Of a stretch of DNA of 64,000 nucleotides, positions 1 to 64,000 are shown piece after piece. The DNA lies in the NCBI RefSeq assembly GCF_003018235.1, contig NZ_CP027437.1; one strand, 5' to 3'. The position numbers and the translations under genes are program-made. Positions within the stretch are counted from its first letter, which is position 1. Every line of letters begins with the position of its first letter. The notes under the pieces were generated by a model. That model did no database searches. It was not told the DNA's origin and saw nothing but the letters and a program-made list of their open reading frames with translations. The stretch is from Escherichia coli. GTDB lineage: Bacteria > Pseudomonadota > Gammaproteobacteria > Enterobacterales > Enterobacteriaceae.

Positions 1-12915: not shown

Positions 12916-14277
12916 ATGTTTGATAATTTAACCGATCGTTTGTCGCGCACGCTGCGCAATATCAGTGGCCGTGGACGCCTCACTGAAGACAACGTAAAAG
13001 ATACGCTGCGCGAAGTGCGCATGGCGCTGCTGGAGGCGGACGTCGCTCTGCCGGTAGTGCGTGAGTTTATCAATCGCGTAAAAGAGAAAGCGGTTGGTCA
13101 TGAAGTTAATAAGAGCCTGACGCCGGGGCAGGAGTTCGTCAAAATCGTCCGTAACGAACTGGTTGCGGCGATGGGCGAAGAGAACCAGACCCTGAATCTG
13201 GCTGCGCAACCGCCTGCGGTCGTGCTGATGGCAGGCCTGCAAGGTGCCGGTAAAACAACCAGCGTTGGTAAACTCGGTAAATTCCTGCGCGAGAAGCACA
13301 AGAAGAAAGTGCTGGTGGTTTCTGCTGACGTCTATCGCCCGGCGGCAATCAAACAGCTTGAGACGCTGGCAGAGCAGGTGGGCGTTGATTTCTTCCCTTC
13401 TGATGTTGGTCAGAAGCCGGTTGATATTGTTAACGCGGCGCTGAAAGAAGCCAAACTGAAATTCTACGACGTGCTGCTGGTGGATACCGCTGGTCGTCTG
13501 CACGTTGACGAAGCGATGATGGACGAGATCAAACAAGTCCATGCGTCGATTAACCCGGTTGAAACCCTGTTTGTGGTTGACGCCATGACCGGTCAGGATG
13601 CGGCCAATACGGCAAAAGCATTCAATGAAGCGTTACCGCTTACCGGCGTAGTGTTGACCAAAGTGGACGGCGATGCCCGCGGCGGTGCGGCGCTCTCTAT
13701 TCGTCACATCACTGGCAAACCGATCAAGTTCCTCGGTGTTGGCGAGAAAACTGAGGCGCTGGAGCCGTTCCATCCGGACCGCATCGCGTCGCGTATTCTC
13801 GGTATGGGCGACGTACTGTCACTGATCGAAGATATCGAAAGCAAAGTTGACCGCGCGCAGGCAGAGAAATTAGCCAGCAAGTTGAAAAAAGGCGACGGCT
13901 TCGATCTCAACGACTTCCTTGAGCAACTGCGCCAGATGAAAAATATGGGCGGCATGGCCAGCCTGATGGGCAAACTGCCGGGCATGGGGCAGATCCCGGA
14001 TAACGTCAAGTCGCAGATGGACGATAAAGTGCTGGTGCGTATGGAAGCCATCATCAACTCGATGACGATGAAAGAGCGCGCTAAGCCAGAAATCATCAAA
14101 GGTTCACGTAAGCGTCGTATCGCTGCCGGTTGCGGTATGCAGGTGCAGGACGTTAACCGCCTTCTGAAACAGTTCGACGACATGCAGCGCATGATGAAGA
14201 AAATGAAGAAGGGCGGAATGGCGAAGATGATGAGAAGCATGAAGGGTATGATGCCGCCGGGATTTCCTGGTCGCTAA
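12916..14277 (+). CDS. ffh: Signal recognition particle protein Ffh
   Basis: 453 aa; GLQGAGKTT P-loop; Met-rich M-domain C-terminus. Confidence 0.97.
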   Translation: MFDNLTDRLSRTLRNISGRGRLTEDNVKDTLREVRMALLEADVALPVVREFINRVKEKAVGHEVNKSLTPGQEFVKIVRNELVAAMGEENQTLNLAAQPPAVVLMAGLQGAGKTTSVGKLGKFLREKHKKKVLVVSADVYRPAAIKQLETLAEQVGVDFFPSDVGQKPVDIVNAALKEAKLKFYDVLLVDTAGRLHVDEAMMDEIKQVHASINPVETLFVVDAMTGQDAANTAKAFNEALPLTGVVLTKVDGDARGGAALSIRHITGKPIKFLGVGEKTEALEPFHPDRIASRILGMGDVLSLIEDIESKVDRAQAEKLASKLKKGDGFDLNDFLEQLRQMKNMGGMASLMGKLPGMGQIPDNVKSQMDDKVLVRMEAIINSMTMKERAKPEIIKGSRKRRIAAGCGMQVQDVNRLLKQFDDMQRMMKKMKKGGMAKMMRSMKGMMPPGFPGR

Positions 14278-14335
14278 ATGACCTTATGCGACAGAGTTAT
14301 TAACTGCTGATTGCATTTTCTCCAGAAATCAGTAA

Positions 14336-14662
<327 letters not shown>

Positions 14663-14680
14663 TCTGTCACGGTGGTCATG

Positions 14681-15229
14681 ATGAGCAAACAACTCACCGC
14701 GCAAGCACCTGTTGATCCCATCGTTTTGGGAAAAATGGGTTCGTCTTACGGTATTCGTGGGTGGCTCAGAGTGTTTTCTTCCACCGAAGACGCCGAAAGC
14801 ATTTTTGACTATCAGCCCTGGTTTATCCAGAAGGCGGGTCAGTGGCAGCAAGTCCAACTGGAAAGCTGGAAGCACCACAATCAGGACATGATCATCAAGC
14901 TGAAAGGCGTTGACGATCGTGATGCGGCGAACCTGCTGACGAATTGTGAAATTGTCGTAGATTCATCGCAGCTGCCTCAGCTTGAAGAGGGTGACTACTA
15001 CTGGAAAGACCTGATGGGCTGCCAGGTAGTAACCACTGAAGGCTACGATCTCGGTAAAGTCGTTGATATGATGGAAACCGGATCTAATGACGTTCTCGTC
15101 ATTAAGGCAAACCTGAAAGATGCGTTTGGTATCAAGGAACGTCTCGTACCGTTCCTCGATGGGCAGGTTATCAAGAAAGTCGATCTCACTACTCGTTCAA
15201 TTGAAGTAGATTGGGATCCTGGTTTTTAA
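14681..15229 (+). CDS. rimM: Ribosome maturation factor RimM
   Basis: [33 protein letters not shown]...; rpsP-rimM-trmD-rplS operon order. Confidence 0.95.
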
Positions 15230-15259
15230 ACCACCGGATAAACGGTAAAAGACGGCGCT

Positions 15260-16027
15260 ATGTGGATTGGCATAATTAGCCTGTTTCCTGAAATGTTCCG
15301 CGCAATTACCGATTACGGGGTAACTGGCCGGGCAGTTAAAAATGGCCTGCTGAGCATCCAGAGCTGGAGTCCTCGCGACTTCACGCATGACCGGCACCGT
15401 ACCGTGGACGATCGTCCTTACGGCGGCGGACCGGGGATGTTAATGATGGTGCAACCCTTGCGGGACGCCATTCATGCAGCAAAAGCCGCGGCGGGTGAAG
15501 GCGCAAAGGTGATTTATCTGTCACCACAGGGACGCAAGCTTGATCAAGCGGGCGTCAGCGAACTGGCAACGAATCAAAAATTGATTCTGGTGTGCGGTCG
15601 CTACGAAGGTATAGATGAGCGCGTGATCCAAACCGAAATTGACGAAGAATGGTCAATCGGCGATTACGTTCTCAGTGGTGGTGAGTTACCAGCAATGACG
15701 CTGATTGACTCCGTTTCCCGGTTTATTCCGGGAGTACTGGGACATGAAGCTTCGGCAACGGAAGATTCCTTTGCTGAAGGATTGCTGGATTGCCCGCACT
15801 ATACGCGGCCTGAGGTGTTAGAAGGAATGGAAGTTCCGCCAGTGTTACTGTCGGGCAACCATGCCGAGATACGTCGCTGGCGTTTGAAACAGTCGCTGGG
15901 CCGTACCTGGCTTAGAAGACCTGAACTTCTGGAAAACCTGGCTCTGACTGAAGAGCAAGCAAGGTTGCTGGCGGAGTTCAAAAAGGAACACGCACAACAG
16001 CAACATAAACATGATGGGATGGCGTAA
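15260..16027 (+). CDS. trmD: tRNA (guanine37-N1)-methyltransferase TrmD
   Basis: 255 aa, SPOUT-fold motifs. Confidence 0.97.
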
Positions 16028-16065
16028 GCCCCCGAGATATCAGTTTACCCAGGATAAGAGATTAA

Positions 16066-16416
<351 letters not shown>

Positions 16417-16444
16417 GATTTCGCTTAAGCGACATCCTGTTAAG

Positions 16445-16474
16445 AAGGGCTGGCCAATTGGCTGGCCCTTTTTT
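16445..16474 (+). terminator. Rho-independent terminator after rplS (bidirectional, also ends yfiB)
   Basis: AAGGGCTGGCCAATTGGCTGGCCCTT hairpin followed by T-run. Confidence 0.6.
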
Positions 16475-16490
16475 ATCTGTTTGCTCGTGT

Positions 16491-16973
16491 TTAAGGGGTA
16501 GTAATCACCACTGCGACGCGGCGGTTCTCGGCGCGGCCCTGGGCGGTCTTGTTACTGGCTATGGGATATTTTTTTCCTAACCCCTGTGTGGTGAGATTGC
16601 TGCGCGGAATTTGTCCACCCATAGCCCATGCATCGGCCACGACATTCGCCCGTTTCAATGATAAGCCTTCGTTGTAACTGTCTTCACCATAGTTATCGGT
16701 GTGTCCATCCATACGGGCATGTGTTAGCCCTGTCGAGGCCAATTTGGCTGCCATGGTTTGGATCTGTTGCTGGCTTTCCGGGAGCAATTTGTAGTCATTT
16801 TTTGCGAACAGAATGGCATCTGATAAGCCCAGCGACCAGTCGCCGGCGGATTCAGTAAATCCATAAGATTGCATAGCGGCAACTTGCTCAGGAGTAAACT
16901 TTCCCTGAGGGGACTGGCAGCCAGTCAGTATTAGCGAGGTGAAAATCAGGGGTACTACCAGGTGCTTTATCAT
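16491..16973 (-). CDS. yfiB: OmpA-family lipoprotein YfiB
   Basis: 160 aa; lipobox LTGC; OmpA-like C-terminal domain; yfiRNB operon. Confidence 0.9.
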   Translation of the reverse strand: MIKHLVVPLIFTSLILTGCQSPQGKFTPEQVAAMQSYGFTESAGDWSLGLSDAILFAKNDYKLLPESQQQIQTMAAKLASTGLTHARMDGHTDNYGEDSYNEGLSLKRANVVADAWAMGGQIPRSNLTTQGLGKKYPIASNKTAQGRAENRRVAVVITTP

Positions 16974-16988
16974 ATCGATATATCCTTG

Positions 16989-18215
16989 TTATCTCACCAG
17001 CTTTTCGGCACGCTGGTGTTTGGCCTGATACATATTGTGATCGGCCAGCTCTTGTAATTTTTCCGCAGAGGCATGCTCAATGGTCATCGCGTAACCAATG
17101 CTTAATGTCATGGTGGTCTGATGACCATTATGAAGATCAAACGGGCGATTAAAGATTTGTGTCAGTGCTGAGCAAATCCGCTGAACTTCGGATTCCGACT
17201 GTACACCAAAGAGGACCATCGCAAATTCATCGCCGCCTATGCGGTATGCTTTATGTTGCAGCCCGCCAAATTCAGCTAACCGTTTTGCTACCTCAATCAA
17301 GACACGATCGCCCGTCGCATGACCCCAGGTATCATTGATATATTTGAAATTATCGCCATCAAGAAATAGTAACGCCGACGTTTTTCGGGCGTCGGAACTG
17401 CTCATCAACGTGTTGATGCCGCTACGAAACGCTGCGCGGTTAGCCAGCCCGGTTAATGGGTCATGTAGCGCGGTACGTAGAAGCTGCGCATTTTTGGCCT
17501 GTAAACGAAGCTGCCACTCTTCCATTTCATCCAGCAGACTGTTGAAGTCGAGTGCGAAGCGGTGAAATTCTGCAATGCGTTCTTCCGAAACTCGTCGGGA
17601 AAAATTGCGGTTGGAACGTACGTCATGCACGACATCGGTGATATTTTTCAATGCTTCCACCAGGCCATTGTGCAAATGGCGGGTGAGGGTAATTGCGATG
17701 CCTGATGCCAGCAGAATACAACCGGTCAGTACAGCGAGCGAAAACCAGATAAAATGGCTGATTGAACTGTCGCGAGCGGTTAAGCGTACTTCGCCAATGG
17801 TTTCACCATTGTGACGAATCGGCTGAATGATGGGGGCAGGGAAGAGCCAGTGGCTTATGAAATTGCTTAAAGTATCGCCTGGATCCTTACGGGTGTAATG
17901 CCAGGATGCCAGAATATTTTGCTGCTTATCACGTACTTCTGCAGTTGAAAATTGCCCTTGCTGGCCCAGCGCTGCCAGTGTTTCAGTTGCTGCAGGGCCA
18001 TCGGCAAAAACGACAGCTGCTTCCAGACTGTAAGTCATTGTTGCTGCTGTCAGTGCCAGGTTTTTTTGCGCGTACTGTTTCAGGGTCAGCACCGAGGTCA
18101 CGGAAAGCAGCAACCAGATCAGCATCATAGTGATAAATATGCTGGTCATACTGATGTTGCGTAATGCTCTTTTAAACGTGGGGCGCTTATTAAGAGAATT
18201 ATCGTTATCCATCAT
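16989..18215 (-). CDS. dgcN: Diguanylate cyclase DgcN (YfiN)
   Basis: 408 aa; two TM segments, HAMP, GGDEF domain (RIGGDEF motif). Confidence 0.9.
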
Positions 18216-18723
18216 TTTTCTTCCGTGCGAGCATCAAGACATCCGGGTTGACCTTTACACCGCTACGCGATAAGGCATCCAGGTTTACGGCAAATCTGAC
18301 GTCATTATTGTGGATGATCAGACAAAAGGCGCTACCAATAATGCACTCGGTATTTTGTTCGGCAATTAATAATAACGCCTTTGACGGATATTGTTCGGTT
18401 AATTCCATCTGGAATGTCGGTGACTCGTTGCCAAAATAAAAACCATTGCAGCCTGAAATCATCGCCTCTTGTTGAGTGTGAATGATGACAGGCAGATAAG
18501 GCAAAGATGTCGCGGCATTCTCTTGTAGGGCGGTACTAAAACGTGAAGATGAAAAGATACATAACTTTGGTGGCCCTGATAGCGCAGGCCAGCGGGTGTA
18601 ACTGACAATACCGGAAACCATCATACGCACGTTTTTCGCAACGTCAGAAGGCTCCTGAGCGAGTATTGGTGCTCCCGTCAGCAGGAGAATCAGAAGTAAG
18701 AACAGTCGGTGAGAAAAACGCAT
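18205..18723 (-). CDS. yfiR: Periplasmic repressor of DgcN, YfiR
   Basis: 172 aa with signal peptide; first gene of the yfiRNB operon. Confidence 0.9.
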
Positions 18724-18872
18724 TCAGGGATCCTCACCATCTTCGCTCGAAATGCATCGATATTTTTTCAGAATGCTCATTAAAATATCATTCTTTCATG
18801 CGGTCGTCATCAATGTGAGAAATAAAACACAATGAGTAAAATCTCATGCTTAATTTATTTGCGGGGGTTTAA

Positions 18873-19238
18873 TTAATTTAATCGTATTGTGCTGGCATTT
18901 TCATCAGCCCCTTTTTGCCATACTTCATGCAGTTGACTGGCATTTTCAACATTGTTGCAGCTGGCAGGAAAGCTTTTACCGGAAAGGCCCCGGGCATAAG
19001 TAAAATCGGTCTGGCAAGTTTTCTTTTGTCCTTCGGCATATCCTTTAAGGTATAGACCGCGATCCGCCTGTGAATCGCTAAATGCATCGTCATCTTTTAT
19101 GGTGCTGCCCGATATCGCATCTTCCATACCGACATCATACCAGTCGGTGCTGGTCAAGGTTGGCGCGTGAGTATAAGGATCAATCTGACATCCGCTAACC
19201 AGTAAAGCCAACAAGGGGGCGATAAACTTTTTCATCAT
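18873..19238 (-). CDS. yfiL: Lipoprotein YfiL
   Basis: MMKKFIAPLLALLVSGCQ lipobox; ~121 aa from internal Met. Confidence 0.8.
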   Translation of the reverse strand: MMKKFIAPLLALLVSGCQIDPYTHAPTLTSTDWYDVGMEDAISGSTIKDDDAFSDSQADRGLYLKGYAEGQKKTCQTDFTYARGLSGKSFPASCNNVENASQLHEVWQKGADENASTIRLN

Positions 19239-19283
19239 TTCTTTCTCCTTTTTCAAAGCATAGCTGATTGTTTTTAAAGGAGG

Positions 19284-19375
19284 TGTAAATTTATTTGTAC
19301 GAAATAAACATCAAAAGCGCGAGTAAATTGTTCATGTAAAGAAAAATGTACGAAATATGGATTGAAAACTTTACT
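19284..19375 (+). promoter_or_regulatory. Three TyrR boxes upstream of aroF
   Basis: TGTAAATTTATTTGTACG (19284-19301), TGTAAAGAAAAATGTACG (19335-19352), TGGATTGAAAACTTTACT (19358-19375); TGTAAA-N6-TTTACA-like. Confidence 0.5.
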
Positions 19376-19446
19376 TTATGTGTTATCGTTACGTCATCCT
19401 CGCTGAGGATCAACTATCGCAAACGAGCATAAACAGGATCGCCATC

Positions 19447-20517
19447 ATGCAAAAAGACGCGCTGAATAACGTACATATTACCGACGAACAGGTTTTAATG
19501 ACTCCGGAACAACTGAAGGCCGCTTTTCCATTGAGCCTGCAACAAGAAGCCCAGATTGCTGACTCGCGTAAAACCATTTCAGATATTATCGCCGGGCGCG
19601 ATCCTCGTCTGTTGGTAGTATGTGGTCCTTGTTCCATTCATGATCCGGAAACTGCTCTGGAATATGCTCGTCGATTTAAAGCCCTTGCCGCAGAGGTCAG
19701 CGATAGCCTCTATCTGGTAATGCGCGTCTATTTTGAAAAACCCCGTACCACTGTCGGCTGGAAAGGGTTAATTAACGATCCCCATATGGATGGCTCTTTT
19801 GATGTAGAAGCCGGGCTGCAGATCGCGCGTAAATTGCTGCTTGAGCTGGTGAATATGGGACTGCCACTGGCGACGGAAGCGTTAGATCCGAATAGCCCGC
19901 AATACCTGGGCGATCTGTTTAGCTGGTCAGCCATTGGTGCTCGTACAACGGAATCGCAAACTCACCGTGAAATGGCCTCCGGGCTTTCCATGCCGGTTGG
20001 TTTTAAAAACGGCACCGACGGCAGTCTGGCAACAGCAATTAACGCTATGCGCGCCGCCGCCCAGCCGCACCGTTTTGTTGGCATTAACCAGGCAGGGCAG
20101 GTGGCGTTGCTACAAACTCAGGGGAATCCGGATGGGCATGTGATCCTGCGCGGTGGTAAAGCGCCGAACTATAGCCCTGCGGATGTTGCGCAATGTGAAA
20201 AAGAGATGGAACAGGCGGGACTGCGCCCGTCTCTGATGGTAGATTGCAGCCACGGTAATTCCAATAAAGATTATCGCCGTCAGCCTGCGGTGGCAGAATC
20301 CGTGGTTGCTCAAATCAAAGATGGCAATCGCTCAATTATTGGTCTGATGATCGAAAGTAATATCCACGAGGGCAATCAGTCTTCCGAGCAACCGCGCAGT
20401 GAAATGAAATACGGTGTATCCGTAACCGATGCCTGCATTAGTTGGGAAATGACCGATGCCTTGCTGCGTGAAATTCATCAGGATCTGAACGGGCAGCTGA
20501 CGGCTCGCGTGGCTTAA
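19447..20517 (+). CDS. aroF: DAHP synthase, Tyr-sensitive
   Basis: 356 aa from [25 protein letters not shown]... Confidence 0.95.
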
Positions 20518-20527
20518 GAGGTTTATT

Positions 20528-21649
20528 ATGGTTGCTGAATTGACCGCATTACGCGATCAAATTGATGAAGTCGATAAAGCGCTGCTGAATTTATTAGCGA
20601 AGCGTCTGGAACTGGTTGCTGAAGTGGGAGAGGTGAAAAGCCGCTTTGGACTGCCTATTTATGTTCCGGAGCGAGAGGCATCTATGCTGGCCTCGCGTCG
20701 TGCAGAGGCGGAAGCTCTGGGTGTACCGCCAGATCTGATTGAGGATGTTTTGCGTCGGGTGATGCGTGAATCTTACTCCAGTGAAAACGACAAAGGATTT
20801 AAAACGCTTTGTCCGTCACTGCGTCCGGTGGTTATCGTCGGTGGTGGCGGTCAGATGGGACGTCTGTTCGAGAAGATGCTGGCACTCTCGGGTTATCAGG
20901 TGCGGATTCTGGAGCAACATGACTGGGATCGAGCGGCTGATATTGTTGCCGATGCCGGAATGGTGATTGTTAGTGTGCCCATCCACGTTACTGAACAAGT
21001 TATTGGCAAATTACCGCCTTTACCGAAAGATTGTATTCTGGTTGATCTGGCATCGGTGAAAAATGGACCATTACAGGCCATGCTGGCGGCGCATGATGGT
21101 CCGGTGCTGGGGTTACACCCGATGTTCGGCCCGGACAGCGGTAGCCTGGCAAAGCAAGTTGTGGTCTGGTGTGATGGACGTAAGCCGGAAGCATACCAAT
21201 GGTTTCTGGAGCAAATTCAGGTCTGGGGCGCTCGGCTGCATCGTATTAGCGCCGTCGAGCACGATCAGAATATGGCGTTTATTCAGGCTCTGCGCCACTT
21301 TGCTACTTTTGCTTATGGGCTGCACCTGGCAGAAGAAAATGTTCAGCTTGAGCAACTTCTGGCACTTTCTTCGCCGATTTACCGCCTTGAGCTGGCGATG
21401 GTCGGGCGACTGTTTGCTCAGGATCCGCAGCTTTATGCCGACATCATTATGTCGTCAGAGCGTAATCTGGCGTTGATCAAACGTTATTATAAGCGTTTCG
21501 GCGAGGCGATTGAGTTGCTGGAGCAGGGCGATAAGCAGGCGTTTATTGACAGTTTCCGCAAGGTGGAGCACTGGTTCGGCGATTACGCACAGCGTTTTCA
21601 GAGTGAAAGCCGCGTGTTATTGCGTCAGGCGAATGACAGTCGCCAGTAA
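20528..21649 (+). CDS. tyrA: Chorismate mutase / prephenate dehydrogenase (T-protein)
   Basis: 373 aa [34 protein letters not shown]... Confidence 0.95.
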
Positions 21650-21691
21650 TAATCCAGTGCCGGGTGGCGTGTTTCACCCGGCACGATTTCA

Positions 21692-22852
21692 TTATGCCGG
21701 ATCGACTGGTACCACATTCTCGCTTGGGTAACAGCCCAGGACTTTCATCGAGCGAGTGATTTCACCTAGCTCTTTCAACGCCTGTTGCATTTCCGCTGAT
21801 TCCAGATTGGCCTGAATATCCAGATAAAACATCTCTTCCCACGGGTTTCCGTGAATCGGGCGTGATTCCAGACGGGTCATAATCAGATTGTGGTTGCGCA
21901 GTACCAGCAACGCTTCAACCAGCGCACCAGCTTGTTGGCCGGTCGCCATTAACAACGTCGTTTTCGCCGGAACCTGGTCAGAAACGTTAATGGCTTTACG
22001 TGCCAACACCACAAATCGGGTGAAGTTTTGTCGCTGATTCGCTTCAATACGCTCCAGTACCTGCAAACCGTACAAAGTGCCGCCAGCTTCGCTTCCCAAC
22101 GCAGCAATATGCGGTGATTTTGCCTGTGCAACCTTTTCCATTGCCGCAGACGTACTTTCGGTATATTCAATCTTCCAGTGTGGATAACGATTAAGGAATT
22201 TGCTGCATTGCTGGAATGGCTGCGGATGGCTGTAGACCGTATTAATGGTGGATAAATCAGTAGTGCCGGAGACCAACAAACAATGGTCGATAGTTAACGT
22301 CATCTCGCCAACAATCGACAAACTGGTATGTTGCAGCAGATCGTAAACGTCGTTTATGGCACCGGAGCTGGTATTTTCAATCGGTACGACGGCATAGTCG
22401 GCCTGGCCGGTTTCCACCTGATTAAAAATATCGGCAAATTTGGCGCAGCCACTTTCAATGAATTGCTCAAAGTGACGGGCAGCGTACTGACGAGCGGCAA
22501 GATGTGAATAGGAGCCTTTGGGGCCGAGAAAAGCAATGCGGGCAGAGTGTGGATTAATTTTATTGAGATGTTGCTGGAGCAAAGCCTGCTGAGTTAATAC
22601 GGAATCTTCAATGATGAGCTGGAACAGGCGAGTAATGTAATGGGCGTCCAGATGGTGCGCTTTACCGAGCGTAATTAATCTTTCCAGTAAATCGCGTTCA
22701 CGATCAATATCACGTACCGGGCGATGCGAGAGCAGTTTGGCTTTTCCCACCTCGACGGCCAGTTCGCGCCGCTCTGCGAGTAATGCTAATAATTTTTCAT
22801 CCAGCGCGCTGATTTTCTCTCGCAGCGCCAGTAACGGGTTTTCCGATGTCAT
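21692..22852 (-). CDS. pheA: Chorismate mutase / prephenate dehydratase (P-protein)
   Basis: 386 aa [36 protein letters not shown]... Confidence 0.95.
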
Positions 22853-22874
22853 AGTGTTGCCTTTTTGTTATCAA

Positions 22875-22903
22875 TAAAAAAGGCCCCCCGATTTGGGAGG
22901 CCT
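22875..22903 (-). terminator. pheA attenuator terminator
   Basis: On the minus strand AGGCCTCCCAAATCGGGGGGCCT hairpin followed by TTTTTT, between the pheL stop and pheA start. Confidence 0.6.
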
Positions 22904-22950
22904 TATTGTTCGTCTTCGCATTCTGTTTCACACGACGAAACGCCTCCCAT

Positions 22951-22998
22951 TCAGGGGAAGGTAAAAAAGAATGCGAAGAAAAACGGTGTGTGTTTCAT
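22951..22998 (-). CDS. pheL: pheA leader peptide
   Basis: Encodes MKHTPFFFAFFFTFP* (Phe-rich 15-aa leader). Confidence 0.9.
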   Translation of the reverse strand: MKHTPFFFAFFFTFP

Positions 22999-23163
22999 GT
23001 TTGTTTCCTTAAGTGACTTCAGTACAGTACCCGTACTGTTTTCACGCTGTCAACAAAAAACGCGCCCGAAGGTGCTTTAATGAGGAGTGCCGCTTCTTTA
23101 TGTCTGTGAATTATCAACAACTTACGGGGAAACATAACCGCAAGAAGCGACAAGAAATTACAA

Positions 23164-24168
23164 CTATATGGACAGATTATGGACGCTTTCAGCCAGTGGA
23201 TTAAAGCTTATAGCATCCTGTAAAAAATCCGGTGCAAAATGCGCATATGTCATTGTTTGCTGGATAGTTGAATGTCCAAGAATCCGTTGAAGTGTTACTA
23301 TATTTCCTCCATTCATCATAAAGTGTGTTGCAAACGTATGCCGCATAACATGAGTTGCCTGTCCTTTGGGCAGATCTGGTTTTACTTCCTTTAGTGCTCG
23401 TCGAAAGTTTGTGTAATTAACATTAAACAATGCACCAGATTGTTTTATCTTGATGAGCTTTATAACTTCTTCGGATATAGGTATGGCGCGGGGTTTATTG
23501 GTTTTTGTCTGATTAAACATAACTCTGTTTCCCACAATATTTTCTCCCCGTAGTTTTGTTGCCTCTCCCCACCTTGCTCCTGTCGAAAGACACAGAATCG
23601 CTATTCGTTTGTTATCTCCAGTAAGATGATTGAGCAAGCGATCAATCTCTTCGTTTGATAAAAACGACATATCTGATGGTACAATCCTCAACTTCCTCAG
23701 ACCATGTAGCGGATTTGCATGGTGGAATTCTTCAGCATTAATCAGCACTGAAAACATGGCTGAAAGTACGCAGAGATCCCTGTTTACCGTGTTGGGTGTC
23801 AGTCCTGCACTGAGTTTGTTTGCACGATAACTCAGAAGGAACTTTCTGGTTACACCGTTGGCTCTGGGATCTCCCATTTCTCTGATCACTTTATTCAGCC
23901 TTTGCAGGTATGTCTCACCATAAGGCTGATTTTGCCCGTCGAGCATCCACCACATTTCGGCAAGTTCGGAAAGATGGCGTTTGTCTGCGGGTTTTTCCAG
24001 CCATGGTTTGTTATGCATGTTCTGAAGAACATATTTTTCATAATCCTGCGCTTTCGACTTCAGGGTGAAAATTTTTCGAATCCGCTTCCCTTCCGCACCC
24101 TGAGGTCTGACATCAACCTGATAACGTCCGTCTTTGAGCTGCTTAATCGACATGATTAGCACCTCCAA
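23164..24168 (-). CDS. int: Tyrosine-recombinase integrase, P2-family-like
   Basis: C-terminal catalytic region ...ATHVMRHTFATHFMMNGGNIVTLQRILGHSTIQQTMTYAHFAP...; ILCLSTGARWGEA and TKTNKPR motifs as I recall in P2 Int; true start may be the Met at 24153. Confidence 0.9.
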   Translation of the reverse strand: MEVLIMSIKQLKDGRYQVDVRPQGAEGKRIRKIFTLKSKAQDYEKYVLQNMHNKPWLEKPADKRHLSELAEMWWMLDGQNQPYGETYLQRLNKVIREMGDPRANGVTRKFLLSYRANKLSAGLTPNTVNRDLCVLSAMFSVLINAEEFHHANPLHGLRKLRIVPSDMSFLSNEEIDRLLNHLTGDNKRIAILCLSTGARWGEATKLRGENIVGNRVMFNQTKTNKPRAIPISEEVIKLIKIKQSGALFNVNYTNFRRALKEVKPDLPKGQATHVMRHTFATHFMMNGGNIVTLQRILGHSTIQQTMTYAHFAPDFLQDAISFNPLAESVHNLSI

Positions 24169-24243
24169 CGGTATTTTGTTGCTTTAATACATTTCTGTAC
24201 CTTGTAATGTATTCAATATGCAGGCCAAACCAGCATCCTGGTG

Positions 24244-24567
24244 TTATTGGTGTGATTTTGAGTTTGTTGTAGTTGAATCCTGAGCGGCCTCCGATTCTCC
24301 AGAGCCATCAAGAGAGAGAGCCGGGGCGATCTGCCCGGCCTGAGGGAAGGTTTTGCCGTGCAGGAGCCACATTGTGTATTTTTCGAACAGTGAGCACTGT
24401 AATACACGGAGGGCGATATCTGCCCGGGCAGGTTGATGTCCTGTTTCATAACTCTTAACAGAACCAAGAGCTATACCTGTTATCTCGCTAAACTTTTGCT
24501 GGGTTATTTTTTCAGCACGTCTGATCGCTCGTAGTTTTTGAGCAAAATCCATTGACAAGGTATTCAT
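24244..24567 (-). CDS. Immunity repressor, P2 C-like (HTH)
   Basis: HTH FSEITGIALGSVKSYETG; C-terminal KYTMWLLHGK..GQIAPAL resembles P2 C (KYTLWFMTN..GQIAPAL) from memory; same strand as int. Confidence 0.7.
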   Translation of the reverse strand: MNTLSMDFAQKLRAIRRAEKITQQKFSEITGIALGSVKSYETGHQPARADIALRVLQCSLFEKYTMWLLHGKTFPQAGQIAPALSLDGSGESEAAQDSTTTNSKSHQ

Positions 24568-24668
24568 ATAACGACTATCCTTCTTTTGGTTGTTGATTAA
24601 CGACGTTTGCAATAGCTGACTATAGTCGACAGTAGCCAGCAAACGCACCAACGATGGAGGATAACAAA
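24568..24668. promoter_or_regulatory. Divergent promoter/operator region between repressor and cox-like gene
   Basis: 100-bp intergenic region with perfect palindrome GACTATAGTC (24618-24627) and a GACTAT half-site at 24573-24578. Confidence 0.4.
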
Positions 24669-25127
24669 ATGCAGGAAACTATTGCAGAGGGGGGGATATT
24701 CAACGCTGGTGGGGATGACACGCAGTTACAGGAAAAGGAAGTCAGAAATAAATTATCACTGAGACTTGATGGACCTGTAGCGGATTTAGTTTTTCTGGAT
24801 AAAGGAGCAGCATACGTTGGGCTGACCAGGAAAGCGCTTGCAACAGCTTTACGTAGAGGCGAAATGCCTGGACATAAGAAAAGAAAAAATCCTGAAGATG
24901 AAACATCGCGTGGAGTGTGGATTTTTAACGTCAAGGCATGGAATGAACTTGCTGATATTTTGCCTGAAATTGAGCCACCAGAATGGCATCACTGGAAAGA
25001 TTACTGGTTATACAACCGAAACACTCGGAAATTTCAAAAGATTGATAAACAAGATTGTACACAGATTAATGGTAAACGTGTTTACAGGCCGCGTCAGAGC
25101 AGACTGGAAAAAGCACGTCAGTCATGA
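24669..25127 (+). CDS. Hypothetical DNA-binding protein in cox/apl position (possible excisionase or lytic-switch regulator)
   Basis: GGAGG SD 9 nt upstream; segment LVFLDKGAAYVGLTRKALATALRRGEMP resembles excisionase/AlpA-type HTH; divergent from repressor. Confidence 0.35.
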   Translation: MQETIAEGGIFNAGGDDTQLQEKEVRNKLSLRLDGPVADLVFLDKGAAYVGLTRKALATALRRGEMPGHKKRKNPEDETSRGVWIFNVKAWNELADILPEIEPPEWHHWKDYWLYNRNTRKFQKIDKQDCTQINGKRVYRPRQSRLEKARQS

Positions 25128-25299
25128 AACGGTATTTATTAGTAAGCAACAAGAAAGTGAATTAAACTCATCGGCAATAACTCGTTATTAAATTGTCATA
25201 CTGTCTGAAACTATTTCCTTCTATTACTGATGTGTGAGGCACGGAAAGGGAATTCCGTTTTTTTAGTGGTGCGATGAGAAAATAACAGAGGTGTCAGAA

Positions 25300-25485
25300 A
25301 TGGAAAAAGAAAAACTGAGACATTTTCGTAAAGAATTAAAAGCTTCTCAGCGTGTAATGACTTTGGCTATTAAGCGATTAGAGGAAGGACGTTATAAGTC
25401 TGCAGTGGAACTCATGCGTGCAGAAGCAGCGGATATATTTAAACTGGCAGATGAATTAAGTGATGTAACAGAACAACAATCCTGA
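25300..25485 (+). CDS. Hypothetical small protein (61 aa)
   Basis: ATG with AGAGGTG SD; helical MEKEKLRHFRKELKASQRVMTLAIKRLEEG... Confidence 0.3.
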   Translation: MEKEKLRHFRKELKASQRVMTLAIKRLEEGRYKSAVELMRAEAADIFKLADELSDVTEQQS

Positions 25486-26281
25486 ACACAGGAAAGTTAT
25501 GGGCTTGTGTGATTCAGAAAGTGTGAGGTTACGTGCAAAATGGCCAGACATGTAAAAAAGAACTTGAATGCAGTGTCGGCATGGTGGTATTTTTCATCTG
25601 CTGCCACAGTGCTGGCAGTCGGGAATACCACCCCGTATGTGTCAACGGCGACATCAGACGCCGCAAGCGTCTTTTTTGTTGTCGTAACCTTATACGCCAT
25701 GAAGCTCCATTTTATGGTGCGGTGTTATCCATTAAGAGCCGTTGCAAGCGCCTCTACCGGAAGGGGCTGGATAACATCCACCACCATGTCAATGGTAGCT
25801 CAGGCGGGGCCGACTTCGGTCGGGCCGGTTTCCGTTGGCACCGGTAGTGGTATCCCCGTCTGGGCTATCGCCAGTGAGCATACCACCTCCTGCGATAGCA
25901 GTATGTTATGTCAACGGAGGCTGCCTGAATGGCTACAATCCCAACCCAAAAGCGCCCAAAATCCGCGCTCCCCCAGCTCAGCAGTGACTGTCGTCGCCGG
26001 ATACACCGTGTGCAGATGGTTACGCTCCATTATTACATTCAGTGTCTCGCTGATAATCCGTGTTCAGTTGATTTTTGTTTTCCGTACTTATTGTCTTACA
26101 TCCACGATGATATTAAGGCTATAGATAATGAGTTAATTTCTCTTGGCCTGTTTGAACAGGCGATGGGAAAGAAAAAACGACGATAGTTTTCATCGTTATT
26201 AATTAACGTTGTCAGGAAGTATTAAACACACCGCTCACGCGGCGGGAATCTTACATCTTAAATATCTGACGAGGTGGAAAC

Positions 26282-26437
26282 ATGAAGCTGTTTTCATTAC
26301 GTAAAAATAAAAAAACGGAAAAAAAGAAACGCACTTATCCGGCAAATAATAACGTCCGTCTGTTACGTTATTACCAGAAATTACAGGAATTAAGTTGTGA
26401 ACCGGATAAAAAGTTCAGCCTGGATGTGTGGATGTAA
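26282..26437 (+). CDS. Hypothetical small basic protein (51 aa)
   Basis: Strong SD GAGGTGG 6 nt upstream; immediately precedes the exonuclease gene; preceded by the conserved 19-nt motif at 26228-26246. Confidence 0.3.
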   Translation: MKLFSLRKNKKTEKKKRTYPANNNVRLLRYYQKLQELSCEPDKKFSLDVWM

Positions 26438-26448
26438 TGGGGGAATAA

Positions 26449-27024
26449 ATGAACGATCTGATGATTGATACTGAAACAACAGGAACATCCCATCATTCAG
26501 GGATTATTTCCTTTGCCGCAGCATTTTTTAATCCAGATACCGGAGATAAAGGTGACCACATTTATCTTCGCCTGGACTGGGTGAGTGCGACACGTAATGG
26601 CGCAGTGATTGATCCGGAGACATTCTGTTTCTGGTTAGAGCAATCGACAGAAGTAAGAATGGAAGCCGTCAGGAAAGACGAAAGTATTTCTGAACGTGAC
26701 GCCACATATGCGCTGATTAATTTTATTGAGCAGCGTGCTGATATCAGACGGGTGCGTGTCTGGGCGAAGTCACCCACGTTTGACTGCTCACTTCTTCGTG
26801 ACATGTGTGATCGGAGTATTGGGTCAAATACCAGCGTAGAAATGTTGTGGCCGTTCTGGAATGAGAGAGATGTCAGGACTGTTGAAGGGCTTGCCGCGCA
26901 TCTTGGCATTCCGTTGCCTTACTCCAGAAAGGAAGTCACTCATCATGCTCTTAATGACGTTATGGGGCAGATAAAAAATGTGGCTACCGTATTTGCAGCA
27001 CTGCGTGGCGTGATGGAGGTGTGA
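26449..27024 (+). CDS. DEDDh-type 3'-5' exonuclease (DnaQ-like)
   Basis: Exo I motif MIDTETTGT at N-terminus; later acidic/His residues (HHALNDV) consistent with Exo III. Confidence 0.65.
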   Translation: MNDLMIDTETTGTSHHSGIISFAAAFFNPDTGDKGDHIYLRLDWVSATRNGAVIDPETFCFWLEQSTEVRMEAVRKDESISERDATYALINFIEQRADIRRVRVWAKSPTFDCSLLRDMCDRSIGSNTSVEMLWPFWNERDVRTVEGLAAHLGIPLPYSRKEVTHHALNDVMGQIKNVATVFAALRGVMEV

Positions 27025-27025
27025 T

Positions 27026-27244
27026 GTGAATAAAGCACAACGTAATGCTGCAGCGGCAGCGAATCGTCACAGGGTCTCGCCGGAACAGGTGCTCATCTGG
27101 TGTGAGCAACTGAAACGCATTGTGGACACAGCAAACCAGAATACGCGGCACAACGAAAAGAGCAGGGCGCTTGAGCCGATTATTGCGTGGATTGAGCAGC
27201 AGAAGAAACAGGCAATGGAAGAAATCAGAAAACGGGGTGAATGA
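27026..27244 (+). CDS. Hypothetical protein (72 aa)
   Basis: GTG start with GGAGGTG SD overlapping exonuclease stop; translationally coupled to the next gene (ATGA overlap). Confidence 0.4.
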   Translation: MNKAQRNAAAAANRHRVSPEQVLIWCEQLKRIVDTANQNTRHNEKSRALEPIIAWIEQQKKQAMEEIRKRGE

Positions 27245-29283
27245 AAATGGCAGAAGAAAAGAATCAGGAATATGCATATGTATTTCCGGTAAAAAACGAA
27301 GCCGCCAGAAAACGCCTGGGTTTTGCGCATGGCTTTTACTGGAAGAGTGATTGCTCACAGGCGAGAGTGTTGCTTCGGGCGAATGTTGCCATGCTGGATG
27401 CGGGTTTTGAACCGGAGGATTTCAAAAAGCCTGTACGTGTTAATTTCCCGGTGGTGAACGAACTCCCAGCGGAAGGTGTTTTTGATACGGAATTTTGCCA
27501 CCTGTATGTACCGGGCGGTGAAGACGGCAAGACGATGGTGTATATCGACGCTGTAAAACAGGAGGCAGACAAGGAAAAAAACAACGTAGCCAGTAACACC
27601 AACGTCAACGGCGAAGATATGACTGAGATTGAGGAGAGCATGCTTCTGCCGATTTCCGCTCAGGAGTTGCCAGTTCGCTGGCTGGCGCAACACGGGAAGG
27701 AGAACCCCGTTACTCACGTTTCCAGAGACGAACTTCAGGCTTTACATGTTGCACGGGCGGAAGAATTACCGGCAGTTACTGCACTGGCGGTTTCCCACAA
27801 AACAGGCCTGCTCGACCCGCTGGAGATCCGCGACCTTCACAAACTGGTGCGTGATACTGACAAAGTTTTCCCTCATCCTGGCAATTCAGACCTGGGGCTC
27901 TTGACTGCTTTTTTTGAAGCATACCTGAATGCTGACTACACCGATCGCGGTCTGCTGACAAAAGAATGGTGCAAAGGAAATCACATATCCCGCCTGGAAC
28001 GTAAAAAAATACAACCAGAGAGCGCAGAACCGCTACGTGCAACCAGGGAAAGACCGCGGCGTAGTGAAAAACCAACCTTCAGAACGATTAATTATGAAAT
28101 CGCCTGTGCTTTATGCCCGGGTGCGGACTGTCATGATTTACGTCCGGTGGTGAATTCAGCGAAGAAACTGATGGCTGACGGGGATGAAAGATGGCGGGCA
28201 TGGTCGACATCTCTTGGCATTACTGAAGGGATTAAAAACTGGGACAGAAAAACGATTTTTGACATGGTCAGTCAGGCTCCGTCACATGTCACAACGGGGT
28301 CAGCAGAGGCGCGCAGGGAGTGGATTGAAAACTTTCTGATTGCACGTGGTGTGCGTGATCCGGAGTGGGCTGAGCCGCTTGTATGCGTTTCCGTACCGGA
28401 ACATGAAGATAATCTGGAAAGAGTTCGCGGTGCAGGAAAACGTCTGCGGAAGCTTGAGAATAGTGATTGCACATTTCAGGCAGACAACGGTTCTGGGGAG
28501 GCTGAGGTGGTTGAAGCGGACGAAAGCAAAGCAACGTCATCTGCTGAAATTCAGGATGCCGATAAATTACTGGCCGCTTACCGTGGTGAATATGTTGAAG
28601 GGATTAGCGACCCGAATGATCCGAAGTGGGTGAAGGGGATCCAGAGACGCGATGATGAGGACCAGGATCAGGCTGAAGCGGAACAAGACGACCAACACGT
28701 GGAACGGAACAGCCCAGATGCGAGACAAAACGAGCCTGATACGGAACAGAATGAGCAAGGAGCACTGCAGGGACCGGAAAAAGTCTGCGACACCTGCGGA
28801 CAGGACGGAGGTGGAAAATGTCCGGATTGCGGTTCTGTCATGGGGGATAGCACATACAGTGCCGTTTATGGCGGGGATCGAGAGGAGTCAGCGTATGTGG
28901 CAGAGCATGGTGCTTTGAATAATCAGAGCAAAGTTACAGTTGGCGAGGTCATGGAGATCATGAAAGCGGTTAAGCCAGCCGTTCATGTTGATGCTGAAGG
29001 GGAAACGGAAGAGATAAACGGTGATCAACTATCACTGCAGACTGAAAATAAGGATGACCGGTCATCACGGAAAGCGTCAGAAGATGTGCCCATGTTTATC
29101 AGTGAGACCGTTCTCCATAAGGAGGATGGTGAGGCAAATATGAATATCTGTGAGTTGGTGAACATGTTGCATCAGCAACAGGAAATGCTGAAAGAAATCC
29201 GCTCAACTCAGGCCCGCTTTATGGGCGCGATTGTAGCCATGCTTTCGGTTATTTCAGGGGGAGAGCAGGTAGGACATGAGTAA
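27241..29283 (+). CDS. Hypothetical 680-aa protein with acidic tract and CxxC-x9-CxxC zinc ribbon
   Basis: Long ORF with balanced composition; CDTCGQDGGGKCPDCGS motif; D/E/Q-rich segment; no NTPase motif seen. Confidence 0.6.
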   Translation: MKMAEEKNQEYAYVFPVKNEAARKRLGFAHGFYWKSDCSQARVLLRANVAMLDAGFEPEDFKKPVRVNFPVVNELPAEGVFDTEFCHLYVPGGEDGKTMVYIDAVKQEADKEKNNVASNTNVNGEDMTEIEESMLLPISAQELPVRWLAQHGKENPVTHVSRDELQALHVARAEELPAVTALAVSHKTGLLDPLEIRDLHKLVRDTDKVFPHPGNSDLGLLTAFFEAYLNADYTDRGLLTKEWCKGNHISRLERKKIQPESAEPLRATRERPRRSEKPTFRTINYEIACALCPGADCHDLRPVVNSAKKLMADGDERWRAWSTSLGITEGIKNWDRKTIFDMVSQAPSHVTTGSAEARREWIENFLIARGVRDPEWAEPLVCVSVPEHEDNLERVRGAGKRLRKLENSDCTFQADNGSGEAEVVEADESKATSSAEIQDADKLLAAYRGEYVEGISDPNDPKWVKGIQRRDDEDQDQAEAEQDDQHVERNSPDARQNEPDTEQNEQGALQGPEKVCDTCGQDGGGKCPDCGSVMGDSTYSAVYGGDREESAYVAEHGALNNQSKVTVGEVMEIMKAVKPAVHVDAEGETEEINGDQLSLQTENKDDRSSRKASEDVPMFISETVLHKEDGEANMNICELVNMLHQQQEMLKEIRSTQARFMGAIVAMLSVISGGEQVGHE

Positions 29284-29497
29284 GTTAAGTGATGAAGCGT
29301 GTGATGTTTTTGAATGTCTGCTGGCATCAGAACGGAATACAGCACGGGGTGTGGCAAAAGAGTTACAGATATCTCCGGCAACTGCGGTTGAAATACTGAA
29401 ACGGCTGGAGGAAGAAGGGCTGGTAACACAACTGAATGGCTTCTGGTCTGTGCAGGAAAAGAAAAGCAACGGGAGTAAAAATGGAAAACATAGTTGA
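29276..29497 (+). CDS. Small winged-helix-like protein (paralog 1)
   Basis: TARGVAKELQISPATAVEILKRLEEEGLV pattern shared with 29481, 30300 and 37514 ORFs. Confidence 0.5.
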   Translation: MSKLSDEACDVFECLLASERNTARGVAKELQISPATAVEILKRLEEEGLVTQLNGFWSVQEKKSNGSKNGKHS

Positions 29498-30284
29498 TGC
29501 CCTGAAAGCGATGGGTAAAGCCACGTCAGTGGAACTGGCTGCGCGTCTCCAGATCAGCCGTGAGGAAGTACTGAATGAACTCTGGGAATTGCGGCGCAGT
29601 GGTGTTGTGGATCAAAACTTACAGGTCTGGACACTGGCCAGCGATGGTGCGCAACGGGAACAAAAAACGCCTGCTGCGGTGTATCAGCGTGATAACAAGG
29701 AGGAGCGTAAATTACGTGAGGTCGTCAGTCGCCAGGAGCGAGCGCCACTGAATCGCAGTGATATTCTGTCCGCGTTTGCTCATTGTGAGGAAATGACCAC
29801 CGCGGAGATAGCAACAGCAGTGGGGCGCGCTGATAGTGTCAGGTCGTTGGTTTCCGCAATGGAAAAACTTTGTCGTACTGGTCTGGTAATCAAAATGGGG
29901 CAGGGTAAGGGGTGTAAGTGGAAACTGGTAAAAAAATCCGGTGAAAATTTACCAACAGTGCCAGAAACAGAGCCGGTAGCGCTGTCCGGTGGTAAATCTG
30001 AGTCTGCCGCTGTGGTGGTCGATTTGCCACAGCAGAAAACGCAGACCAAAACCAAACAAGAGACTGTGACGGACATTGTGCAGTCGCTGCCATCGTTTAC
30101 CGCAACGCGGTATGATGACCTGATTTTACCATCGCTGCATATGGCAAACCGCGAACTGCGTCGGGCGAAAAGTCATGTCCAGAAGTGGGAGCGAGTCTGC
30201 GCCGCGCTGCGGGAGCTGAACAAGCACCGGGATATTGTTCGACAGATTACTGATTCTTCCCGCCGGGTTGCATCGGAAAAGTGA
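29481..30284 (+). CDS. Tandem winged-helix-like protein (paralogs 2a/2b)
   Basis: Two internal copies of the same ~50-aa pattern (ATSVELAARLQISREEVLNELWELRRSGVV and MTTAEIATAVGRADSVRSLVSAMEKLCRTGLV); GGGAG SD. Confidence 0.5.
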   Translation: MENIVDALKAMGKATSVELAARLQISREEVLNELWELRRSGVVDQNLQVWTLASDGAQREQKTPAAVYQRDNKEERKLREVVSRQERAPLNRSDILSAFAHCEEMTTAEIATAVGRADSVRSLVSAMEKLCRTGLVIKMGQGKGCKWKLVKKSGENLPTVPETEPVALSGGKSESAAVVVDLPQQKTQTKTKQETVTDIVQSLPSFTATRYDDLILPSLHMANRELRRAKSHVQKWERVCAALRELNKHRDIVRQITDSSRRVASEK

Positions 30285-30299
30285 TTGCCGGAGGCGCTT

Positions 30300-30722
30300 A
30301 TGGCAAAAGTATTTACACAAGAAGAGCGGGAAAAAATTAAAGGGCAGGTTGTTGAGCTAGTACGCCGGAGTGGGCGCGAGACGTTACGGCAACTGGAAGC
30401 CAAGACAGGTGTGACAAGATATCTGATGAGCGTTCTCGCCAGAGAGCTGGTTGCCAGTGGCGATGTATACAACTCTGGTTACGGGTTATTCCCCTCTGAA
30501 CAGGCTCGTAAGGACTGGCAAAACGCCCGTAAAAAACTATCTAGGGCAAAGGTAAAAAAAACGGTTGTGGTTGATCCTGACCTTATCTGGTCATTACCTG
30601 ATGGAGAAATACGCCGCTACGACAGGAGCCTGAATATAATCTGTCGCGAGTGCCGGAAGAGCGAAGCTATGCAGCGTGTACCGGCTTTCTATCAGGGCAA
30701 TTTTCAGGAGGCGGTACTGTGA
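30300..30722 (+). CDS. Winged-helix-like protein (paralog 3)
   Basis: VVELVRRSGRETLRQLEAKTGVTRYLMSVLARELVASGDV; GGAGG SD. Confidence 0.5.
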   Translation: MAKVFTQEEREKIKGQVVELVRRSGRETLRQLEAKTGVTRYLMSVLARELVASGDVYNSGYGLFPSEQARKDWQNARKKLSRAKVKKTVVVDPDLIWSLPDGEIRRYDRSLNIICRECRKSEAMQRVPAFYQGNFQEAVL

Positions 30723-30779
30723 GTGAAATTAGCTATCAGGCTTCAATTACCGCTGGCATTCGCATCAAAGGAGAGGAGC

Positions 30780-31136
30780 ATGGAAATAAAACCAGAAGAT
30801 GAGTTAAGCAATATCGTTTTATTCCCGGTAAAAGAGGATGACCCTCGTAATCGGGTTAATTTTCTTTATGAGCCATCGGAAAGACCATATTGCCATCACG
30901 CTTCTGTCCGGGTTGACGAAAAAGAGCGTCAGGTCCGCTGTAAAATCTGCGGCGCAGTTGTGGAGCCATTTGACTGGATGCTCTCTGTGGCGAAAAGAGA
31001 AACCAGACTGGCAGATGATGTAAGGCTCTTGCGCCAGGAGGAACGGGAAAGGCGAAAAAATATAGAAAAGCTAATTCAGATTGAGCGTAACGCGAAAGCG
31101 CGGATACGCAGGGTGACAAAATACAGAACTGAATAA
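30780..31136 (+). CDS. Hypothetical protein with Cys/His cluster
   Basis: AGGAGAGGAG SD; YCHHASVRVDEKERQVRCKICG; basic C-terminus. Confidence 0.45.
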   Translation: MEIKPEDELSNIVLFPVKEDDPRNRVNFLYEPSERPYCHHASVRVDEKERQVRCKICGAVVEPFDWMLSVAKRETRLADDVRLLRQEERERRKNIEKLIQIERNAKARIRRVTKYRTE

Positions 31137-31187
31137 TTAAATTCAGCACTGCAAATAAAAATTAAATCCTTAACTTGAGGTATATCT

Positions 31188-31400
31188 ATGTTAAATACAC
31201 AGAAAACAATTAACGCGGAAAAATATAACGAGTGGGTGAGAAAATTCTCTGAGCAGATTTTTAAAATTACTGGCGACGAGAATGTGGCAAAAAATGAATT
31301 AGAGCCGTGGACACCTGAAGGAACCGACCCAAATTATTGTTGGTGGGAGGTTGATCCGGTTGATGCTGCAAATGAAGCCATGAGTTACTACAACGATTAA
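31188..31400 (+). CDS. Hypothetical protein (70 aa)
   Basis: ORF with upstream GAGG; no recognisable motif. Confidence 0.35.
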   Translation: MLNTQKTINAEKYNEWVRKFSEQIFKITGDENVAKNELEPWTPEGTDPNYCWWEVDPVDAANEAMSYYND

Positions 31401-31435
31401 TGCCGGAAGACTACCCGAAAGAGAGGTAATGAAAA

Positions 31436-32065
31436 ATGGCTGAATTAACCAAAGAATGGCTAAAAAACATGATTACCGGAATTGAGTCGGTAATAGACGA
31501 TAAATCGTTTGTATGTGATGAAATAGTATTCAAAATAGGTGAGGTTAAAAACATACTTACCGCATTTAAAGTCGCGCTGGCATCGCTGGAAGCAGAGCCG
31601 GTGGCTGAGATTAGAGCGCACTACCCATTAGGGATTAACGGCGGTAAACAAAAGTTCGTCCAGGCCATTGGAGATCTTCCTGACTTTGGCGGACATCTGT
31701 ACGCCGCTCCGCCAGCGCCTGTAGTGCCGGATGAGGGGCGCGACAAGTTTGAAGCAATTATCAGGTTTCATGTCGGTGATGAAAACCATGAAACATTATT
31801 GCTGCGGGCCAACGAAGGGATGAATTACCGGGACCCAAATGTTGATTTTGCATGGATATTCTGGAAGTCCAGTCGTGAGCATCTGCTTCGGAATAATGAC
31901 GGCAGTCTGCCAGAATCGGGTCATCAGGTACGCGGATTAACACTGCTGGTTAAGCGACTGGCCAGTTCATTAAAAAGCGTCAATAAATCCAGCAAGCTGC
32001 CTGATAAGGCGCTGGAGTATCTGAAGCAGAACGGACTGATAAGCGTGGAGGATATTTTACGATGA
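31436..32065 (+). CDS. Hypothetical protein (209 aa)
   Basis: ORF with SD AGAGAGG; no recognisable motif. Confidence 0.45.
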   Translation: MAELTKEWLKNMITGIESVIDDKSFVCDEIVFKIGEVKNILTAFKVALASLEAEPVAEIRAHYPLGINGGKQKFVQAIGDLPDFGGHLYAAPPAPVVPDEGRDKFEAIIRFHVGDENHETLLLRANEGMNYRDPNVDFAWIFWKSSREHLLRNNDGSLPESGHQVRGLTLLVKRLASSLKSVNKSSKLPDKALEYLKQNGLISVEDILR

Positions 32066-32149
32066 CCTGGCCTGAAGCATTCACCACGGCAGGAATTGCG
32101 ATGGCGGTGGCACTGGTTGTGTATTCTATTTGTCGTTGGGGGTAAACAC

Positions 32150-32401
32150 ATGTTCTCTCTGATTCAGCGTGGTCAGCGGTATGTTGATGCAGCTGGTTAT
32201 CCTGTGGAGATTTGTTTTTGTTCTGCTGAGAAAGTGGTGTATCGCCGCCAGGACAATCAGACCCGTTCTGCAAGTATTGTTGACTTTAATCAGAATTTTG
32301 AACGTCTGGATTATCACGAATATATACGGATTAAATCAGATATGGAGCAGACAGAACATCTGCGGAAATTAAGACGATTACACAAAAGAGGTGGGGAATA
32401 A
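32150..32401 (+). CDS. Hypothetical protein (83 aa)
   Basis: Internal ATG with GGGGG SD; MFSLIQRGQRYVDAAGYPVEICF... Confidence 0.35.
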   Translation: MFSLIQRGQRYVDAAGYPVEICFCSAEKVVYRRQDNQTRSASIVDFNQNFERLDYHEYIRIKSDMEQTEHLRKLRRLHKRGGE

Positions 32402-32894
32402 CCACGGATAAAGAGAACTAAATTTCGTCAGAATTAACAGGAAATAACTGGAACGAAAAATACACCGCTTACGCGGCGGGGTTTCTGCAACCTTAAAACA
32501 GGGTAAGAGAAATGGCAGAGATGATGAACAATAAACTCTTCATAACCAGTCTCTTTAAGTTGACTGGCCGGGAGTAACGACCAGTGGCAATACAAAAAAA
32601 CCGCTTGCCAGCGTTTGTCTGGTCGGGTTACATTTCCCGTGCACCTCATAAAACGGGTGCCGGGATTCTCAACCCGCAGAAGAACAGAGCGCATAACCGC
32701 GCCAGCGGTTTTTTTATGCGTGCCGTATCGTCACACCTTTTTCGCACACGAATTATGGCGGGGCGTACGGGGCCGACTTCGGTCGGGCCGGATCCTCTGT
32801 TCTCCGGTGTTGAGAACCCCGTACGTCTCGCCACCCCGAGATTCTCAACTCTGGATGGTGAGTTATGTCTATCACTGAACAGAGGTTACCCCTT

Positions 32895-33125
32895 ATGGCA
32901 AACCGTAAACAACAGCGCGCCCGCACTGAGCGTCGTCACATCCAGACCGAAATCAACCGCAGACTGTACCGGGCTATCACTGTCGCCAGAGTCATGTACT
33001 TCAATATGCTGTGTGATCAGGGATGCCAGATTGCACCTGATTACATTGCCTCCACGTTCAGTTACCTGGCAGACGATCTGCGGGATATGCAACGCCTGGT
33101 TAACGATCAGGCGCATAACCTGTAA
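32895..33125 (+). CDS. Hypothetical small basic protein immediately upstream of repA
   Basis: MANRKQQRARTERRHIQTEINRRLY...; alternative start at 32865. Confidence 0.35.
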   Translation: MANRKQQRARTERRHIQTEINRRLYRAITVARVMYFNMLCDQGCQIAPDYIASTFSYLADDLRDMQRLVNDQAHNL

Positions 33126-33203
33126 CGCACTTTTTCCTGAAATCATGAAACGGCACTCCGCTATCTGGCGGGGTGTCTGGCTGCCCGTTATCCGGGAGGA
33201 CAT

Positions 33204-35126
33204 ATGACCGTGTATTCAGCGGGAGGTCCGCGCATGCCTGAGCCGGAAGAAGAACAGGCATTCACTGAAGAGGTGAACAGCGCCTTTTCCGGGCTGCCTC
33301 GTTTTGTGTCTGTAAAGCTGGGGCGCAGGATCAGCAGCGCATGGCAGACAAAGGGTTTTGCCGGTGCACGGGAAAAATTTGCGCTGATGGTTCAGAAGGA
33401 TTTGCCGTTCATTACCGGGGTGAATAAACGTTATGCCATTAATCCGGATGAATTACCGGGGTGGCTGTTTGGTGGGCTGGCATCTGATCAGGCATACGGT
33501 GCGGTTCATTCCATGACCTGGCGATTTAATGCCATGGTGGATGGTGACGACGGGGATGCGCATTTACTGGCTCAGGATCTGTCCGTGTTTCTTATTGCTG
33601 AAATGCAGCACCTGAGTGTTCTTCTTGCGGATGAAGATGCGGATGCGGCGGCAGATGCCATTTATGCCATGGTTGCCGGGCTTGTTGAGCATTTCCGGAT
33701 GGAGCCACCGGACTGGAAGCGTTTTATTGGCAGAAAGCTGACACTGGAGCAACTGACTGTTGCCATCAGCCGGATGCTGAGTGTTCGCTGGTGGCAGGGA
33801 AAACTCAGGGCATTCTCCCGTCGCTGGCGTGAACATCTGCTTATAGCTATGGGTGTCGTTCGTCGGCAGTCTTCACCGCACTGCAGTTATGAATGGGTGC
33901 AGAGGTGGCTGGCGGGGCGTAAGCACGGTCGAAGGCTGATGGCGGAAACGGACGTTGAGGATGAAGAAACAGGAGAAAGATTTTCACTTCTCGATTTGGT
34001 TGACAGCAGCATTTCAGATGCGGAGAAACGCCGCGCAGAGCTGATGACCAGGGTTAAGGGGCTGGAAGATTTAGCCCGTTTTGAAGGTGTGGCGCAGGAG
34101 CAGGGGTATATCGGGCTTTTTTTCACGATGACCGCGCCATCAAAATATCATGCCTGGCTGGAGACAGGATATCGCAATCGTCGTTATAACGGCGCAAGCC
34201 CGAAAGACACACAAAATTATTTCTCCGGACTCTGGCGTCAGATCAGTGCAACGCTGAGGCGCAGGGGGATCGGGATTTTTGGATTAAGAAGTGCCGAACC
34301 GCATCATGACGGAACGCCGCACTGGCATGGTGTTCTCTATGTGCATCAGGAGCATGCTGCCGCCTTACAGGACATTCTTGAGTATTACGCCAACCGCGAT
34401 GATGACGCGGGAAAAACGCCCATCCGCAAAGCAGGAAGAAAATCCCACCTGGAAATAAAACCGGTTCTTGATGATCTGGGGAGTGCCTCTGCCTATATCG
34501 CCAAGCATATTGGAATGAATCTTGACGGTTGTGCGCCAGGCGGAATGAATCATGAAACGGGCCATACACTGGTGGTCACTGCCCGCCACGCCTCGGCGTG
34601 GGCGTCATTATGGGGGATCAAGCAGTTTCAGTTTATAGGCAGCACACCGGTAAGTGTATGGCGTGAGCTGCGTCGCTTTAACAATCAGGCTCATGCTGAC
34701 CGGATAAGCCCGGCGCTGGGTGAGTTACACCGTGCAGCCAGTGAGGGTGACTGGAAAACCTATACCAGGCTGCAGGGTGGACCGTTTGTGGCACGAAGAG
34801 ATCTGGTCCTTCGCACATGGTATCAGCGTTCGGAGGAGCCGGATGAGTGTGGGCTACACACCAGTGCGATCAAAGGTGTTTATATGCCGGGGCGTGATAC
34901 GCCACCGGTAGTGACGCGTTCACGTAACTGGAGGATCACCCGGAACGTTACAACAGGCGCTCTCAATGTTAACCGGGGGTCTGCTTTAACGCCCTGGACT
35001 TGTGTCAATAACTGCATTTCGGGCAGAAAACGACCAGATGGTCATCCTCCGGATCCAGGTATAAGGATCCCTGTTCAACTGGAACTGAACTTCGGGGAAG
35101 AGAATAAAGGGAAAAGTGAGCAGTAA
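33204..35126 (+). CDS. Rolling-circle replication initiation endonuclease (HUH family; P2 gpA-like)
   Basis: GGGAGGA SD; HUH-type motif GTPHWHGVLYV; 640 aa in the position of gene A relative to int-C-cox. Confidence 0.75.
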   Translation: MTVYSAGGPRMPEPEEEQAFTEEVNSAFSGLPRFVSVKLGRRISSAWQTKGFAGAREKFALMVQKDLPFITGVNKRYAINPDELPGWLFGGLASDQAYGAVHSMTWRFNAMVDGDDGDAHLLAQDLSVFLIAEMQHLSVLLADEDADAAADAIYAMVAGLVEHFRMEPPDWKRFIGRKLTLEQLTVAISRMLSVRWWQGKLRAFSRRWREHLLIAMGVVRRQSSPHCSYEWVQRWLAGRKHGRRLMAETDVEDEETGERFSLLDLVDSSISDAEKRRAELMTRVKGLEDLARFEGVAQEQGYIGLFFTMTAPSKYHAWLETGYRNRRYNGASPKDTQNYFSGLWRQISATLRRRGIGIFGLRSAEPHHDGTPHWHGVLYVHQEHAAALQDILEYYANRDDDAGKTPIRKAGRKSHLEIKPVLDDLGSASAYIAKHIGMNLDGCAPGGMNHETGHTLVVTARHASAWASLWGIKQFQFIGSTPVSVWRELRRFNNQAHADRISPALGELHRAASEGDWKTYTRLQGGPFVARRDLVLRTWYQRSEEPDECGLHTSAIKGVYMPGRDTPPVVTRSRNWRITRNVTTGALNVNRGSALTPWTCVNNCISGRKRPDGHPPDPGIRIPVQLELNFGEENKGKSEQ

Positions 35127-35253
35127 ATTTTCCGGTTAAGTCAGCGGAAGAAACTGGACTTGTCCGGAGAATAAAAATACCGGTTTTACCTGGGCATGGT
35201 TTTATATACAGTGTCGCTGTATGGCGACAGTTAAGTGAAAAATGAGGTGGAAC

Positions 35254-35523
35254 ATGAGAGGACTGGAGCTTGAACGAATGACGCCGGAAAAAATGCATGC
35301 AATTGGTATGGAGTTCATCAGGAGATCTGAGGCCATGACGCAGGCGGGGATGACAAAAGACGCTGTCAGAAAAAATCTGCTTCCGGCGATACAGCGCCTG
35401 AACCGTGCAAAACATGAGCTTCAGATGGTGGTTGATCAGATGATCGATAAGGCAGCAGAGCTGGAAAAGTATAGCAGTGCGCTTGAAAAAATCATTCAGG
35501 ATATTGTGGGCACTGAGCAGTAA
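35254..35523 (+). CDS. Hypothetical coiled-coil protein
   Basis: GAGGTGG SD; 89 aa. Confidence 0.4.
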   Translation: MRGLELERMTPEKMHAIGMEFIRRSEAMTQAGMTKDAVRKNLLPAIQRLNRAKHELQMVVDQMIDKAAELEKYSSALEKIIQDIVGTEQ

Positions 35524-35533
35524 GAGGTGGGGT

Positions 35534-36613
35534 ATGCAGGCGATCCTGACGGTATTCCCGCAGCGTAATGCCGGGATAACACTGATGAAAACAGGTAATC
35601 TGACAGCGCGGTTCAGGGACGGGCAGAGAATAATGATAAGGGATGTTCCGTCTGTGATGGCTGGGATGCCATCAGGAGAAATTCCGTCATCAGGACAGAG
35701 GCTGGCGGAAGAGGAAGGACTGACGGCTTTCTTTGCTGACGGAAGGGTAATAAAGCGTGCTGGTGGCAGTGATGCCATGGCGCGTTGGGTGAGCAGGATT
35801 GCAGGCTGCCAGTGTGAGAATGGTGATCACGTGGAGAACATGACAACAGCGCGGACAATGCAGGGAGAGGCGCTTCGGTTATGCCATGCCTGTGATAATC
35901 ATCATTATATGAAAGGATATCGGGCGCTGGCAGATGTGGCAGCCAGAAATCGTGCAGAATGGCTGATGGATTATATCAGGATGAGTCTGGGGCTGGGGGA
36001 AGATCATCAGGTGACCATTCCTGAGTTGTTTTGCTGGGCAGTGCTGAATGATGTGGCAGATGCTGTTCCGGTTATGATCGTAAGGCGTATCAGACAATTG
36101 CCGGAAGAGGAAAAGCTGAGCGGCACGATGAAAGAAGCAGATATTAATCCCTGGCAGACATCAGCAGGCACAGTGGTGAAGAAACTGGCAGATAATGCGA
36201 AGAGCGTTAATGTGTGCAATGTGCGGGTCAGACATGCAGTACGCCAGGAAGAACACAAAGAAATGGAAAAACCGGTGCTGAAACTTGTTGCAGACAGTGA
36301 TCCGGCTGCGGGCTATATGAGGAAGCCCAGAATGCAGCGGCTGTCTCTGCCGGGTTATACCTCGTGGGTGAAGCGTCAGCGATGCTGTGGATGCGGGAAA
36401 CCTGCAGATGATCCGCATCACATCACCGGGCACGGTTTTGGTGGTGCAGGGATAAAAGCCAGTGATTTGTTTGTGATCCCGCTGTGTCGGCAATGTCATC
36501 AGGAATTACACAATGACAGCAAGGCATGGGAGGAGAAAAACGGCAGTCAGTTGCTGTGGGTGATAAGGACGCTGGACAGGGCAGCGGGCATTGGCGCTTT
36601 AGTTGGGGGGTAA
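35534..36613 (+). CDS. Hypothetical protein with C-terminal HNH-like Cys/His nuclease motif
   Basis: CCGCGKPADDPHHITGHGFGGAGIKASDLFVIPLCRQCHQELHND; translationally coupled to upstream gene. Confidence 0.55.
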   Translation: MQAILTVFPQRNAGITLMKTGNLTARFRDGQRIMIRDVPSVMAGMPSGEIPSSGQRLAEEEGLTAFFADGRVIKRAGGSDAMARWVSRIAGCQCENGDHVENMTTARTMQGEALRLCHACDNHHYMKGYRALADVAARNRAEWLMDYIRMSLGLGEDHQVTIPELFCWAVLNDVADAVPVMIVRRIRQLPEEEKLSGTMKEADINPWQTSAGTVVKKLADNAKSVNVCNVRVRHAVRQEEHKEMEKPVLKLVADSDPAAGYMRKPRMQRLSLPGYTSWVKRQRCCGCGKPADDPHHITGHGFGGAGIKASDLFVIPLCRQCHQELHNDSKAWEEKNGSQLLWVIRTLDRAAGIGALVGG

Positions 36614-36614
36614 C

Positions 36615-37319
36615 ATGACACCGCAACAGATGGTATGGGCGAGAGAGCAGGTTATTTTTGCACTGAATCCACCGGATAAACGTCAGAAGGGGCAACTGGA
36701 GGCATTTGGTGATTTTGCCAGGTCAGACACCAGGCGTTACGGGAGGCAGAGAAACAGGACACTGAACATTGATGGCCGGTGGTATTGTCAGGATGGTGAT
36801 CCGGTACATGCTGCGGCAACAGCCTGTTATGCAATACAACCGGATATGATCACCAGGGAAGCGTTCAGAACGGCACAACTGAGGAGGAGGATTTATTGTC
36901 TGGAGGATTATCATCGGGCCTGGGTGTTATTCAGTTACAGCTTGCAGAAAAAACGAATACACCATCTTCTGGTCAGTGAGTACATCTGGATGAGGATGTT
37001 CGAGCGGTTGCAGGGGAAACGGGTTACGGACAGGATGACAGGAAATCTGATTGAAATAGCGAGGATGGCTGCATGGAATGCTGCAGTGACAGCCGGTGGG
37101 ATTGTTGCAGGTAAGGTTCTGATTGCTCCTTCATGTGCGGCGCAGATTGCAGGTGTAAAACCAAACACATGGAGTCAGCATTACAAGGCTCACTGGTGTT
37201 TTATGCATGAAGTATGCGATGAACTGGATCATGAGGCGCTGGTGACCATTACAGGAATAAAAAATCACCAAAAAAACGGCGAAAAATATAAATTTGCTAA
37301 AGTGAATATTTTAAGGTAG
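36615..37319 (+). CDS. Hypothetical protein (234 aa); a late-gene antiterminator role is possible by position only
   Basis: Last long ORF before a terminator and the late region; no motif recognised with confidence. Confidence 0.4.
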   Translation: MTPQQMVWAREQVIFALNPPDKRQKGQLEAFGDFARSDTRRYGRQRNRTLNIDGRWYCQDGDPVHAAATACYAIQPDMITREAFRTAQLRRRIYCLEDYHRAWVLFSYSLQKKRIHHLLVSEYIWMRMFERLQGKRVTDRMTGNLIEIARMAAWNAAVTAGGIVAGKVLIAPSCAAQIAGVKPNTWSQHYKAHWCFMHEVCDELDHEALVTITGIKNHQKNGEKYKFAKVNILR

Positions 37320-37365
37320 ATTTGAGGCAAATTTGATAGTCTGCCGTATTTGTAAGCAGAGCATA

Positions 37366-37389
37366 AACCCGCATATTGCGGGTTTTTTT
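37366..37389 (+). terminator. Rho-independent terminator
   Basis: ACCCGC-atatt-GCGGGT hairpin followed by TTTTTTT. Confidence 0.55.
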
Positions 37390-37513
37390 ATGCCCGAAAT
37401 TTTCCCTCAGCGCAATAAATACGCTGGTGGTTGTGAGTACCGGTCTTTCAGCTTGCTGGCTTTTTCGACAAGAGTTATTGGTATGCCACGTTAACCGGAC
37501 AGGGGGAAAAGAC

Positions 37514-37711
37514 ATGCTGAAACAGCAGGATATGACAGAAACCGCCAGGGTGGTGTTTAATGAATTAAGCATTACCGAACCGGCGACCGTCGGGGAAATA
37601 GCGCAGAATACCTGCCTTTCACGTGAACGCTGCCAGTTAATACTGACTCAGCTTGTTATGGCGGGTCTGGCTGACTATCAGTTCGGTTGTTACAGACGCC
37701 TTCAGCAATGA
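37514..37711 (+). CDS. Small winged-helix-like protein (paralog 4)
   Basis: TARVVFNELSITEPATVGEIAQNTCLSRERCQLILTQLVMAGL; GGGGG SD; precedes the methyltransferase. Confidence 0.5.
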   Translation: MLKQQDMTETARVVFNELSITEPATVGEIAQNTCLSRERCQLILTQLVMAGLADYQFGCYRRLQQ

Positions 37712-37862
37712 AGGCATTCTTTTATTGTGAAGATGGGCGACTGGTTAGGTGTTACAGCACCCAACCAGTCATTCGCTCATGCTTGAAGGTCACAAGCGAA
37801 CCCAGGCCCACCGCTTTTGCACAAAAGCCCGGAGAGCCTACCGGAGATGAGTTTGTTGATCT

Positions 37863-38930
37863 ATGACGCATGTTGTAAAAATATCAGAAAGTGAACTGGT
37901 CAATGCTGACTGCCTGGAATTTATACACACGTTGCCAGATGACAGTATTGACCTGATCGTTACCGATCCACCGTACTTTAAAGTGAAACCCAATGGCTGG
38001 GATAACCAGTGGAAGGGTGATGAAGATTACCTGAAGTGGCTGGATCAGTGTCTTGCGCAGTTCTGGCGGGTGCTGAAACCTGCCGGAAGTCTTTACCTGT
38101 TCTGTGGCCATCGCCTGGCATCTGACATCGAAATCATGATGCGTGAACGCTTTAATGTGCTGAACCATATTATCTGGGCGAAGCCGTCCGGACGCTGGAA
38201 CGGATGCAACAAGGAAAGCCTGAGGGCGTATTTCCCGGCCACAGAGCGCATTCTGTTCGCGGAACACTATCTGGAGCCGTATCGCCCGAAAGATGATGGT
38301 TATGAGGCGAAGGGCAGGGCACTGAAACAGCATGTGATGGCACCGCTGATTTCTTACTTTCGTGATGCGCGTGCCGCCCTTGGGATAACGGCAAAACAGA
38401 TTGCTGATGTCACAGGAAAGAAAAACATGGTGTCGCACTGGTTCAGTGCCAGTCAGTGGCAGCTGCCGAACGAAAGCGATTATCTGAAATTACAGGCGCT
38501 GTTTGCCCGGGTGGCAGAAGAGAAGCATCAGCGCGGAGAACTGGAAAAGCCACACCACCAGCTGGTGGTAACGTATACCTCACTGAACCGGCAGTATGCG
38601 GAGTTGCTGAGTGAATACAAAAATCTGCGCCGGTATTTTGGCGTGACGGCGCGGGTCCCGTACACCGATGTGTGGACGCACAAGCCGGTCCAGTTTTACC
38701 CGGGTAAACACCCCTGTGAAAAACCGGCGGAGATGCTGCGGCAGATAATTTGTGCGAGCAGCCGTCCTGGTGACATGGTGGCGGATTTCTTTATGGGGTC
38801 GGGCTCAACCATAAAAGCCGCTATGGCGCTGGGGCGTCGTGCAATTGGTGTTGAACTGGAAGAGGAACGTTTTGCGCAGACCGTGAAAGAGATTAGTCAT
38901 ATCCTGACAGGCTCAATTGATGACGGATAA
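37863..38930 (+). CDS. DNA methyltransferase, beta-class N6-adenine/N4-cytosine
   Basis: Motif IV DPPY (IVTDPPYF) precedes motif I FMGSGST; 355 aa. Confidence 0.85.
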   Translation: MTHVVKISESELVNADCLEFIHTLPDDSIDLIVTDPPYFKVKPNGWDNQWKGDEDYLKWLDQCLAQFWRVLKPAGSLYLFCGHRLASDIEIMMRERFNVLNHIIWAKPSGRWNGCNKESLRAYFPATERILFAEHYLEPYRPKDDGYEAKGRALKQHVMAPLISYFRDARAALGITAKQIADVTGKKNMVSHWFSASQWQLPNESDYLKLQALFARVAEEKHQRGELEKPHHQLVVTYTSLNRQYAELLSEYKNLRRYFGVTARVPYTDVWTHKPVQFYPGKHPCEKPAEMLRQIICASSRPGDMVADFFMGSGSTIKAAMALGRRAIGVELEEERFAQTVKEISHILTGSIDDG

Positions 38931-39381
38931 GGATGGATAAAGACATGGTCAGTTCAGGATGCGAAGCAAGTAAACAGATAAGGCTATAAAAAAAACTGAC
39001 AGTAGAAAAATAGCTTTTTCCCAGGTATTCATGAACACAATCTCTTAAAAGCGCCCGCTGATACCAGCGGGCAATACATACTGGCATTGATGTTAAGTTT
39101 ACAGGTTTCATTTATCGTATCGTGCGACACGACGTTGTTATGTTAATAAGTGTGATTTTTGATGTGAAATGTTTGTTGCGTGTTTTTTGATGGGTTTCTC
39201 ATTTTTCAGGCATCATCTCGTCACTGATGTGCAGCACAGCGATGAGGTGCTACTACTTCCACGGAGCGGATTTTGTCTTTTTTGTGGGTGGTAAAAATCT
39301 CCTTATAGCAGGATGTGATAATTATTTATCAGTATAATCTTATGAGATTGACGCGATTTCTCCGGATTTGTTAGAAGATCA

Positions 39382-39456
39382 TGCATGGTGAATCCACCTC
39401 AGCGGTGGGTCATAATGACCGCCTGTTCGCCGGTTCAATCCCTGCGGGGGCCACCA
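39382..39456 (+). pseudogene. tRNA-Ile(CAU)-like remnant: intact-looking anticodon loop/T-arm/acceptor-CCA 3' half joined to a non-tRNA 5' half
   Basis: 3' part ...GTCATAATGACCGCCTGTTCGCCGGTTCAATCCCTGCGGGGGCCACCA resembles an ileX-type tRNA; no complementary 5' acceptor strand, so no cloverleaf. Confidence 0.3.
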
Positions 39457-39457
39457 T

Positions 39458-39534
39458 GCGCCGTTAGCTCAGCTGGACAGAGCAATTGCCTTCTAAGCAA
39501 TCGGTCACTGGTTCGAATCCAGTATGGCGCACCA
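39458..39534 (+). tRNA. tRNA-Arg (anticodon UCU)
   Basis: Manual cloverleaf: acceptor GCGCCGT/ATGGCGC, D-arm GCTC..GAGC, anticodon loop CTTCTAA, T-arm ACTGG-TTCGAAT-CCAGT, CCA end. Confidence 0.85.
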
Positions 39535-39535
39535 T

Positions 39536-39610
39536 GCGGTCATCGTATAATGGCTATTACCTCGGCCTTCCAGGCTGATGATGCGGGTTCGATTCCAGCT
39601 GGCCGCTCCA
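39536..39610 (+). tRNA. tRNA-Gly (anticodon UCC)
   Basis: Manual cloverleaf: acceptor GCGGTCA/TGGCCGC, anticodon loop CTTCCAG, T-loop TTCGATT, CCA end; close to glyT tRNA as I recall it. Confidence 0.8.
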
Positions 39611-39630
39611 TAGAGGATTATGGGGACTGT

Positions 39631-39768
39631 ATGTTGAGTATTTTTCTGCGTTACCTTTCATCGGTAAAAATAAACACACAACAACTATTTATGCTGGCAT
39701 TAGCAATGATAGTTATTGGTTTTCTCGGAACTTGTTTATTTATTTACTATATTTTTGTCGATAATTAA
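39631..39768 (+). CDS. Hypothetical small hydrophobic peptide (45 aa) in moron position
   Basis: MLSIFLRYLSSVKINTQQLFMLALAMIVIGFLGTCLFIYYIFVDN; weak SD; lies between tRNAs and the esterase gene. Confidence 0.25.
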   Translation: MLSIFLRYLSSVKINTQQLFMLALAMIVIGFLGTCLFIYYIFVDN

Positions 39769-40321
39769 TATTTTTAGTATTTAGCCAGAGTGGCCCAAAC
39801 AGAAAATAAAGTTACTGTGAAACAGGGGGGCCTAATAAAAATAATCACCACTAAATTCGGGGCTTTAAAAATGCTAAGAACATCACATTTCATTATGCCG
39901 GGTACTGGAGAATAACATGATGTTTTGTTAAAAATGATTTTGCATGGTGAATCCCCCTGTGCGGCGGGGCATAATGACAGATGTTTGGTTGCGTATTGTA
40001 TAGGCAAGTTGCGGATTCTGTCTGGTCATTGCAGAATTCACCGGGAGGCACCCGGCACCATGCAGATAATTGTTTTGTGGATGATAATACCAGCCCCTCT
40101 CCGGAGGGGCTTTCTTATGGGCGAAAAAAAGCCCGGGGAGCCGGGCAATAGCATGAGATATACGTTTTTATAGACGTACAGATTTTAATCAGAATTTATG
40201 GGGCTGCGCAACTGCGTGGCCTTTTTTGTTTTGTGGGCTAAGGTTTTCCCCTTTGATTCGCCATGTGGCTGAACCTGTAGCCCGCCACTGTTCAGACGCA
40301 ATCCCGGCAAGGGGAGGAATA

Positions 40322-42349
40322 ATGGCATTTAAACACTACGATCTGGTCTCTGCCAGCAGCGGTGATGAACTGCAAAAGAAACTGACAGAAAAAATAAATG
40401 AAGGGTGGCAGCCATACGGTTCGCCGCTTGTTTCGTATGACGATAACGGGATGAAAATTATTCAGGCCATTGCAGCAGAGGGTGATGTCAGGATCCCGGT
40501 TGAAACGCCTGATGATGGTGGTGATTCACCGGTCACAATGACCTCCGGTGCACCTGATTATTATTATGTTGTTGTGCTTGCCGGACAGTCCAACGGCATG
40601 GCCTACGGTGAGGGGCTTCCGTTACCGGACTCTTATGACCGCCCGGACCCGCGCATTAAACAGCTGGCACGCCGCAGTACAGTGACGCCGGGTGGGGACG
40701 CCTGTGCATACAATGATGTGATTCCGGCTGACCATTGTCTGCATGATGTACAGGATATGAGCGGTGTTAATCATCCGAAAGCGGACCTGAATAAGGGGCA
40801 GTATGGCTGTGTCAGTCAGGGGCTGCATATTGCCAAAAAACTGCTGTCGTATATCCCGCAGAATGCAGGGATACTTCTGGTGCCCTGCTGCCGTGGTGGT
40901 TCTGCATTCACCACCGGGGCTGACGGCACATTCAGTGAGGTCACCGGCGCATCCGCTGACGCTGCACGCTGGGGTGCCGGTAAACCCCTGTATCAGGACA
41001 TGGTCAGCCGGACAAAAGCGGCGCTGGCCAAGAACCCGAAAAACAGGCTGCTGGCGGTGGTATGGATGCAGGGCGAGGCAGACCTTGCGTCAGGCAGTCA
41101 GCAGCATAACGGGTTATTCACGGCCATGGTTCAGCAGTTCCGGACTGACCTGTCCTCACTTGCTGCGCAGTGCGTGAGTGGCAATGCTGCCACGGTGCCG
41201 TGGATTTGTGGTGATACCACGTATTACTGGAAGGCCACTTATGGCACACAGTATGAAGCCATTTATGGAGCCTATAAGAATCTGTCCGCACAGAATATTT
41301 TCTTTGTACCGTTCCTGACAGATGAAAACGGCGCAAACACGCCAACGAACCAGCCAGCGGAAGACCCGGATATTGTGGCTGTGGGGTATTACGGTGCGGC
41401 ATCACGAACACAGGCGAACTGGACGACAGCGCAACGTGACAGCCATTTCAGCACCTGGGCGCGTCGCGGCATCATTTCTGACCGCCTTGCGTCAGCTATT
41501 CTGGTGCACGCGGGACGTACGTCAGGTTTCATTACCGGTGAAGTTTCTTCTCCGGACACTGCATCCGGTGACGGTGGTTCGTCCACTGATGCGGGTACGG
41601 ATGCGGGGACCGGCACTTCCGGAACAGGAAGTGATGACGCTACCGGAACGACACCAGCCACCGCTGCCATTATTCTGAGTGCAGACGGAGGGGATGTTTC
41701 GGCACAGGGCTGGACGGTGGAAGGCACCACGGTGACCACCACGGCAAACACGGTGACTTCATCGGGTGAGGCGCTGGCGCAGAATGTGCTGAGTGTTCCG
41801 AAACAGAGCGGGGCAGCATGGAAGCTTGTTCATACCACCACAGATGAGCCAGCGGAACTGCTGAACAATGGCGGTGAGTTCCTGTGTCGTTTCCGTATCA
41901 CGGATACTGCCATTGCTGAGGGGCGTTATGCCTTTGGTCTTTACTGGCTTCCGGACGCACAGAAGATACCAGCCGGTGCGACATTCAATAAAACAGGAAG
42001 CGGGATGTCCCCGTCCATGCTCAACTTCTATGTCCAGACGGATGGCAGCAACATAAACCTGTTATCACACTGCAGTACGAAGAGTGCAGGGAATCTGAAG
42101 ATTGGCTCATTCGGTGCATTTAACAATGAATGGCATACCTTCCGTCTTCGCTACCATGGTGGCAATACGGCAAGAGCAACGGTGACGCTGGACAGTCAGG
42201 TGGTGGGAGATATAACGCTGTTATGTGCGCCGTCAGCGGCCAGTGCCGGTGACACTCTGTCGATGATAAGTATCACATCGGGTGATACATACAGTATTGA
42301 AGTGGAAAGCCTGAGTGTGACGGTGAACGGGGCTGCGGCAGCGGCGTGA
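40322..42349 (+). CDS. Prophage-type sialate O-acetylesterase-like protein (nanS-p-like)
   Basis: GGGGAGG SD; N-terminal MAFKHYDLV... domain then VVLAGQSNGMAYGEG esterase-like segment; located between tRNAs and holin as in Stx-type lambdoid prophages (recollection). Confidence 0.55.
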   Translation: MAFKHYDLVSASSGDELQKKLTEKINEGWQPYGSPLVSYDDNGMKIIQAIAAEGDVRIPVETPDDGGDSPVTMTSGAPDYYYVVVLAGQSNGMAYGEGLPLPDSYDRPDPRIKQLARRSTVTPGGDACAYNDVIPADHCLHDVQDMSGVNHPKADLNKGQYGCVSQGLHIAKKLLSYIPQNAGILLVPCCRGGSAFTTGADGTFSEVTGASADAARWGAGKPLYQDMVSRTKAALAKNPKNRLLAVVWMQGEADLASGSQQHNGLFTAMVQQFRTDLSSLAAQCVSGNAATVPWICGDTTYYWKATYGTQYEAIYGAYKNLSAQNIFFVPFLTDENGANTPTNQPAEDPDIVAVGYYGAASRTQANWTTAQRDSHFSTWARRGIISDRLASAILVHAGRTSGFITGEVSSPDTASGDGGSSTDAGTDAGTGTSGTGSDDATGTTPATAAIILSADGGDVSAQGWTVEGTTVTTTANTVTSSGEALAQNVLSVPKQSGAAWKLVHTTTDEPAELLNNGGEFLCRFRITDTAIAEGRYAFGLYWLPDAQKIPAGATFNKTGSGMSPSMLNFYVQTDGSNINLLSHCSTKSAGNLKIGSFGAFNNEWHTFRLRYHGGNTARATVTLDSQVVGDITLLCAPSAASAGDTLSMISITSGDTYSIEVESLSVTVNGAAAAA

Positions 42350-42689
42350 GGATAAAAAAAGCTGCCGTGGAAAGTGTCCTGAACCGGCAGCAAGGTCAAA
42401 TGATGGATATACCAATAAGGTTTAATAGGCGCAGATATTTCTAACCGGAAGGCACTTAACGGTCAATAATGGAGGTTGGTAATGACATTTATACAACTGA
42501 TACTGCTATATTTCTGCACGGTGGTCTGTGCGTTATATCTGGTGAGCGGTGGCTATAAAGCCATCAGAAATTATGTCCGCCGAAAAATTGATGATGCAGC
42601 GGCTGAGAAGCTCAGCAGAACAACACAGGCTGCCTCATCCCCGAACGAACCAACCCTTCCACAGTAACGTCTCTCAGCGGGAAAATACC

Positions 42690-43025
42690 ATGACAGAACT
42701 GAACAAACTGGTCACTGCAGATGCAGTGAAGGCCGCACTGCGCTCTGAAGAAGTGCGGGGAAAACTGAAGGAAACCATCCGCAAAACGTTTGAGGCACAG
42801 ATTGATGCGGATGTGGAAGCGGTGCTGGATGAGCTTATCGGGCCTGCGGAAGCTCAGCCGGGAGCACCGGCCGGAGAGGATGCGCAGGCGGATGACACGT
42901 CAGCGGAAAACGGTGCGGCACAACCGGAACCTGAATCAGGAACCGAAGCTCAACCGGACGCTGCTTCCGGAACAGGAACGCAACCGGAGGGTACCCCGGA
43001 GCCGGAACCGGCGACGTTGCTGTAA
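42690..43025 (+). CDS. Hypothetical acidic protein
   Basis: [32 protein letters not shown]...; Ala/Glu/Pro-rich tail. Confidence 0.4.
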
Positions 43026-43038
43026 CACCTCATACTCA

Positions 43039-43066
43039 GGCCACCAGCATACAGCGGTGGCCTTTT
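43039..43066 (+). terminator. Rho-independent terminator upstream of lysis genes
   Basis: GGCCACC-N10-GGTGGCC followed by TTTT. Confidence 0.5.
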
Positions 43067-43102
43067 GTTATCGTGCGCTTCCGGAGAACGGGAGACGGGG
43101 AT

Positions 43103-43318
43103 ATGTACCAGATGGAAAAAATCACAACAGGGGTGTCATACACCACGTCAGCGGCGGGAACGGGATACTGGTTACTGCAGCTGCTGGACAGGGTCTCCCC
43201 GTCCCAGTGGGCGGCGATAGGCGTGCTGGGGAGTCTGCTGTTTGGTCTGCTGACGTACCTGACGAACCTGTATTTTAAAATCAGAGAGGACCGTCGTAAG
43301 GCGGCGCGGGGAGAATAA
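43103..43318 (+). CDS. S: Holin, phage-21 S-type (pinholin-like), dual-start motif
   Basis: [71 protein letters not shown]; two TM segments; Met1 and Met4 starts. Confidence 0.85.
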
Positions 43319-43321
43319 ATA

Positions 43322-43953
43322 ATGAACCATGAAGAAATGAATCAGCGCTTCAGTCGCCTGGAAAATGAAATTGCCGGACTGAATAAAAAACTGTCGGCGC
43401 TGGTGACTTCTGAAGATGAAAAAAAAAACGCCGCGATGAACAGGAGGCGGCGTTTTATGATTATTGCATCAAAGTTGCCCGCAGGACCTTTGCGAATTTT
43501 TTGCAGGAAAAGCTATCACCGACCACATCGTCAGAAAAGTACTCCATTACGGTTGAAAGTGCCGGAGAGGAAGGCAATAAACGTTATTTTATTGCGTCTG
43601 CACCGGATAAAGACGAGGAACCCCGTCGGCCTTTCAGGGTTTCCTATGAAGAGGGGGAGTTCGTCGTTTATGAGAACGGAAAACCTGTCCGGGCATCGCA
43701 TCATCACTGCCTGAAAATTATTGATCTCGCTATTGGATGCCTGAAAGACGAAAACACCAGGGTTATGAAACGCATTGGCCGTTGCATGGGGTATCTGCAG
43801 GTGGCGGCAGAGATTGAAGCACTTGACAGTGGTGCTGACAGGGATACAGCGGTGCGGGAGTTCCTTCTTCGTGATTTCAATACCACGCCCTTTAAAAAAG
43901 TGCCTTATGACTGGATCCAGCCGGGCCTGACTTATCTCAAAGGGCGTATATGA
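43322..43953 (+). CDS. Hypothetical protein interrupted by a frameshift at an A10 tract (43419-43428)
   Basis: Frame 2 (43322-) and frame 1 (-43953) both look coding and would fuse into one ~210-aa protein with one extra A; starts 4 nt after the holin stop. Confidence 0.4.
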
Positions 43954-43995
43954 GTTGGCATGTTATCTGTGGCCGATAAATCCTGATAAATATCC

Positions 43996-44529
43996 ATGAA
44001 CGCAAAAATCAGATACGGCCTGTCGGCTGCCGTTCTGGCGCTGATTGCCGCAGGGGCTTCTGCGCCAGAAATCCTTGACCAGTTTCTGAATGAAAAAGAA
44101 GGTAATCACACCACGGCATACCGTGATGGTGCGGGTATCTGGACCATCTGCCGTGGTGCCATTCTGGTGGACGGTAAGCCTGTTGTTCCCGGCATGAAGT
44201 TGTCGAGGGAAAAATGCGACCAGGTTAACGCCATCGAACGTGACAGGGCGCTGGCATGGGTGGAGAAAAACATCAAAGTGCCGCTGACCGAACCGCAGAA
44301 AGCGGGGATTGCGTCATTCTGCCCGTACAACATCGGTCCTTCGAAATGCTTCACCTCAACGTTTTACCGGAGACTGAACGCCGGAGACCGTAAGGGGGCA
44401 TGTGCTGAAATCCGTCGGTGGATATATGACGGTGGCAGGGACTGCCGTATCCGCTCAAACAACTGCTACGGTCAGGTATCCCGGCGTGACCAGGAGAGTG
44501 CGCTGGCGTGCTGGGGTATCGACAGATAA
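43996..44529 (+). CDS. R: SAR endolysin (T4-lysozyme-like muramidase)
   Basis: Gly/Ala-rich N-terminal SAR segment GLSAAVLALIAAGASA; catalytic E-x8-D-x5-T (EGNHTTAYRDGAGIWT). Confidence 0.9.
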   Translation: MNAKIRYGLSAAVLALIAAGASAPEILDQFLNEKEGNHTTAYRDGAGIWTICRGAILVDGKPVVPGMKLSREKCDQVNAIERDRALAWVEKNIKVPLTEPQKAGIASFCPYNIGPSKCFTSTFYRRLNAGDRKGACAEIRRWIYDGGRDCRIRSNNCYGQVSRRDQESALACWGIDR

Positions 44530-44864
44530 GCAGAATATTTTGCTGAAAAATGAGATTTTCCCACGCGTCCGGAAAACACAAAATCCTTCATAAAGGTATT
44601 TCAGTAGTGAATAAAAGTAAAAACCCCGATTGCGCTAACAGTCGGGGTTTTGTGTTTCTGACCTTGAATAAGGCAAGGGAGAAATTATCAGGTAGGGAGG
44701 TGCTTTCCCTGTGAGGAAGTATAAAAGATTCTTTCTGAGGTTGTCCATTATGAAAGGCATTGAAGTGGAGACGCCAGCCAGTCTGGATTTAACAAGAGCA
44801 GCAGCCTTTGCCATTCGTATTGTGGCAATTGCCATACTGGTCTGGGCAATCCGCTGGTGGTGAT

Positions 44865-45332
44865 ATGAACCGTGTTCTGTATGTGTTGATTATTGTCCTG
44901 CTGGTGGCCTGCGGTGCGCTGTGGCTGGCAACAGACCATTACCGCGATAATGCCATCACTTACAAAGCGCAGCGCGATAAAAAAGTCAGAGAACTGAAGC
45001 TGGCTGACGCCACCATTACTGACATGCAGCAGCGCCAGCGTGATGTTGCTGCACTCGATGCAAAATACACAAAGGAGTTAGCCGATGCGAGAGCTGAAAA
45101 TGAAACTCTGCGCGCTGATGTTGCTGCTGGTCGTAAGCGCCTGCGTGTCAACGCCACCTGTGTGTCCGCCACAGACAAAGCCACCGGCACCGCCCGCGTG
45201 GGTAATGCTGCCCGCCCCAGACTGGCAGACGCCGCTCAACGGTATTATTTCACCCTCAGAGAGCGGCTGATGACGATGCAGAAGCAACTGGAAGGGGCAC
45301 AGGAATATATCAGGACGCAATGCGTGAAATAG
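44865..45332 (+). CDS. Rz: i-spanin Rz
   Basis: N-terminal TM then coiled coil; close to lambda Rz as I recall ([16 protein letters not shown]..). Confidence 0.85.
45085..45270 (+). CDS. Rz1: o-spanin Rz1 lipoprotein, embedded in Rz in another frame
   Basis: AAGGAG SD; lipobox LLLVVSAC; Pro-rich; ends ...[10 protein letters not shown] like lambda Rz1. Confidence 0.85.
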
Positions 45333-45764
45333 GTTTTCTCAGTGCGTTGTATCGTCGCCGTATTCCCGCATTAACAGAGACCGCAGCCCGACGGGGAGAC
45401 TCCTCTGCGCGAGTGTGCGGGAATAATCAGAAACGATGCACACCGGGTTTTGCCGCGTAAACAGGACGCGGACTGCACCCACATGGTCGCCTGTCCGGTG
45501 CGATGGTGGAAGAAACCGGAACACTCAGTACTCACCTGGAATAAAAAAAGCCGCAGGTGGTATGCGGCATAAAATGGCACGAATTAGTGGATGTTTCTTT
45601 TTTCGTTTGTATTTTTATCTGATTTCCTGAGGTGTAATCAATTCGAAAAATACGTGAGAACAGAGCGTGTATTTTCGACCTTTTTTTGCTGGAAGAAACC
45701 TGATGTAAACACAATTGATAATTATTATCATTTGTGGGGTCCTCCTGGCGGGGTTGGCCTGTCC

Positions 45765-45785
45765 ACGGGGCGGGTCGGCGCGGAA
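45765..45785. other. Putative cosN (cohesive-end site)
   Basis: ACGGGGCGGGTCGGCGCGG resembles lambda cosN ACGGGGCGGCGACCTCGCGG; about 200 bp upstream of the small terminase start, as in lambda. Confidence 0.35.
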
Positions 45786-45970
45786 AAAGGCGCATTTTTG
45801 TGATTTTATCGTCATCATCATCATGTGTTTAACGTATTGATTTTAAGTGAATTCATCCTGAAAAGATGATGATTGTGGTTAATTTTTGTTCGACATCTTT
45901 GTGTGGCGCTGTTTCTTTACAAAAAAAACAGAGTCACTTCTGTTTTGCGGTATTTGTGGAGGAGGAATAA

Positions 45971-46447
45971 ATGGACGGCGAGCTGAAAAATATGAAGTTC
46001 AATATTAATCAACTGGCATTCCTTTCAGGCCTGCACCGGCAGACTGTTGCCGCCAGAATGGCGGATGTTCCTCTTGCGCCAGGCAGTAATGAAAAGAAAA
46101 AACTTTATCTCCTGACGGATTTGATTAGTTCGTTACTGGAAAAACCACCCTCTTCCGAAGATGAGGAGATGGATCCACACGATCGCAAGGCATGGTATCA
46201 GTCCGAGCGCGAGCGCCTTAAATTTCAGCATGAAACTGTTCAGCTTGTGCCCGTCAGTGATGTCAGGCGGTCGTTTTCCGTCGTGGTGAAAGCCATTGTG
46301 CAGATACTGGAAACCTGGCCTGACAGGCTGGAAAGGGACAGGGGGTGGACTGCATCACAACTGAACGAAGTGCAGATCGTTGTTGATGAGATCCGTGACA
46401 CGCTGGAAAAGGCAGTGATTGCCTGCTGTGATGAGGCCGATATGTGA
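45971..46447 (+). CDS. Terminase small subunit (Nu1-like, N-terminal wHTH)
   Basis: GGAGGAGG SD; MKFNINQLAFLSGLHRQTVAARM resembles the lambda Nu1 N-terminus; precedes large terminase. Confidence 0.7.
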   Translation: MDGELKNMKFNINQLAFLSGLHRQTVAARMADVPLAPGSNEKKKLYLLTDLISSLLEKPPSSEDEEMDPHDRKAWYQSERERLKFQHETVQLVPVSDVRRSFSVVVKAIVQILETWPDRLERDRGWTASQLNEVQIVVDEIRDTLEKAVIACCDEADM

Positions 46448-48567
46448 ATCAGGTGAACGAGAGCCACAGCCGCGCATCAGATATCTGGCGCGAAGTGGCC
46501 TCACTGTTTCGCCCACCAGGCCGGTTACCTGTGGCGGAAGCCATCAGGCGTTACATGCGGGTACCACGGGGAGCCAATACTTCCGGTCCGTGGGAGTCAT
46601 CGCTGACGCCCTACATGATTGACCCCATTAATACATTATCAGCCCGTGAATATGACGCGGTGGTGTTTGTGGGACCGGCGCGAACCGGGAAAACCGAAGG
46701 GCTGATTGATGGCTGGATTGTGTATGGCATTATCTGCGATCCGGCGGATATGCTGGTGGTGCAGATGACCGAAACAAAGGCGCGGGAGCATTCCAGAACG
46801 CGTCTTTCCAGGACATTTCGTCACAGTCCGGAGGTCAGTAAACGCCTCAGCCCTTCCCGTAATGACAACAACGTCCACGATAAAATGTTTCTTGACGGCT
46901 CCTTTCTGAAAATTGGCTGGCCGTCGATCACCGTATTTTCCTCCTCAGATTACCGCCGGGTGGCGCTGACGGACTATGACCGTTTTCCTGAGAACGTCGA
47001 CGGTGAAGGGGATGCCTTCACGCTGGCATCAAAGCGTACCACCACCTTTATGTCCTCAGGGATGACCCTGGTCGAAAGTTCACCCGGGCGGGATATCACC
47101 GACACCAAATGGCGATGTGGTGGTGCACATGAGGCTCCGCCAACAACGGGGATCCTGTCGCTGTATAACCGGGGAGACCGCCGCCGGTGGTACTGGCCGT
47201 GTCCGCACTGCGGGGAATATTTTCAGCCGGTGATGGATAACATGACCGGTTACCGTAATAACCCAGATTTTGTGGCTGCGGGTCAGGCTGCCCGTCTGAT
47301 GTGTCCGCACTGTCGCGGGCTGATTGCTCCGGAACAGAAACGCGAACTGAATAACAGGGGGATCTGGCTGCGGGAAGGTGAACGGGCGGCGGCGGACGGC
47401 AGCATCACCGGAACGCCACGAAATTCCAGGATTGCGTCATTCTGGATGGAGGGTCCGGCTGCGGCGTTTCAGACCTGGGAACAACTGATTTTTAAGCTGC
47501 TGGCGGCAGAAGAAGAGTATGAGCGAACCGGCAGTGAAGAGACCCTGAAAGCGGTGGTGAATACCGATATCGGACGGCCTTATCTGCCCCGTTCAGCCAC
47601 GGAACAGCGTAAAAGTGAACTGCTTGAACAGCGTGCTGAGCCGGTTCCCCGGCGGTGTGTGCCGGATGGGGTGCGCTTCATTGAGGCAACGGTTGACGTA
47701 CAGGGCGGTAAAAACCGCCGGTTTGTGGTGCAGATCACCGGATATGGAGAGCAGGGGGAACGCTGGATTGTTGATCGCTACAACATCCGGCAATCACTGC
47801 GATGCAGTCCCGGTGGTGAGAGCCTGCCGGTTGATCCGGCGGCCTATCCGGAAGACTGGGAACTGTTGCTGACAGATGTGTTTCACAAAACCTGGCCGCT
47901 GGCGTCTGATCCGGATGTGCATATGCGGCTCATGGCGATGGCCGTGGATACGGGCGGTGAAGCCGGGGTGACGGATAACGCCTATCGTTTCTGGCGGCAG
48001 TGCCGCCGGGAAGGGCTGGGTAACCGGGTGTTTCTGTTCAAGGGGGATGGTCTTCGTCGCGACAGACTGATTAACCGGACATTCCCGGATAACACCGGCA
48101 GAAGCGCCCGCCGGGCCAGGGCGAGCGGTGACGTTGCCCTGTGGCTGGTACAGACCGATGCGTTTAAGGACCGGGTGAATAATGCGCTGTGGCGTGACAC
48201 ACCGGGGCCGAACTATATCCACTTTCCTGACTGGCTGGGACGGTGGTTTTTCGATGAGCTGACCTATGAGGAGCGCGGCAGTGACGGAAAATGGCGAAAA
48301 CCGGGCAGAGGCGCTAACGAAGCGTTTGACCTGCTGGTCTATGCGGATGCGCTTGCCGTTCTGCATGGCTACGAGAAGATACGCTGGCCGTCTGCACCGG
48401 ACTGGGCGCAGCGGGAAACATGGCTTGTCGGTCCGGAGGAGCGTTCAGGGCTGACAACATCACGGGCGCTGCCGGAAAGGAAAGAAAAACGCCGTCGCAG
48501 GCAGGAAAAACTGCGCGCAGAGCGGGCAGAGGATAATCCGTGGATAACATCAGGAGGCTGGTTGTGA
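46444..48567 (+). CDS. Terminase large subunit (lambda gpA family)
   Basis: 707 aa; Walker A-like GPARTGKT; CPHCGEYF zinc motif as in lambda A. Confidence 0.9.
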   Translation: MNQVNESHSRASDIWREVASLFRPPGRLPVAEAIRRYMRVPRGANTSGPWESSLTPYMIDPINTLSAREYDAVVFVGPARTGKTEGLIDGWIVYGIICDPADMLVVQMTETKAREHSRTRLSRTFRHSPEVSKRLSPSRNDNNVHDKMFLDGSFLKIGWPSITVFSSSDYRRVALTDYDRFPENVDGEGDAFTLASKRTTTFMSSGMTLVESSPGRDITDTKWRCGGAHEAPPTTGILSLYNRGDRRRWYWPCPHCGEYFQPVMDNMTGYRNNPDFVAAGQAARLMCPHCRGLIAPEQKRELNNRGIWLREGERAAADGSITGTPRNSRIASFWMEGPAAAFQTWEQLIFKLLAAEEEYERTGSEETLKAVVNTDIGRPYLPRSATEQRKSELLEQRAEPVPRRCVPDGVRFIEATVDVQGGKNRRFVVQITGYGEQGERWIVDRYNIRQSLRCSPGGESLPVDPAAYPEDWELLLTDVFHKTWPLASDPDVHMRLMAMAVDTGGEAGVTDNAYRFWRQCRREGLGNRVFLFKGDGLRRDRLINRTFPDNTGRSARRARASGDVALWLVQTDAFKDRVNNALWRDTPGPNYIHFPDWLGRWFFDELTYEERGSDGKWRKPGRGANEAFDLLVYADALAVLHGYEKIRWPSAPDWAQRETWLVGPEERSGLTTSRALPERKEKRRRRQEKLRAERAEDNPWITSGGWL

Positions 48568-48776
48568 GTATTGATGATGTCAGGAACATGATACAGCGGT
48601 ACCGCGATGCGGAAATGGCGGTACTGGAAGGAAAATCCGTCACATTTAACGGGCAGCAACTGACGCTGGAAAGTCTGTCCCAGATCCGCGCCGGTCGGCA
48701 GGAGTGGGAGCGAAGACTTACGGCGATGGAGAACCGCAGACGGGGGAGTCCGGGGTTTAAACTGGTGAGGTTCTGA
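48564..48776 (+). CDS. W: Head-tail joining protein gpW-like
   Basis: ~70 aa ending ...RRRGSPGF, similar to the lambda W C-terminus; GTG start overlapping terminase stop. Confidence 0.7.
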   Translation: MSIDDVRNMIQRYRDAEMAVLEGKSVTFNGQQLTLESLSQIRAGRQEWERRLTAMENRRRGSPGFKLVRF

Positions 48777-50278
48777 TGGCGATTAGTGATGATGTGATTG
48801 GTTTTTTCTCGCCCGGCTGGAAAGCGGCGCGATTACGCTCAAGGGCGTTAATTATGGCCTATGAGGCCGTGAAACCCACCCGCACGCACAAAGCCCGGCG
48901 GGAAAACCGTTCTGCCGATCAGCTCAGTAAATACGGTGCGGTTTCCCTGCGCGAGCAGGCCCGCTTTCTGGATATCAATCATGACCTGGTGATAGGCGTG
49001 TTTGACAAGCTGGAGGAGCGGGTGATTGGCGCCAGGGGGATCACCGTTGAACCTCATCCGGTGCTGAAAAACGGGAAGATTGCGGCGGAGCTGGCAGCGG
49101 ATATCCGGCGGCTGTGGGCGGAATGGTCTGTCAGTCCGGATGTGACCGGACAGTACACCCGTCCCATGCTTGAACGTCTGCTGCTGCGCACCTGGCTGCG
49201 GGACGGGGAAGTGTTTGCGCAGATGGTCAGTGGTGCGGCAGGCGGTCTTAAGCGGTCTGCCGGTGTGCCTTTCTGGCTTGAGGCGATGGAGCCGGATTTT
49301 GTGCCCATGCGCAGTGATGAATCTGCCGGACTGAATCAGGGCGTTTTTCTGGATGAGTGGGGCAGGCCGAAAAAATATCTGGTTTACAAAAATTATCCGG
49401 TTTCCGGGATACAGAGTGATACCAAAGAGATCGCCGCAGACAATATGGTGCACCTGAAGTTCACCCGTCGCCTGCACCAGACGCGTGGCACATCCATGCT
49501 GTCAGGGGTGCTGATGCGGATCAGTGCGCTTAAGGAATATGAAGACGCCGAGCTGACTTCGGCACGTGTTGCGGCGGCGCTGGGGCTGTATATCCGTAAA
49601 GGGGACGGACAGGACTATGAAGATCCGGGGGTGAAAGACAACGAACGTGAAGTGCATATCACCCCGGGCATTATCTATGACGATTTGCGCAAGGGTGAGG
49701 ATATCGGCATGGTCAAATCAGACCGTCCGAATCCCAATCTTGAGAATTTTCGTAACGGCCAGCTGCGTGCGGTGGCGGCAGGCAGTCGTCTGAGCTTTTC
49801 CAGTGCGGCGCGCAACTACAACGGCACCTACAGTGCCCAGCGGCAGGAGCTGGTGGAGTCCACCGATGGTTATTTTATCCTTCAGGACTGCTTTATTGGC
49901 GCGGTAACCCGTCCGGTATACCGGGCATGGCTGAATATGGCGGTTGCGGCAGGTCTGCTGAAAATCCCGACTGGCCTGGATATGAAGACGTTATATAACG
50001 CGACGTATTCCGGTCCGGTGATGCCGTGGATTGACCCGGTTAAGGAAGCTGAAGCCTGGCGGATACAGATCAGGGGTGGTGCCGCGACGGAATCCGACTG
50101 GATCCGCGCAAGCGGGCGCAACCCGGATGAGGTCAAACGTCGCCGTAAGGCTGAAACTGATGAAAACCGCAGGCTGGGGCTGGTCTTTGATACTGACCCC
50201 GTCAACGACAAAGGAGGCAACAGTGCCGGAACTGAACAACAGCGTCAGCAGGCCACCGACAGCCAGCATGAAGAATAA
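48776..50278 (+). CDS. B: Portal protein (lambda B family)
   Basis: 500 aa; position between W and the protease/capsid gene. Confidence 0.85.
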   Translation: MAISDDVIGFFSPGWKAARLRSRALIMAYEAVKPTRTHKARRENRSADQLSKYGAVSLREQARFLDINHDLVIGVFDKLEERVIGARGITVEPHPVLKNGKIAAELAADIRRLWAEWSVSPDVTGQYTRPMLERLLLRTWLRDGEVFAQMVSGAAGGLKRSAGVPFWLEAMEPDFVPMRSDESAGLNQGVFLDEWGRPKKYLVYKNYPVSGIQSDTKEIAADNMVHLKFTRRLHQTRGTSMLSGVLMRISALKEYEDAELTSARVAAALGLYIRKGDGQDYEDPGVKDNEREVHITPGIIYDDLRKGEDIGMVKSDRPNPNLENFRNGQLRAVAAGSRLSFSSAARNYNGTYSAQRQELVESTDGYFILQDCFIGAVTRPVYRAWLNMAVAAGLLKIPTGLDMKTLYNATYSGPVMPWIDPVKEAEAWRIQIRGGAATESDWIRASGRNPDEVKRRRKAETDENRRLGLVFDTDPVNDKGGNSAGTEQQRQQATDSQHEE

Positions 50279-52238
50279 ATCCTGGTTCAGGATGCAGGCG
50301 GGTGGTCAGGGTGAGGCGGATATTTATATTTATGACGAGATTGGTTTCTGGGGGGTTACGGCGAAGCAGTTTATCAGTGATCTGAATGCGCTTGGCGACA
50401 TCACCCACATTAATCTCCATATCAATTCACCGGGTGGCGAGGTCTTTGAAGGCATCGCCATTTTTAATACCCTCAGAAATCACGGTGCAGGCATTACCGT
50501 GTATGTGGACGGGGTTGCCGCGTCGATGGCATCCCTGATTGCGATGGCCGGTGACACGGTCATTATGCCGGAAAATGCCTTCATGATGATCCATAAGCCC
50601 TGGGGGATCAGCGGTGGTGACGCGGAGAAAATGCGCACTTATGCCGATCGCCTCGACAAACTTGAGTCGGTTATGGTGCCGGTATATGCGCAGAAAACCG
50701 GGAAAACCACCGATGAAATTGCTGCCATGCTGGCGGATGAGACCTGGATGTCCGGTGCGGAATGTCTGGCACACGGATTTGCAGACCAGGTGACGCCAGC
50801 CGTTAAGGCAATGGCATGTATTCAGTCAAAACGTACAGAGGAATTTAAAAAGATGCCGGAATCCATCAGAAATATGATCACACAACCGTCTGACCGTACC
50901 CCGCGTGAGGCGACCACCACACAGGCAGTCACAGAACCCGCCCCGGCACCGGCAGCGCCAGATGAGGAGACCATCCGGGCCAGTGTACTGGCGGAGCAGA
51001 AGGCCCGTATGTCAGGCATTAACGATCTGTTTGCCATGTTTGGTGGTCGTTATCAGGCACTTCATGCGCAGTGTGTGGCCGATCCCGGCTGCTCGCTGGA
51101 GATGGCCCGAGAGCGTCTGCTGAATGAAATGGGTAAGGAGTCCTCGCCGACTAACAAAACCACACCGGCACATATTTATGCCGGAAACGGTAATTTTGTG
51201 GGTGACGGGATCCGTCAGGCGCTGATGGCCCGCGCCGGATTTGAGACTACGGAGAAGGATAATGCCTATAACGGGATGACCCTGCGTGAATGCGCCCGCA
51301 TGTCACTGACGGAGCGGGGGATCGGGGTGGCCAGTTACAACCCCATGCAGATGGTGGGGCTGGCGCTGACGCACAGCACCTCGGATTTTGGCAATATCCT
51401 GCTGGATGTGTCGAATAAGGGACTGATTCAGGGCTGGGAGGAATCAGAGGAAACCTTCCAGAAATGGACCCGCAAAGGTCGCCTGTCTGACTTCAAAACG
51501 GCATACCGTGTGGGGATGGGGGGCTTTGGTTCACTGCGTCAGGTGCGCGAAGGGGCAGAGTACAAGTACATCACCACCTCAGACCGCAGGGAAACCATCG
51601 CGCTGGCGACCTACGGGGAAATTTTCTCCATCACCCGTCAGGCCATTATCAATGATGACCTGAATATGCTGGTGGATGTCCCGATGAAGATGGGGCGTGC
51701 CGCGAAGGCAACGATTGGTGACCTGGTGTATGACGTGCTGACAAAAAATCCGAAACTGTCAGACGGCAAGGCGCTGTTCCATGCCGATCACCAGAATATT
51801 GCCACCGGCGGGATCTCCGTTTCCGGTCTGGATGCGGCACGTCAGATGATGCGTCTGCAGAAGGAGGGGAATCGTGCACTGAATATCCGTCCGGCCTTCA
51901 TGCTGGTACCGGTGGCGCTGGAGACGGTGGCAAACCAGACCATCAAATCGGCCAGTGTGAAAGGGGCGGATGCGAATGCCGGTGTCATTAACCCGATTCA
52001 GAACTTTGCCGAAGTGATTGCGGAAGCGCGTCTTGATGCGGCAGATCCGAAAACCTGGTATCTGGCGGCGGCACAGGGGACCGATACGATAGAAGTGGCC
52101 TGGCTGGATGGTGTGGACACGCCGTATATTGATCAGCAGGAAGGCTTCACCACTGACGGTATCGCCACAAAAATCCGTATTGATGCCGGTGTGGCACCGC
52201 TTGACTGGCGCGGACTGGTACGATCATCTGCTGCCTGA
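50268..52238 (+). CDS. Prohead protease (ClpP/S14-like) fused to major capsid protein
   Basis: N-terminal INSPGGEVFEGIAIFNTLR...MASLIAMAGD ClpP-like; ~400-aa C-terminal capsid domain; start at internal ATG 50268 overlapping portal stop. Confidence 0.8.
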   Translation: MKNKSWFRMQAGGQGEADIYIYDEIGFWGVTAKQFISDLNALGDITHINLHINSPGGEVFEGIAIFNTLRNHGAGITVYVDGVAASMASLIAMAGDTVIMPENAFMMIHKPWGISGGDAEKMRTYADRLDKLESVMVPVYAQKTGKTTDEIAAMLADETWMSGAECLAHGFADQVTPAVKAMACIQSKRTEEFKKMPESIRNMITQPSDRTPREATTTQAVTEPAPAPAAPDEETIRASVLAEQKARMSGINDLFAMFGGRYQALHAQCVADPGCSLEMARERLLNEMGKESSPTNKTTPAHIYAGNGNFVGDGIRQALMARAGFETTEKDNAYNGMTLRECARMSLTERGIGVASYNPMQMVGLALTHSTSDFGNILLDVSNKGLIQGWEESEETFQKWTRKGRLSDFKTAYRVGMGGFGSLRQVREGAEYKYITTSDRRETIALATYGEIFSITRQAIINDDLNMLVDVPMKMGRAAKATIGDLVYDVLTKNPKLSDGKALFHADHQNIATGGISVSGLDAARQMMRLQKEGNRALNIRPAFMLVPVALETVANQTIKSASVKGADANAGVINPIQNFAEVIAEARLDAADPKTWYLAAAQGTDTIEVAWLDGVDTPYIDQQEGFTTDGIATKIRIDAGVAPLDWRGLVRSSAA

Positions 52239-52325
52239 TAACCGGCCCGACACAATCACTGCCCGTAAGGGCTTTTTTTATGCCTGAAAACAGCCCCGCC
52301 GGGGGCTGTCCGGAGATACAGCATT

Positions 52326-52652
52326 ATGGCGAAAAATTTTGTACAGGACGGCACCACCATTGAACTGGTGAATGCCGGGGATCAGACCATTCTGAGCGGT
52401 GCCGCTGTGGTGGTCGGCAGCATGGTGGCGGTGGCCATTACCGATATTCCTGCCGGGGAAACCGGTGACGGGTTCGCAGAAGGCGTGTTCCTGCTGCCAA
52501 AACAGTCAGTTGATGATATTCCGCAGGGGACGGTGGTTTATCTGAAGGATGGCCTTGTGCAGCCTGCGGCGGATGGTGCAGTGGCGGCAGGGGTGGCATG
52601 GGAACATGCGACGGCAGGCAGCGACACAGTGGCGGTCAGAATCAATGCCTGA
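52326..52652 (+). CDS. Small head protein (FI/decoration position)
   Basis: 108 aa, Ala/Gly/Val-rich; directly after capsid gene. Confidence 0.5.
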   Translation: MAKNFVQDGTTIELVNAGDQTILSGAAVVVGSMVAVAITDIPAGETGDGFAEGVFLLPKQSVDDIPQGTVVYLKDGLVQPAADGAVAAGVAWEHATAGSDTVAVRINA

Positions 52653-52926
52653 TTTGCTTTCACGGATGTGCCGCCATATGGATCTGGCGACGGTGCGCAT
52701 GATGGGAAAAACGGCGGAGATTAACGGCGTCAGTTATGACGTGATACCGGAGTATGAGTCCGCTGATATGGGGGCGCTTTCCGGCAGTCAGTTGTCACTG
52801 GTGGTGTTTTCAGCGCAGTACCGGCCTGCCCGCGATGATGTGGTTGTGTTTGACGGTCGCTCACTGGTGGTGACCCGTTATGACACTTACAACGGTAAAC
52901 CCCGGATTTTTGTCGAACAGGAGTAA
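52645..52926 (+). CDS. Head-tail connector protein, gpFII-like
   Basis: Internal ATG overlapping previous stop; 93 aa; position before Z. Confidence 0.5.
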   Translation: MPDLLSRMCRHMDLATVRMMGKTAEINGVSYDVIPEYESADMGALSGSQLSLVVFSAQYRPARDDVVVFDGRSLVVTRYDTYNGKPRIFVEQE

Positions 52927-52928
52927 GT

Positions 52929-53552
52929 ATGGCGATAAAAGGTCTGGCGCAGGCCATGAAAAATCTGGATGCCATTGATCGCCGTGCCGTTCCCCGTGCT
53001 GCTGCCACGACGCTTAACCGTGTGGCGGCGTCCGTTATTGCGAAAACAGCCTCTTCGGTTGCCCGGGAGCTGGCGGTCCCACGACGTCTTATCCGTGAGC
53101 GTATCCGCCTGCAACAGGCCAGCGCAGACAGGGTTTATGCGAAGGTCATCATCAACACCGGTAATCTGCCCGCCATAAAACTGGGGACGGCCAGCGTGCG
53201 GCTTTCCCGCAGAAAGCGGCGAAAGAAAGGCGAGCGATCGGTCACGAAAGGCGGTGGCAGCGTGCTGATTGTCGGGAAACGGCGGATCCCGAATGCCTTT
53301 ATTACCCGGCTGGAAAATGGCCGGTGGCATGTGATGCAGCGTATGCCGTGGGCGTCGTCGTCAACCGGTGTTGACCGTAAGGGCAGGCCTGCGCGTTATC
53401 GTCTGCCGATTGATGTGGTGAAAATCCCGACGGTAAAACCGCTGACAGAAACCTTTGAGCGTGAACGTGAGCGAATGTACCGGGAGAAATTACCGGAACA
53501 GATGATGAAAGCCATGACGCAGCAGTTGCGTCTGGTCATGAAACGAAAATGA
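52929..53552 (+). CDS. Z: Tail completion protein gpZ
   Basis: MAIKGL...RRKRRKKG..GGGSV..NGRWHVMQR.. matches lambda Z pattern. Confidence 0.8.
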   Translation: MAIKGLAQAMKNLDAIDRRAVPRAAATTLNRVAASVIAKTASSVARELAVPRRLIRERIRLQQASADRVYAKVIINTGNLPAIKLGTASVRLSRRKRRKKGERSVTKGGGSVLIVGKRRIPNAFITRLENGRWHVMQRMPWASSSTGVDRKGRPARYRLPIDVVKIPTVKPLTETFERERERMYREKLPEQMMKAMTQQLRLVMKRK

Positions 53553-53563
53553 CAGGGGGTGGC

Positions 53564-53962
53564 ATGAAACACCGTGAGATACGGGCGGCAATACTGTCTG
53601 CCCTGAAGGCAAATATTGCTGAGCGGGTGACCTGGTTTGACGGGCGACCTGTTTTTATTGACGAGCAGGAGCTTCCGGCAGTGGCGGTCTACCTGACTGA
53701 CGCGTCAGCGGCTGACGAGTTTGTGGATGAGGATACCTGGGAGGCGGTACTGCATGTCGAAGTGTTTCTCAGGGCAAAAGAGACGGACTCCGTACTGGAT
53801 ACATGGATGGAAGAAAAAATTTTTCCGGCGCTGGAAGGCGTTCCCGGTCTCAGTGCACTGCTGCTGAAAATGAATCTTCAGGGGTACGACTACAGCCGTG
53901 ATGATGAATTCATGATGTGGGGATCGGCAGATCTCCGGTGGAACATTACCTACGAAATGTGA
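53564..53962 (+). CDS. U: Tail terminator protein gpU
   Basis: [14 protein letters not shown]...AVAVYLT...[13 protein letters not shown] matches lambda U. Confidence 0.85.
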
Positions 53963-53969
53963 GGACGAT

Positions 53970-54728
53970 ATGTCAACACCTAATCCTCTTGAGCCGGTAA
54001 AAGGCTCCGGCACCACACTCTGGCTTTATTCCGGAAATGGTGATGCTTATGCAAATCCACTGTCTGATGATGACTGGACGCGACTGGCAAAAATCAAGGA
54101 ACTGACGCCGGGCGATATGACGGCAGAATCCTATGACGATAACTACCTGGATGATGAGGATGCCGACTGGGTTTCCACCGGGCAGGGACAGAAATCGGCG
54201 GGTGATACCAGTTTCACCCTGGCCTGGAAGCCCGGTGAGGCAGGCCAGCAGGCGCTGTTGCGGTGGTTTGATGAGGGCGATACCCGTGCCTATAAAATCC
54301 GTTTTCCCAATGGCACGGTCGATGTGTTCCGTGGCTGGGTGAGCAGTATTGGCAAGGCCGTCACCGCAAAAGAAGTGATCACCCGTACGATAAAAGTCAC
54401 CAATATTGGTCGTCCGTCGCTGGCGGAAGACAGCGGAACCATCACGCCGGTGACGGGGATCACCGTCACACCGGCCACGGCTTCTGTTGAGGCGGGGAAA
54501 ACGGTGGAACTGACGGTGGCCGTTCAGCCGGATACGGCATCGGACAAAACCTTCCGGGTGTCATCTGACCACAACAATGTGGCGACGGTGACCGTGAAGG
54601 ATAACGTCATCACGGTGAAAGGGGTGGCAAAAGGTACCGCGCTTATCCCGGTCATGAGTAATGGTGGCGCTTTCGCTGCCGTGGCCACCGTAACGGTCAC
54701 AACACCTGCAGCACAGCCTGCCACTTAA
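53970..54728 (+). CDS. V: Major tail protein gpV with C-terminal Ig-like domain
   Basis: Near-identical stretches to lambda V ([59 protein letters not shown]). Confidence 0.9.
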
Positions 54729-54746
54729 TTTTCCGGGAGTGAATTC

Positions 54747-55163
54747 ATGTTTCTGAAAACGGAACCGTTTGAATATAACGGGCAGACTGTCACGCTCAGC
54801 GAACTGTCCGCCCTGCAGCGCCTCGAGTATCTGGCCTGGGTGAAGGAGAAGGAAGAACAGCGGGGGGAGGGTGTCAGTGAACAGCAGGCGCTCACTGACA
54901 TCATCAGCGAAGGTGCCCTGCTGGTGGCCATGTCGCTCTGGCATCACCATGAGCTGAACGGAGCGTCATCCTCACTGCGTGAAGAGACGGACAGGCTCAT
55001 GCAGGAAGTCCTGACCTCCTGGCCGGTGGAAGCCATCGCCGCAGGCCGGAACGTGGTGGCACGTCTGAGTGGTATGTCGGCTCCGGCAGGTGAAAAATCC
55101 CCCGCTCAGGGGGGTAAAACAGACGAACCGGTAACGGCAAAAAAGCGTACGAAGGGGAGCTGA
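54747..55163 (+). CDS. G: Tail assembly chaperone gpG
   Basis: MFLKTEPFEYNGQTVTLSELSALQRLEYLA... like lambda G. Confidence 0.85.
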   Translation: MFLKTEPFEYNGQTVTLSELSALQRLEYLAWVKEKEEQRGEGVSEQQALTDIISEGALLVAMSLWHHHELNGASSSLREETDRLMQEVLTSWPVEAIAAGRNVVARLSGMSAPAGEKSPAQGGKTDEPVTAKKRTKGS

Positions 55164-55471
55164 TTTTTGCCCTGCAACTGGCGCGCGAGATGGGCCGTCC
55201 TGACTGGCGTGCCATGCTGGCCGGGATGTCATCAACCGAGTATTCCGACTGGCGTCATTTTTACCGCACGCATTATTTTCAGGATGCACAACTGGATATG
55301 CATTTTGCCGGGCTGACGTATGCCGTACTCAGCCTGTTTTTTGCCGATCCTGATATGAGTCCGTCTGATTTCAGCCTGCTGAACCGGCGTGGTGCTGAAG
55401 AAGAGCCTGAAGATGATGTGCTGATGTCGGTATCAGAAGGTATAGCAGGAGGTGTCCGCTATGGCGGGTAA
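54747..55471 (+). CDS. T: Tail assembly chaperone gpG-T fusion via programmed -1 ribosomal frameshift at A_AAA_AAG (55139-55145)
   Basis: Slippery heptamer in G frame near G 3' end; T reading frame (frame 2) open from the site to 55471. Confidence 0.75.
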
Positions 55472-58058
55472 CTTTGCAGATCTGACAGCAATTCTGACCC
55501 TGGATTCCACCCGCTTTTCTGAAGAAATGGGGCGGGTGAAAAAAGAGCTTGGCGAAACCAGCTCACTGGCAGACACGATGTCAGGCAAGGTCAGCCAGTC
55601 CCTGAATAAATCCGCAGAGGCCATTGAGCAGAGTCTGAGCCGTCAGGCGCTGGCCGCACAGAAAGCGGGGATTTCCGTCGGGCAGTATAAAGCCGCCATG
55701 CGTATGCTGCCTGCACAGTTCACGGATGTCGCCACGCAGCTTGCAGGCGGGCAAAGTCCGTGGCTGATCATGCTGCAACAGGGGGGCCAGGTGAAGGACT
55801 CCTTTGGCGGGATAATCCCTATGTTCAGGAGCCTTGCCGGTGCTGTCACCCTGCCGATGGCCGGGCTCACCTCGCTGGCGGTGGCGACAGGTGCGCTGGT
55901 GTATGCCTGGTACAAGGGTGATACCGTCCTGTCTGAATTTAATAAAACGCTGGTTCTTTCCGGTAATCAGTCGGGACTGACGGCAGATCGTATGTTGTCC
56001 CTGACCAGAGCCGGGCAGGCGGCAGGGCTGACGTTTAACCAGACCAGTGAGGCACTGACGGCGCTGGTGAATGCCGGTGTGCGTGGTGGTGAGCAGTTTG
56101 AAGCCATCAGCCAGAGTGTGGCACGTTTCTCCGCCGCATCGGGTGTGGAGGTGGACAAGGTTGCTGAAGCCTTCGGGAAGCTGACCACCGACCCGACGTC
56201 GGGGCTGACGGCGATGGCGCACCAGTTCCATAACGTGACGGCGGAGCAGATTGCGTATGTTGCTCAGTTGCAGCGTTCCGGCGATGAAGCCGGGGCATTG
56301 CAGGCGGCGAACGAGGCCGCAACGAAAGGGTTTGATGACCAGACCCGCCGCCTGAAAGAAAACATGGGGACACTGGAGACCTGGGCAGACAGGACAGCAC
56401 GGGCATTCAAATCCATGTGGGATGCGGTGCTGGATATTGGTCGTCCTGATACCGCGCAGGAGATGCTGATTAAGGCAGAGGCCGCGTTTAAGAAAGCGGA
56501 CGATATCTGGAATCTGCGCAAGGATGATTATTTTGTTAACGATGAAGCGCGGGCGCGTTACTGGGATGATCGTGAAAAGGCCCGTCTTGCGCTTGAAGCC
56601 GCCAGAAAGAAGGCAGAACAGCAGAGTCAACAGGACAAAAATGCGCAGCAGCAGAGCGATACCGAAGCGTCACGGCTGAAATATACCGAAGAGGCGCAGA
56701 AGGCTTACGAACGGCTGCAGACGCCGCTGGAAAAATACACCGCCCGTCAGGAGGAGCTGAATAAAGCCCTGAAGGCCGGGAAAATCCTGCAGGCGGACTA
56801 CAACACGCTGATGGCGGCGGCGAAAAAGGACTATGAGTCGACGCTGAAAAAGCCGAAACAGTCAGGCGTGAAAGTGTCAGCAGGCGATCGTCAGGAGGAC
56901 AACACCCGTACAGCGCTGCTGGCGCTGCAGACTGAGCTGCGGACACTTCAGGCCCACGCCGGGGCGAATGAAAAAATCAGCCAGCAGCGTCGGGAACTGT
57001 GGAAGGCGGAAAGTCAGTATGCGGTACTGGCGGAGGCGGCACAACGTCGCCAGTTATCCGCACAGGAGAAATCCCTGCTGGCGCATAAAGACGAGACGCT
57101 GGAGTACAGACGCCAGCTGGCTGACCTGGGCGACAAGGTTGAATACCAGAAACGGCTGAACGAGCTGGCAGACCAGGCGGAGAAATTTGCACAGCAGCAG
57201 CGGGCAAAACAGGCTGCCATCAGTGCAAAAGGCAGGGGGCTGACTGACAGGCAGGCGCAGCGGGAGTCAGAAGAGCAGCGGTTGCGCGAGGTGTATGGTG
57301 ATAATCCGCAGGCGCTGGTGAAGGCAACAGGTGCGCTGAAACAGACATGGGCTTCGGAAGACCAGCTGAATGGCAGCTGGATGGCCGGGCTTCAGTCGGG
57401 CTGGAGCCAGTGGGCTGAGAGTGCGATGGACAGTTTTTCGCAGGTGAAAAGTGTGTCCATGCAGACCTTTGACGGGATTGCGCAGAATATGGCAGCAATG
57501 CTGACCGGCAGTGAACAGAACTGGCGCAGCTTCACCCGTTCGGTGTTGTCGATGCTGACAGAAATTCTGCTGAAGCAGGCCATGGCCGGAATGGTCGGAA
57601 GTGCGATCAGTGCCATTGGCAGCGCTTTCGGCGGTGGTGCGTCGGCTTCAGCCGGTACGGCCATTCAGGCTGCGGCGGCGAACTTCCATTTTGCGACCGG
57701 AGGATTTACGGGCACGGGTGGCAAATATGAGCCTGCGGGGATTGTTCACCGCGGGGAGTTTGTCTTCACGAAGGAGGCAACCAGCCGGATTGGTGTCGGT
57801 AACCTGTACCGCCTGATGCGGGGCTATGCGGAAGGTGGTTATGTGGGCGGTGCCGGAAGTCCGGCGCAGATGCGGCGGGCGGAAGGTATCCGGTTTGAGC
57901 AGAACAACAGCGTGGTGATTCAGAACGACGGTACCAACGGGCAGGCGGGACCGCAACTGATGAAGGCGGTGTATGACATGGCCCGCAAAGGGGCGCAGGA
58001 TGAGATTCAGGCGCAGATGCGTGATGGCGGCGTATTTTCCGGAGGAGGTGGACGATGA
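55461..58058 (+). CDS. H: Tail tape measure protein gpH
   Basis: AGGAGGTG SD; long stretches matching lambda H (LSRQALAAQKAGISVGQYKAAMRMLPAQFTDVATQLAGGQSPWLI). Confidence 0.9.
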   Translation: MAGNFADLTAILTLDSTRFSEEMGRVKKELGETSSLADTMSGKVSQSLNKSAEAIEQSLSRQALAAQKAGISVGQYKAAMRMLPAQFTDVATQLAGGQSPWLIMLQQGGQVKDSFGGIIPMFRSLAGAVTLPMAGLTSLAVATGALVYAWYKGDTVLSEFNKTLVLSGNQSGLTADRMLSLTRAGQAAGLTFNQTSEALTALVNAGVRGGEQFEAISQSVARFSAASGVEVDKVAEAFGKLTTDPTSGLTAMAHQFHNVTAEQIAYVAQLQRSGDEAGALQAANEAATKGFDDQTRRLKENMGTLETWADRTARAFKSMWDAVLDIGRPDTAQEMLIKAEAAFKKADDIWNLRKDDYFVNDEARARYWDDREKARLALEAARKKAEQQSQQDKNAQQQSDTEASRLKYTEEAQKAYERLQTPLEKYTARQEELNKALKAGKILQADYNTLMAAAKKDYESTLKKPKQSGVKVSAGDRQEDNTRTALLALQTELRTLQAHAGANEKISQQRRELWKAESQYAVLAEAAQRRQLSAQEKSLLAHKDETLEYRRQLADLGDKVEYQKRLNELADQAEKFAQQQRAKQAAISAKGRGLTDRQAQRESEEQRLREVYGDNPQALVKATGALKQTWASEDQLNGSWMAGLQSGWSQWAESAMDSFSQVKSVSMQTFDGIAQNMAAMLTGSEQNWRSFTRSVLSMLTEILLKQAMAGMVGSAISAIGSAFGGGASASAGTAIQAAAANFHFATGGFTGTGGKYEPAGIVHRGEFVFTKEATSRIGVGNLYRLMRGYAEGGYVGGAGSPAQMRRAEGIRFEQNNSVVIQNDGTNGQAGPQLMKAVYDMARKGAQDEIQAQMRDGGVFSGGGGR

Positions 58059-58384
58059 AAACCTTCCGCTGGAAAGTGAAGCCGGATATGGAGGTCAGTT
58101 CGCAGCCATCGGTACGGGAGGTGCGCTTTGGTGATGGTTATTCCCAGCGTGCGCCTGCCGGGCTGAATGCCGACCTGAAAACGTACAGCGTGACGCTTTC
58201 TGTCTCCCGGGAGGAGGCCCGGTATCTGGAAGCATTCCTGGCAGAGCACGGAGGCTGGAAGGCGTTTCTGTGGACGCCGCCTTATGGTTACAGGCAGATA
58301 AAGGTGACCTGCGCCAGGTGGTCATCCCGGGTGGGAATGCTGCGAGTGGAATTCAGCGCGGAGTTTAAACAGGTGGTGAACTGA
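58055..58384 (+). CDS. M: Minor tail protein gpM
   Basis: MKTFRWKVKPDMEVSSQPSVREVRFGDGYSQRAPAGLNADLKTYSVTLSV... like lambda M. Confidence 0.9.
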   Translation: MKTFRWKVKPDMEVSSQPSVREVRFGDGYSQRAPAGLNADLKTYSVTLSVSREEARYLEAFLAEHGGWKAFLWTPPYGYRQIKVTCARWSSRVGMLRVEFSAEFKQVVN

Positions 58385-59082
58385 TGCAGGAAATTCACGA
58401 AGAGAGCCTGAACGAGTCGGTAAAATCAGAGCAGTCAGCCCGCGTGGTGCTGTGGGAAATCGACCTGACAGCGGTCGGTGGTGAACGGTATTTTTTCTGT
58501 AATGAGCTGAATGAAAAAGGGGAGCCTGTGACCTGGCAGGGCAGGGAGTATCAGGCATACCCGATTGACGGCAGCGGTTTTGAGATGAACGGAAAGGGCA
58601 GCAGTGCCCGCCCGTCACTGACGGTGTCCAATCTTTTCGGGCTGGTCACCGGCATGGCGGAGGACCTGCAGAGCCTGGTGGGGGCCACAGTGGTCCGCCG
58701 CCGGGTGTATGCCCGTTTTCTGGATGCGGTGAATTTTGTGGCGGGAAATCCGGAGGCTGACCCGGAGCAGGAGCTGACGGACCGCTGGGTGGTGGAGCAG
58801 ATGTCAGAGCTCACAGCCATGAAGGCCTCGTTTGTGCTGGCGACACCGACGGAGACGGACGGGGCGCTGTTTCCCGGTCGCATCATGCTGGCGAACACCT
58901 GCACCTGGGATTACCGGGGGGAGGAGTGCGGTTATGACGGTCCGGCAGTCGCAGATGAATATGACCAGCCCACATCTGATATCGCGAAGGACAAGTGCAG
59001 TAAATGCCTGCGCGGGTGTGAGCTGCGCGGGAATGTGGCAAACGGCGGTTTTTTCCTTTCCATCAATAAGCTTTCGCAGTGA
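58384..59082 (+). CDS. L: Minor tail protein gpL
   Basis: 232 aa; conserved position and C-terminal Cys cluster. Confidence 0.9.
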   Translation: MQEIHEESLNESVKSEQSARVVLWEIDLTAVGGERYFFCNELNEKGEPVTWQGREYQAYPIDGSGFEMNGKGSSARPSLTVSNLFGLVTGMAEDLQSLVGATVVRRRVYARFLDAVNFVAGNPEADPEQELTDRWVVEQMSELTAMKASFVLATPTETDGALFPGRIMLANTCTWDYRGEECGYDGPAVADEYDQPTSDIAKDKCSKCLRGCELRGNVANGGFFLSINKLSQ

Positions 59083-59087
59083 TTATC

Positions 59088-59831
59088 ATGAAACAGACAG
59101 AATCAGACATTCTGGCGCATGCCCGGCGGTGTGCGCCAGCGGAGTCGTGCGGCTTCGTGATAACCACGCCGGAGGGTGAACGGTACCAGCCGTGTGTGAA
59201 TATTTCCGCAGAGCCGGAGGCGTATTTTCGTATTGCTCCGGAAGACTGGCTGCGGGCGAAGATGTCGGGGGAGATTGTGGCGCTGGTCCACAGTCATCCC
59301 GGCGGCCTGGCCTGGCTGAGTGAGGCAGACCGGCGTCTGCAGATAAAAAGCGCACTGTCCTGGTGGCTGGTCTGCCGGGGAGACATTCATAAATTCCGCT
59401 GTGTTCCACACCTGACCGGGCGGCGTTTTGAGCACGGGGTGACGGACTGTTACACGCTGTTCCGGGATGCATACCATCTGGCGGGGATTGAGATGCCGGA
59501 TTTTCACCGCGAGGATGAGTGGTGGCGAAACGGTCAGAACCTGTACCTGGACAATATGGAGGCAACGGGCTTTTACCGGGTGCCCCTGTCCTCTGCACAG
59601 GCGGGCGATATTCTGCTGTGCTGCTTTGGTTCATCGGTACCGAACCATGCCGCGGTTTACTGTGGCAACGGCGAGCTGCTTCACCATATACCTGAACAAC
59701 TGAGTAAACGGGAGAGGTATTCCGAAAAATGGCAACGACGAACGCATTCAGTCTGGCGTCACCGCCACTGGCACGCATCTGCCTTCACGGGGATTTACAA
59801 CGATTTGGCCGCCGCATCAGCCTGTATGTGA
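59088..59831 (+). CDS. K: Tail assembly protein gpK (NlpC/P60-MPN)
   Basis: HSHP motif (LVHSHPGG); position between L and I. Confidence 0.85.
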   Translation: MKQTESDILAHARRCAPAESCGFVITTPEGERYQPCVNISAEPEAYFRIAPEDWLRAKMSGEIVALVHSHPGGLAWLSEADRRLQIKSALSWWLVCRGDIHKFRCVPHLTGRRFEHGVTDCYTLFRDAYHLAGIEMPDFHREDEWWRNGQNLYLDNMEATGFYRVPLSSAQAGDILLCCFGSSVPNHAAVYCGNGELLHHIPEQLSKRERYSEKWQRRTHSVWRHRHWHASAFTGIYNDLAAASACM

Positions 59832-60373
59832 ACACGGCAGCGGAGGCCATCCGTGCCCTGTCGTTACAGGTGCCCGGTTTTCGCCGTCAGATGAACGAAG
59901 GCTGGTACCGGGTGCGTATTGCCGGTGAGGATACCTCGCCGGAACAGATAATGACACGACTGCATGAGCCGTTGAGCCACGGGGATATCATTCATCTGAT
60001 CCCCCGGACCGAAGGTGCCAAAAGCGGTGGTGTTTTTCAGGCGGTGCTGGGAGCTGCACTGGTTGTTGCCTCCATCTGGATGCCGGGTATCGGTATTGCT
60101 GCCAGCAACATTATGTTTTCCATGGGGGCAGCAATGGCGCTGGGGGGTGTCGCACAACTGCTGGCCCCGAAGGCAAAGACGCCGGAGTACAGAAGCACGG
60201 ATAACGGTAAACAGAACACGTATTTCTCCTCACTGGACAACATGATTGCCCAGGGCAACCCGATGCCGGTGCCTTATGGTGAGATGCTGGTGGGTTCACG
60301 ACGGATATCCCAGGACATCAGCACCCGGGATGAAGGCGGTGACGGAAAAGTGGTGGTTATCGGTCGGGGGTGA
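59729..60373 (+). CDS. I: Tail assembly protein gpI
   Basis: MATTNAFSLASPPLARICLHGDLQRFGRRISL... like lambda I; overlaps K 3' end. Confidence 0.85.
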   Translation: MATTNAFSLASPPLARICLHGDLQRFGRRISLYVNTAAEAIRALSLQVPGFRRQMNEGWYRVRIAGEDTSPEQIMTRLHEPLSHGDIIHLIPRTEGAKSGGVFQAVLGAALVVASIWMPGIGIAASNIMFSMGAAMALGGVAQLLAPKAKTPEYRSTDNGKQNTYFSSLDNMIAQGNPMPVPYGEMLVGSRRISQDISTRDEGGDGKVVVIGRG

Positions 60374-60546
60374 GAATAAAAAAATACCCACAGTGTTGGC
60401 CAGGCTGTGGGGAATACGATGAAAAACCATGTGAAGGAGTTATTTTTATGTACGGTGAAACTGTAACGCTGTGCAATTATCAGCGCCACAGGTATTTTGC
60501 AGAAATGTGAAGAAATTCAGAATTTTTATTCAGTCAGTCAACAGAC

Positions 60547-60575
60547 AGGCACCCCACGGGGTGCCTGTTGTTTTT
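60547..60575 (+). terminator. Rho-independent terminator-like hairpin upstream of J
   Basis: AGGCACCCC-ac-GGGGTGCCT followed by GTTGTTTTT; 44 nt before the J start. Confidence 0.45.
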
Positions 60576-60618
60576 GGGTATAAACAGATTCAGGCATCAG
60601 GCTGGACAGGGGGACAGA

Positions 60619-64000: not shown

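Follow-up and report, generated by a model that had tools for sequence, protein, structure and literature searches.

What is the product of a large early prophage gene in which no catalytic motif can be recognized? This question is raised by an Escherichia coli locus within a stretch of 64,000 nucleotides (contig NZ_CP027437.1), which will be referred to as the window. The original prediction, made from the sequence alone, described a 680-aa protein with a zinc ribbon and a long acidic tract, translationally coupled to a 72-aa open reading frame (ORF). The ORF is present as described, and Pfam and NCBIfam searches agreed with the original prediction in finding no nuclease, NTPase or polymerase motif in the protein. 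The gene and its principal domain match are as follows.

27241..29283, plus strand: 680-aa RecE-family protein without nuclease domain (BLASTP, NF007259, orthologues, dN/dS)
27388..27822, plus strand: match to Pfam PF06630 (Exonuc_VIII), residues 50-194 (E 9.1e-35)

The 680-aa protein corresponds to RecE without its nuclease domain

BLASTP aligned residues 9-543 of the protein with residues 6-569 of RecE (exodeoxyribonuclease VIII) at 49% identity (E 4e-164). Within this alignment fall the PF06630 region and the strongly conserved residues 120-250, as well as the DADKLLAA...DPNDPKWVKG motif, the acidic tract and the zinc knuckle. The protein also matches phrog_607 (E 2.6e-131) and scores 539.8 bits against NCBIfam NF007259, which is below the curated cutoff of 1269, the best stretch covering profile positions 4-422 of 877. 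By BLASTP, PF06630 and NF007259, the protein is almost certainly homologous to the N-terminal region of RecE/exonuclease VIII (~570 residues, hereafter N-region). It represents the large front part of RecE, which is non-catalytic, encoded as a protein in its own right. The PD-(D/E)XK nuclease domain PF12684 gave no match in the Pfam scan of the 680-aa protein, and the RecE alignment stops at RecE residue 569. Since the catalytic domain is absent, 5'-3' dsDNA exonuclease activity is not expected, judging from the sequence. Searching all PDB chains with the protein and with a nine-member profile yielded no sequence match below E 0.7.

The original prediction had named confident homology to a known structural or replication protein as the finding that would count against it. 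In spirit such homology was found, RecE being a known recombination protein, though the homologous part is the RecE portion of unknown function. According to reviews from 2023 (PMC11611040, PMC11610958), the role of the N-terminal ~600 residues of RecE is unclear apart from boosting linear-linear recombination.

Start codon and evidence for an intact gene

The gene is preceded by a small ORF that had been proposed to overlap its start codon in the sequence ATGA.

27026..27244, plus strand: 72-aa basic (pI 10) helical ORF with a GTG start behind GGAGG, the constant upstream partner of the stand-alone gene

The TGA stop codon of this ORF does overlap the ATG at 27241. Comparison of orthologous loci demonstrated that this ATG is out of frame in one of them (L003) and absent in another (L004), and it is therefore probably not the true start. 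The next ATG, at window position 27247 and 2 nt past the stop of the 72-aa ORF, corresponds to the conserved start. By this comparison of sequences the start in use is probably ATG 27247, giving a protein of 678 aa, and 27241 is probably unused. The proposed ATGA start thus did not hold, but the tight coupling did: the stop/start junction between the 72-aa ORF and the large gene is an overlap or a gap of at most 4 nt in six of six related loci.

RefSeq (PGAP) presents the region as a truncated, functionless recE pseudogene, that is, as a decaying remnant. All three annotated genomes that were examined mark it as a partial pseudogene ('incomplete; missing N-terminus and C-terminus'); the NCBIfam score far under the equivalog cutoff (540 versus 1269 bits) and the missing catalytic domain fit this reading. 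However, the pseudogene flag derives from comparison with full-length RecE, and several observations contradict decay. Related prophages carry intact orthologues, and two of these, 677 and 704 aa long, show 69% identity along their entire length. The frame is uninterrupted over 677-704 codons across three lineages differing by dS 0.6-0.8, and at this divergence dN/dS between the large gene and its orthologues is 0.22-0.26. The tail outside the RecE match is also conserved (51-54% identity), as are the junctions with the flanking genes. In a more distant locus (L010) the stand-alone gene and its neighbours recur in the same order at 33-38% identity. The 680-aa ORF is very probably a functional gene under selection; the pseudogene reading is already largely refuted and in our estimate very improbable.

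Domain organization and predicted structure

Five segments can be distinguished in the protein.

27253..28485, plus strand: folded head, residues 5-415, confidently predicted by AlphaFold2, with subdomains 5-110 (alpha/beta), 120-250 (helical) and 270-415 (helical)
28555..28638, plus strand: conserved linear motif (DADKLLAAYRGEYVEGISDPNDPKWVKG), residues 439-466, within the disordered region, near-invariant in family classes A, B and C
28651..28776, plus strand: acidic D/E/Q-rich low-complexity linker, residues 471-512 (composition, pLDDT, dN/dS)
28786..28830, plus strand: putative four-Cys zinc knuckle, C516xxC519-x7-C527xxC530 (motif and conservation)
29146..29253, plus strand: C-terminal amphipathic helix, residues 636-671, in place of the nuclease domain (AlphaFold2 pLDDT 71-88)

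A Foldseek comparison of the predicted structure, as proposed with the original prediction, was carried out. The head has no structural relative outside its own family, as AFDB50 returned RecE-family proteins only and the viral BFVD database nothing at E<=0.001. Because of this outcome the fold gives no functional lead. The linear motif lies in a segment (residues 431-475) with dN/dS of 0.10-0.27, and AlphaFold2 predicts a short helix at 440-447 (pLDDT 70-77) with disorder on both sides. Together with residues 120-250, this motif is highly conserved in all architectures of the family.

The putative zinc motif is present in the string CDTCGQDGGGKCPDCGS, with cysteines at residues 516, 519, 527 and 530; its spacing is CxxC-x7-CxxC and not x9 as had been stated. 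RecE and the DEDDh-fused relatives retain each of the four cysteines, which are conserved throughout classes A, B and C, and the motif is therefore not a chance feature. It is missing from the more distant stand-alone relatives P0127, P0128, P0129 and P0131, and its match to Pfam DZR is weak (E 0.19). The acidic tract was likewise confirmed, with 15 D/E, 8 Q and 2 K/R among the 42 residues of 471-512, and RecE carries a counterpart of this tract. Both the zinc motif and the tract are thus inherited features of the RecE linker and not peculiar to the 680-aa gene.

The acidic tract had led to the speculation that the protein imitates DNA and thereby blocks restriction enzymes. Its strongly acidic composition, the pI of 4.2 of the whole disordered region (416-635) and the position of the gene in an early operon are compatible with this idea. 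Known DNA mimics such as Ocr and ArdA, however, are rigid folded proteins, and a rigid folded surface with DNA-like spacing of acidic residues was not found here: the tract is predicted to be disordered (AlphaFold2 pLDDT 31-37) and is the fastest-evolving and least constrained segment of the protein, with dN/dS of 0.34-0.69 compared to 0.10-0.27 in the conserved parts. Furthermore, bona fide RecE has the tract as well, as the connection between its head and its nuclease, and neither Ocr/ArdA nor another defence or anti-defence family was matched (Pfam, PF06630 only; PADLOC, nothing). Given a disordered, poorly constrained, RecE-inherited tract without a Pfam or PADLOC match, the anti-restriction idea is left without support and appears extremely improbable.

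Instead of the PD-(D/E)XK nuclease, the protein carries ~135 residues ending in the amphipathic helix. The helix is conserved in the 69%-identical orthologues and weakly alignable in the distant stand-alone members. The tail (546-680, helix included) had no match in any deposited phage genome, and among representative clusters residues 550-680 are covered by the protein's own cluster alone. A C-terminal membrane anchor was considered and rejected, the maximum Kyte-Doolittle mean over 19 residues being 1.34.

The gene resides in a P2-type early operon

The prophage that harbours the gene in its early operon has switch and replication genes of the P2 type (integrase, repressor, Cox, GpA replication nickase). 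Beside the 72-aa ORF, the neighbouring genes are the following.

26282..26437, plus strand: 51-aa ORF before the exonuclease, without a family match; 86-96% identity at the same position in L003 and L004
26449..27024, plus strand: predicted 191-aa DEDDh 3'-5' exonuclease (Rv2179c-like), full Pfam domain PF16473 (E 1.3e-40)
29276..29497, plus strand: 73-aa winged-helix ORF overlapping the 3' end of the large gene by 8 nt (phrog_630 positions 4-62; conserved in L003 and L004)
29436..30284, plus strand: DUF1627 protein (282-aa ORF), the constant downstream neighbour (phrog_630 over full length, E 5.7e-88)

The upstream gene had been read as a DEDDh exonuclease, and the PF16473 match as well as the intact motifs DxE (D7, E9) and Hx4D (H165, D170) bear this out. 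It lies two genes upstream of the 680-aa gene and occupies the same position in L003, L004 and L010. From the exonuclease through the 72-aa ORF and the large gene to the winged-helix ORF, every junction is overlapping or at most 4 nt. A three-gene unit of exonuclease, 72-aa ORF and large gene had been suggested. For the latter two it was confirmed, as homologues of the 72-aa ORF lie directly upstream of the stand-alone gene, tightly packed with it, in six of six P2-type loci; the DEDDh exonuclease is found in four of the six and is absent from L008 and L011, where the small ORF and the stand-alone gene are present.

Identity among the 72-aa homologues is 79-89% (L003, L004), 43-50% (L008, L011) and 30-35% (L010, E 5e-6), with the common motif TPEQ...NTRHN.K. 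A database search retrieved relatives in four E. coli clusters only, all named 'hypothetical', and neither Rac recE nor the class B gene described below is preceded by a homologue. On the other side, the stand-alone gene is followed by the DUF1627 gene in L003, L004, L009, L010 and L011. Downstream of the 680-aa gene itself lie the winged-helix protein, DUF1627, a Ren-like protein and unknowns. The operon lacks recT as well as any other gene for an annealing protein (RecT, Erf or Red-beta type). PADLOC gave no match for the 51-aa ORF and no defence or anti-defence match for the 680-aa protein or the 72-aa ORF; the winged-helix matches of neighbours to Csa3/CARF models were dismissed as generic HTH similarity.

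Family architectures and possible functions

The N-region occurs in three forms. In RecE it is joined to a PD-(D/E)XK nuclease, in the commonest form its fusion partner is a DEDDh 3'-5' exonuclease, and in the third form it stands alone. A scan of viral contigs (IMG/VR) for the N-region, using an alignment of nine sequences, yielded 80 loci. The DEDDh fusion accounts for 57 of them, and a RecE-type nuclease lies downstream of the N-region in 18. Near-identity to Rac RecE and a following recT characterize 11 of these 18, the other 7 being divergent (27-28% identity). Two loci carry stand-alone N-region genes followed by Gam and YqaJ.

Because the N-region is attached to two unrelated exonucleases of opposite polarity or adjoins separate nuclease genes, we infer as our best guess, at roughly even chances, that the 680-aa protein is a non-catalytic adaptor for DNA-end processing which acts with an adjacent exonuclease. 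As a nuclease-independent adaptor, the N-region would tether or direct an enzyme of DNA-end processing to its substrate or to a partner. In the locus described here the protein would act in trans, its partner being the DEDDh exonuclease whose gene lies two genes upstream, and the translationally coupled 72-aa protein and/or the C-terminal helix might supply the non-covalent link, so that the locus would represent a 'split' version of the common N-region-DEDDh fusion. In favour of this model, the upstream exonuclease and the fused domain are both members of Pfam PF16473, the upstream gene is retained in four of the six P2-type loci, and in a further locus (L007) a stand-alone 683-aa N-region gene precedes Gam-RecT-YqaJ. 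Against it, the exonuclease is just 34% identical to the C-terminal DEDDh domain of the class B fusions, and the operon has no annealase. This low identity also argues against a recent gene fission, and strict dependence on the DEDDh exonuclease is impossible since L008 and L011 keep the stand-alone gene without it. An AlphaFold2 chimera (exonuclease-linker-72-aa ORF-linker-protein, with paired rows and permuted class B fusions) constitutes weak evidence at best, with a pTM of 0.32 from a shallow alignment. In this model, which carries no interface metric, the pLDDT of the C-terminal helix was 46-58 compared to 71-88 for the protein alone, and the linker showed no gain. Cooperation of the 680-aa protein with this particular neighbouring exonuclease is possible but somewhat doubtful.

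Alternatively, the N-region may suffice as a module on its own, binding some factor of the host or the phage, and nucleases would then be optional passengers. It might target DNA ends, or a protein of replication, recombination or defence. Such a protein would act alone, perhaps alongside the 72-aa and DUF1627 proteins, in host takeover, in protection or tethering of ends, or in counter-defence. The stand-alone genes without any nearby exonuclease (L008, L011) are consistent with this possibility, as is the fact that the constant neighbours are the 72-aa ORF and DUF1627 and not the exonuclease. In L007 the stand-alone gene is even present on top of a complete Gam-RecT-YqaJ set, and the class B fusion is located near xis-int, outside a recognisable recombination module and without an annealase (PMC12315714). 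Moreover, conservation of 120-250 and 439-466 across architectures is what would be expected of a surface or motif binding a slowly evolving partner. Nevertheless, the N-region is joined covalently to an exonuclease in 75 of the 80 IMG/VR loci, which argues for a nuclease-linked role, PADLOC matched no defence or anti-defence family, and no fold relative points to a target. That the N-terminal two-thirds of RecE are an autonomous phage effector, deployed alone or bolted onto a suitable exonuclease by temperate phages, appears rather unlikely, though it deserves consideration. If true, the stand-alone gene with its dedicated 72-aa partner would represent a natural separation-of-function allele, allowing direct study of N-region function and of the effect of full-length RecE on linear-linear recombination.

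An independent N-region protein with conserved partners (the coupled 72-aa protein, the DUF1627 protein and often the DEDDh exonuclease) provides a clean handle for genetics and biochemistry. Recombineering and direct cloning rely heavily on RecE/RecT. The architecture seen most often for this family in E. coli prophages is an uncharacterised 3'-5' exonuclease fusion and not the textbook RecE. For such genes the PGAP 'pseudogene' flags and 'exonuclease' names are misleading.

Comparison with known systems

Among the closest known systems is RecE of the Rac prophage (PF06630 and PF12684; NF007259), with which the 680-aa protein shares the aligned N-region. In contrast to Rac RecE, it lacks the PD-(D/E)XK domain (no other part of RecE has a known activity or a solved structure) and possesses its own tail ending in a helix. 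The genetic setting differs as well, as Rac carries recE-recT in a Rac/lambdoid left operon, whereas the 680-aa gene resides in a P2-type early operon without recT downstream.

The CP-933-type 'exonuclease' (class B, PF06630 and PF16473, 785-823 aa, phrog_2082) has an N-region 50% identical over residues 9-556. Both systems are associated with an Rv2179c-like DEDDh exonuclease and have no annealase nearby. In the CP-933-type protein, however, the exonuclease forms the C-terminal domain of one polypeptide with the N-region, whereas here it is the product of a separate upstream gene with the 72-aa gene in between.

A stand-alone PF06630 protein is also found in the Rac-like prophage L007 (P0126, 683 aa), which is nuclease-less, has the zinc knuckle and is accompanied by a separate exonuclease gene in the same operon. 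Its partner nuclease, a 5'-3' enzyme of the YqaJ/lambda-Exo type, is encoded downstream; L007 also has an annealase and Gam but, unlike the locus described here, no homologue of the 72-aa ORF. Finally, the 'RecE-2' proteins reported from early-left operons of lambdoid phages (Genome Res 2025, PMC12315714) appear to be of the same kind, RecE-related and without a nuclease fold, a likeness drawn from their published description. The 680-aa gene differs from them in lying in a P2-type early operon with partners of its own, the 72-aa ORF, DUF1627 and often the DEDDh exonuclease. The locus shows the N-region as a selected, independent protein with conserved partners.

Identification of a RecE N-region protein without nuclease domain

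The predicted 680-aa open reading frame at 27241-29283 (+) was confirmed (680 codons), and sequence comparisons make us confident that its product is a homologue of the noncatalytic N-terminal part of RecE (exodeoxyribonuclease VIII), which will be referred to as N-region. BLASTP analysis against an 891-aa RecE aligned residues 9-543 with RecE residues 6-569 at 49% identity (E = 4e-164); residues 120-250 and 439-475 were nearly identical, and the alignment included the acidic tract and the zinc knuckle. In Pfam, PF06630 (Exonuc_VIII) was the sole significant match, and the PD-(D/E)XK nuclease domain (PF12684) was absent. RecE's known activity and its solved structure are, to our knowledge, both confined to this domain. 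The profile phrog_607 ("exonuclease VII") was matched with E = 2.6e-131 over positions 5-551 of 883, and NCBIfam NF007259 over positions 4-422 of 877 with 540 bits, below the cutoff of 1269. Where RecE carries its nuclease, the protein has a tail of approximately 135 residues (546-680). Among 1.84 billion representative proteins searched, residues 550-680 were covered only by the protein's own cluster, and no match to the tail was found in deposited phage genomes.

The zinc ribbon of the original prediction exists as a four-cysteine motif (CDTCGQDGGGKCPDCGS; Cys 516, 519, 527, and 530), with the spacing CxxC-x7-CxxC instead of x9. The proposed D/E/Q-rich tract was found at residues 471-512, comprising 15 D/E, 8 Q, and 2 K/R out of 42 residues; the DNA mimicry once considered on account of this tract is poorly supported and the least probable reading of all.

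An AlphaFold2 model based on a 64-sequence alignment predicted, with high confidence (pLDDT mostly >90), a head that spans residues 5-415 and consists of three subdomains, one alpha/beta (5-110) and two helical (120-250 and 270-415). Residues 418-630 were modelled as largely disordered (pLDDT 31-37 in the acidic tract and about 47-50 in the zinc knuckle), with a short helix (440-447) within a conserved motif, and a long C-terminal helix was predicted at 636-671 (pLDDT 71-88). The protein is thus modelled as a folded head followed by a disordered acidic linker bearing a highly conserved short motif. Modelling an artificial chimera of the upstream exonuclease, the 72-aa protein, and the large protein resulted in no gain of confidence anywhere, an uninformative outcome given the shallow alignment and the lack of an interface score.

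Start codon and the conserved gene unit

The 72-aa reading frame orf72 (27026-27244) starts with GTG preceded by GGAGG, and its TGA stop overlaps the ATG at 27241, which had been taken as ATGA translational coupling. The ATG equivalent to 27241 is out of frame in the related prophage L003 and absent in the related prophage L004. The start conserved in comparison with both (L003:7848 and L004:7846) is the second ATG (27247), located 2 nt past the orf72 stop and ~8 nt past a Shine-Dalgarno-like GGGG(T)G. Since this start is the conserved one, the protein is probably 678 aa long and the ATGA overlap incidental. Coupling itself is still likely, as the junction is overlapping or has a gap of ≤4 nt in all six related loci.

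Each of the six loci whose early genes are P2-type has a homologue of orf72 directly upstream of the stand-alone gene. Identities are 79-89% (L003, L004), 43-50% (L008, L011), and 30-35% (L010, E = 5e-6), and the common motif is TPEQ...NTRHN.K; none was found upstream of the Rac recE or of the class B gene, which has a fused DEDDh domain (see below). The predicted upstream DEDDh exonuclease (26449-27024) was verified as PF16473 (Rv2179c-like, E = 1.3e-40) with intact catalytic motifs. Four of the six loci carry it (the window, L003, L004, L010); L008 and L011 lack it. L003, L004, L009, L010, and L011 have a DUF1627 gene downstream of the stand-alone gene. Of the three-gene unit originally proposed, orf72 and the large gene are constant and form the core together with DUF1627, whereas the exonuclease is frequent but dispensable.

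Downstream of the large gene, a 73-aa winged-helix protein is encoded (29276-29497), which is paralogous to the winged helix at the N terminus of the next protein, DUF1627 (29436-30284). Both match the start of phrog_630, and their reading frames overlap in different frames; L010 and L011 have one DUF1627 gene in place of this pair.

The large gene is labelled as a partial RecE-family pseudogene by PGAP in all three annotated genomes examined, because PGAP compares it with full-length RecE. That it is a pseudogene is, however, very improbable: L003 (at pheA) and L004 (at cpxP) carry intact orthologues (677 and 704 aa, respectively), both 69% identical from end to end, tail included. Nei-Gojobori dN/dS was 0.22-0.26 (dS 0.6-0.8); the acidic tract had the highest values (0.34-0.69), the head and the 431-475 motif the lowest (0.10-0.27). 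Stand-alone members that are more distant (619-716 aa, 33-35% identity) occur with the same neighbours in further prophages whose early genes are P2-type. These comparisons argue for a gene under purifying selection despite the flag.

The host prophage

The region matches an E. coli O158:H23 chromosome at 99.8% identity; there, the prophage insertion site adjoins pheA/pheL. Over 23164-38930 the prophage is mosaic, since P2-type early genes are combined with the last three genes listed here.

Genes of the prophage
23164-24168 (-), integrase, P2-type early region
24244-24651 (-), repressor, P2-type early region
24654-25127 (+), Cox, P2-type early region
33204-35126, GpA replication nickase, last gene of the long early operon
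35477-36613, DUF968/HNH gene, downstream part
36603-37319, Q-like antiterminator, lambdoid-style, downstream part
37863-38930, DNA methyltransferase, downstream part

The C4 antisense RNA (RF01695, gathering score 45) was matched over its full length twice, at 25788-25875 (+) and 32751-32838 (+) with 74 and 77 bits, and there was one match to isrK (RF01394) at 32641-32715 (+) with 65 bits. The first C4 copy is located inside an unannotated gap of ~800 bp just 5′ of the block of orf51 (a 51-aa reading frame), exonuclease, orf72, and RecE-like gene. The second copy and isrK lie upstream of gpA and of an 86-aa reading frame (32865-33125), which the matching genome record names "derepression protein". 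By analogy to P1 immI, C4-type antisense control of these early genes is possible. The matching RefSeq genome annotates no gene in 25486-26281; in the orthologous stretch, L003 has an Icd-like pseudogene plus a "derepression protein", and L004 an "ash family protein". An 85-aa reading frame (25929-26186) had no PHROG match. The 145-aa Ren-like/DNA-binding reading frame at 30285-30722 is intact with a full-length phrog_142 match; the corresponding "DNA-binding protein" gene of the 99.8% identical RefSeq genome is annotated as frameshifted.

Architectures of the family

Homologue searches revealed three architectures.

Architectures containing the N-region
Class A: PF06630 + PF12684; RecE, about 890 aa
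Class B: PF06630 + PF16473; N-region fused to a DEDDh 3′-5′ exonuclease, 785-823 aa
Class C: PF06630 alone

With 158 representative clusters (E ≤ 1e-3), this family is small; all AFDB50 matches shown were from Escherichia, Salmonella, or Shigella. Sorting 80 IMG/VR loci on prophage contigs by architecture yielded 57 class B loci (none with RecT nearby), 11 with RecE and RecT, seven with a divergent RecE-type nuclease, two with a stand-alone gene followed by Gam and YqaJ, and three with no detectable nuclease, two of which probably lost it to the contig end. Neither the class C tail nor orf72 was found in any of the 80. The commonest architecture in these contigs is consequently the uncharacterised N-region-DEDDh fusion and not RecE+RecT. 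The class B gene of phage mEp460 is located between dicB/ydfD and xis-int without an annealase, and at locus L007 a 683-aa stand-alone gene is followed by Gam-RecT-YqaJ. In one 703-aa protein (P0124), the N-region is fused straight to RecT (domain PF03837, E = 2e-42) and no nuclease domain separates the two; this could be a deletion fusion or a genuine fourth architecture. With no more than 34% identity between the separate exonuclease and the class B DEDDh domain, the split arrangement is not a recent fission of a class B fusion.

Proposed role and comparison with known systems

The large gene encodes a nuclease-less, selected RecE N-region protein. Because the N-region occurs either fused to one of two unrelated exonucleases, whose polarities are opposite, or encoded beside separate nucleases, and in view of the predicted head and linker with its conserved motif, we tentatively infer that the N-region may be a nuclease-independent adaptor or tether in DNA-end processing. 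The large-gene protein would act in trans with the neighbouring DEDDh exonuclease, the link being supplied by orf72 and/or the C-terminal helix; we give this reading somewhat less than an even chance. The main rival, an autonomous effector with a target of its own, is supported by loci devoid of any exonuclease and by class B genes outside recombination modules, and we consider it somewhat less likely still. An adaptor or tether is the reading we prefer.

The family as such is already known, the gene being named "RecE family" or "exonuclease" in databases. For lambdoid phages, DnaQ-like nucleases near int have been described, and nuclease-less "RecE-2" proteins mentioned in passing with "roles not known" (PMC12315714). 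New are the stand-alone form within P2-type early operons, a tail confined to the protein's own cluster, a dedicated partner of 72 aa, the encoding of a DEDDh exonuclease by a separate gene in a split arrangement, and the evidence for purifying selection despite the pseudogene flag. The large gene is no surprise but offers a useful way into a minor puzzle of long standing.

Follow-up and report, generated by a model that had tools for sequence, protein, structure and literature searches.

Four small reading frames within one prophage, here designated ORFs A to D, raise the question whether they form a single family of paralogous winged-helix proteins, as an earlier note on this DNA had proposed, and whether they act together as a modular regulatory or targeting system. 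The window, i.e. the whole stretch of 64,000 nucleotides that was analysed, is an Escherichia coli prophage of hybrid P2-like/lambdoid type, and its prophage region shares 99% identity with prophages annotated in RefSeq. The four frames were all found, starting at positions 29276, 29481, 30300 and 37514 in the layout described (Table 1). Very probably they are genuine prophage genes of three separate, widespread families, with a common motif that is a generic signature of the winged-helix (wHTH) fold. The families are already catalogued, namely DUF1627/YdaW for A and B, DUF977/Ren-like for C, and SfV orf47-like for D, and their wHTH nature has been noted earlier. Since the wHTH genes belong to three common catalogued families and do not constitute a special four-member system, the finding is largely ordinary, and the four-gene observation as first stated carries little weight. 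Several wHTH genes within one prophage are normal; DUF1627 alone was detected in at least 1221 of 5426 complete E. coli genomes, with up to six copies per genome, so that the number of DNA-binding modules cannot be called unusual.

Table 1. Coordinates of the features discussed, as positions in the window
Feature	Coordinates	Strand	Assignment and evidence
ORF A	29276..29497	+	73-aa stand-alone wHTH protein (predicted); paralogue of the DUF1627/YdaW N-terminal module
A/B junction	29455..29475	+	1-nt indel relative to related prophages (DNA alignment); GGGAG Shine-Dalgarno sequence ahead of the ATG of B
ORF B	29481..30284	+	DUF1627/YdaW, 267 aa from the ATG chosen by RefSeq; PF07789 2.2e-45, phrog_630 4.6e-88
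B module 1 (aa 1-52)	29481..29636	+	Winged helix; AlphaFold2 pLDDT ~90, topology H-E-H-H-E-E
B module 2 (aa 92-149)	29754..29927	+	Second winged helix; AlphaFold2 pLDDT ~80, H-E-H-H-E-E
B C-terminal helical hairpin (aa 219-266)	30135..30278	+	AlphaFold2 helices 219-248 and 250-266, pLDDT 81-88
ORF C	30300..30722	+	DUF977/LygF, 140 aa; putative N-terminal wHTH, C-terminal Ren motif (aa 110-131)
tR'-like intrinsic terminator	37365..37395	+	Terminator scan; 45 nt past the stop codon of Q
ORF D	37514..37711	+	65-aa wHTH protein, SfV orf47/phrog_331 family; phrog_331 1.9e-36
Methyltransferase leader	37712..37862	+	Conserved, probably structured; preceding hairpin overlaps the stop codon of D
Orphan DNA methyltransferase	37863..38930	+	Beta-class N6/N4; PF01555 in homologous loci; PADLOC MTase_II 1.6e-156

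Relationship between the modules

The pattern [TS]xx[EA][ILV]Axx[LT]x[ILV][ST]-x7-LxxLxxxG[LV][VA] is present in A, twice in B and in D, as had been claimed, but C fits it only loosely, and the spacer originally given was one residue short. A relaxed form of the expression matched only these ORFs out of the 825 stop-to-stop segments in the window, and 200 shuffles yielded no match; this test is partly circular because the expression was fitted after the sequences had been seen. The motif would span helix 2, the turn and recognition helix 3, followed by a glycine and two hydrophobic residues leading into the wing. Structure prediction, proposed in the earlier note as a check, supported the winged-helix character of both modules of B (B1 and B2) and of D (AlphaFold2 models with Foldseek comparison); A is assigned to the fold from its sequence alone, through Pfam matches, and C on family and literature evidence.

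Pairwise and profile alignment, the other check suggested, linked A, B1 and B2 and failed to join C or D to them. In Smith-Waterman comparisons against shuffled sequences, only the pairs A–B1 (z 4.8), A–D (z 4.3) and B1–D (z 3.2) were significant. Profile comparison by hhalign gave probabilities of 96.8% for A–B1 (2e-10), 93.9% for A–B2 and 84–92% for B1–B2, consistent with the claim that B holds two internal repeats, which are mutually homologous wHTH modules. The remaining values were 53% (A–D), 20% (B2–C1, the latter being the putative module of C), 10% (B1–D), 7% (A–C1) and 0.2% (C1–D), and a search of the window with a hidden Markov model of the A/B modules retrieved neither C nor D. As judged by profile comparison, only A, B1 and B2 are joined (84–97% probability), and C and D appear to have no significant link to A/B or to one another; the idea of four paralogues as a modular system is therefore unsupported, and homology beyond the common fold is supported for A, B1 and B2 only. 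D may nevertheless be distantly but specifically related to the A/B module, given its hhalign probability and z-score with A.

It is thus highly improbable that the four ORFs arose by duplication within the phage and constitute one system in which D directs the methyltransferase. All five modules do share the motif (C only loosely) and the fold (putatively in C), weak pairwise signals connect D with A and B1, and the linkage between D and the methyltransferase gene is tight; but the profile data separate C and D from the A/B modules, and B–C and D–methyltransferase behave as independent cassettes, each of which occurs in many phages where the other is missing. Moreover, C is absent altogether from a near-identical prophage in strain SCU-111, and about ten contigs carry the methyltransferase and its leader without D, with unrelated genes upstream. 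The single-system view is already weakened by these results.

For the three-family reading, all four proteins are putative nucleic-acid binders, DNA binding being deduced solely from the fold. Some wHTH domains bind RNA or protein rather than DNA, and examples of this kind, namely SelB domains and the dimerisation domains of O-methyltransferases, appear near the top of the Foldseek matches of D. A, B and C would be early-expressed nucleic-acid-binding accessory proteins with a part in replication or host-exclusion functions.

The DUF1627/YdaW protein and its free-standing module

ORF B matched PF07789 over aa 106–256 and phrog_630 over its full length, and 2199 homologues were found. Its top Foldseek matches are wHTH domains; those of module 1 include Zalpha, CadC, MarR and Csa3 wHTH domains at TM(target) values of 0.7–0.8 and an rmsd of ~1 Å. 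Module 2 corresponds to the N-terminal part of the Pfam DUF1627 model, and the region of aa 91–152 gave a PADLOC match to the wHTH domain of Csa3 (3e-5). The linkers (aa 56–86 and 154–194) are long and disordered in the AlphaFold2 model, which does not predict the relative arrangement of the modules (pTM 0.27). The C-terminal hairpin is the best-conserved region in the family, with near-invariant alignment columns; it is matched by the stand-alone PHROGs 29124 and 11856 and is probably an oligomerisation or partner-binding element. B would be built from two ancient tandem wHTH modules on disordered linkers and a conserved hairpin. The number of wHTH modules varies between relatives, from one plus the hairpin in phrog_1888 to two in most DUF1627 members and three in protein P0005.

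The best structural matches of B1 include Zalpha domains (TM 0.77–0.83, 25–31% identity). In the Zalpha signature, known from the ADAR1 literature, helix 3 has a conserved Asn and Tyr, and the wing carries Pro-Pro-x-Trp. An assignment of B1 as a Zalpha domain was rejected: the Pfam z-alpha model gave an E-value of 2.3, and by inspection B1 has Trp in place of Tyr, Leu in place of Asn and no Pro-Pro, the wing Trp (W50) being the only Zalpha-like residue kept.

The multi-domain Foldseek matches of B include tandem winged-helix proteins. Like ScpB/MukE, ESCRT-II, the C-terminus of SelB and multi-wHTH archaeal proteins, B, or A together with B, strings two to three wHTH domains, but B has no significant sequence relationship to any of these. 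The closest counterpart is YdaW of the Rac prophage (DUF1627, PHROG 630), which has the same two wHTH modules and C-terminal hairpin as well as LygF as its downstream neighbour, and which was listed earlier as a putative MarR-like transcription factor (PMC9308461). In contrast to the Rac setting, the gene discussed here comes after recE, within an early operon of P2-like type, instead of after O/P-like replication genes, and is preceded by ORF A, a rare free-standing copy of the N-terminal module that is fused to B in sister prophages.

ORF A, labelled "helix-turn-helix domain-containing protein" by RefSeq, matches seven Pfam wHTH families at E<1e-3; its Pfam matches include TrmB (1.8e-7), MarR_2 (1e-5), HTH_24 and HTH_IclR. 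Because it matches only the N-terminal module of phrog_630 (positions 4–62, 7e-8), A is a relative of one module rather than a family member in the Pfam sense. Searched against 1.8 billion representatives, it found the N-termini of DUF1627 proteins (P0134, P0140), and its database matches include proteins with 4–8 tandem wHTH repeats.

A and B overlap by 17 nt. In related prophages with the same prophage context (loci L002 and L003), they are one ORF of 340 aa, encoding P0005. Sister prophages would translate A in frame with B to yield a triple-wHTH protein; here the indel at the junction parts A from B, which retains its own ribosome-binding site. Such a fusion and split can be taken as a Rosetta-stone hint, suggesting a joint action of the extra wHTH protein and YdaW.

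Alternatively, A might be a functionless, decaying remnant, either the pseudogenised N-terminal exon of a formerly fused gene or a recombination scar left by a second DUF1627 allele. A is scarce, its junction with B being covered in only six of the 5426 complete E. coli genomes; it bears the other N-terminal allele type with the motif LNGFW, as in P0007 and P0134; and other recombination scars occur in the DUF1627 family, e.g. a partial duplication in P0031. However, the reading frame of A is intact and encodes a complete wHTH with strong Pfam matches, A is retained at 71% identity in the diverged allele P0121, its frame relationship to B is the same in both split alleles, and stand-alone homologues exist, one of which follows a long RecE-sized ORF. 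We consider decay unlikely, and take A to be an extra copy of the DUF1627/YdaW N-terminal module that would form one unit with B.

The Ren-like neighbour and a possible role in counter-defence

ORF C, preceded by an in-frame TTG at 30285 directly after the stop codon of B, matched PF06163 (DUF977) over aa 1–136 (1.2e-28) and phrog_142 (1.5e-46). The Ren protein of phage lambda is placed in the same PHROG (1.6e-41), and BLASTP aligned C with the C-terminus of Ren (1e-6), where both have the motif ECRxSxAMxRV. The two proteins also have in common a putative wHTH-like N-terminal region and, in typical lambdoid phages, the ren slot. They differ in length (140 aa versus 96 aa for Ren), Ren is not matched by the Pfam DUF977 model, and their N-terminal halves are not alignable by BLASTP.

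For the wHTH of C, the Pfam MarR_2 score was weak (0.042), phrog_2391, annotated as "DNA binding protein", was matched at 1e-6, and a profile search of the PDB returned nothing significant. Lambda Ren matches a MarR-family PHROG at 1.5e-10, and DUF977 was predicted to be a winged helix in a profile analysis of 2009 (COMPASS, 5.8e-18 to wHTH; PMC2686095). The weak Pfam match, the PHROG shared with Ren and the 2009 analysis together suggest that C may be a winged helix.

At least 12 phage records have B and C side by side, and in Shigella phage 75/02 Stx they directly follow O/DnaC-like replication genes, i.e. they occupy the ren slot of lambda. C would thus be the usual downstream neighbour of DUF1627, with the pair usually placed straight after replication genes. 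For DUF1627, a very common prophage gene carried by over a fifth of the complete E. coli genomes, there are hints of a part in replication or anti-exclusion.

Could A, B and C, then, be an anti-exclusion or anti-defence module, with the Ren-like protein directed against Rex and the YdaW-type wHTH array against other abortive-infection toxins, e.g. retron effectors? PHROGs labels the family that C shares with Ren as "Ren-like exclusion protein", and a two-hybrid interaction of Ren with Rex proteins was reported in a preprint, the authors of which nevertheless hold Ren "likely involved in DNA replication". A genome-wide screen recovered Rac ydaW as a gene that blocks RcaT, the toxin of retron-Sen2 (preprint 10.1101/2020.06.22.160242), but this is one hit of an overexpression screen with a K-12 library, without known mechanism, and the PADLOC matches of B are limited to the generic wHTH domain of Csa3/CasR. 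On balance, a counter-defence role of the DUF1627–Ren pair, in which the wHTH arrays bind nucleic acids or proteins of abortive-infection systems (Rex for Ren, retron-type systems for YdaW), seems unlikely. On this reading, the varying wHTH number (one, two or three, with A as an add-on third) would tune what is bound, and the split/fused polymorphism of A and B would reflect ongoing tuning of specificity.

ORF D and the orphan methyltransferase

The AlphaFold2 model of D (pLDDT 90.2, pTM 0.76) has an H-H-H-hairpin topology, with helices at 3–17, 26–33 and 37–49 and strands at 53–56 and 59–62, and its Foldseek matches, all of them wHTH domains, include IclR-type and O-methyltransferase N-terminal ones (TMq 0.7–0.8). 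RefSeq labels D "TrmB family". True TrmB proteins also have a C-terminal sugar-binding domain, and a role of D as a TrmB regulator was rejected: PF01978 reached an i-E of only 0.0029, and with 65 aa D has no effector domain. D did not reach any NCBIfam model. The RefSeq name is a domain-level label; the real family is phrog_331/SfV orf47.

D is 95% identical to SfV orf47, which forms a cassette with the N6/N4 methyltransferase gene orf48 and likewise carries the TrmB label. The order Q, terminator, small ORF, spacer of about 150 nt, methyltransferase and lysis genes is the same, and the cassettes are essentially alike except that here the lysis genes are separated from the methyltransferase by tRNA genes and a DUF6645 gene. 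In the SfV record, too, a terminator is annotated at this position, after Q and ahead of orf47; the terminator after Q would make D and the methyltransferase part of the late transcript that Q antiterminates. The enzyme is 75–83% identical to those of mEp460 and Hafnia yong2. The pair is kept in SfV, mEp460, Hafnia yong2, and Salmonella and Klebsiella prophages, and in 101 of 117 viral contigs the methyltransferase leader has D upstream of it. D would be a frequent but dispensable upstream companion of the orphan methyltransferase in a Q-dependent late operon, modulating or accompanying its expression.

A small putative DNA-binding protein encoded just upstream of a DNA-modification gene resembles the controller (C) proteins of restriction-modification systems. 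These are Xre-type HTH dimers which act on C-boxes and time a restriction enzyme. D was rejected as such a controller, as it is a wHTH protein, the methyltransferase also occurs without it, and no restriction gene adjoins the methyltransferase, which is followed by tRNAs and lysis genes.

The leader of about 150 nt, which corresponds to the 151 nt between the end of D and the methyltransferase gene, is highly conserved in alignments and probably structured (fold z-score –4.6), with a covarying pair (CG22/AU16/UA3), and matched no Rfam family. In 116 of 117 viral contigs it is followed by the methyltransferase gene. It could be a new cis-regulatory RNA of a widespread phage orphan methyltransferase.

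Arrangement of the four ORFs and the common motif

The four ORFs A, B, C and D, which the earlier note had described as paralogous and winged-helix-like, are all present where it had placed them (see table). The 3' end of A overlaps B by 17 nt, the start of C is 16 nt past the stop codon of B (or directly after it, if TTG at 30285 serves as start), and the end of D is separated from the methyltransferase gene by 151 nt. The amino acid motif said to be common to all four was recovered in A, in D and, in two copies, in B, but C fits it only loosely. Of the window's 825 stop-to-stop segments, only these ORFs were matched by a relaxed regular expression fitted post hoc to the motif; shuffled ORFs gave no match. 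When the modules, including the two winged helix-turn-helix (wHTH) modules B1 and B2 of B, were aligned pairwise and compared with shuffles, the significant pairs were A–B1 (z 4.8), A–D (z 4.3) and B1–D (z 3.2), while B2 and C gave no individually significant score against any other module. Since A has matches with E<1e-3 to seven Pfam families of wHTH domains, including TrmB, MarR_2, Fe_dep_repress, HTH_24, HTH_IclR, MarR and HTH_5, the motif is a signature of the superfamily rather than a private one. Common C-terminal tails of B and C were also considered, given a Smith-Waterman z of 5.6, but an hhalign probability of 0.5% indicates that this signal is compositional, stemming from Lys/Arg-rich helices.

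Positions of the ORFs, RNA elements and other features in the window
Feature	Position	Remark
tmRNA gene	4756-5118 (-)	host part
Phe leader	22874-22999 (-)	host part
C4 antisense RNA, first copy	25788-25875	Rfam RF01695
A	29276-29497	73 aa
Single-base A–B indel	29455-29475	6190-6215 in loci L002 and L003
B	29481-30284	267 aa, DUF1627/YdaW
C	30300-30722	140 aa, DUF977/LygF, lambda Ren-like
isrK-like RNA	32641-32715	RF01394
C4 antisense RNA, second copy	32751-32838	Rfam RF01695
pR'/tR'-like region	37328-37391	3' of Q
D	37514-37711	65 aa, SfV orf47 family
Methyltransferase leader	37712-37862
Methyltransferase	37863-38930
STnc100 sRNA	39912-40122	RF02076, 146 bits

Relationships and predicted folds of the modules

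Family alignments were compared by hhalign after removal of the sequences common to two alignments. A was linked to B1 with 96.8% probability (E 2e-10) and to B2 with 93.9%, and B1 to B2 with 84%. For C (module C1) and D, whose family alignments are shallow (87–97% identity), the values were 53% for A–D (E 1e-4) and 7% for A–C1, and, in a first round of profile comparison, 20% for B2–C1, 10% for B1–D and 0.2% for C1–D. An HMM of the A, B1 and B2 modules found A and both modules of B among the window ORFs at 1e-21 or better, and retrieved neither D nor C (E 7.8 for the latter). In 1.8 billion representative proteins, the matches of A included the N-termini of DUF1627 proteins (P0134, P0140) and small stand-alone homologues, as well as unrelated proteins built of 4–8 tandem wHTH repeats. 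On the basis of the profile comparison, the HMM retrieval and these database matches, A, B1 and B2 are assigned by sequence to one homologous set, within which A is nearest to the N-terminal module of the family, whereas C and D are separate families which have only the fold, a probable one in C, in common with A and B; a very distant kinship is without support. The proposed set of four paralogues thus shrinks to A and the two modules of B, and the reading of B as two related internal repeats is borne out by the B1–B2 profile match and by the same order of secondary structure elements.

The winged-helix reading itself agrees with structure prediction for B1, B2 and D. In the AlphaFold2 model of B, calculated from an input alignment of 17 sequences, B1 (aa 1–52, pLDDT about 90) and B2 (aa 92–149, pLDDT about 80) both show the order H-E-H-H-E-E of a winged helix; the linkers (aa 56–86 and 154–194) are disordered, and the C-terminal part (aa 219–266) forms a helical hairpin. 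Foldseek searches with the single modules returned wHTH domains only (Zalpha, AspA, CadC, MarR, Csa3; TM to target 0.7–0.8), and longer alignments of B matched multi-wHTH proteins. Binding of Z-DNA by B1 was considered in view of the good structural match to Zalpha and rejected, as the key residues are missing. The model of D (pLDDT 90.2, pTM 0.76) consists of three helices and a beta hairpin, and resembles wHTH domains of the IclR type and those at the N-terminus of O-methyltransferases acting on small molecules (TMq 0.7–0.8). For C, the evidence of a winged helix is indirect: it matches Pfam MarR_2 weakly (0.042) and a PHROG termed 'DNA binding protein' at 1e-6; lambda Ren, which is in phrog_142 together with C, matches a MarR-family PHROG at 1.5e-10, and a published profile analysis called DUF977 a winged helix (PMC2686095). 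Sequence-profile searches of C and D against the PDB gave no significant match, the best being a GntR-type regulator (0.25) and an O-methyltransferase wHTH (0.08). PADLOC did not indicate membership in a defence system; its matches were only generic, to the wHTH of Csa3/CasR/CARF proteins.

Alleles of A and B and the B–C neighbourhood

The 340-aa protein P0005, encoded in prophages that share the int-cox-recE...gpA context, contains A and B in one frame, and the window differs from its locus by one additional base in GAAAAGAAAAG/CAACGGGAG. This single-base indel determines whether two overlapping genes or one triple-wHTH protein are present. P0121 represents a second split allele with the same frame relation to B as in the window; its difference to the fused form lies close to the A-run directly 5' of the ATG of B. 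Because a strong Shine-Dalgarno sequence precedes this ATG in split and fused forms alike, and its Met is the start in almost all family members, B is produced on its own either way. A programmed frameshift from A into B, which would need a +1 shift, was rejected: no recognized +1 site is present, and B has its own initiation signals.

A is rare: out of 5426 complete E. coli genomes, only six cover the A–B junction, while the DUF1627 N-terminus occurs in at least 1221 of them, at up to six places per genome. A represents the other allelic type of the N-terminal module of the family, with a '...LNGFW' motif also found in P0007 and P0134. In P0031, a 296-aa DUF1627 member, the first wHTH has its helix 3 and wing partly duplicated, with EEVLNELWELKK... 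present twice; this shows a tendency of the family towards intragenic recombination. The simplest origin of A is recombination between DUF1627 alleles which left an additional N-terminal module behind. PHROG 1888, with 118 positions, matches a single wHTH together with the hairpin at the C-terminus, so that the number of wHTH modules in the family appears to vary from one to three.

In 12 or more phage records, among them Rac, Rac-SA53, several vB_EcoS phages and the Shigella phages POCJ13 and 75/02 Stx, homologues of B and C lie side by side with 17–45 nt between them. Their position in 75/02 Stx is immediately 3' of primosomal and DnaC-like replication genes; ren of lambda takes the equivalent slot, after P, and Ren shares a C-terminal motif with C (BLASTP 1e-6). 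According to a preprint, Ren is likely replication-related and interacts with Rex proteins. YdaW appears in a list of putative transcription factors (PMC9308461), and in an overexpression screen Rac ydaW blocked the retron-Sen2 toxin (10.1101/2020.06.22.160242); no mechanistic study was found in the literature on DUF1627, YdaW, DUF977, LygF and Ren. On the favoured reading, A, B and C may be early nucleic-acid-binding accessory proteins of a replication or anti-exclusion region, and D a companion or modulator, though a dispensable one, of the late methyltransferase.

Prophage context, D and the methyltransferase leader

The region at 29–38 kb shows 99% identity with prophages of E. coli SCU-111 and O158:H23. 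In SCU-111, genes for integrase, a CI-like HTH protein, Cox, ash, a 3'-5' exonuclease and RecE precede A and B, which are followed by several small genes, a P2 gpA-like replication endonuclease, DUF968, antiterminator Q, D, the DNA methyltransferase, tRNAs and lysis genes. As a hybrid, the prophage combines a P2-like early region with late regulation of lambdoid type; its integrase side starts past ~23 kb of the window. RefSeq labels A, B and D of SCU-111 as 'helix-turn-helix domain-containing protein', 'DUF1627 domain-containing protein' and 'TrmB family transcriptional regulator', respectively; an ead/Ea22-like gene stands where C would be, and other phage and genome records name C 'LygF' or 'DUF977 family protein'. 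All four genes are known members of annotated families, and the situation is ordinary rather than an unusual regulatory or targeting system: what the earlier note observed was correct, its interpretation only partly right. Close to the ash gene and that for a 'derepression protein' lie two copies of C4 antisense RNA (74–77 bits) and an isrK-like RNA, which point to an immunity or antirepressor circuit based on antisense RNA, of the P1/P7 type, in the prophage. Past the methyltransferase and the tRNA genes lies an STnc100 sRNA, a type which a recent preprint has placed together with the PasD sRNAs that prophages carry near Q.

D is 95% identical to its homologues in phiP27 and SfV (orf47), and roughly 50% identical to those of mEp460, cdtI, Stx2c phages and Hafnia yong2, all of which have the same methyltransferase following at the same spacing. 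The same order occurs at three of three places in Salmonella prophages and four of five in Klebsiella prophages. Since a strong terminator hairpin, also annotated in the SfV record, lies 45 nt past the stop codon of Q, D and the methyltransferase probably belong to the Q-antiterminated late transcript. The short transcript of the region just past Q is an StxS-type sRNA in Stx phages. Sub-threshold Rfam matches in the pR'/tR'-like region (Trp leader, E 0.005; isrK, E 0.04) probably reflect the terminator hairpin alone. A role of D as controller protein of a restriction-modification system was rejected, given the wrong HTH class, the lack of a restriction gene and the dispensability of D.

Between D and the methyltransferase, the 150-nt spacer is conserved to about the same degree as the coding sequence (79–81% mean column identity, long invariant blocks), also at loci whose D shows only 50% identity. 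It was compared across loci L004, L007 and L015–L018 and, by pattern search (at least 120 loci), the viral contigs L020–L139. Among the matches listed for viral contigs, 117 loci were testable: the leader is followed by the methyltransferase in 116 and preceded by D in 101; of the exceptions, about ten have unrelated genes upstream, and three a disrupted D. As loci devoid of D keep leader and methyltransferase, the leader belongs to the latter. No Shine-Dalgarno sequence is evident in the alignment within 15 nt of the methyltransferase start, Rfam gave no family match at E<=1, ARAGORN found no tRNA-like gene, and a short leader ORF from the conserved ATGGGCGG was dismissed on inspection of the leader alignment (A7), its frame not being maintained across loci. 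A hairpin of variable sequence always lies 5' of the element, and the window leader folds with -62.7 kcal/mol, as compared to -45.1 for shuffled sequences (z -4.6). One pair, at columns 102 and 126 of A7, covaries cleanly (CG 22, AU 16, UA 3, no breaks); since the other pairs are mostly invariant and the rest of the element nearly so, the structure is only weakly proven. The leader is possibly a new cis-regulatory RNA of this phage N6/N4 DNA methyltransferase.

Alleles of D fall into two classes, as seen on comparison of the window with L015, L017 and L019. Both have the same N-terminus, MLKQQDMTETA, and the same helix 3, RCQLILTQLV[ML]AGL, but from the last part of helix 1 through helix 2, and again in the wing, their sequences are unrelated; in this mosaic pattern, the helix presumed to serve for recognition does not vary.

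Follow-up and report, generated by a model that had tools for sequence, protein, structure and literature searches.

A 64,000-nucleotide stretch of Escherichia coli DNA (the window) carries a gpA-family replication gene preceded by 802 bp, counted from the end of a DUF4222 ORF (32401) to the gpA start (33204), and the question is what this leader does. The original prediction had put the spacing before the replication gene, there called repA, at about 800 bp, and all of the elements that it placed in the region were recovered at or near their predicted positions. We assign a probability of about 0.85 to the reading that these 802 bp form a cassette of the P1/P7 immI c4, P4 CI/seqA, and Gifsy-1 isrK type, which serves immunity and regulation through RNA. 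Five lines of observation are described below: membership in known RNA families, structure, four intermolecular helices that covary, overlap with a Shine-Dalgarno (SD) sequence, and synteny with gpA.

An IsrK-type RNA with its own predicted promoter and terminator

A promoter-like site for the IsrK/C4 transcript was located on the plus strand at 32594 to 32634 by promoter scanning and conservation. It comprises an A7 tract at the position of an UP element (32594 to 32600), a −35 hexamer TTGCCA (32605 to 32610), an 18-nt spacer, and a −10 hexamer TACATT (32629 to 32634). Both hexamers and the A tract are kept in all homologous leaders, and the spacer of gpA-type leaders differs from that of P88-type leaders. 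The predicted start, at about 32641, coincides with position 1 of a match to the Rfam isrK family (RF01394; 32641 to 32715, model positions 1 to 77 of 77), which at 65.4 bits exceeds the gathering score of 50. The IsrK/seqA-type leader RNA so delimited (32641 to 32717, plus strand) begins with two 5′ hairpins, continues as a single-stranded stretch, and ends in an intrinsic terminator, and its fold has a z-score of −2.95. The terminator-like hairpin noticed originally was found again by a terminator scan (stem ACCGC/GCGGT at 32696 to 32709, loop GCCA, T7 at 32709 to 32715) and forms the 3′ end of this RNA. Two features expected of the IsrK family, a promoter-like site of its own with conserved −35/−10 hexamers and a Rho-independent terminator directly 5′ of a C4-like RNA, are present; 36 nt separate the end of the isrK match from the start of C4.

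The 19-nt motif ACACCGCTTACGCGGCGGG is likewise present, at 32462 to 32480 (plus strand), as a small hairpin, CCGC-TTAC-GCGG, followed by CGGG. A second exact copy lies at 26228 to 26246, giving two copies in the 64-kb window against 0.04 expected, and a relaxed search for this hairpin family returned only the exact copies at 26228 and 32462. Among the fetched loci the motif occurs only in the near-identical prophage L001, and it is missing from 80 P88-like viral loci. It is located 5′ of the IsrK promoter and stands outside the conserved RNA module.

A C4-type antisense RNA and two copies of its target

The multi-stem element of the original prediction corresponds to a C4/CI-type antisense RNA at 32751 to 32838 (plus strand), which matches Rfam RF01695 over its full length (77.0 bits against a gathering score of 45; model positions 1 to 87 of 87; E = 2.5e-13). 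Its minimum free energy (MFE) of −49.8 kcal/mol has a z-score of −4.2 relative to shuffled sequences, and the MFE fold is the Rfam structure, a 17-bp closing stem around two hairpins. Two recognition segments can be assigned in this fold: b′ (32794 to 32802, CCUCUGUUC) occupies the loop of hairpin 2, and a′ (32809 to 32816, GUUGAGAA) occupies a single-stranded joint.

Exact complements of a′ (8 nt) and b′ (9 nt) are found both 5′ and 3′ of C4. The upstream copy is contained in the IsrK-type RNA, where the hairpin 2 loop holds a1 (32666 to 32673, TTCTCAAC) and b1 spans 32681 to 32689 (AGAACAGAG). The downstream copy (32842 to 32885, plus strand) consists of a2 (32842 to 32849, TTCTCAAC) and b2 (32877 to 32885, GAACAGAGG), and b2 takes in the SD sequence AGAGG, which stands 9 nt upstream of the ATG at 32895. 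A search of the 64-kb window for the bipartite pattern TTCTCAAC-N(5-35)-GAACAGAG gave three occurrences, namely a1b1, the complement of C4, and a2b2, with 0 expected; the structure of the leader is far beyond chance. A full-length match, a covarying stem and hairpins (see below), a2/b2 over the ribosome binding site (RBS), and an upstream a1/b1 copy together place the element in the C4 family. In the MFE structure of the read-through RNA (32641 to 32900), a1b1 pairs with a′b′ in cis. The closing stem is followed by an invariant CCACCC, the sole sequence hint of possible C4 processing (RNase P, 5′ end).

A bipartite search of the 64-kb window, the 5′ end of gpA included, yielded no further C4 target site. 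A candidate third target in the 5′ end of gpA, suggested by repeat families D2 and D10 (AGAACAGG at 33251 and TCACTGAAGAGG at 33262), was rejected: in locus L002, whose b′ (GUCGUGCGUAG) is unlike that of the window, the corresponding segment also differs, yet it has no complementarity to the L002 b′.

Recognition segments and targets covary

Pairing was evaluated across 39 distinct homologous leaders. Within C4, all 27 pairs of the internal helices (27/27) are 100% paired, five of them changed on both sides, and G-U pairs are conserved. Between C4 and the downstream copy, the a′:a2 helix is 100% paired with compensatory changes in 4/7 pairs, and the b′:b2 helix is 94.6% paired with compensatory changes in 7/11. 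The helices with the upstream copy behave similarly (a1:a′, 99.6% paired and three compensatory pairs; b1:b′, 99.1% and seven). Registers slid against each other pair at only ∼40 to 42%, and none of 500 shuffles reached the observed value. RNAduplex, applied to whole recognition hairpins, gave only moderate z-scores because the opening of hairpins carries no penalty; in-register covariation is the stronger test. One leader, L055, encodes an IsrK-type RNA whose a1/b1 are mismatched to its own C4, so the upstream copy is not strictly bound to match.

These data bear on the principal alternative, classical attenuation or protein antitermination of repA, in which the terminator at 32696 to 32715 would be regulated by a leader peptide or a phage antiterminator. 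The original prediction of leader control survives in part: the promoter-like site, the terminator, the structured RNA, and the gpA synteny all describe a regulatory leader, but covariation identifies its central element as a C4/CI-type antisense RNA with two target copies rather than a classical attenuator. A good intrinsic terminator does lie on the path of the early operon, 5′ of gpA; the homologous terminator of Gifsy-1 is read through, and a CI-like RNA has been speculated to modulate that read-through (PMC4825925); and the prophage encodes a Q-type antiterminator further downstream. The Q gene, however, is 3′ of gpA, and a conserved leader peptide is absent from the leader, where conservation does not extend to the ATG at 32865 and where a 21-codon ORF (32513 to 32578) precedes the promoter. 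Moreover, where the leader varies, it does so precisely at the positions at which C4 and the two target copies covary, which points to RNA-RNA recognition and not to sensing by a protein or a ribosome. We consider this alternative unlikely and retain the antisense cassette as the preferred interpretation.

The small ORF downstream of C4

The small basic ORF of the original prediction (32895 to 33125, plus strand) encodes 76 amino acids with an Arg/Lys-rich N terminus. Its ATG and N-terminal codons are kept in 39/39 distinct homologous leaders, unlike the other in-frame ATG, the nonconserved one at 32865 noted above, and its coding sequence is conserved across 31 protein variants. The product matches phrog_3688 (E = 5.5e-32) and, weakly, Pfam PF25738 (Derepression; E = 7e-4, 19.8 bits), and the RefSeq name of the ORF is "derepression protein." Because a direct BLASTP comparison with P4 epsilon was not significant, the link to epsilon was made through Pfam and through a paralogous ORF elsewhere in the window (module 1, described below), to which the 76-aa ORF aligns (E = 6e-6). 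On this basis, the protein appears to belong, if weakly, to the family of P4 epsilon ("derepression protein"). NCBIfam returned no match for the small ORFs, gpA, or Cox. The same prophage encodes a C-type helix-turn-helix repressor (24244 to 24651, minus strand) and Cox (24654 to 25127), and the 76-aa protein may act as an anti-repressor, one that would bind and inactivate a C repressor of the P2 type.

With b2 over its SD sequence, the 76-aa ORF is the predicted direct translational target of C4. Between 32870 and 32990, the RNA contains 19 to 22 C and 12 to 14 G per 60 nt, a negative GC skew, and the first ∼100 nt of the ORF may be described as rut-like (C rich and G poor).

That the region instead encodes a longer protein (a 207-aa ORF at 32584 to 33207, minus-strand ORFs as annotated in P88, or a long "ash family protein" as in STEC409) is highly improbable: ORFs do exist on both strands, database records draw such ORFs over homologous sequence, and the nested kil/eta frames of P4 overlap immunity RNAs and are truly translated (PMC10111431), but the variation here is concentrated in the paired recognition segments and tracks base pairing rather than codon position, amino acids are conserved only in the frame that starts at 32895, and neither PHROG nor NCBIfam supports a long product.

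gpA and the position of the replication origin

The gene that follows (33204 to 35126, plus strand) encodes a P2 A-type (HUH-type) replication endonuclease, with matches to phrog_91 (E = 1.8e-173) and Pfam PF05840 (Phage_GPA; E = 8e-77) and, across 468 aa, 34% identity to P2 A. It would be the last gene of the controlled unit. The leader lies 5′ of a gpA-family endonuclease gene in 77/80 related (P88-like) viral loci, as it does in four other loci with annotation, three of them from E. coli and one from a phage; the loci named are P88, SCU-171, and STEC409. The 78-nt spacer between the small ORF and gpA is ∼95% conserved in L002, compared to 78% for the leader. It contains an 8-bp hairpin, read from the sequence (CACTCCGC-TATCTG-GCGGGGTG; 33154 to 33175, plus strand), which is not followed by a U tract, loosely resembles the 19-nt motif, and was joined to 32475 to 32487 by a repeat search (family D6). 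A consensus scan of this spacer detected no promoter-like site. Against control from the leader, gpA has a strong SD sequence of its own, GGGAGG, and a consensus scan could miss a promoter in the spacer.

Origins beside the rep gene are common for HUH initiators, and the leader is rich in inverted repeats, both of which would agree with the proposal, made originally, that it contains a replication origin or a nick-site hairpin. The leader, however, has no iterons and no AT-rich block. Its stems belong to two curated RNA families and show compensatory changes as well as conserved G-U pairs, which indicates that the inverted repeats pair at the RNA level rather than the DNA level. The original prediction had also proposed a search for a Rep nick site, and this search located a P2-type sequence elsewhere, inside the 3′ part of gpA (GGACTTGTGTCAATAACTG; 34996 to 35014, plus strand). 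In the P2 record, the nick site is annotated at 29892, within gene A, and the motif GGAnTnnTGTCAATAACTG begins exactly there; the window has a single 19-nt counterpart (0 expected), at the codon position equivalent to that in P2, and this counterpart is also found in L001 and L002. The gene thus combines the Phage_GPA domain with a putative nick site within itself, the arrangement of P2 gpA-type rolling-circle replication. Furthermore, P88-type gpA genes are preceded by the same leader yet lack the nick-site motif, and P4, which also has these RNAs, relies on a primase together with an ori/crr that lies far away. A leader origin is therefore very improbable; the origin probably lies inside gpA at 34996 to 35014, judging from the motif and its position.

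A model for regulation by the leader

Under the antisense-cassette interpretation, transcription would start at about 32641 from the conserved sigma-70-type promoter (32594 to 32634), and the intrinsic terminator would end most transcripts, yielding an IsrK/seqA-type small RNA that carries a1/b1. C4 would be part of the read-through transcripts and, by analogy with P1 and P4, would be excised from them as a stable RNA that exposes its two short recognition segments, b′ in the hairpin loop and a′ in the single-stranded joint. Pairing of these segments with the adjacent a2/b2 would mask the SD sequence of the 76-aa ORF, so that the ORF is not translated. The untranslated, C-rich RNA would then be open to Rho, and transcription would consequently seldom reach gpA, 78 nt downstream. 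The effect of C4 on gpA would thus be indirect, through polarity. This proposed repression of the downstream gene draws on the SD overlap, the C-rich and G-poor segment at 32870 to 32990, and the lack of a promoter-like site in the spacer before gpA.

Having the same two sites, the IsrK-type RNA could either titrate C4, as does the anti-antisense activator of Gifsy-1, or serve as an upstream co-target, as does P4 seqA. The net effect of IsrK is activation in Gifsy-1, and P4 seqA helps repression. Four components of the model are ones that we infer: that C4 is processed, that Rho acts on gpA through polarity, in which direction IsrK works, and that the small protein is an anti-repressor. The promoter and the efficiency of the terminator are predictions as well.

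A second, orthogonal module in the same prophage

A further module of this kind, termed module 1, was identified at 25600 to 26186 (plus strand) by Rfam matches, complementarity, and ORF homology. It comprises an IsrK-like RNA (25600 to 25677; 49.0 bits, just under the gathering score of 50), a P4-like C4 RNA (25788 to 25875; 74.2 bits), and an 85-aa epsilon-like ORF (25929 to 26186), all on the plus strand; the ORF product matches PF25738 (E = 4e-8) and P4 epsilon (BLASTP E = 6e-6). The sites are arranged as in the leader, with a1 at 25625 to 25631 and b1 at 25639 to 25648, a′ at 25847 to 25853 and b′ at 25826 to 25840, and a2 at 25880 to 25886 and b2 at 25909 to 25923, where b2 covers the SD sequence GGAGG. 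Two occurrences of the module-1 bipartite target pattern were found, against 0.01 expected. Duplex energies for cognate pairs range from −29 to −35 kcal/mol, compared to −17 to −25 kcal/mol for cross pairs.

The 39 leaders include six a′ types and 14 b′ types in 19 combinations. A broader reading, which we offer tentatively and hold to be a little less than even in likelihood, is that the P88-type leaders constitute a combinatorial two-site RNA "lock" system, in which a and b segments would be reassorted by recombination while IsrK and mRNA targets are co-exchanged. E. coli P2-like prophages might then fall into many mutually heteroimmune groups, each lock gating an epsilon-like anti-repressor and a rolling-circle initiator, with two orthogonal locks (P4 type and P88 type) possible per prophage. 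If so, RNA cross talk could enable a prophage to detect P2-like phages and P4-like satellites resident in the same cell, or to withstand them.

Comparison with known systems

The leader module is real and regulatory, but it is an ordinary member of a known RNA-switch family; a mechanism of this class was already known in the 1990s, and the general significance is therefore modest. What was an 800-bp leader with no annotation can now be described as a three-part RNA switch, for which the predictions reach down to single bases (8 + 9 specificity nucleotides and a blocked SD sequence). Related leaders are present in 1173/5426 complete E. coli genomes, or about one-fifth, so that a P1/P4-type RNA immunity cassette appears as a standard gatekeeper before gpA in many P2-like or hybrid prophages of E. 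coli. A copy with 99.6% identity is present in E. coli SCU-111. Database ORFs drawn over the RNAs are corrected by this analysis.

The closest relative of the leader is that of P88, a P2-like Xuanwuvirus, with 82% identity over the promoter, IsrK, C4, and the ORF start. Both Rfam models also find the corresponding pair of RNAs in P88. The gene order is shared (IsrK, C4, a "derepression protein," and a gpA-family replication protein). P88 differs in an extra small gene before gpA, in its 940-aa gpA, which is only 30% identical to that of the window, and in its a′/b′ specificity. In its GenBank record the RNAs are unannotated, and a minus-strand hypothetical ORF is drawn across them.

In P4, the same two Rfam models match CI (C4; 8420 to 8507) and the seqA leader (isrK; 8615 to 8692), and C4 and isrK profiles have been reported to pick up CI/seqA relatives (PMC10111431). 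The P4 RNA keeps the replication genes silent (PMC4825925; PMC10111431). The same biological logic is proposed for the window, which also shares the order of promoter, upstream target and terminator, antisense RNA, downstream target, epsilon-family gene, and replication gene. In the P4 operon, transcribed from P_LE, CI is accompanied by seqA and seqC in the leader, with kil/eta, epsilon, orf151, and alpha downstream; there the eta/kil frames run across the RNAs, with epsilon located farther along, whereas in the window an epsilon-like ORF follows C4 directly and has its SD sequence within b2. The replication gene is the alpha primase-helicase in P4 and a P2 A-type nicking endonuclease here. 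P4 is a satellite, and the window contains a full-size hybrid prophage (P2-type int/C/cox early region with lambdoid Q, lysis, and tail genes). The sequence likeness of the leader module to P4 is distant, the P4-like module of the window being module 1.

The anatomy of P1/P7 immI is identical: a1 and b1, then c4 with a′ and b′, then a2 and b2 overlapping the RBS of the small ORF that comes first. For P1, processing by RNase P and Rho-dependent termination were reportedly demonstrated by Hartmann in 1995 and Biere in 1992. The c4 RNA blocks translation at the RBS of the ant operon, and the specificity behind heteroimmunity is set by a few a′/b′ bases, with the targets changed to match (PMC12197685). 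An Rfam clan joins C4 and c4-a1b1, and the a1b1 model gives a weak, sub-threshold match in the window (17.8 bits). In both systems, the protein made from the first gene is expected to act against a repressor. The downstream genes are icd/ant in P1/P7 and those for the epsilon-like protein and gpA here, and the upstream target copy of the window, unlike that of P1/P7, is packaged as a terminated IsrK-type small RNA.

That last feature is shared with the isrK-orf45(STnc1160)-anrP region of Gifsy-1 in Salmonella, where the IsrK small RNA also ends at an intrinsic terminator with partial read-through. IsrK is reported to be structurally homologous to P4 seqA, and the stable downstream RNA STnc1160 has been compared with CI (PMC4825925). 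In the Gifsy-1 read-through RNA, the C4-like segment located downstream base pairs with the central part of IsrK ("structure A"), which the cis pairing of a1b1 with a′b′ in the window resembles (PMC4825925). Hfq binding and trans-activation of the read-through mRNA are known for the Gifsy-1 IsrK only (PMC4825925). Both loci have an anti-repressor-like gene downstream. In Gifsy-1, however, the target is AnrP, a protein of another family, whose translation is coupled to that of orf45, a frame overlapping the C4-like RNA, and the output is the AntQ antiterminator, whereas in the window it is a replication gene.

A C4/CI-type antisense RNA cassette in the gpA leader

A C4/CI-type RNA is present in the 802-bp gap between the DUF4222 ORF and gpA (32402-33203), together with two copies of its target: the first is carried by a terminated IsrK-type sRNA, and the second lies on the Shine-Dalgarno sequence of an epsilon-like ORF. 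When the whole window was scanned with Rfam at gathering thresholds, two matches fell within this region: isrK RNA (RF01394; 32641-32715; 65.4 bits, gathering score 50) and C4 antisense RNA (RF01695; 32751-32838; 77 bits, gathering score 45). A match to c4-a1b1, the curated motif for the a1 and b1 sites that C4 targets, overlapped the isrK match at a subthreshold 17.8 bits (32628-32680). Every element that the original prediction had listed for the gap was recovered; its terminator (stem 32696-32709, T7 32709-32715) is that of IsrK, and its multi-stem element (32751-32838) is the C4 RNA. Folded alone, C4 regained the Rfam structure (-49.8 kcal/mol, z = -4.2), and the IsrK fold scored z = -2.95. 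A promoter-like site comprises an A7 tract (32594-32600), a -35 element TTGCCA (32605-32610), an 18-nt spacer, and a -10 element TACATT (32629-32634); its predicted start, ∼32641, falls on the first position of the isrK match. The hexamers and A tract are kept in all relatives, while the spacer varies by leader type.

Two recognition segments are exposed on C4: b' (CCUCUGUUC, 32794-32802), within the hairpin 2 loop, and a' (GUUGAGAA, 32809-32816), in a joint. The exact complement of a', TTCTCAAC, is present both in a hairpin loop of IsrK (a1, 32666-32673) and downstream of C4 (a2, 32842-32849), and b' is likewise matched exactly by b1 in IsrK (AGAACAGAG, 32681-32689) and b2 downstream (GAACAGAGG, 32877-32885). 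The Shine-Dalgarno sequence AGAGG lies inside b2, 9 nt 5' of the ATG at 32895. This bipartite pattern occurs three times in the 64 kb, as the two target copies and the complement of C4, with 0 occurrences expected by chance. In the minimum free energy structure of the 260-nt read-through RNA, a1b1 is paired with a'b' in cis, resembling the "structure A" demonstrated genetically in Gifsy-1. A third b1/b2-like site in the 5' end of gpA (33238-33275; GAAGAACAGG, TCACTGAAGAGG) is probably due to chance, since the differing segment of the related locus L002 is not complementary to that locus's different b'.

The 19-nt motif of the original prediction is present at 32462-32480, upstream of the IsrK promoter and outside the conserved module, with a second copy at 26228-26246; the exact 19-mer is restricted to this prophage lineage. 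These copies and a looser relative in the ORF-gpA spacer (33154-33175) form a small hairpin, CAC(T)CCGC-loop-GCGG(C/G)GGG, that recurs in early-operon intergenic spacers, each time ∼28-36 nt 5' of a start codon and lacking a U tract on the plus strand. Read on the minus strand, both exact copies would fold into hairpins with GNRA loops, and the scan flagged the one at 32462 as terminator-like.

Covariation maintains C4-target recognition

Searching viral contigs with the 76-amino-acid (aa) product of the small ORF yielded 80 loci and, from these, 39 distinct 280-nt leaders that are 64-100% identical to the window. Pairs were counted on the 39-leader alignment after encoding the structure as pseudoknots. 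The internal helices of C4 were paired in 100% of cells, with 5/27 pairs changed on both sides. Pairing was similarly complete between C4 and its targets: 100% for a':a2 (4/7 pairs changed on both sides), 94.6% for b':b2 (7/11), 99.6% for a1:a' (3/7), and 99.1% for b1:b' (7/9). Sliding the partners by 1-3 columns reduced pairing to ∼40%, and none of 500 column shuffles reached the observed covariation. Recognition between C4 and its targets is maintained by covariation, and leader variation is confined essentially to the recognition segments. The 6 a' and 14 b' types occur in 19 combinations among the 39 leaders, indicating that the a and b sites are reassorted independently, with both target copies changing along. 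In one viral contig (L055, 210-489), a1/b1 of IsrK belong to a specificity type other than that of its own C4 and a2/b2, an apparent recombinant with a mismatched upstream target copy. The same specificity principle underlies P1/P7 heteroimmunity (PMC12197685).

The epsilon-like ORF and its linkage to gpA

The small ORF predicted originally (32895-33125) comprises 76 codons. Its ATG at 32895 and N-terminal codons are kept in all homologues, whereas an in-frame upstream ATG at 32865 is not. The protein belongs to phrog_3688, carries the RefSeq name "derepression protein," and weakly matches the P4 epsilon family (PF25738; E = 7e-4); direct BLASTP against P4 epsilon gave no significant match. 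It does align (E = 6e-6) with the 85-aa product of another cassette in the window, which itself matches PF25738 (E = 4e-8) and P4 epsilon (E = 6e-6), and all three proteins have the C-terminal motif (F/L)SY(L/I)x(D/E)D. Compared with the related loci L003-L081, the ends of the epsilon-like protein are conserved (MANRKQxRA..RRHIQTEINRRL and FSYLADDLR) and the middle is divergent, that of gpA-type loci (the window, L001, and L002) being unlike that of P88-type loci; different repressor partners could account for this divergence.

The linkage to gpA is conserved, with a gpA-family gene lying 3' of the small ORF, immediately or after one small gene, in 77/80 viral loci and in P88, SCU-171, and STEC409. 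The promoter scan found no promoter-like site between the small ORF and gpA. Over its first ∼100 nt, the ORF is rich in C and poor in G, unlike the flanking genes.

The replication origin most probably lies inside gpA

The original prediction also considered an origin in the leader, with a Rep nick site to be sought. Repeat and composition analysis found no iterons or AT-rich block in the leader, and the leader stems hold conserved G-U pairs, which RNA can form but DNA cannot. In the P2 record, the nick site is annotated inside gene A, and the motif GGAnTnnTGTCAATAACTG, also present in L001 and L002, starts exactly at this position (29892). Its match in the window, GGACTTGTGTCAATAACTG, occurs once, at the equivalent codon position inside gpA (34996-35014). 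Judged from these sequence features, the origin is most probably located there and not in the leader.

A second cassette in a hybrid prophage

The window includes E. coli chromosome, with ssrA (4756-5118) and the pheL leader (22874-22999) located by the Rfam scan, and a prophage inserted adjoining pheL (23164-64000). The prophage is a hybrid. Its P2-like left part encodes an integrase (23164-24168, minus strand) followed by an HTH C-type repressor and Cox, then exonuclease and RecE-type genes, and the P2 A-type replication endonuclease gpA (33204-35126). The remainder is lambdoid, with DUF968, a Q antiterminator, a methyltransferase, tRNAs (cluster at 39458-39607), lysis genes, terminase, and lambda-like tail genes; an STnc100 sRNA is at 39912-40122.

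The second cassette (25600-26186) is P4-like and consists of an IsrK-like RNA (49.0 bits, slightly below the gathering score), a C4 RNA (74.2 bits), and the 85-aa epsilon-like ORF. Recognition sequences particular to this cassette are GUGGUAU (a) and CGGUUUCCGUUGGCA (b'); its a1b1 and a2b2 sites match them, and the Shine-Dalgarno sequence GGAGG falls within b2. Predicted duplex energies were -29 to -35 kcal/mol for cognate pairs versus -17 to -25 kcal/mol for cross pairs, so the two modules appear orthogonal.

Proposed mechanism and equivalents in known phages

The leader was originally read as attenuation or antitermination control of repA (gpA). It is indeed a regulatory leader, very likely governing the replication operon, but it takes the form of the known C4/CI antisense-RNA immunity cassette, with the epsilon-like ORF as the direct target. 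By analogy with P1, P4, and Gifsy-1, C4 would be processed out of read-through transcripts and block translation of the small ORF, and the untranslated RNA would then undergo Rho-dependent termination before gpA. IsrK may activate by titrating C4, as in Gifsy-1, or, like seqA of P4, serve as an upstream co-target.

At least 80% of the 802-bp region is present in only 3 of 5426 complete E. coli genomes, two at ≥98% identity, and the copy in E. coli SCU-111 (L001) is 99.6% identical; related leaders were found in 1173/5426. Both the c4 and the c4-a1b1 motif appear in a 2010 catalogue (PMC2864571). In the P88 record (L083, 5033-5221), a minus-strand "hypothetical protein" is drawn over the IsrK/C4 RNA genes, as is a 205-aa "ash family protein" in E. 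coli STEC409 (L086, 3493-4110), and the RNAs are unannotated in both. In P88, a P2-like phage, the C4 and isrK models match just 5' of the "derepression protein" and replication protein genes. Applied to P4, the models recover the CI immunity RNA (8420-8507) and the seqA leader (8615-8692), and in satellites these profiles are reported to pick up relatives of CI and seqA (PMC10111431). Structural homology between IsrK and P4 seqA has been described, and STnc1160, a stable RNA downstream of IsrK, has been likened to CI (PMC4825925).

Follow-up and report, generated by a model that had tools for sequence, protein, structure and literature searches.

A probable delayed-early/late transcription junction with an M.EcoGII-type methyltransferase cassette in a hybrid P2/lambda-type prophage of Escherichia coli

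The region analyzed here spans positions 35,254–38,930 of a 64,000-nt stretch of Escherichia coli DNA (GCF_003018235.1, NZ_CP027437.1), the whole of which is referred to below as the window. All features located below lie on its + strand. The left boundary of the block is the gene for a gpA-family rolling-circle replication endonuclease (33204–35126; Pfam Phage_GPA PF05840, 8e-77; PHROG 91 "nicking at origin of replication", 1.8e-173). The ORFs listed for this block by a first-pass annotation are all real, as is the terminator, and their coordinates were confirmed; when compared with NCBIfam profiles, none of the ORFs gave a match above cut-off. The first of them is an 81-aa ORF (35278–35523, with alternative starts at 35242 and 35254) that matches PHROG 2565 (1.4e-18, function unknown), the match being confined to the C-terminal part of the 204-position profile. 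Four relatives have it annotated as a hypothetical CDS of 246 bp, which in each of them precedes the DUF968 gene described next; a Salmonella gene of 171 aa that occupies the same position matches it weakly. In SfV, DUF968 is preceded by a KilA-N/orf44-type gene; a comparison showed no similarity, and the possibility that the 81-aa ORF is the tail end of such a gene was rejected.

The next gene codes for a 359-aa two-domain protein of the DUF968/YdfU family (35534–36613; Pfam DUF968, 6.9e-56; HNHc_6, 6.8e-5). The HNH-like Cys/His motif that had been noticed at the C-terminus is present and has the form CxxC...HH...CxxCH. An N-terminal domain (residues 1 to about 220), for which neither a structural relative nor a known fold could be matched, is joined by a disordered linker (228–244) to a C-terminal His-Me (HNH) finger. 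The latter exhibits the beta-beta-alpha-metal fold with a Cys4 zinc site and the catalytic His, and its closest structural matches are P1 Ref and DLP12 YbcO; compared with these two proteins and with P1 PdcB, the protein encoded here has the N-terminal domain of about 220 aa as an addition. DUF968 has been placed in His-Me finger group 7 (YdfU, YbcO), the group neighbours including RusA and Q.

The YdfU/DUF968 gene occurs in 176 phage records, with its position conserved. In SfV, cdtI and mEp460, as well as in Klebsiella, Salmonella and Pantoea prophages, it immediately precedes Q; it adjoins the late regulator even where the Q families are unrelated, and also in P1 (pdcB-lpa), where the homologue PdcB is dispensable. 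RusA fills the DUF968 slot in Lelliottia. We infer that the protein is a Ref/YbcO-like His-Me nuclease, and that its most probable role is in the recombination or replication of phage DNA, in the place held by RusA or NinG in other lambdoid phages. The HNH protein had been proposed as a defence candidate; that it serves as a nuclease of exclusion or defence, and not as an accessory to recombination or replication, appears unlikely to us: its fixed place beside the late regulator, its structural proximity to Ref and YbcO and its substitution by RusA all argue against such a role, PADLOC leaves it unmatched, and the gene is positionally conserved and not variable cargo.

The 234-aa ORF that follows (36615–37319) stands at the end of the early operon. 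It matches Pfam Phage_antiter_Q (PF06323, 1.6e-27) and PHROG 304 (8.2e-42), and its RefSeq relatives are named antitermination protein Q. An ORF that had been counted within a candidate defence block is hence the late-gene antiterminator Q, a conserved core phage function of the kind that the first-pass annotation itself had named as speaking against its proposal. In the PDB, the PF06323 family is without a solved or sequence-detectable characterised relative, and the action of Q is assigned by family annotation. This Q allele was found by megablast in 3 of 5426 genomes. The sequence coding for the C-terminal tail of Q overlaps a putative late promoter PR' (37294–37322), recognised by eye as a -35 TTGCTA and a -10 TAGATT separated by a 17-nt spacer. 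With 8 of 12 positions matching the sigma-70 consensus it falls below the threshold of the consensus promoter scan, which listed no + strand promoter between Q and the terminator. The five prophages that have this type of Q, one of which carries other cargo downstream, all retain the putative PR' region. Weak Rfam matches to isrK and Trp-leader begin at 37327–37328.

Downstream of Q lies an intrinsic terminator in the position equivalent to tR' (37365–37392), made up of a 9-bp GC-rich stem (AAACCCGCA/TGCGGGTTT, 37365–37385) and a run of T7. Within the block, no other + strand terminator-like site is as strong; 16 terminator-like sites were observed in the region, against 4.6 expected. Its stem is retained, with differing loops, in ES5, SCU-171 and phage 1720a-02, and SfV has an annotated terminator at the corresponding place. 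Apart from this terminator, the 194-nt region running from the putative start site to the start of the next gene shows no unusual folding stability (z = -0.62).

Beyond the terminator, the first cargo of the late operon consists of two genes. The upstream gene (37514–37711), an obligate companion of the methyltransferase gene, encodes a 65-aa stand-alone winged-helix (wHTH) protein, a true winged helix that is under purifying selection. The second gene (37863–38930) encodes a 355-aa orphan beta-class N6-adenine DNA methyltransferase of the M.EcoGII family (PF01555, 6.2e-43; PADLOC MTase_II, 1.6e-156). As the first-pass annotation had recognised, its motifs follow the beta-class order: an N-terminal DPPY motif (TDPPYF, 34–39), a central helical recognition domain and a C-terminal FxGxG motif (FFMGSGS, 309–315), PF01555 spanning residues 29–341. 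The gene is prophage-borne, and among the ORFs of the window no restriction-enzyme ORF adjoins it.

The methyltransferase is 86–87% identical to M.EcoGII over 349 aa (the comparison sequence was machine-read, with a few errors, from Table S1 of PMC11551740), 85% to Anc291, 71% to SUPREM and 88% to its homologue in phage 1720a-02, a methyltransferase named in PMC5778455 that has the same small ORF upstream. In sequence it takes an intermediate place, with M.EcoGII on one side and the reconstructed enzymes Anc291 and Anc284 on the other, and these three have been reported to be non-specific (PMC5778455, PMC11551740). M.EcoGII and M.EcoGI, prophage methyltransferases of E. coli O104:H4 C227-11 (Murray et al., 2018, PMC5778455), have in common with the present enzyme the beta-class motif order, a similar length (349 aa, against 355 aa here) and their condition of prophage-borne orphans. 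M.EcoGII differs in 13–14% of the sequence, divergence that falls partly in the target-recognition region. Judged from this relationship, the methyltransferase encoded here is predicted to act without sequence specificity.

Taking into account that a small DNA-binding protein is encoded upstream of a methyltransferase that PADLOC models assign to MTase_II, the pair superficially resembles what a C-protein type II restriction-modification system would leave after loss of its endonuclease. We consider such an origin extremely unlikely. No endonuclease ORF is found beside the pair in more than 15 loci from seven genera, nor in the window; the small protein is a winged helix and not the all-helical Xre-type HTH of C proteins, and M.EcoGII is without a specific target site.

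Both genes are separated by a conserved non-coding leader (37712–37862), the length of which is 147–151 nt in 10 of 11 cassettes. Its mean pairwise identity is 76.6%, compared with 72–73% in the flanking CDSs, and Rfam holds no family for it. One hairpin covers the wHTH stop codon (37698–37715) and another one, of 13–15 bp, lies at about 37733–37782; the leader also includes a possible long-range helix ending at the methyltransferase start codon. An inverted repeat (I1) was recorded in this segment. In the consensus fold, 97.7% of the cells are paired, against 25–43% when the fold is slid, covariation being limited and its support weak because most columns are invariant. In its folded form, the leader may block access to the start codon of the methyltransferase gene. 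We tentatively suggest, as a possibility that we hold less probable than its contrary, that the wHTH protein and the leader of about 150 nt together constitute a dedicated and previously undescribed gate, of protein–RNA or protein–operator type, which would permit the translation or the transcription of a toxic non-specific adenine methyltransferase only late in lytic growth. If so, about one third of E. coli genomes would harbor this control device, which would also extend across the Enterobacterales. The wHTH protein is not strictly methyltransferase-specific, since in ES5 it is paired with a different downstream gene. That gene codes for 237 aa (PHROG 1450) and is unmatched in PADLOC; that it might be a methyltransferase fragment was tested and ruled out.

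When the block is compared with related prophages, its two parts behave differently. The four relatives with the same replication gene all keep the order replication gene, 81-aa ORF, DUF968 and Q, and divergence among them starts only past the T-run of the terminator (after 37392). The description of the locus as a variable block consequently does not hold for 35254–37392, and it does hold for the cargo after the Q terminator. It is also at the terminator that homology of the cassette to Stx phages begins. On the same backbone, SCU-171 is devoid of the methyltransferase and ES5 replaces it. Among 5426 complete E. coli genomes, 1914 carry the intact wHTH–methyltransferase cassette, and wHTH comes first in every case. 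The succession DUF968, Q, terminator, wHTH, methyltransferase and lysis genes is found in SfV, mEp460 and cdtI, in Pantoea, Klebsiella and Salmonella prophages and in one metagenome contig. The SfV Q is unrelated in sequence to the PF06323 Q encoded here. A further difference from SfV, mEp460, cdtI and the Stx phages is that the replication module upstream of the present block is of the P2 gpA type and not of the O/P or DnaB/DnaC type.

The prophage is a hybrid. Its early arm is of the P2 type (integrase, repressor, Cox and gpA-family replication protein, in an int-C-cox layout), and its late arm is of the lambda type (Q, lysis genes, and lambda-family terminase and portal). Downstream of the terminator and on the same strand follow holin, lysozyme, Rz1, terminase and portal genes. 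The lambda-type terminase genes begin at 45971, about 7 kb downstream of the block, so that the earlier placement "before cos" is acceptable only loosely. The portal gene (48776–50278, PF05136) is 13.6 kb away; Q, tRNAs, an esterase, lysis genes and the lambda-type terminase genes separate it from the gpA-type gene.

This arrangement bears on the claim that the block occupies the P2 tin/old hotspot, with the HNH protein and the wHTH–methyltransferase pair protecting the lysogen. The P2 hotspot has been defined as the interval, within about 10 genes, between gpA and the P2 portal gpQ beside cos (Rousset et al., 2022, PMC9122126). The present block shares with it the location downstream of a gpA-family gene in a prophage with a P2-type early arm; a locus of variable cargo does exist downstream, and phiP27 bears a PD-Lambda-1 homologue at the same late-leader locus. 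On its other side, however, there is neither a P2 portal nor cos, the portal being of the lambda family and not gpQ. Half of the block, its first 2.1 kb, is invariant in gene order and holds an essential late regulator. PADLOC, which had been put forward as a check, returns only orphan MTase_II models and leaves the other ORFs unmatched; no recognised defence system is present in the block. Genes behind a Q-gated terminator should moreover be silent in the lysogen, which fits poorly with lysogen defence. The hotspot assignment is largely refuted by synteny, and we regard it as very unlikely. A gpA-type replication gene is not in itself a sign of the P2 defence hotspot; hybrids of P2 and lambda type have their cargo site in the lambdoid leader between Q and the lysis genes, which elsewhere holds stx, toxin–antitoxin pairs or PD-Lambda-1.

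In our opinion, the block probably represents the junction between the delayed-early and the late transcription units, with a lambdoid-type late arm grafted onto a P2-type early arm; this reading is meant to cover the whole explanation given below, including Q-gated anti-restriction methylation. In kind it is an ordinary late-control region of a lambda-type prophage, in which the M.EcoGII-type methylase is the sole candidate for counter-defence. Early transcription would proceed from the gpA-type replication gene through the 81-aa ORF and DUF968 to Q, and end there. Q would load onto RNA polymerase at the putative promoter, which lies partly within the 3' end of the Q gene, and the Q-loaded polymerase would read through the terminator at 37365–37392. 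This terminator, which travels with Q, would accordingly be Q-gated and gate the late operon. As long as Q has not accumulated, and likewise in the lysogen, transcription would yield no more than an RNA of about 60 nt and leave the downstream genes silent, the methyltransferase among them by virtue of its position. The first genes past the terminator, with the leader between them, form a portable cassette, in which wHTH protein and leader RNA probably add a further gate to expression of the methyltransferase. During lytic growth the enzyme, largely or wholly indifferent to sequence, would methylate adenines of the phage DNA as it replicates, and the packaged genomes would then resist m6A-sensitive restriction enzymes of the next host. 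The most likely function of the cassette would therefore be anti-restriction, by a Q-dependent methylation of the DNA of progeny phages late in the lytic cycle; in this respect, the candidacy of the wHTH–methyltransferase pair for counter-defence put forward in the first-pass annotation is reasonable. We propose that the toxicity of such an enzyme accounts for the location of its gene behind the terminator.

Alternatively, the methyltransferase could serve the development of the phage itself (for instance in replication, packaging or the timing of late genes, comparable to the action of Dam at the P1 pac site). This is a recognised possibility for orphan phage methyltransferases, as reviewed, and it would suit a cassette that is extremely widespread and always located just ahead of the lysis and packaging genes. 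Its absence from SCU-171 and its replacement in ES5 show, on the other hand, that the methyltransferase is dispensable cargo, and non-specific methylation conveys no positional information. We consider a developmental role rather improbable, and favor anti-restriction methylation.

M.EcoGII is a non-specific adenine methyltransferase that is silent in lysogens and thought to become active after induction (PMC5778455, PMC12707154), and in STEC lysogens the methylation signal of M.EcoGII-type homologues is absent. In vivo protection of phage progeny by these enzymes is graded as "likely" in the literature. A location behind a Q-gated terminator would account for the silence of M.EcoGII-type enzymes in the methylomes of lysogens, both silence and Q dependence being what we infer for this locus. 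For the same reasons, even a true counter-defence function would probably leave no signal in the methylome of the lysogen, and the informative methylome is that of virion DNA, not of lysogen DNA.

Further late-leader cargo is found downstream of the cassette. In the Stx phages 1720a-02 and phiP27 the cassette is located between Q and the tRNA/stx genes. Although phiP27 shares the cassette, the prophage as a whole is not phiP27-like, and this classification was rejected: phiP27 replication is of the DnaB/DnaC type and the cassette alone is shared. Stx phages carry stx; in the present prophage stx genes are absent, and an STnc100 sRNA, a SASA/DUF6645 esterase and two tRNA genes are found instead. 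The latter, coding for tRNA-Arg(UCU) and tRNA-Gly(UCC) (39458–39610; ARAGORN and Rfam tRNA), occupy the position of the Stx-phage tRNA genes, and tRNAs are likewise placed in phiP27, SCU-111 and ES5.

The window is Escherichia coli-type chromosomal DNA, with ssrA at 4756-5118 and aroF-tyrA-pheA at about 19.4-22.9 kb, and an integrated prophage adjoins pheA. An annotated copy of the region is present in E. coli O158:H23 CFIAFB20140388 (98.8% identity). The left arm of the prophage is P2-like (tyrosine integrase, C-type repressor, Cox and a gpA-family replication endonuclease, PF05840, at 33204-35126); the right arm is lambda-like and encodes the late-gene antiterminator Q, holin, lysozyme, Rz1, lambda-type small and large terminase, a ClpP-capsid fusion and a portal of the lambda family (PF05136). 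As a hybrid, the prophage has an early arm of P2 type (23164-35126) and a late arm of lambda type (36615-63915), and the block 35254-38930 is the junction of both.

All the features listed by the first-pass annotation were found where it had placed them. A small ORF (35242/35254/35278-35523; PHROG 2565, no assigned function) is followed by a 359-aa DUF968 protein with a C-terminal CxxC...DPHH...CxxCH motif (35534-36613), by the 234-aa Q (36615-37319; PF06323, 1.6e-27; PHROG 304), by a terminator consisting of a 9-bp GC-rich stem and seven T (37365-37392) and, beyond a 65-aa wHTH gene (37514-37711), by a beta-class methyltransferase with DPPY ahead of FxGxG (37863-38930). CP076709 and SCU-111, the two closest relatives, have one base more in the A-run near the 3′ end of Q (37270-37276), so the Q frame here continues to 37319 (234 aa) rather than stopping about 27 nt sooner (225 aa in RefSeq). 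A putative late promoter is bracketed by the perfect 8-nt inverted repeat AAATTTGC / GCAAATTT (37290-37297, 37327-37334), which is kept in all five prophages having this Q type and may be a Q-binding element.

The layout of the block is standard lambdoid. Phages SfV, mEp460 and cdtI share the order DUF968 (annotated as HNH endonuclease), Q, small ORF, methyltransferase, holin, endolysin and Rz; a terminator is annotated 3′ of Q in SfV, and one or two additional genes separate Q from the small ORF in the other two. Prophages of Pantoea, Klebsiella and Salmonella and one metagenome contig repeat this order; RusA-YlcG replaces DUF968 in Lelliottia, and a helicase and a primase lie upstream of Q in Buttiauxella. 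In phages 1720a-02 and phiP27 the cassette (wHTH gene, leader and methyltransferase gene) is located between Q and stx. The Q genes ahead of the cassette belong to three different Pfam families (PF06323, PF03589 and PF06530); the Q studied here is unrelated in sequence to that of SfV, while the DUF968 proteins share 40% identity. The region was observed correctly, yet it is ordinary: its gene families were all known already, RefSeq has an annotated near-identical sequence, and a characterised enzyme is closely related to the methyltransferase.

The block had been likened to the tin/old defence hotspot of P2, defined as the locus from gpA to the P2 portal gpQ next to cos (PMC9122126). The analogy does not hold, as only the gpA flank is present and the block contains an essential regulator, Q, and a positionally conserved gene. 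Its description as variable applies to the second half only: when compared with four related prophages having the replication gene in common, the replication gene, the 81-aa ORF, DUF968 and Q stand in the same order in all four. The 3′ end of Q, the terminator stem and the stretch between them are conserved in the five aligned sequences, SCU-171 included, and divergence starts directly after the terminator T-run. SCU-171 carries HicAB, RelE/HTH and TerB downstream of the terminator, and no methyltransferase there; ES5 retains the wHTH gene, with a PHROG 1450 HTH protein standing where the methyltransferase would be. As homology with Stx-converting phages runs from the terminator to the methyltransferase 3′ end, these bounds, together with the divergence after the T-run, define the mobile unit, which comprises the terminator, the wHTH gene, the leader and the methyltransferase gene. 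What truly varies is the locus from the terminator of Q to the lysis genes, and a cargo hotspot is still a tenable idea in this other frame, the lambdoid Q-to-lysis leader, whose cargo in relatives includes toxin-antitoxin pairs, tRNAs and stx.

A GIY-YIG gene of phiP27 (L22, L006:7653-8882; PADLOC model PD-Lambda-1, 2e-89) sits between a Q-like gene and the cassette, so that in phiP27 the lambdoid late-leader locus does include a recognised defence gene. At the ES5 locus (L004:8322-9367), the first two leader hairpins are kept along with wHTH, and the 237-aa PHROG 1450 replacement has no PADLOC match.

The HNH protein (DUF968) and the wHTH-methyltransferase pair had both been proposed as defence or counter-defence functions. 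Homology supports a counter-defence role for the pair; the proposal was not borne out for DUF968, which lacks a PADLOC match. Over its full length the methyltransferase shares 86-87% identity with the non-specific adenine methyltransferase M.EcoGII (comparison sequence machine-read from PMC11551740, Table S1); it shares 88% with the enzyme of phage 1720a-02, named as very similar in the M.EcoGII paper (PMC5778455). Identity is 85% to Anc291 and 71% to Anc284/SUPREM, reconstructed enzymes reported as non-specific (PMC11551740). PADLOC returned methyltransferase models only for the block, and no endonuclease lies beside the methyltransferase here or in any related locus examined. M.EcoGII methylates adenines regardless of context; it is not made in the lysogen, and its constitutive expression does harm. 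The authors of that paper proposed that it turns on upon prophage excision (PMC5778455). It also figures in a 2025 review as one of the temperate-phage modification enzymes that stay silent in lysogens (PMC12707154), and homologues gave no methylation signal in O111 STEC lysogens. The location of the gene directly behind the strong terminator that follows Q would offer a simple mechanistic explanation for such silence. A lysogen methylome, as suggested earlier, would probably be negative for causes unrelated to function. Among 5426 complete E. coli genomes, 1914 carry the intact cassette (at least 80% coverage), in as many as seven copies each.

What remains of interest is the pair formed by wHTH and its leader, and the role of DUF968. 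Compared with 1720a-02 and phiP27, the wHTH gene shows 10-11 synonymous and 3 non-synonymous codon differences, which identifies it as a real protein; its identity across eight genera is 80-97%, and the methyltransferase lies directly 3′ of it in all loci examined except ES5. The spacer between them (37712-37862) hardly varies in length, measuring 147-151 nt in all but one of 11 cassettes, and its mean pairwise identity of 76.6% compares with 72.8% for the wHTH CDS and 72.4% for the methyltransferase CDS. Across seven genera it is conserved to the level of the flanking genes. One-base indels exclude a coding function, and no Rfam family matches it. RNAalifold predicted a hairpin that spans the stop codon of wHTH (37698-37715) with real compensatory changes, a 15-bp hairpin with wobble-compatible changes only, and a long-range helix ending one or two bases ahead of the methyltransferase ATG, which is not preceded by a canonical Shine-Dalgarno sequence. 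In the consensus fold, derived from the same sequences, 97.7% of cells are paired, against 25-43% with partners slid; covariation support is weak because most columns are invariant. Folded in this way, the leader could block access to the start codon of the methyltransferase, and a gate formed by wHTH and leader is a reasonable candidate role.

The AlphaFold model of DUF968 (pLDDT 88.8) shows two domains separated by a disordered linker; no structural match to the N-terminal domain was found, and other proteins carry the two domains separately. Homologues over the full length were found in 176 phage records. One of them is PdcB of phage P1, a dispensable protein whose gene immediately precedes that of the late activator Lpa. 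Our best guess is that DUF968 is a recombination or replication accessory; a role in defence is conceivable and finds no support among the present findings. DUF968 homologues lie directly upstream of late-gene activators of any family, namely two unrelated lambdoid Q families (SfV, L007:1068-2751; Pantoea, L010:1916-3818) and Lpa (pdcB-lpa of P1, H82).

The hybrid prophage seems rare: at megablast level its Q allele was detected in only 3 of the 5426 genomes, and about six have the replication-DUF968-Q backbone. Further downstream, tRNA-Arg(UCU) and tRNA-Gly(UCC) (39458-39610) precede a 707-aa PHROG 143 protein (within 40226-42349), annotated as DUF6645 or SASA-family esterase in relatives. 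They hold the positions of the tRNA genes and of the large ORF after stx in Stx phages; toxin genes are absent. Between the tRNAs and the esterase gene, the sRNA family STnc100 (RF02076) matches at full length (145.6 bits; 39912-40122, plus strand), and the minus strand at 40124-40179 matches two anti-sRNA families of Stx phages below threshold, AsxR (44.5 bits, threshold 63) and AgvB.

Follow-up and report, generated by a model that had tools for sequence, protein, structure and literature searches.

A Q82-family antiterminator gene and a predicted phage 82-type late promoter in a prophage with P2-like early genes

A 64,000-nucleotide stretch of Escherichia coli DNA (RefSeq assembly GCF_003018235.1, contig NZ_CP027437.1; hereafter the window) carries a prophage in which lambda-like late genes stand downstream of control genes resembling those of P2. 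Such an arrangement raises the question of how late transcription is activated. The original prediction left this question open: it found no recognisable lambda-type antiterminator and offered a 234-aa ORF at 36615-37319 as the only candidate, on grounds of position. Here we ask what this ORF encodes, what lies 3′ of it, and which of the known modes of late gene control these features fit.

The Q gene and the genes around it

Lambdoid Q proteins belong to three unrelated families: Q-lambda (PF03589), Q21 (PF06530) and Q82 (PF06323) (PMC9388147). The search against antiterminator families that had been suggested for the 234-aa ORF settled the matter with a single profile, PF06323, which it matches at E=1.5e-27 over model positions 4-215 of 220. 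No second Pfam family appeared at E≤10. The Q21 profile was not matched and neither was that of Q-lambda, in keeping with the earlier statement that lambda’s own Q is absent. The ORF also matches PHROG 304 (“anti-termination protein Q-like”; 7.8e-42), a 99% identical orthologue is named “bacteriophage antitermination protein Q” in RefSeq, and the best phage match is the Q protein of phage 82 (28.8% identity over 99% of the query, E=7e-24). All residues at the 18 columns that are invariant in a 17-sequence alignment of the family are present in the window protein, and its C-terminal tail, KFAKVNILR, is collinear with the tails of more distant homologues and of phage 82 Q. Thus, a lambda-type antiterminator is recognisable after all, at the position where one had been suspected, and by its sequence the ORF is a divergent member of the Q82 family.

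Of the three Q families, only Q82 lacks a solved structure that can be matched by sequence: a search of all PDB chains with the window Q returned nothing at E≤1. The predicted fold is nearest to Q-lambda and AlpA, with Foldseek E-values that are not significant (0.18 and 0.34) and a model of medium confidence (pLDDT 77.9). Among NCBIfam HMMs, none recognised Q, gpA, DUF968 or any further protein tested, except for partial matches of the methyltransferase to methyltransferase models, all under the curated cut-offs.

The Q gene begins 1 nt past the stop codon (TAA, 36611-36613) of the DUF968 gene, is preceded by a GGGGG ribosome-binding site, and is the final gene of a rightward early array in which every called gene from Cox to Q lies on the + strand (Table 1). 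As originally predicted, the control genes are P2-like. Profiles and RefSeq names in relatives identify an integrase, a divergent HTH regulator, Cox (PF10743, 1.9e-6) and gpA, the last being 36.8% identical to protein A of phage 186. gpA heads a conserved block (gpA, a small ORF, DUF968, Q) that has the same order in every locus encoding a homologue of the window Q. The reported lack of N, cI, cro, O and P holds as well: neither PHROG scans of the early ORFs nor RefSeq annotation of relatives revealed any of them, or any of the strictly lambdoid traits of cI/cro immunity, N antitermination and O/P replication. Intrinsic terminators on the + strand lie between Cox and Q at 25241, 25656 and 32695, and no N-like factor that would carry polymerase past them was found. 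The IsrK/C4 module is located 4 kb upstream of Q, where it precedes a “derepression protein” gene and gpA. A conserved TATATACAGT element near 35200 is one candidate for the promoter that supplies Q, alongside the early promoter on the Cox side and an IsrK promoter near 32605-32634.

Downstream of Q, every called gene from 37514 to the window end, including the lysis, head and tail genes, is on the + strand. The description of the lysis and morphogenesis genes as lambda-like is borne out by a prophage 97-99% identical to this one, in which RefSeq annotates a class II holin, lysozyme, Rz1, terminase, portal, tail genes, J and Lom, and by PHROG matches to an endolysin and a small terminase in the window. 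The structural genes named in relatives (U, G, T, tape measure, L, J and Lom) are lambdoid, and P2-type contractile-tail structural genes under Ogr control were not found. The methyltransferase gene has 87% DNA identity to its counterpart in Stx2-converting phages, and the tRNA pair sits where Stx phages have tRNAs ahead of stx. The originally proposed ORF at 39385-39768 overlaps both tRNA genes and is almost certainly not a gene.

Table 1. Features of the early region, the Q locus and the start of the late region (positions in the window)
Feature	Position	Strand	Basis or details
IsrK RNA and C4-like RNA, ahead of a small antirepressor-type gene	32641-32838		
P2-type replication initiator gpA (rolling-circle nickase)	33204-35126	+	Pfam PF05840, 8e-77; PHROG 91 “nicking at origin of replication”, 1.8e-173
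DUF968/HNH-type (ydfU-like) gene, directly upstream of Q	35534-36613	+	PHROG 96, 2.2e-115; RefSeq “DUF968 domain-containing protein” in relatives
Q antiterminator gene, Q82 family, 234 aa	36615-37319	+	Intact, ATG 36615 to stop 37319
Predicted late promoter pR′	37294-37322	+	-35 TTGCTA 37294-37299; 17-bp spacer; -10 TAGATT 37317-37322
Predicted Q-utilisation (qut) region	37329-37355	+	Predicted +1 about A37329; conserved block AAATTTGATAGTCTGCC after promoter
Predicted extended -10-like sigma-dependent pause element TGaTAGTCT (TGATAGTCT)	37334-37342	+	Form TGnTAnnnT, inside AAATTTGATAGTCTGCC
Intrinsic terminator tR′	37365-37389	+	Terminator scan; stem CCCGC/GCGGG, A-U pair extension, then seven T
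Small protein, first late-operon gene	37514-37711	+	PHROG 331, 1.4e-36; RefSeq “TrmB family transcriptional regulator”
DNA N6/N4 methyltransferase, late-operon passenger	37863-38930	+	PHROG 67, 2.9e-101
tRNA-Arg(TCT) and tRNA-Gly(TCC)	39458-39610	+	ARAGORN; Rfam tRNA
STnc100-like RNA element	39912-40223	+	Rfam RF02076, 145.6 bits
Two further intrinsic terminators before the DUF6645 gene (40322)	40092-40111 and 40200-40223	+	Terminator scan

The late promoter region 3′ of Q

A predicted late promoter, pR′, was found by comparing loci. It had escaped a generic sigma-70 scan because its hexamers match only 8 of the 12 consensus positions. The promoter overlaps the 3′ end of Q: its -10 hexamer contains the Q stop codon, and its -35 hexamer falls within the F-A-K codons. 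When +1 is set 7 nt past the -10, the -10-like hexamer of the pause element (TAGTCT, a weak match at T1, A2 and T6 only) begins at +9 and a pause is predicted near +25 (37353), a position spanned by TTGTAA at 37350-37355. In phage 82, the polymerase pauses at +25, and the initially transcribed region contains both a Q-binding element and a -10-like pause element (PMC4914094); the pause predicted here falls at that published position. The leader folds at -20.7 kcal/mol (z = -3.6), and termination at tR′, a strong terminator, would give a leader RNA of ~60 nt. These are predictions throughout, for the start site and the pause as much as for the terminated leader. In its exact form, the motif is found a single time in the prophage. 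Its phage 82 form (CTGATATTTTGCC) has a 13-nt copy within cox (24952-24964); this copy lacks a promoter context and chance alone should produce so degenerate a pattern ~3.5 times, and we therefore treat it as a chance occurrence.

For the comparison of loci, an IMG/VR scan with the Q protein gave one relative only, and protein clusters with their contigs were used instead. The comparison covers 16 loci of the Q82 family, which come from at least seven genera and encode Q proteins sharing 24-81% identity with the window Q. MAFFT added spurious gaps and mis-anchored one locus, and an ungapped, motif-anchored alignment was used in its place. All 16 loci align gap-free over ~72 nt, with the consensus TTGCaA-N17-tAtATT-N6-AaTTTGATAt.tTGCCA.a.tTGTAa. 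T-TGATA---TGCC and TGTA, which stand at a fixed distance from the -10, carry close to the maximal 2 bits of information, and the positions under constraint comprise (i) TTGCAA, (ii) the TGnTAnnnT pause element, (iii) TGCC and (iv) TTGTA. A hairpin and T-run equivalent to tR′ follows the motif in most of the aligned loci. The alignment includes a phage that carries a ~97% identical version of phage 82 Q and has the same promoter and motif arrangement. Enterobacter phage CobraSix (L015) fell out of the motif regex; it has the same promoter and AAATCTGATA, after which it diverges. Across the loci, the Q stop codon is found anywhere from 18 to 77 nt upstream of TTTGATA, while the spacing of the -35, the -10, the block and the terminator is invariant. 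Because the stop codon moves relative to elements that keep their spacing, coding constraint cannot explain the conservation of the motif.

This invariant spacing also argues against the view that there is no dedicated late promoter, that the hairpin at 37365-37389 is an early-operon terminator, and that the late genes depend on leaky read-through or on internal promoters 5′ of 39382 or 40322. The weakness of the pR′ hexamers would fit such a view, as would a TATAAT hexamer at 39333-39338 and the location of tR′ after the last early gene, where an operon terminator is expected. However, the 39333 hexamer has neither a -35 nor an extended TG, the ORF at 39385-39768 is almost certainly no gene, and two more terminators stand ahead of 40322. 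We consider expression without a dedicated late promoter very unlikely.

Antitermination as the late switch

The late genes are very probably turned on by classical Q antitermination of the phage 82 type, as judged from the sequence features described above. Points that weigh against it are the low identity to phage 82 Q, the weak promoter hexamers and pause element, the failure of NCBIfam and PDB sequence searches to match Q, the non-significant Foldseek values, the possibility that the prophage is defective, and the three terminators between Cox and Q. RNA polymerase would start constitutively at pR′, and sigma-70 would then re-engage the extended -10-like TGaTAGTCT (+6 to +14), causing the polymerase to pause near +25. 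Without Q, transcription would terminate at tR′, which would stop unmodified early transcripts too. Once Q has accumulated, it would bind to DNA of the initially transcribed region, at the conserved element, and load onto the paused complex, and the Q-modified polymerase would pass tR′ as well as the terminators at 40092 and 40200. Read-through would thereby reach the small regulator gene, the methyltransferase, the tRNAs, DUF6645 and the lysis, head and tail genes.

The P2-like early chassis suggests another candidate, an Ogr/Delta zinc-finger activator that would act in place of Q at late promoters with a TGT-N12-ACA dyad near -55. The window has in common with P2 and 186 a P2-type int, Cox with an HTH repressor divergent from it, and gpA, and relatives hold an ogr remnant at the P2-typical position beside the attachment site. 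In the nearest relative (CFIAFB20140388), this is an ORF named “ogr/Delta-like zinc finger family protein”, which lies outside the window, at the right-hand prophage end. However, that ogr starts at a mosaic joint and is 5′-truncated, lacking the start codon and the first Cys-X2-Cys pair of the canonical MFRCPLC... protein, and in a second relative with the same gpA-DUF968-Q block ogr is absent altogether. Within the window, which ends short of the prophage right end, no Ogr/Delta-type protein with the four zinc-binding cysteines (Cys-X2-Cys ... Cys-X4-Cys) was found. A single dyad is present at 35212-35229, after gpA and ahead of the genes that lead to Q; it lacks a suitable rightward -10, and loci L006, L008, L009, L011 and L012 do not conserve it. 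In a regex scan of the window, none of the late genes had such a dyad with a properly spaced -10 upstream. Unlike the late genes of P2 and 186, which are under Ogr/B control, those of the window are lambdoid and are preceded by a Q antiterminator. Activation by Ogr/Delta is therefore extremely unlikely.

Antitermination by Q would thus make late gene control in this prophage ordinary despite its P2-like early genes, since a Q82-family Q is followed by a predicted promoter, pause site and terminator in the style of phage 82. Known Q homology and a canonical late promoter, which the original prediction had named as grounds for overturning it, are both found here at the level of sequence, given that Q belongs to the Q82 family and the late promoter is collinear with those of phage 82-type phages. 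Late activation is hence no longer the open matter it was said to be, and the puzzle as posed dissolves into a textbook Q mechanism.

Relation to known phages and distribution

The Q locus of phage 82 itself is the closest point of reference. There too PF06323 covers the full length of Q, Q is the last gene before the late operon, and the promoter -35 lies within the (I/F)-A-K codons of the Q C-terminus. Both loci have a 17-bp spacer, an equal distance from the -10 to the AAAT(T/C)TGATA...TGCC block, a -10-like element placed for a pause near +25, and an intrinsic terminator downstream. They differ in that (i) the Q proteins are only ~29% identical, (ii) phage 82 has TATATT as its -10 and TATTTT in its pause element, compared with TAGATT and TAGTCT here, (iii) the window terminator is much closer, which accounts for the short leader, and (iv) a nin/rusA region precedes Q in phage 82, with lambdoid early regulators, whereas gpA and DUF968 precede it here, with P2-like ones.

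Two further systems share other parts of the locus. Stx2_95 (LC567838) has the same order of DUF968 (ydfU), Q, a small PHROG 331 gene, a DNA methylase, tRNAs and a nanS-p/DUF6645-type gene, and its DNA is ~87% identical to that of the window from the terminator T-run up to and including the methylase. However, its Q is a 126-aa protein of other length and sequence, its leader is unrelated, its replication gene is not gpA, and it carries stx2AB, which is absent here. In Gifsy-1 of Salmonella, AntQ is a Q82-family protein 25% identical to the window Q, and an IsrK and a C4-like RNA likewise precede a small antirepressor-type gene. There, isrK is directly 3′ of Q and the TTTGATA...TGCC block is absent, whereas in the window the RNA module is far upstream of Q.

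The Q-plus-leader cassette is rare, occurring in 6 of 5,426 complete E. coli genomes. In contrast, DNA from ~37356 (the terminator) onward, which includes the 37514-37711 segment, is common (2,885 E. coli records), placing a mosaic joint with other lambdoid prophages at or just before tR′. Among 50,697 records, no phage genome shares the early region, the best gpA match being 37.5%. Literature searches found nothing relevant on a P2/lambdoid hybrid with gpA plus Q, and two papers on Stx-phage replication regions make no mention of P2, gpA, Cox or DUF968.

The rarity of the cassette would be compatible with Q and its site being relics in a defective prophage whose late genes are no longer activated by anything. 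The prophage may indeed be defective: relatives carry pseudogenes (a RecE fragment, frameshifted genes and a truncated J), and in the nearest relative an A-run of 8 rather than 7 A (near window 37270-37276) shifts the Q frame and cuts the protein to 225 aa. Yet in the window the Q ORF is intact, with its collinear tail and every family-invariant residue, and promoter, motif block and terminator are each intact as well. It is thus highly unlikely that the switch is a relic.

That this Q subfamily always follows a P2-type gpA and DUF968, in a P2/lambdoid chimera without a sequenced phage counterpart, is a modest novelty. A broader reading is possible, though we hold it to be doubtful: a P2-type chassis (att, int, repressor, Cox, gpA) would have joined with a Q82-type subfamily, always linked to gpA and DUF968, that replaces Ogr-dependent late activation, forming a distinct temperate-phage lineage seen only as prophages, in which Q synthesis would be gated by IsrK/C4 RNA-controlled attenuators in the early array. 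If this were true, an antisense-RNA antirepressor circuit of the P1/Gifsy style would be coupled to a lambdoid late switch.

For the Q families as a whole, the 16-locus alignment provides a family-wide consensus for the Q82-type late promoter and loading site. The mechanism of the Q82 family has explicitly been called open (PMC9388147). A Q-lambda-like core, as predicted by the structural model, would bear on the structural kinship of the Q families. The strict gpA-DUF968-Q linkage in E. coli, Salmonella and metagenomic contigs marks a recurrent P2/lambdoid chimera and, because its late region is collinear with the late regions of Stx phages, this chimera could in principle acquire and express stx.

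Identity of the candidate late regulator

The prophage in the window adjoins pheA and the Phe leader (Rfam; RefSeq context), and the host tmRNA gene ssrA (4756-5118, minus strand; tag ANDENYALAA), unrelated to the late regulator, lies ~18 kb to its left. The original prediction found no recognisable antiterminator here and proposed the ORF at 36615-37319, hereafter Q, as a positional candidate. The ORF is real (ATG 36615 to TAG 37319, 234 aa), and profile searches against antiterminator families identified a lambdoid Q: the sole Pfam family is PF06323, Phage_antiter_Q (E = 1.5e-27, model positions 4-215 of 220), and the PHROGs match is family 304, 'anti-termination protein Q-like' (7.8e-42). 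When 50,697 phage records were searched by tblastn, 47 matched, every one at a Q gene, and the top match was phage 82 Q (X92588; 28.8% identity over 99% of the query, E = 7e-24). In RefSeq, an orthologue with 99% identity bears the name 'bacteriophage antitermination protein Q'. An alignment of 17 sequences, with members 23-81% identical to the window Q, has 18 invariant columns. The AlphaFold2 model built on it (mean pLDDT 77.9) gave as its best two Foldseek matches the Q-lambda and AlpA loading complexes (E = 0.18 and 0.34, not significant), so that the predicted fold is corroboration and no proof. By sequence, Q is unmistakably a divergent Q82-family antiterminator. The three lambdoid Q families, Q21 (PF06530), Q-lambda (PF03589) and Q82 (PF06323), have no detectable mutual sequence similarity (PMC9388147). 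Thus, the original statement that lambda's own Q is absent stands, since the ORF matches PF06323 and not PF03589.

Near the 3' end of Q, an A-run (37270-37276) has 7 A in the window versus 8 A in the nearest relative, strain CFIAFB20140388 (L001 ~16270-16285), where the frame shifts and Q stops at 225 aa, ahead of the promoter. The 7-A version is collinear with distant homologues.

Features of the prophage, the late promoter region and the antisense-RNA modules
Feature	Position	Strand	Remarks
Integrase	23164-24168	minus	
HTH regulator	24244-24567	minus	
Gene array, uninterrupted	from ~24690 onward	plus	
Second module: terminator	25656-25672		
Second module: C4 RNA	25788-25875		74 bits
Second module: small ORF	start near 25930		a relative is annotated 'ash family protein' at this site (RefSeq)
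Promoter-like site TTGCCA-18-TACATT	within 32605-33125		
IsrK RNA with own terminator	32641-32715		
C4 RNA	32751-32838		
'Derepression protein' gene	32865-33125		86 aa
-35 TTGCTA	37294-37299		predicted, 16-locus alignment
-10 TAGATT, Q stop codon inside	37317-37322		predicted, 16-locus alignment
Conserved block AAATTTGATAGTCTGCC	37329-37345		16-locus alignment
TTGTAA	37350-37355		16-locus alignment

A predicted late promoter overlapping the end of Q

A strong intrinsic terminator, tR', lies 46 bases past the Q stop, with a GC stem at 37368-37382 that A-U pairs extend to 37365-37385, followed by seven T. For the putative leader, the folding energy is -20.7 kcal/mol (z = -3.6). We gathered the loci of every detectable homologue of the window Q (42-100% identity) and extended the set to phages whose Q82-family genes are more distant, including Escherichia phage PhiR47_2, whose Q is ~97% identical to that of phage 82. 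With a single motif as anchor, 16 loci from Escherichia, Salmonella, Klebsiella, Hafnia, Morganella, Citrobacter, Aeromonas and metagenomic sources align gap-free across ~72 nt, with the consensus TTGCaA - N17 - tAtATT - N6 - AaTTTGATAt.tTGCCA.a.tTGTAa; a hairpin and T-run come next in most loci. Conservation persists although the Q stop lies anywhere from 18 to 77 nt upstream of the TTTGATA motif, and therefore protein coding cannot account for it at this predicted promoter and its motif.

TGnTAnnnT, conserved across the aligned loci, comprises exactly the extended -10 positions of greatest weight for sigma-70. In the geometry of lambda pR', +1 is the seventh base after the -10. Placed in this way, the start of the predicted window promoter, pR', puts the first base of a -10-like hexamer at +9 and hence a predicted sigma-dependent pause ~16 nt on, near +25. 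At phage 82 pR', the published pause maps to this position, and the Q-binding and pause elements are both located downstream of the transcription start (PMC4914094). In phage 82 and the window prophage alike, the -35 hexamer falls within the (I/F)-A-K codons of the Q C-terminus, which argues that the overlap of gene and predicted promoter is itself homologous. An exact copy of the loading-site motif as found in phage 82, CTGATATTTTGCC, occurs at 24952-24964 inside the cox coding region; lacking promoter context, it is probably there by chance.

P2-like early genes and transcription toward Q

The early genes include Cox (PF10743, 1.9e-6) and gpA (PF05840, 8e-77), the latter no more than 37.5% identical to the gpA of any sequenced phage in the genome collection; no genome in the collection searched shares the early region. 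The order gpA, small ORF, DUF968, Q is found in all 9 Q homologue clusters with readable contigs. A GGGGG precedes the Q start, which lies 1 base past the TAA of the DUF968 gene, and thus the two genes look co-transcribed and translationally coupled.

A P2-type Ogr driving the late genes is a weak alternative. The nearest relative has an 'ogr/Delta-like' ORF at its right prophage end, outside the window, but homology to canonical ogr begins within the gene, with the start codon and first Cys-X2-Cys lost. Moreover, a second relative keeps gpA-DUF968-Q with different head genes and no ogr, and none of the late genes in the window has a TGT-N12-ACA dyad and spaced -10 upstream of it. The ORF of the nearest relative (L024 12254-12465, minus strand; NZ_CP076709) is cut at a mosaic joint and adjoined by a hok/gef gene and a TM2-domain gene.

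Three plus-strand intrinsic terminators (25241, 25656 and 32695) lie between Cox and Q. The one at 32695 terminates an IsrK-like RNA (Rfam, 65.4 bits), which is followed by a C4 antisense RNA (77 bits), the small 'derepression protein' gene (PF25738, 7.8e-4) and gpA. This module (32605-33125) resembles P1 immI or Gifsy-1 and sits within a P2-like early gene array. GTTGAGAACCCC in C4 has two complementary partners, GGGATTCTCAACCC in IsrK and GAGATTCTCAAC immediately before the ribosome-binding site of the derepression gene. In Gifsy-1, an antirepressor and, indirectly, AntQ are controlled by IsrK and by transcription that partly passes the IsrK terminator (PMC4825925); by analogy only, we infer that a comparable circuit may gate Q. 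A second module of this kind lies at 25656-26187. Between gpA and the small ORF leading to DUF968 and Q, a conserved element, TTTTATATACAGTGTCG(C), precedes a hairpin, TGTCGC-N6-GCGACA, that also fits TGT-N12-ACA (35195-35232). Its TATATACAGT core occurs in 8 of 9 loci examined, with compensatory stem changes in one, and the element may be an internal promoter or the 5' stem-loop of the Q-carrying transcript.

Proposed late read-through and exchange of Q with its site

In the Q-dependent mechanism that we propose, RNA polymerase would initiate at pR' and pause near +25. Without Q it would halt at tR'; with Q it would become termination-resistant, pass tR' and the terminators at 40092-40111 and 40200-40223, and reach DUF6645, the lysis genes and the morphogenesis genes. 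Promoter mapping had been proposed upstream of 39382 and 40322, but neither position holds up. At the former, the 127-aa ORF taken as a reference point (39385-39768) overlaps tRNA-Arg and tRNA-Gly and is implausible as a gene; ahead of 40322 are two terminators, not a promoter.

Several small features occupy this interval. A short hydrophobic ORF (~39632-39768) follows the tRNAs, and a full STnc100 sRNA match (145.6 bits, 39912-40122) lies between them and DUF6645; a second, weak and partial match (25.8 bits, 39355-39586) overlaps tRNA-Arg. The box GCATGGTGAATCC...GCGG..GGG.CATAATGAC is present at 39383 and 39943. On the minus strand, Rfam matches at 40124-40179 fall short of the threshold for two anti-sRNAs of EHEC prophages, AsxR (44.5 bits, gathering score 63) and AgvB (28.4 bits), and a terminator lies on that strand at 40146-40131.

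When 36615-37520 was searched by blastn against 5,426 complete E. coli genomes, Q and its leader were found in only 6 genomes, whereas DNA from ~37356 onward (terminator and small PHROG-331 gene) matched 2,885 records. Stx2-converting phages are ~87% identical to the window from the terminator through the methyltransferase. In one of these phages, Stx2_95, the order is DUF968, Q, leader, terminator T-run onward, tRNAs, stx2AB and nanS-p; its 126-aa Q is unlike the window Q in length and sequence and its leader is unrelated, but the same sequence resumes at the terminator T-run. These distributions argue that the exchange unit is Q with its predicted promoter and putative loading site, joined at the terminator, as expected if the protein and its site must match. 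The lambda-like late operon noted originally would largely be explained by an antiterminator of the Q82 family, together with a late promoter, pause site and terminator of the phage-82 type. The chimeric chassis and the gpA-linked Q subfamily add modestly to the phage mosaicism already known.

Follow-up and report, generated by a model that had tools for sequence, protein, structure and literature searches.

A conserved structured leader precedes an M.EcoGII-type methylase gene in the probable late operon of a lambdoid Escherichia coli prophage

Two neighboring genes in a 64,000-nucleotide stretch of Escherichia coli DNA (contig NZ_CP027437.1; hereafter the window) encode a 65-amino-acid winged-helix protein (positions 37514-37711) and an adenine methyltransferase (MTase; 37863-38930). 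We conclude, with a probability of roughly 0.7, that these two genes stand at the head of a lambdoid prophage’s Q-dependent late operon, that the methylase is an orthologue of M.EcoGII, and that its gene is preceded by a structured RNA leader. Both genes lie on the plus strand, as do the upstream DUF968 and Q genes, the candidate promoter, the terminators, and the leader described below. What is new here is the recognition of the 151-nucleotide spacer between the two genes as a conserved structured leader. A preliminary description of this DNA had likened the gene pair to the controller-plus-modification half of a type II restriction-modification (R-M) system. Its physical observations hold, in that a small ORF with a predicted winged helix is present, a DPPY-motif MTase follows about 150 bp later, a strong terminator lies upstream, tRNA and lysis genes lie downstream, and no endonuclease is adjacent. 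Its interpretation in terms of R-M does not hold, as detailed below.

The gene located 5′ of the terminator (36615-37319) encodes a Q antitermination protein. Its product matches PHROG 304 (E 8e-42) and the Pfam family Phage_antiter_Q (PF06323; E 1.6e-27), and the corresponding gene in a 97%-identical annotated E. coli prophage is named Q in RefSeq. The start codon is likely the ATG at 36615, and the frame is open from a TTG at 36603. An intrinsic terminator at 37365-37389 is formed by a 9-bp stem (37365-37385) with a 3-nucleotide loop and a run of seven T residues. Because the gene preceding it is that of the Q antiterminator, we read this terminator as most likely the tR′ of the late promoter, and the two genes beyond it as the opening of a Q-dependent late operon. 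An Rfam search of 37327-37391 gave only weak matches to isrK and Trp leaders, which reflect the terminator hairpin. In related prophages, a terminator occupies the equivalent place 3′ of four different Q families.

A candidate for the late promoter PR′ can be read from the sequence at 37294-37345. It comprises a -35 element TTGCTA (37294-37299), a 17-nucleotide spacer, and a -10 element TAGATT (37317-37322), followed by an initial transcribed motif AAATTTGATAGTCTGCC (37329-37345) with a -10-like pause element. The motif TTGATAnTnTGCC also occurs after a -10-like hexamer 3′ of PF06323-type Q genes in Klebsiella (locus L007) and in E. coli 755 (locus L004; alignment A1), and the conserved TTGATAGTCTGCC is a candidate promoter-proximal pause or Q-binding element of the window’s PR′. 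This candidate is sub-consensus, matching at 8 of 12 positions, and since it falls under the threshold of our consensus promoter scan, PR′ is a feature that we only infer. The same scan of the plus strand from 36400 to 39800 revealed no promoter for either the MTase or the winged-helix gene.

The surroundings of the two genes and the distribution of the cassette fit a late-operon location. The neighboring genes are DUF968, Q, MTase, tRNA, esterase, and lysis genes, with tRNA-Arg(UCU) and tRNA-Gly(UCC) at 39458-39610, and the 97%-identical annotated prophage carries holin, lysozyme, Rz1, and terminase genes downstream. The annotated relatives phiP27 and Stx2_14040 have the order Q, small ORF, methylase, tRNAs, stx, and lysis genes, and a pair consisting of a small gene and a methylase between q and the tRNAs has been noted previously (PMC8456039). 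Two Stx-phage papers on the pR′ region leave the methylase unmentioned. Across Enterobacterales, and with four unrelated Q families, we find the same succession of Q, terminator, winged-helix ORF (present in some copies only), a leader of about 150 nucleotides, methylase, and lysis genes; cassettes with other Q families occur in Salmonella, Klebsiella, and Pantoea. Among 5,426 complete E. coli genomes, 2,156 contain the cassette, and Stx phages have it as well.

The second gene of the pair encodes a beta-class N6-adenine DNA methyltransferase of 355 residues. Its motifs, TDPPY at residues 34-38 (DPPY codons at 37965-37976) and FMGSG at residues 310-314 (codons at 38790-38804), give the order N-terminal DPPY, central TRD, and C-terminal FxGxG that is found in the M.EcoGII family. 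The Pfam N6_N4_Mtase profile spans residues 29-341 (E 6e-43), the PADLOC model MTase_II matches with an E value of 1.6e-156, and the nearest solved structures are found at E 3e-26. When compared with the M.EcoGII sequence from PMC11551740, 302 of 350 residues are identical (86%; E 0.0), although the true identity may be slightly higher because this reference was machine-read from the supplement. Judged by its sequence, 37863-38930 is therefore an intact orthologue of the sequence-non-specific adenine-N6 methyltransferase M.EcoGII. M.EcoGII and M.EcoGI are non-specific adenine DNA methyltransferases encoded by prophages of E. coli O104:H4 C227-11; M.EcoGII is silent in the lysogen, methylates RNA as well as DNA, and is toxic in excess (PMC5778455). 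The same study reported a close homologue of M.EcoGII in phage 1720a-02, which is match H4 here. A non-specific activity of the window’s enzyme is predicted from the 86% identity alone.

Controller (C) proteins of R-M systems have an Xre-type (HTH_3) fold and about 70-100 amino acids, and a C-box lies 5′ of their own gene. In the R-M model of the preliminary description, the 65-residue protein would be a C protein, the methylase the modification half of a type II system, and an unassigned neighbor such as the HNH ORF at 35534-36613 the endonuclease. We consider this highly improbable. A small HTH-type gene does stand at a fixed spacing 5′ of the MTase gene, and an HNH-motif ORF is located 1.2 kb upstream. 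However, the small protein is a winged helix and not an Xre-type bundle, an HTH_3 profile does not match it, and neither an inverted repeat nor a C-box was found in the region upstream of its gene (37390-37513). Furthermore, the neighbors are Q, tRNAs, and late genes, the MTase is orthologous to a non-specific enzyme that needs no cognate site, and thousands of copies occupy the same late-operon slot.

The proposed endonuclease gene encodes a DUF968 or YdfU-like protein with a C-terminal HNH-like motif (PHROG 96, E 2e-115), whose homologue is annotated in RefSeq as “DUF968 domain-containing protein.” PADLOC returned no match for this protein, and a DUF968 protein also precedes Q in an E. coli 755 prophage that lacks the MTase. 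The comparisons with PHROGs and NCBIfam, the PADLOC result, and the pattern of co-occurrence with the MTase led us to reject this ORF as a hidden endonuclease. It belongs to the earlier-expressed, nin-like region and is not an endonuclease partner of the methylase. A further suggestion, of an orphan protective methylase under dedicated control, survives in part: the methylase is an orphan, is probably protective, and apparently has dedicated control, but such control differs from that exerted by R-M controllers.

The ORF at 37514-37711 is a genuine gene and evolves under purifying selection (dN/dS 0.03-0.18); it begins with ATG and has the sequence GGGGGA 6 nucleotides 5′ of this start. Its product belongs to PHROG 331 and is named “TrmB family transcriptional regulator” by PGAP. 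The match to the TrmB N-terminal winged-helix profile (PF01978) is weak (E 0.0029, 17.8 bits), and the protein is so short that it has no TrmB effector domain. Searches of NCBIfam and of PDB chain sequences with this protein gave no match, and its relatives amount to 59 representatives among 1.84 billion proteins. The predicted structure is a winged helix (pLDDT 90.9) of a generic kind, best matched by the DNA-binding domains of the IclR, MarR, and ArsR families. The protein carries two Cys residues and is acidic (pI 5.1, and about 4.6-5.6 across relatives). A Z-alpha domain was among the closest structures of similar size, but we rejected this assignment because, by our reading, the Asn, Tyr, and Trp contact residues are missing from the alignment. 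No DpnI-type m6A-reader winged helix is among the structural matches listed, and PMC11037411 offers no precedent for a stand-alone m6A reader next to an MTase, so that a reader role for this protein is speculative.

The winged-helix gene is missing from about 9 of the 30 species-level copies of the cassette (about 30%) and from all 80 distant relatives. Since the leader and the methylase persist in its absence, the winged-helix protein is not an obligatory controller. It is a real, strongly constrained accessory of one cassette clade that is dispensable to the cassette overall. A terminator-like hairpin, GCCTTCAG/CTGAAGGC, followed by a U-rich tract, spans 37698-37726, and its loop contains the winged-helix stop codon. 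Hairpins of varying sequence are found at the same site in nearly all of 39 representative relatives, even where the winged-helix ORF is missing.

The spacer is more strongly conserved than the genes on either side of it. Between genera, its identity is 0.87-0.89 versus 0.71-0.75 for the flanking coding sequences, and its indels are single bases. The leader proper (37723-37865) is predicted to form helices P1 (37726-37730 with 37790-37794), P2 (37733-37738 with 37775-37780), P3 (37739-37751 with 37758-37770), P4 (37804-37807 with 37836-37839), and P5 (37813-37818 with 37823-37828), along with P6 (37788-37798 with about 37850-37861), which is an alternative to P1. In species-representative genomes, all 30 genuine matches to the leader motif lie directly 5′ of a gene of the M.EcoGII-type MTase family, and the leader is present only before this family, whether or not a winged-helix gene accompanies it. 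A covariance model of the leader (R1) has a single match in the window (144 bits). Among 80 distant loci it matches 61, and each of these matches ends at the start codon that follows. Rfam 15 covariance searches of window positions 37700-37862 yielded nothing at E ≤ 1, and searches over the leader in six relatives likewise found no match.

Several observations support pairing in the leader. In alignment A3, 94.6% of cells are paired. In alignment A5, which was fitted to the model and hence favors the structure, this value is 91.7% versus 26-43% in slid controls, and 25 of 32 pairs are changed on both sides. P1, P2, and P6 are nearly invariant inside the window’s own group, and their support therefore comes from distant groups on the model-fitted alignment. 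Many pairs are G-U pairs that are valid on the plus strand only. Folding z-scores range from -1.8 to -3.9 over five relatives and reach -3.7 in the window, where the minus strand of the leader folds no worse (z -4.4). A coding function for the spacer was also considered and rejected: a 59-amino-acid ORF (37687-37866) ends in ATGA at the MTase start, but relatives differ by single-base indels, the open frame differs between loci, and a conserved AUG opens uORFs of 7 to 42 codons. On this comparative evidence, 37723-37865 is a conserved RNA structure with covariation that is new to Rfam.

Inverted repeats in this region could alternatively serve as protein operators. In several relatives the P5 sequence forms a perfect DNA palindrome, for which an operator role is equally possible, and the winged-helix protein might be a DNA-binding factor that acts on the P3 arms (37739-37770) and on GCTTTTGCACAAAAGC (37813-37828) to repress or time transcription of the methylase gene. 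We judge this unlikely. The structural resemblance to DNA-binding domains agrees with it, as do the presence of a 13-bp inverted repeat and a near-perfect 16-bp palindrome and the co-change of the P3 arms in L092, the locus with the most divergent winged-helix protein. Nevertheless, the palindromes are retained where the winged-helix gene is missing, and the G-U pairs and single-sided changes fit pairing of plus-strand RNA. In addition, the protein is acidic, has only 65 residues and no evident dimerization element, and transcription is already set by Q.

The relationship between P1 and P6 suggests how a structured leader might act. P6 would bury an SD-like UGAUC (37857-37861) that adjoins the AUG at 37863, and it cannot form at the same time as P1. 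Between groups, compensatory variants (UCACAAGCG/CGCUUaUGA, GUCAUAAG/CUUAUGAC, and GAUCA/UGGUC) accompany an invariant complementarity in P6. P6 appears in the minimum-free-energy folds of three of the five loci folded (the window, L092, and L126), and group A leaders have no clear P6. The leader probably gates translation of the methylase. We give even odds to the broader proposal that it represents a widespread, uncatalogued class of cis-regulatory RNA, in which P1 and P6 form a translational switch for the M.EcoGII-type methylases of temperate phages. The partner of this switch would differ by lineage: the winged-helix protein in the window, a zinc ribbon of the Com type in other lineages, or perhaps the methylase itself or a small ligand.

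Two candidate partners deserve separate consideration. ORFs similar to Mu Com are confined to sister lineages, where ten loci have one at the leader (E about 1e-5 for PHROG 6417 and 13819; E 0.016 for Pfam Com). By analogy with the action of Com on mom in Mu, the winged-helix protein may be a translational activator that binds the leader RNA, shifts the balance from P6 to P1, and thereby frees the methylase start. This idea appears rather doubtful, given that the leader and MTase occur without the winged-helix gene in the copies and distant loci counted above and that an acidic protein would be unusual among RNA binders. A tentative possibility is that the leader is an autoregulatory site through which the methylase, by binding or modifying this RNA, limits how much of itself is made. 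The winged-helix protein would then serve some unrelated late purpose, for example by binding a protein of the host or the phage. The methylase is the only gene that always accompanies the leader, the known activity of M.EcoGII on RNA and its toxicity would suit such feedback (PMC5778455), and the unpaired nucleotides of the leader are invariant. Autoregulation does not account for the way in which, within its clade, the winged-helix gene stays tightly linked at a fixed spacing.

Under our preferred reading of a Q-dependent late operon with a gating leader, events might proceed as follows. In the lysogen, transcripts from the late promoter would stop at tR′, so that the toxic methylase would stay silent. 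Once the prophage is induced, RNA polymerase modified by Q would pass both tR′ and the further hairpin where the winged-helix gene ends. A second, translational lock would be off when the invariant GGUCACAAGCG pairs with the SD-like UGAUC and the start region (P6) and on when GGUCACAAGCG instead pairs with the upstream UGUGA (P1, stacked on P2-P3). Candidate triggers include the methylase (autoregulation), the winged-helix protein (as a Com-like activator), a small ligand, and ribosomes terminating at the winged-helix stop codon 15 nucleotides upstream. The methylase would then be made late and would methylate phage DNA before packaging, so that this DNA might be shielded, on entering another host, from numerous adenine-sensitive restriction systems.

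M.EcoGII has found wide use as a tool enzyme, and relatives of it are present in about 40% of complete E. coli genomes, often beside Shiga toxin genes. The earlier account of how this toxic methylase is controlled ended at “not expressed in the lysogen.” Our analysis places the methylase gene behind the probable tR′ of a Q-dependent late operon, and a structured leader with a plausible on/off pairing offers a concrete, testable mechanism that parallels the control of Mu com-mom. The candidate RNA family and the uncharacterized winged-helix family are additions to the regulatory parts of lambdoid and Stx phages. As an R-M finding, the locus is ordinary and hides no restriction enzyme.

Comparison with known systems places the cassette among several precedents. 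The enzyme resembles M.EcoGII and M.EcoGI (PMC5778455) in its full-length identity, motif order, and prophage location, whereas the upstream winged-helix gene, the Q/tR′ context, and the leader are not part of the published account. Stx phages share both genes, the 150-nucleotide spacer, and the position between Q and the tRNAs, at 83-87% DNA identity. The window’s prophage differs in that it lacks stx and has tRNA-Arg(UCU), tRNA-Gly(UCC), a PF06323-type Q, and a P2 gpA-like replication gene. C.PvuII and C.AhdI likewise are encoded by small helix-turn-helix-type genes just 5′ of an R-M-type gene, but theirs is an Xre five-helix bundle, whereas the gene here specifies a winged helix in a phage late operon with neither C-box nor endonuclease.

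Mu com-mom and FluMu com-hin1523 (PMC3299994) carry, as the window’s cassette is predicted to do, a late, host-toxic, sequence-promiscuous adenine-modification gene with a small regulator gene just 5′ in the same operon and a start predicted to be buried in RNA structure, and sister lineages of the window’s methylase carry a Com-like ORF. However, Com is a four-Cys zinc ribbon (PF10122) whereas the window’s protein is a two-Cys winged helix, and the beta-class enzyme belongs neither to the Mom family nor to the Dam-like Hia5 family. The window’s leader is also larger, has multiple helices, and exists without any small gene. Finally, as in lambda-type Q antitermination at PR′/tR′ and the StxS short transcript (PMC7547250), a strong intrinsic terminator lies within about 70 nucleotides 3′ of the Q gene, and the late genes are located beyond it. 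The window differs in that its promoter and pause elements are putative and its first late gene is trailed by another terminator-like hairpin.

The locus is an M.EcoGII-type orphan methylase gene that heads a Q-dependent late operon. The methylase ORF (37863-38930, + strand) has 355 codons, encodes the motifs TDPPY (residues 34-38) and FMGSG (residues 310-314), and matches Pfam N6_N4_Mtase (E 6e-43). Its product is identical to M.EcoGII at 302 of 350 positions (86%), using the reference sequence in the supplement of PMC11551740. M.EcoGII is a characterized sequence-non-specific adenine-N6 methyltransferase from prophages of E. coli O104:H4. Its overexpression is harmful, the gene is silent in the lysogen, and phage 1720a-02 carries a close homolog (PMC5778455); this same phage is among the best DNA matches to the cassette in the window. 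In total, 39 phage records match positions 37300-39000 at 82-87% identity, nearly all of them Stx-converting phages, and this DNA is matched in 2,156 of 5,426 complete E. coli genomes with at most 8 copies per genome. Three related prophages (L005, L007, and L010) carry further methyltransferase genes in the early region upstream (Dam, PF05869; C5 DNA_methylase, PF00145), and thus the late M.EcoGII-type enzyme is one of several.

The ORF ending at 37319 encodes a Q antiterminator (PHROG 304, E 8e-42; Pfam PF06323, E 1.6e-27), and RefSeq labels a near-identical copy as Q. It is followed by a 9-bp GC-rich hairpin (37365-37385) and a run of seven T residues, the winged-helix ORF (37514-37711, + strand), the methylase gene, and the genes for tRNA-Arg(UCU) and tRNA-Gly(UCC) (39458-39610, + strand). 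In an annotated E. coli prophage that is 97% identical, holin, lysozyme, Rz1, and terminase genes lie farther downstream. The annotated order in phiP27 and Stx2_14040 is Q, small ORF, DNA methylase, tRNAs, stxAB, and lysis genes; whereas these related Stx phages carry stxAB after the tRNAs, the window has the tRNAs in this slot and lacks stx genes. Prophages of Salmonella, Klebsiella, and Pantoea likewise have the small ORF, spacer, and methylase gene ahead of lysis genes, and the Q proteins encoded upstream belong to various Pfam families (PF06530/DUF1133, PF06323, and PF03589). Because the cassette is retained behind such different Q types and ahead of lysis genes, the terminator is best read as a putative tR' that would be overridden by Q-modified polymerase. 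A candidate sub-consensus promoter (TTGCTA, 17 nt, TAGATT) overlaps the Q stop codon, an assignment that we infer from sequence and that a consensus scan did not report. Downstream of it is TTGATAGTCTGCC, which recurs after other PF06323-type Q genes.

Other features of this prophage are also of note. It mixes a lambdoid Q/late region with a P2 gpA-like nicking endonuclease gene for replication (33204-35126, + strand; PHROG 91, E 2e-173), whose homolog is named “replication endonuclease” in RefSeq. A tmRNA gene, a common site of prophage integration, is located at 4756-5118 (- strand; tag ANDENYALAA). Rfam STnc100 strongly matches 39912-40122 (+ strand; 145.6 bits, E 1.8e-33), directly 5' of a nanS-p-like esterase ORF (40322-42349; PHROG 143). 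Two EHEC prophage sRNAs, AsxR (44.5 bits; gathering score, 63) and AgvB, match below threshold in antisense orientation to the stretch directly upstream of the esterase gene (40124-40179, - strand).

The preliminary description had likened the small ORF and methylase gene to the controller-plus-modification half of a type II restriction-modification (R-M) system. The layout on which it relied is confirmed, including the 151-nt gap between the two ORFs, the strong terminator upstream, and the tRNA and lysis genes downstream, but the R-M interpretation is not supported. Controller (C) proteins are of the Xre HTH type, and their genes have upstream C-boxes and a linked endonuclease gene, whereas the small protein of the window has a different predicted fold, and a search for an inverted repeat upstream of its gene found none. 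The “HNH ORF” put forward as a possible endonuclease (35534-36613) encodes a DUF968/YdfU-type protein directly before Q. It gave no match in a defense-system search, sits in an earlier-expressed region, and also precedes Q in a methylase-free prophage. As an R-M locus, the region is ordinary and mostly known already, with the cassette present in thousands of genomes.

What is new is the nature of the gap: the evidence indicates that it is a structured leader, conserved and specific to this family of methylases. The spacer (147-151 nt) is 0.71-0.89 identical between genera (Salmonella versus Klebsiella, 0.87; Klebsiella versus Pantoea, 0.89), compared to 0.69-0.79 for the flanking coding DNA, where synonymous sites are saturated. 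Its indels are single-base and its open frame differs among relatives, and thus it is non-coding. A scan with an 18-base spacer motif (one genome per species) gave 32 matches, 2 of them attributable to chance, and each of the 30 genuine matches immediately precedes an M.EcoGII-type gene, one of them a pseudogene. The leader is absent from some more distant methylase relatives (loci L188, L191-L198, L202, L203, and L206). These carry a perfect LexA-box-like CTGTATATATATACAG upstream of their position 701 and another conserved element, GCCTTGAGTACCTGAGACCC...GGAGAGGAAGC, which is also found 5' of the leader in a group containing a Com-like ORF.

Five helices are predicted by RNAalifold and manual inspection: P1 (UGUGA/UCACA), P2 (AUGGGC/GCUCAU), P3 (a hairpin of 12-13 bp), P4 (AGGC/GCCU), and P5 (a short hairpin). 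Among 39 representatives, 94.6% of the cells are paired versus 28-45% in slid controls, with compensatory changes at five pairs of P3. G-U pairs are frequent and fit the + strand alone, and fold-energy z-scores range from -1.8 to -3.9 over five relatives (-3.7 for the window). A covariance model of this leader group has a single match in the window (37723-37865, 144 bits). It also matches 61 of 80 distant loci, which were collected using a Serratia methylase of 61% identity; every match is full length and terminates at the next ORF's start codon. In the resulting alignment, which was fitted to the model and is biased toward the structure, both partners vary in 25 of 32 pairs, pairing is retained in 91.7% of cells, and covariation scores 0.49, compared to 0.15 in shuffles. 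Searched against Rfam 15, the leaders of the window and of six relatives matched no family.

A second new finding is that the winged-helix gene, although constrained, is a dispensable companion of the methylase cassette. It has 65 codons and an ATG start with GGGGGA 6 nt upstream, and its product is assigned to PHROG 331 (function unknown). The family comprises 326 homologous 90% clusters, all from Enterobacterales; most carry the name “TrmB family transcriptional regulator” or “hypothetical.” Among 1.84 billion proteins, it has only 59 representatives at 50% identity. The gene is under strong purifying selection (dN/dS 0.03-0.18 for pairs where dS could be estimated), and the protein is better conserved than the adjoining methylase. 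Among 80 viral contigs retrieved with this protein, 77 were informative, and in 74 of them the methylase gene lies at a constant distance downstream; the remaining three carry deletions with an endpoint within the leader. Conversely, 9 of the 30 genuine motif loci lack the winged-helix ORF, and some of these keep just its final codons within a conserved terminator-like hairpin. No homolog occurs in the 80 distant loci, and therefore the leader works without this gene. The protein is a clade-specific accessory, which might act as a Com-like activator, a DNA-binding regulator, or a methylase partner, or do something unrelated. In L004 (E. coli 755, 5131-6033), L017, L033, and L039, the methylase gene is swapped for other cargo (a DUF3927 protein, IraM, or other ORFs), the exchange having its breakpoints within the leader and sparing the winged-helix gene. 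In an alignment of relatives that span E. coli to Pantoea, CGACAAGAGTTATTGGTATGCCAC in the 5' UTR of this gene (37467-37489, + strand) hardly varies, while the surrounding UTR diverges.

The methylase start has no canonical Shine-Dalgarno sequence. A conserved UGAUC lies 1 nt before the AUG and is presumably complementary to GAUCA near the 3' end of 16S rRNA. A further helix, P6, can form between the invariant GGUCACAAGCG and CGCUUacUGAUC at the start site; when five relatives were folded, three (the window, L092, and L126) had it in their minimum-free-energy structure. P1 and P6 are mutually exclusive because both use UCACA. Other groups retain the pairing logic with altered sequences (UCAcAAGCG with CGCUUaUGA, which includes the AUG; GUCAUAAG with CUUAUGAC; GAUCA with UGGUC), and P1 is AUGA/UCAU where the shared segment is UCAU. 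A clear P6 was not seen in the leaders of one group, group A. A switch of the methylase start site is plausible, in which the leader would toggle expression on or off through exclusive P1 or P6 pairing, and this new proposal is open to testing.

A parallel with the Com protein of phage Mu comes from ten distant loci (L166, L180, L181, L183, L185, L186, L190, L200, L204, and L205) that encode a 36-48-aa zinc-ribbon ORF between leader and methylase (at about 520-670). This ORF resembles Mu Com (PHROG “translational regulator,” E 1e-5; “gpCom,” E 1.4e-5), with a weak match to Pfam Com (E 0.016). Its AUG is predicted to pair with the switch segment, and the methylase Shine-Dalgarno sequence (GGAGG) is predicted to lie within a second hairpin (AGUGCC...GGCACU). 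The Hia5 family is Dam-like and unrelated to the methylase in the window. Translational control of an adenine-modification gene that is toxic and promiscuous has its known precedents in Mu com-mom and FluMu com-hin1523 (PMC3299994).
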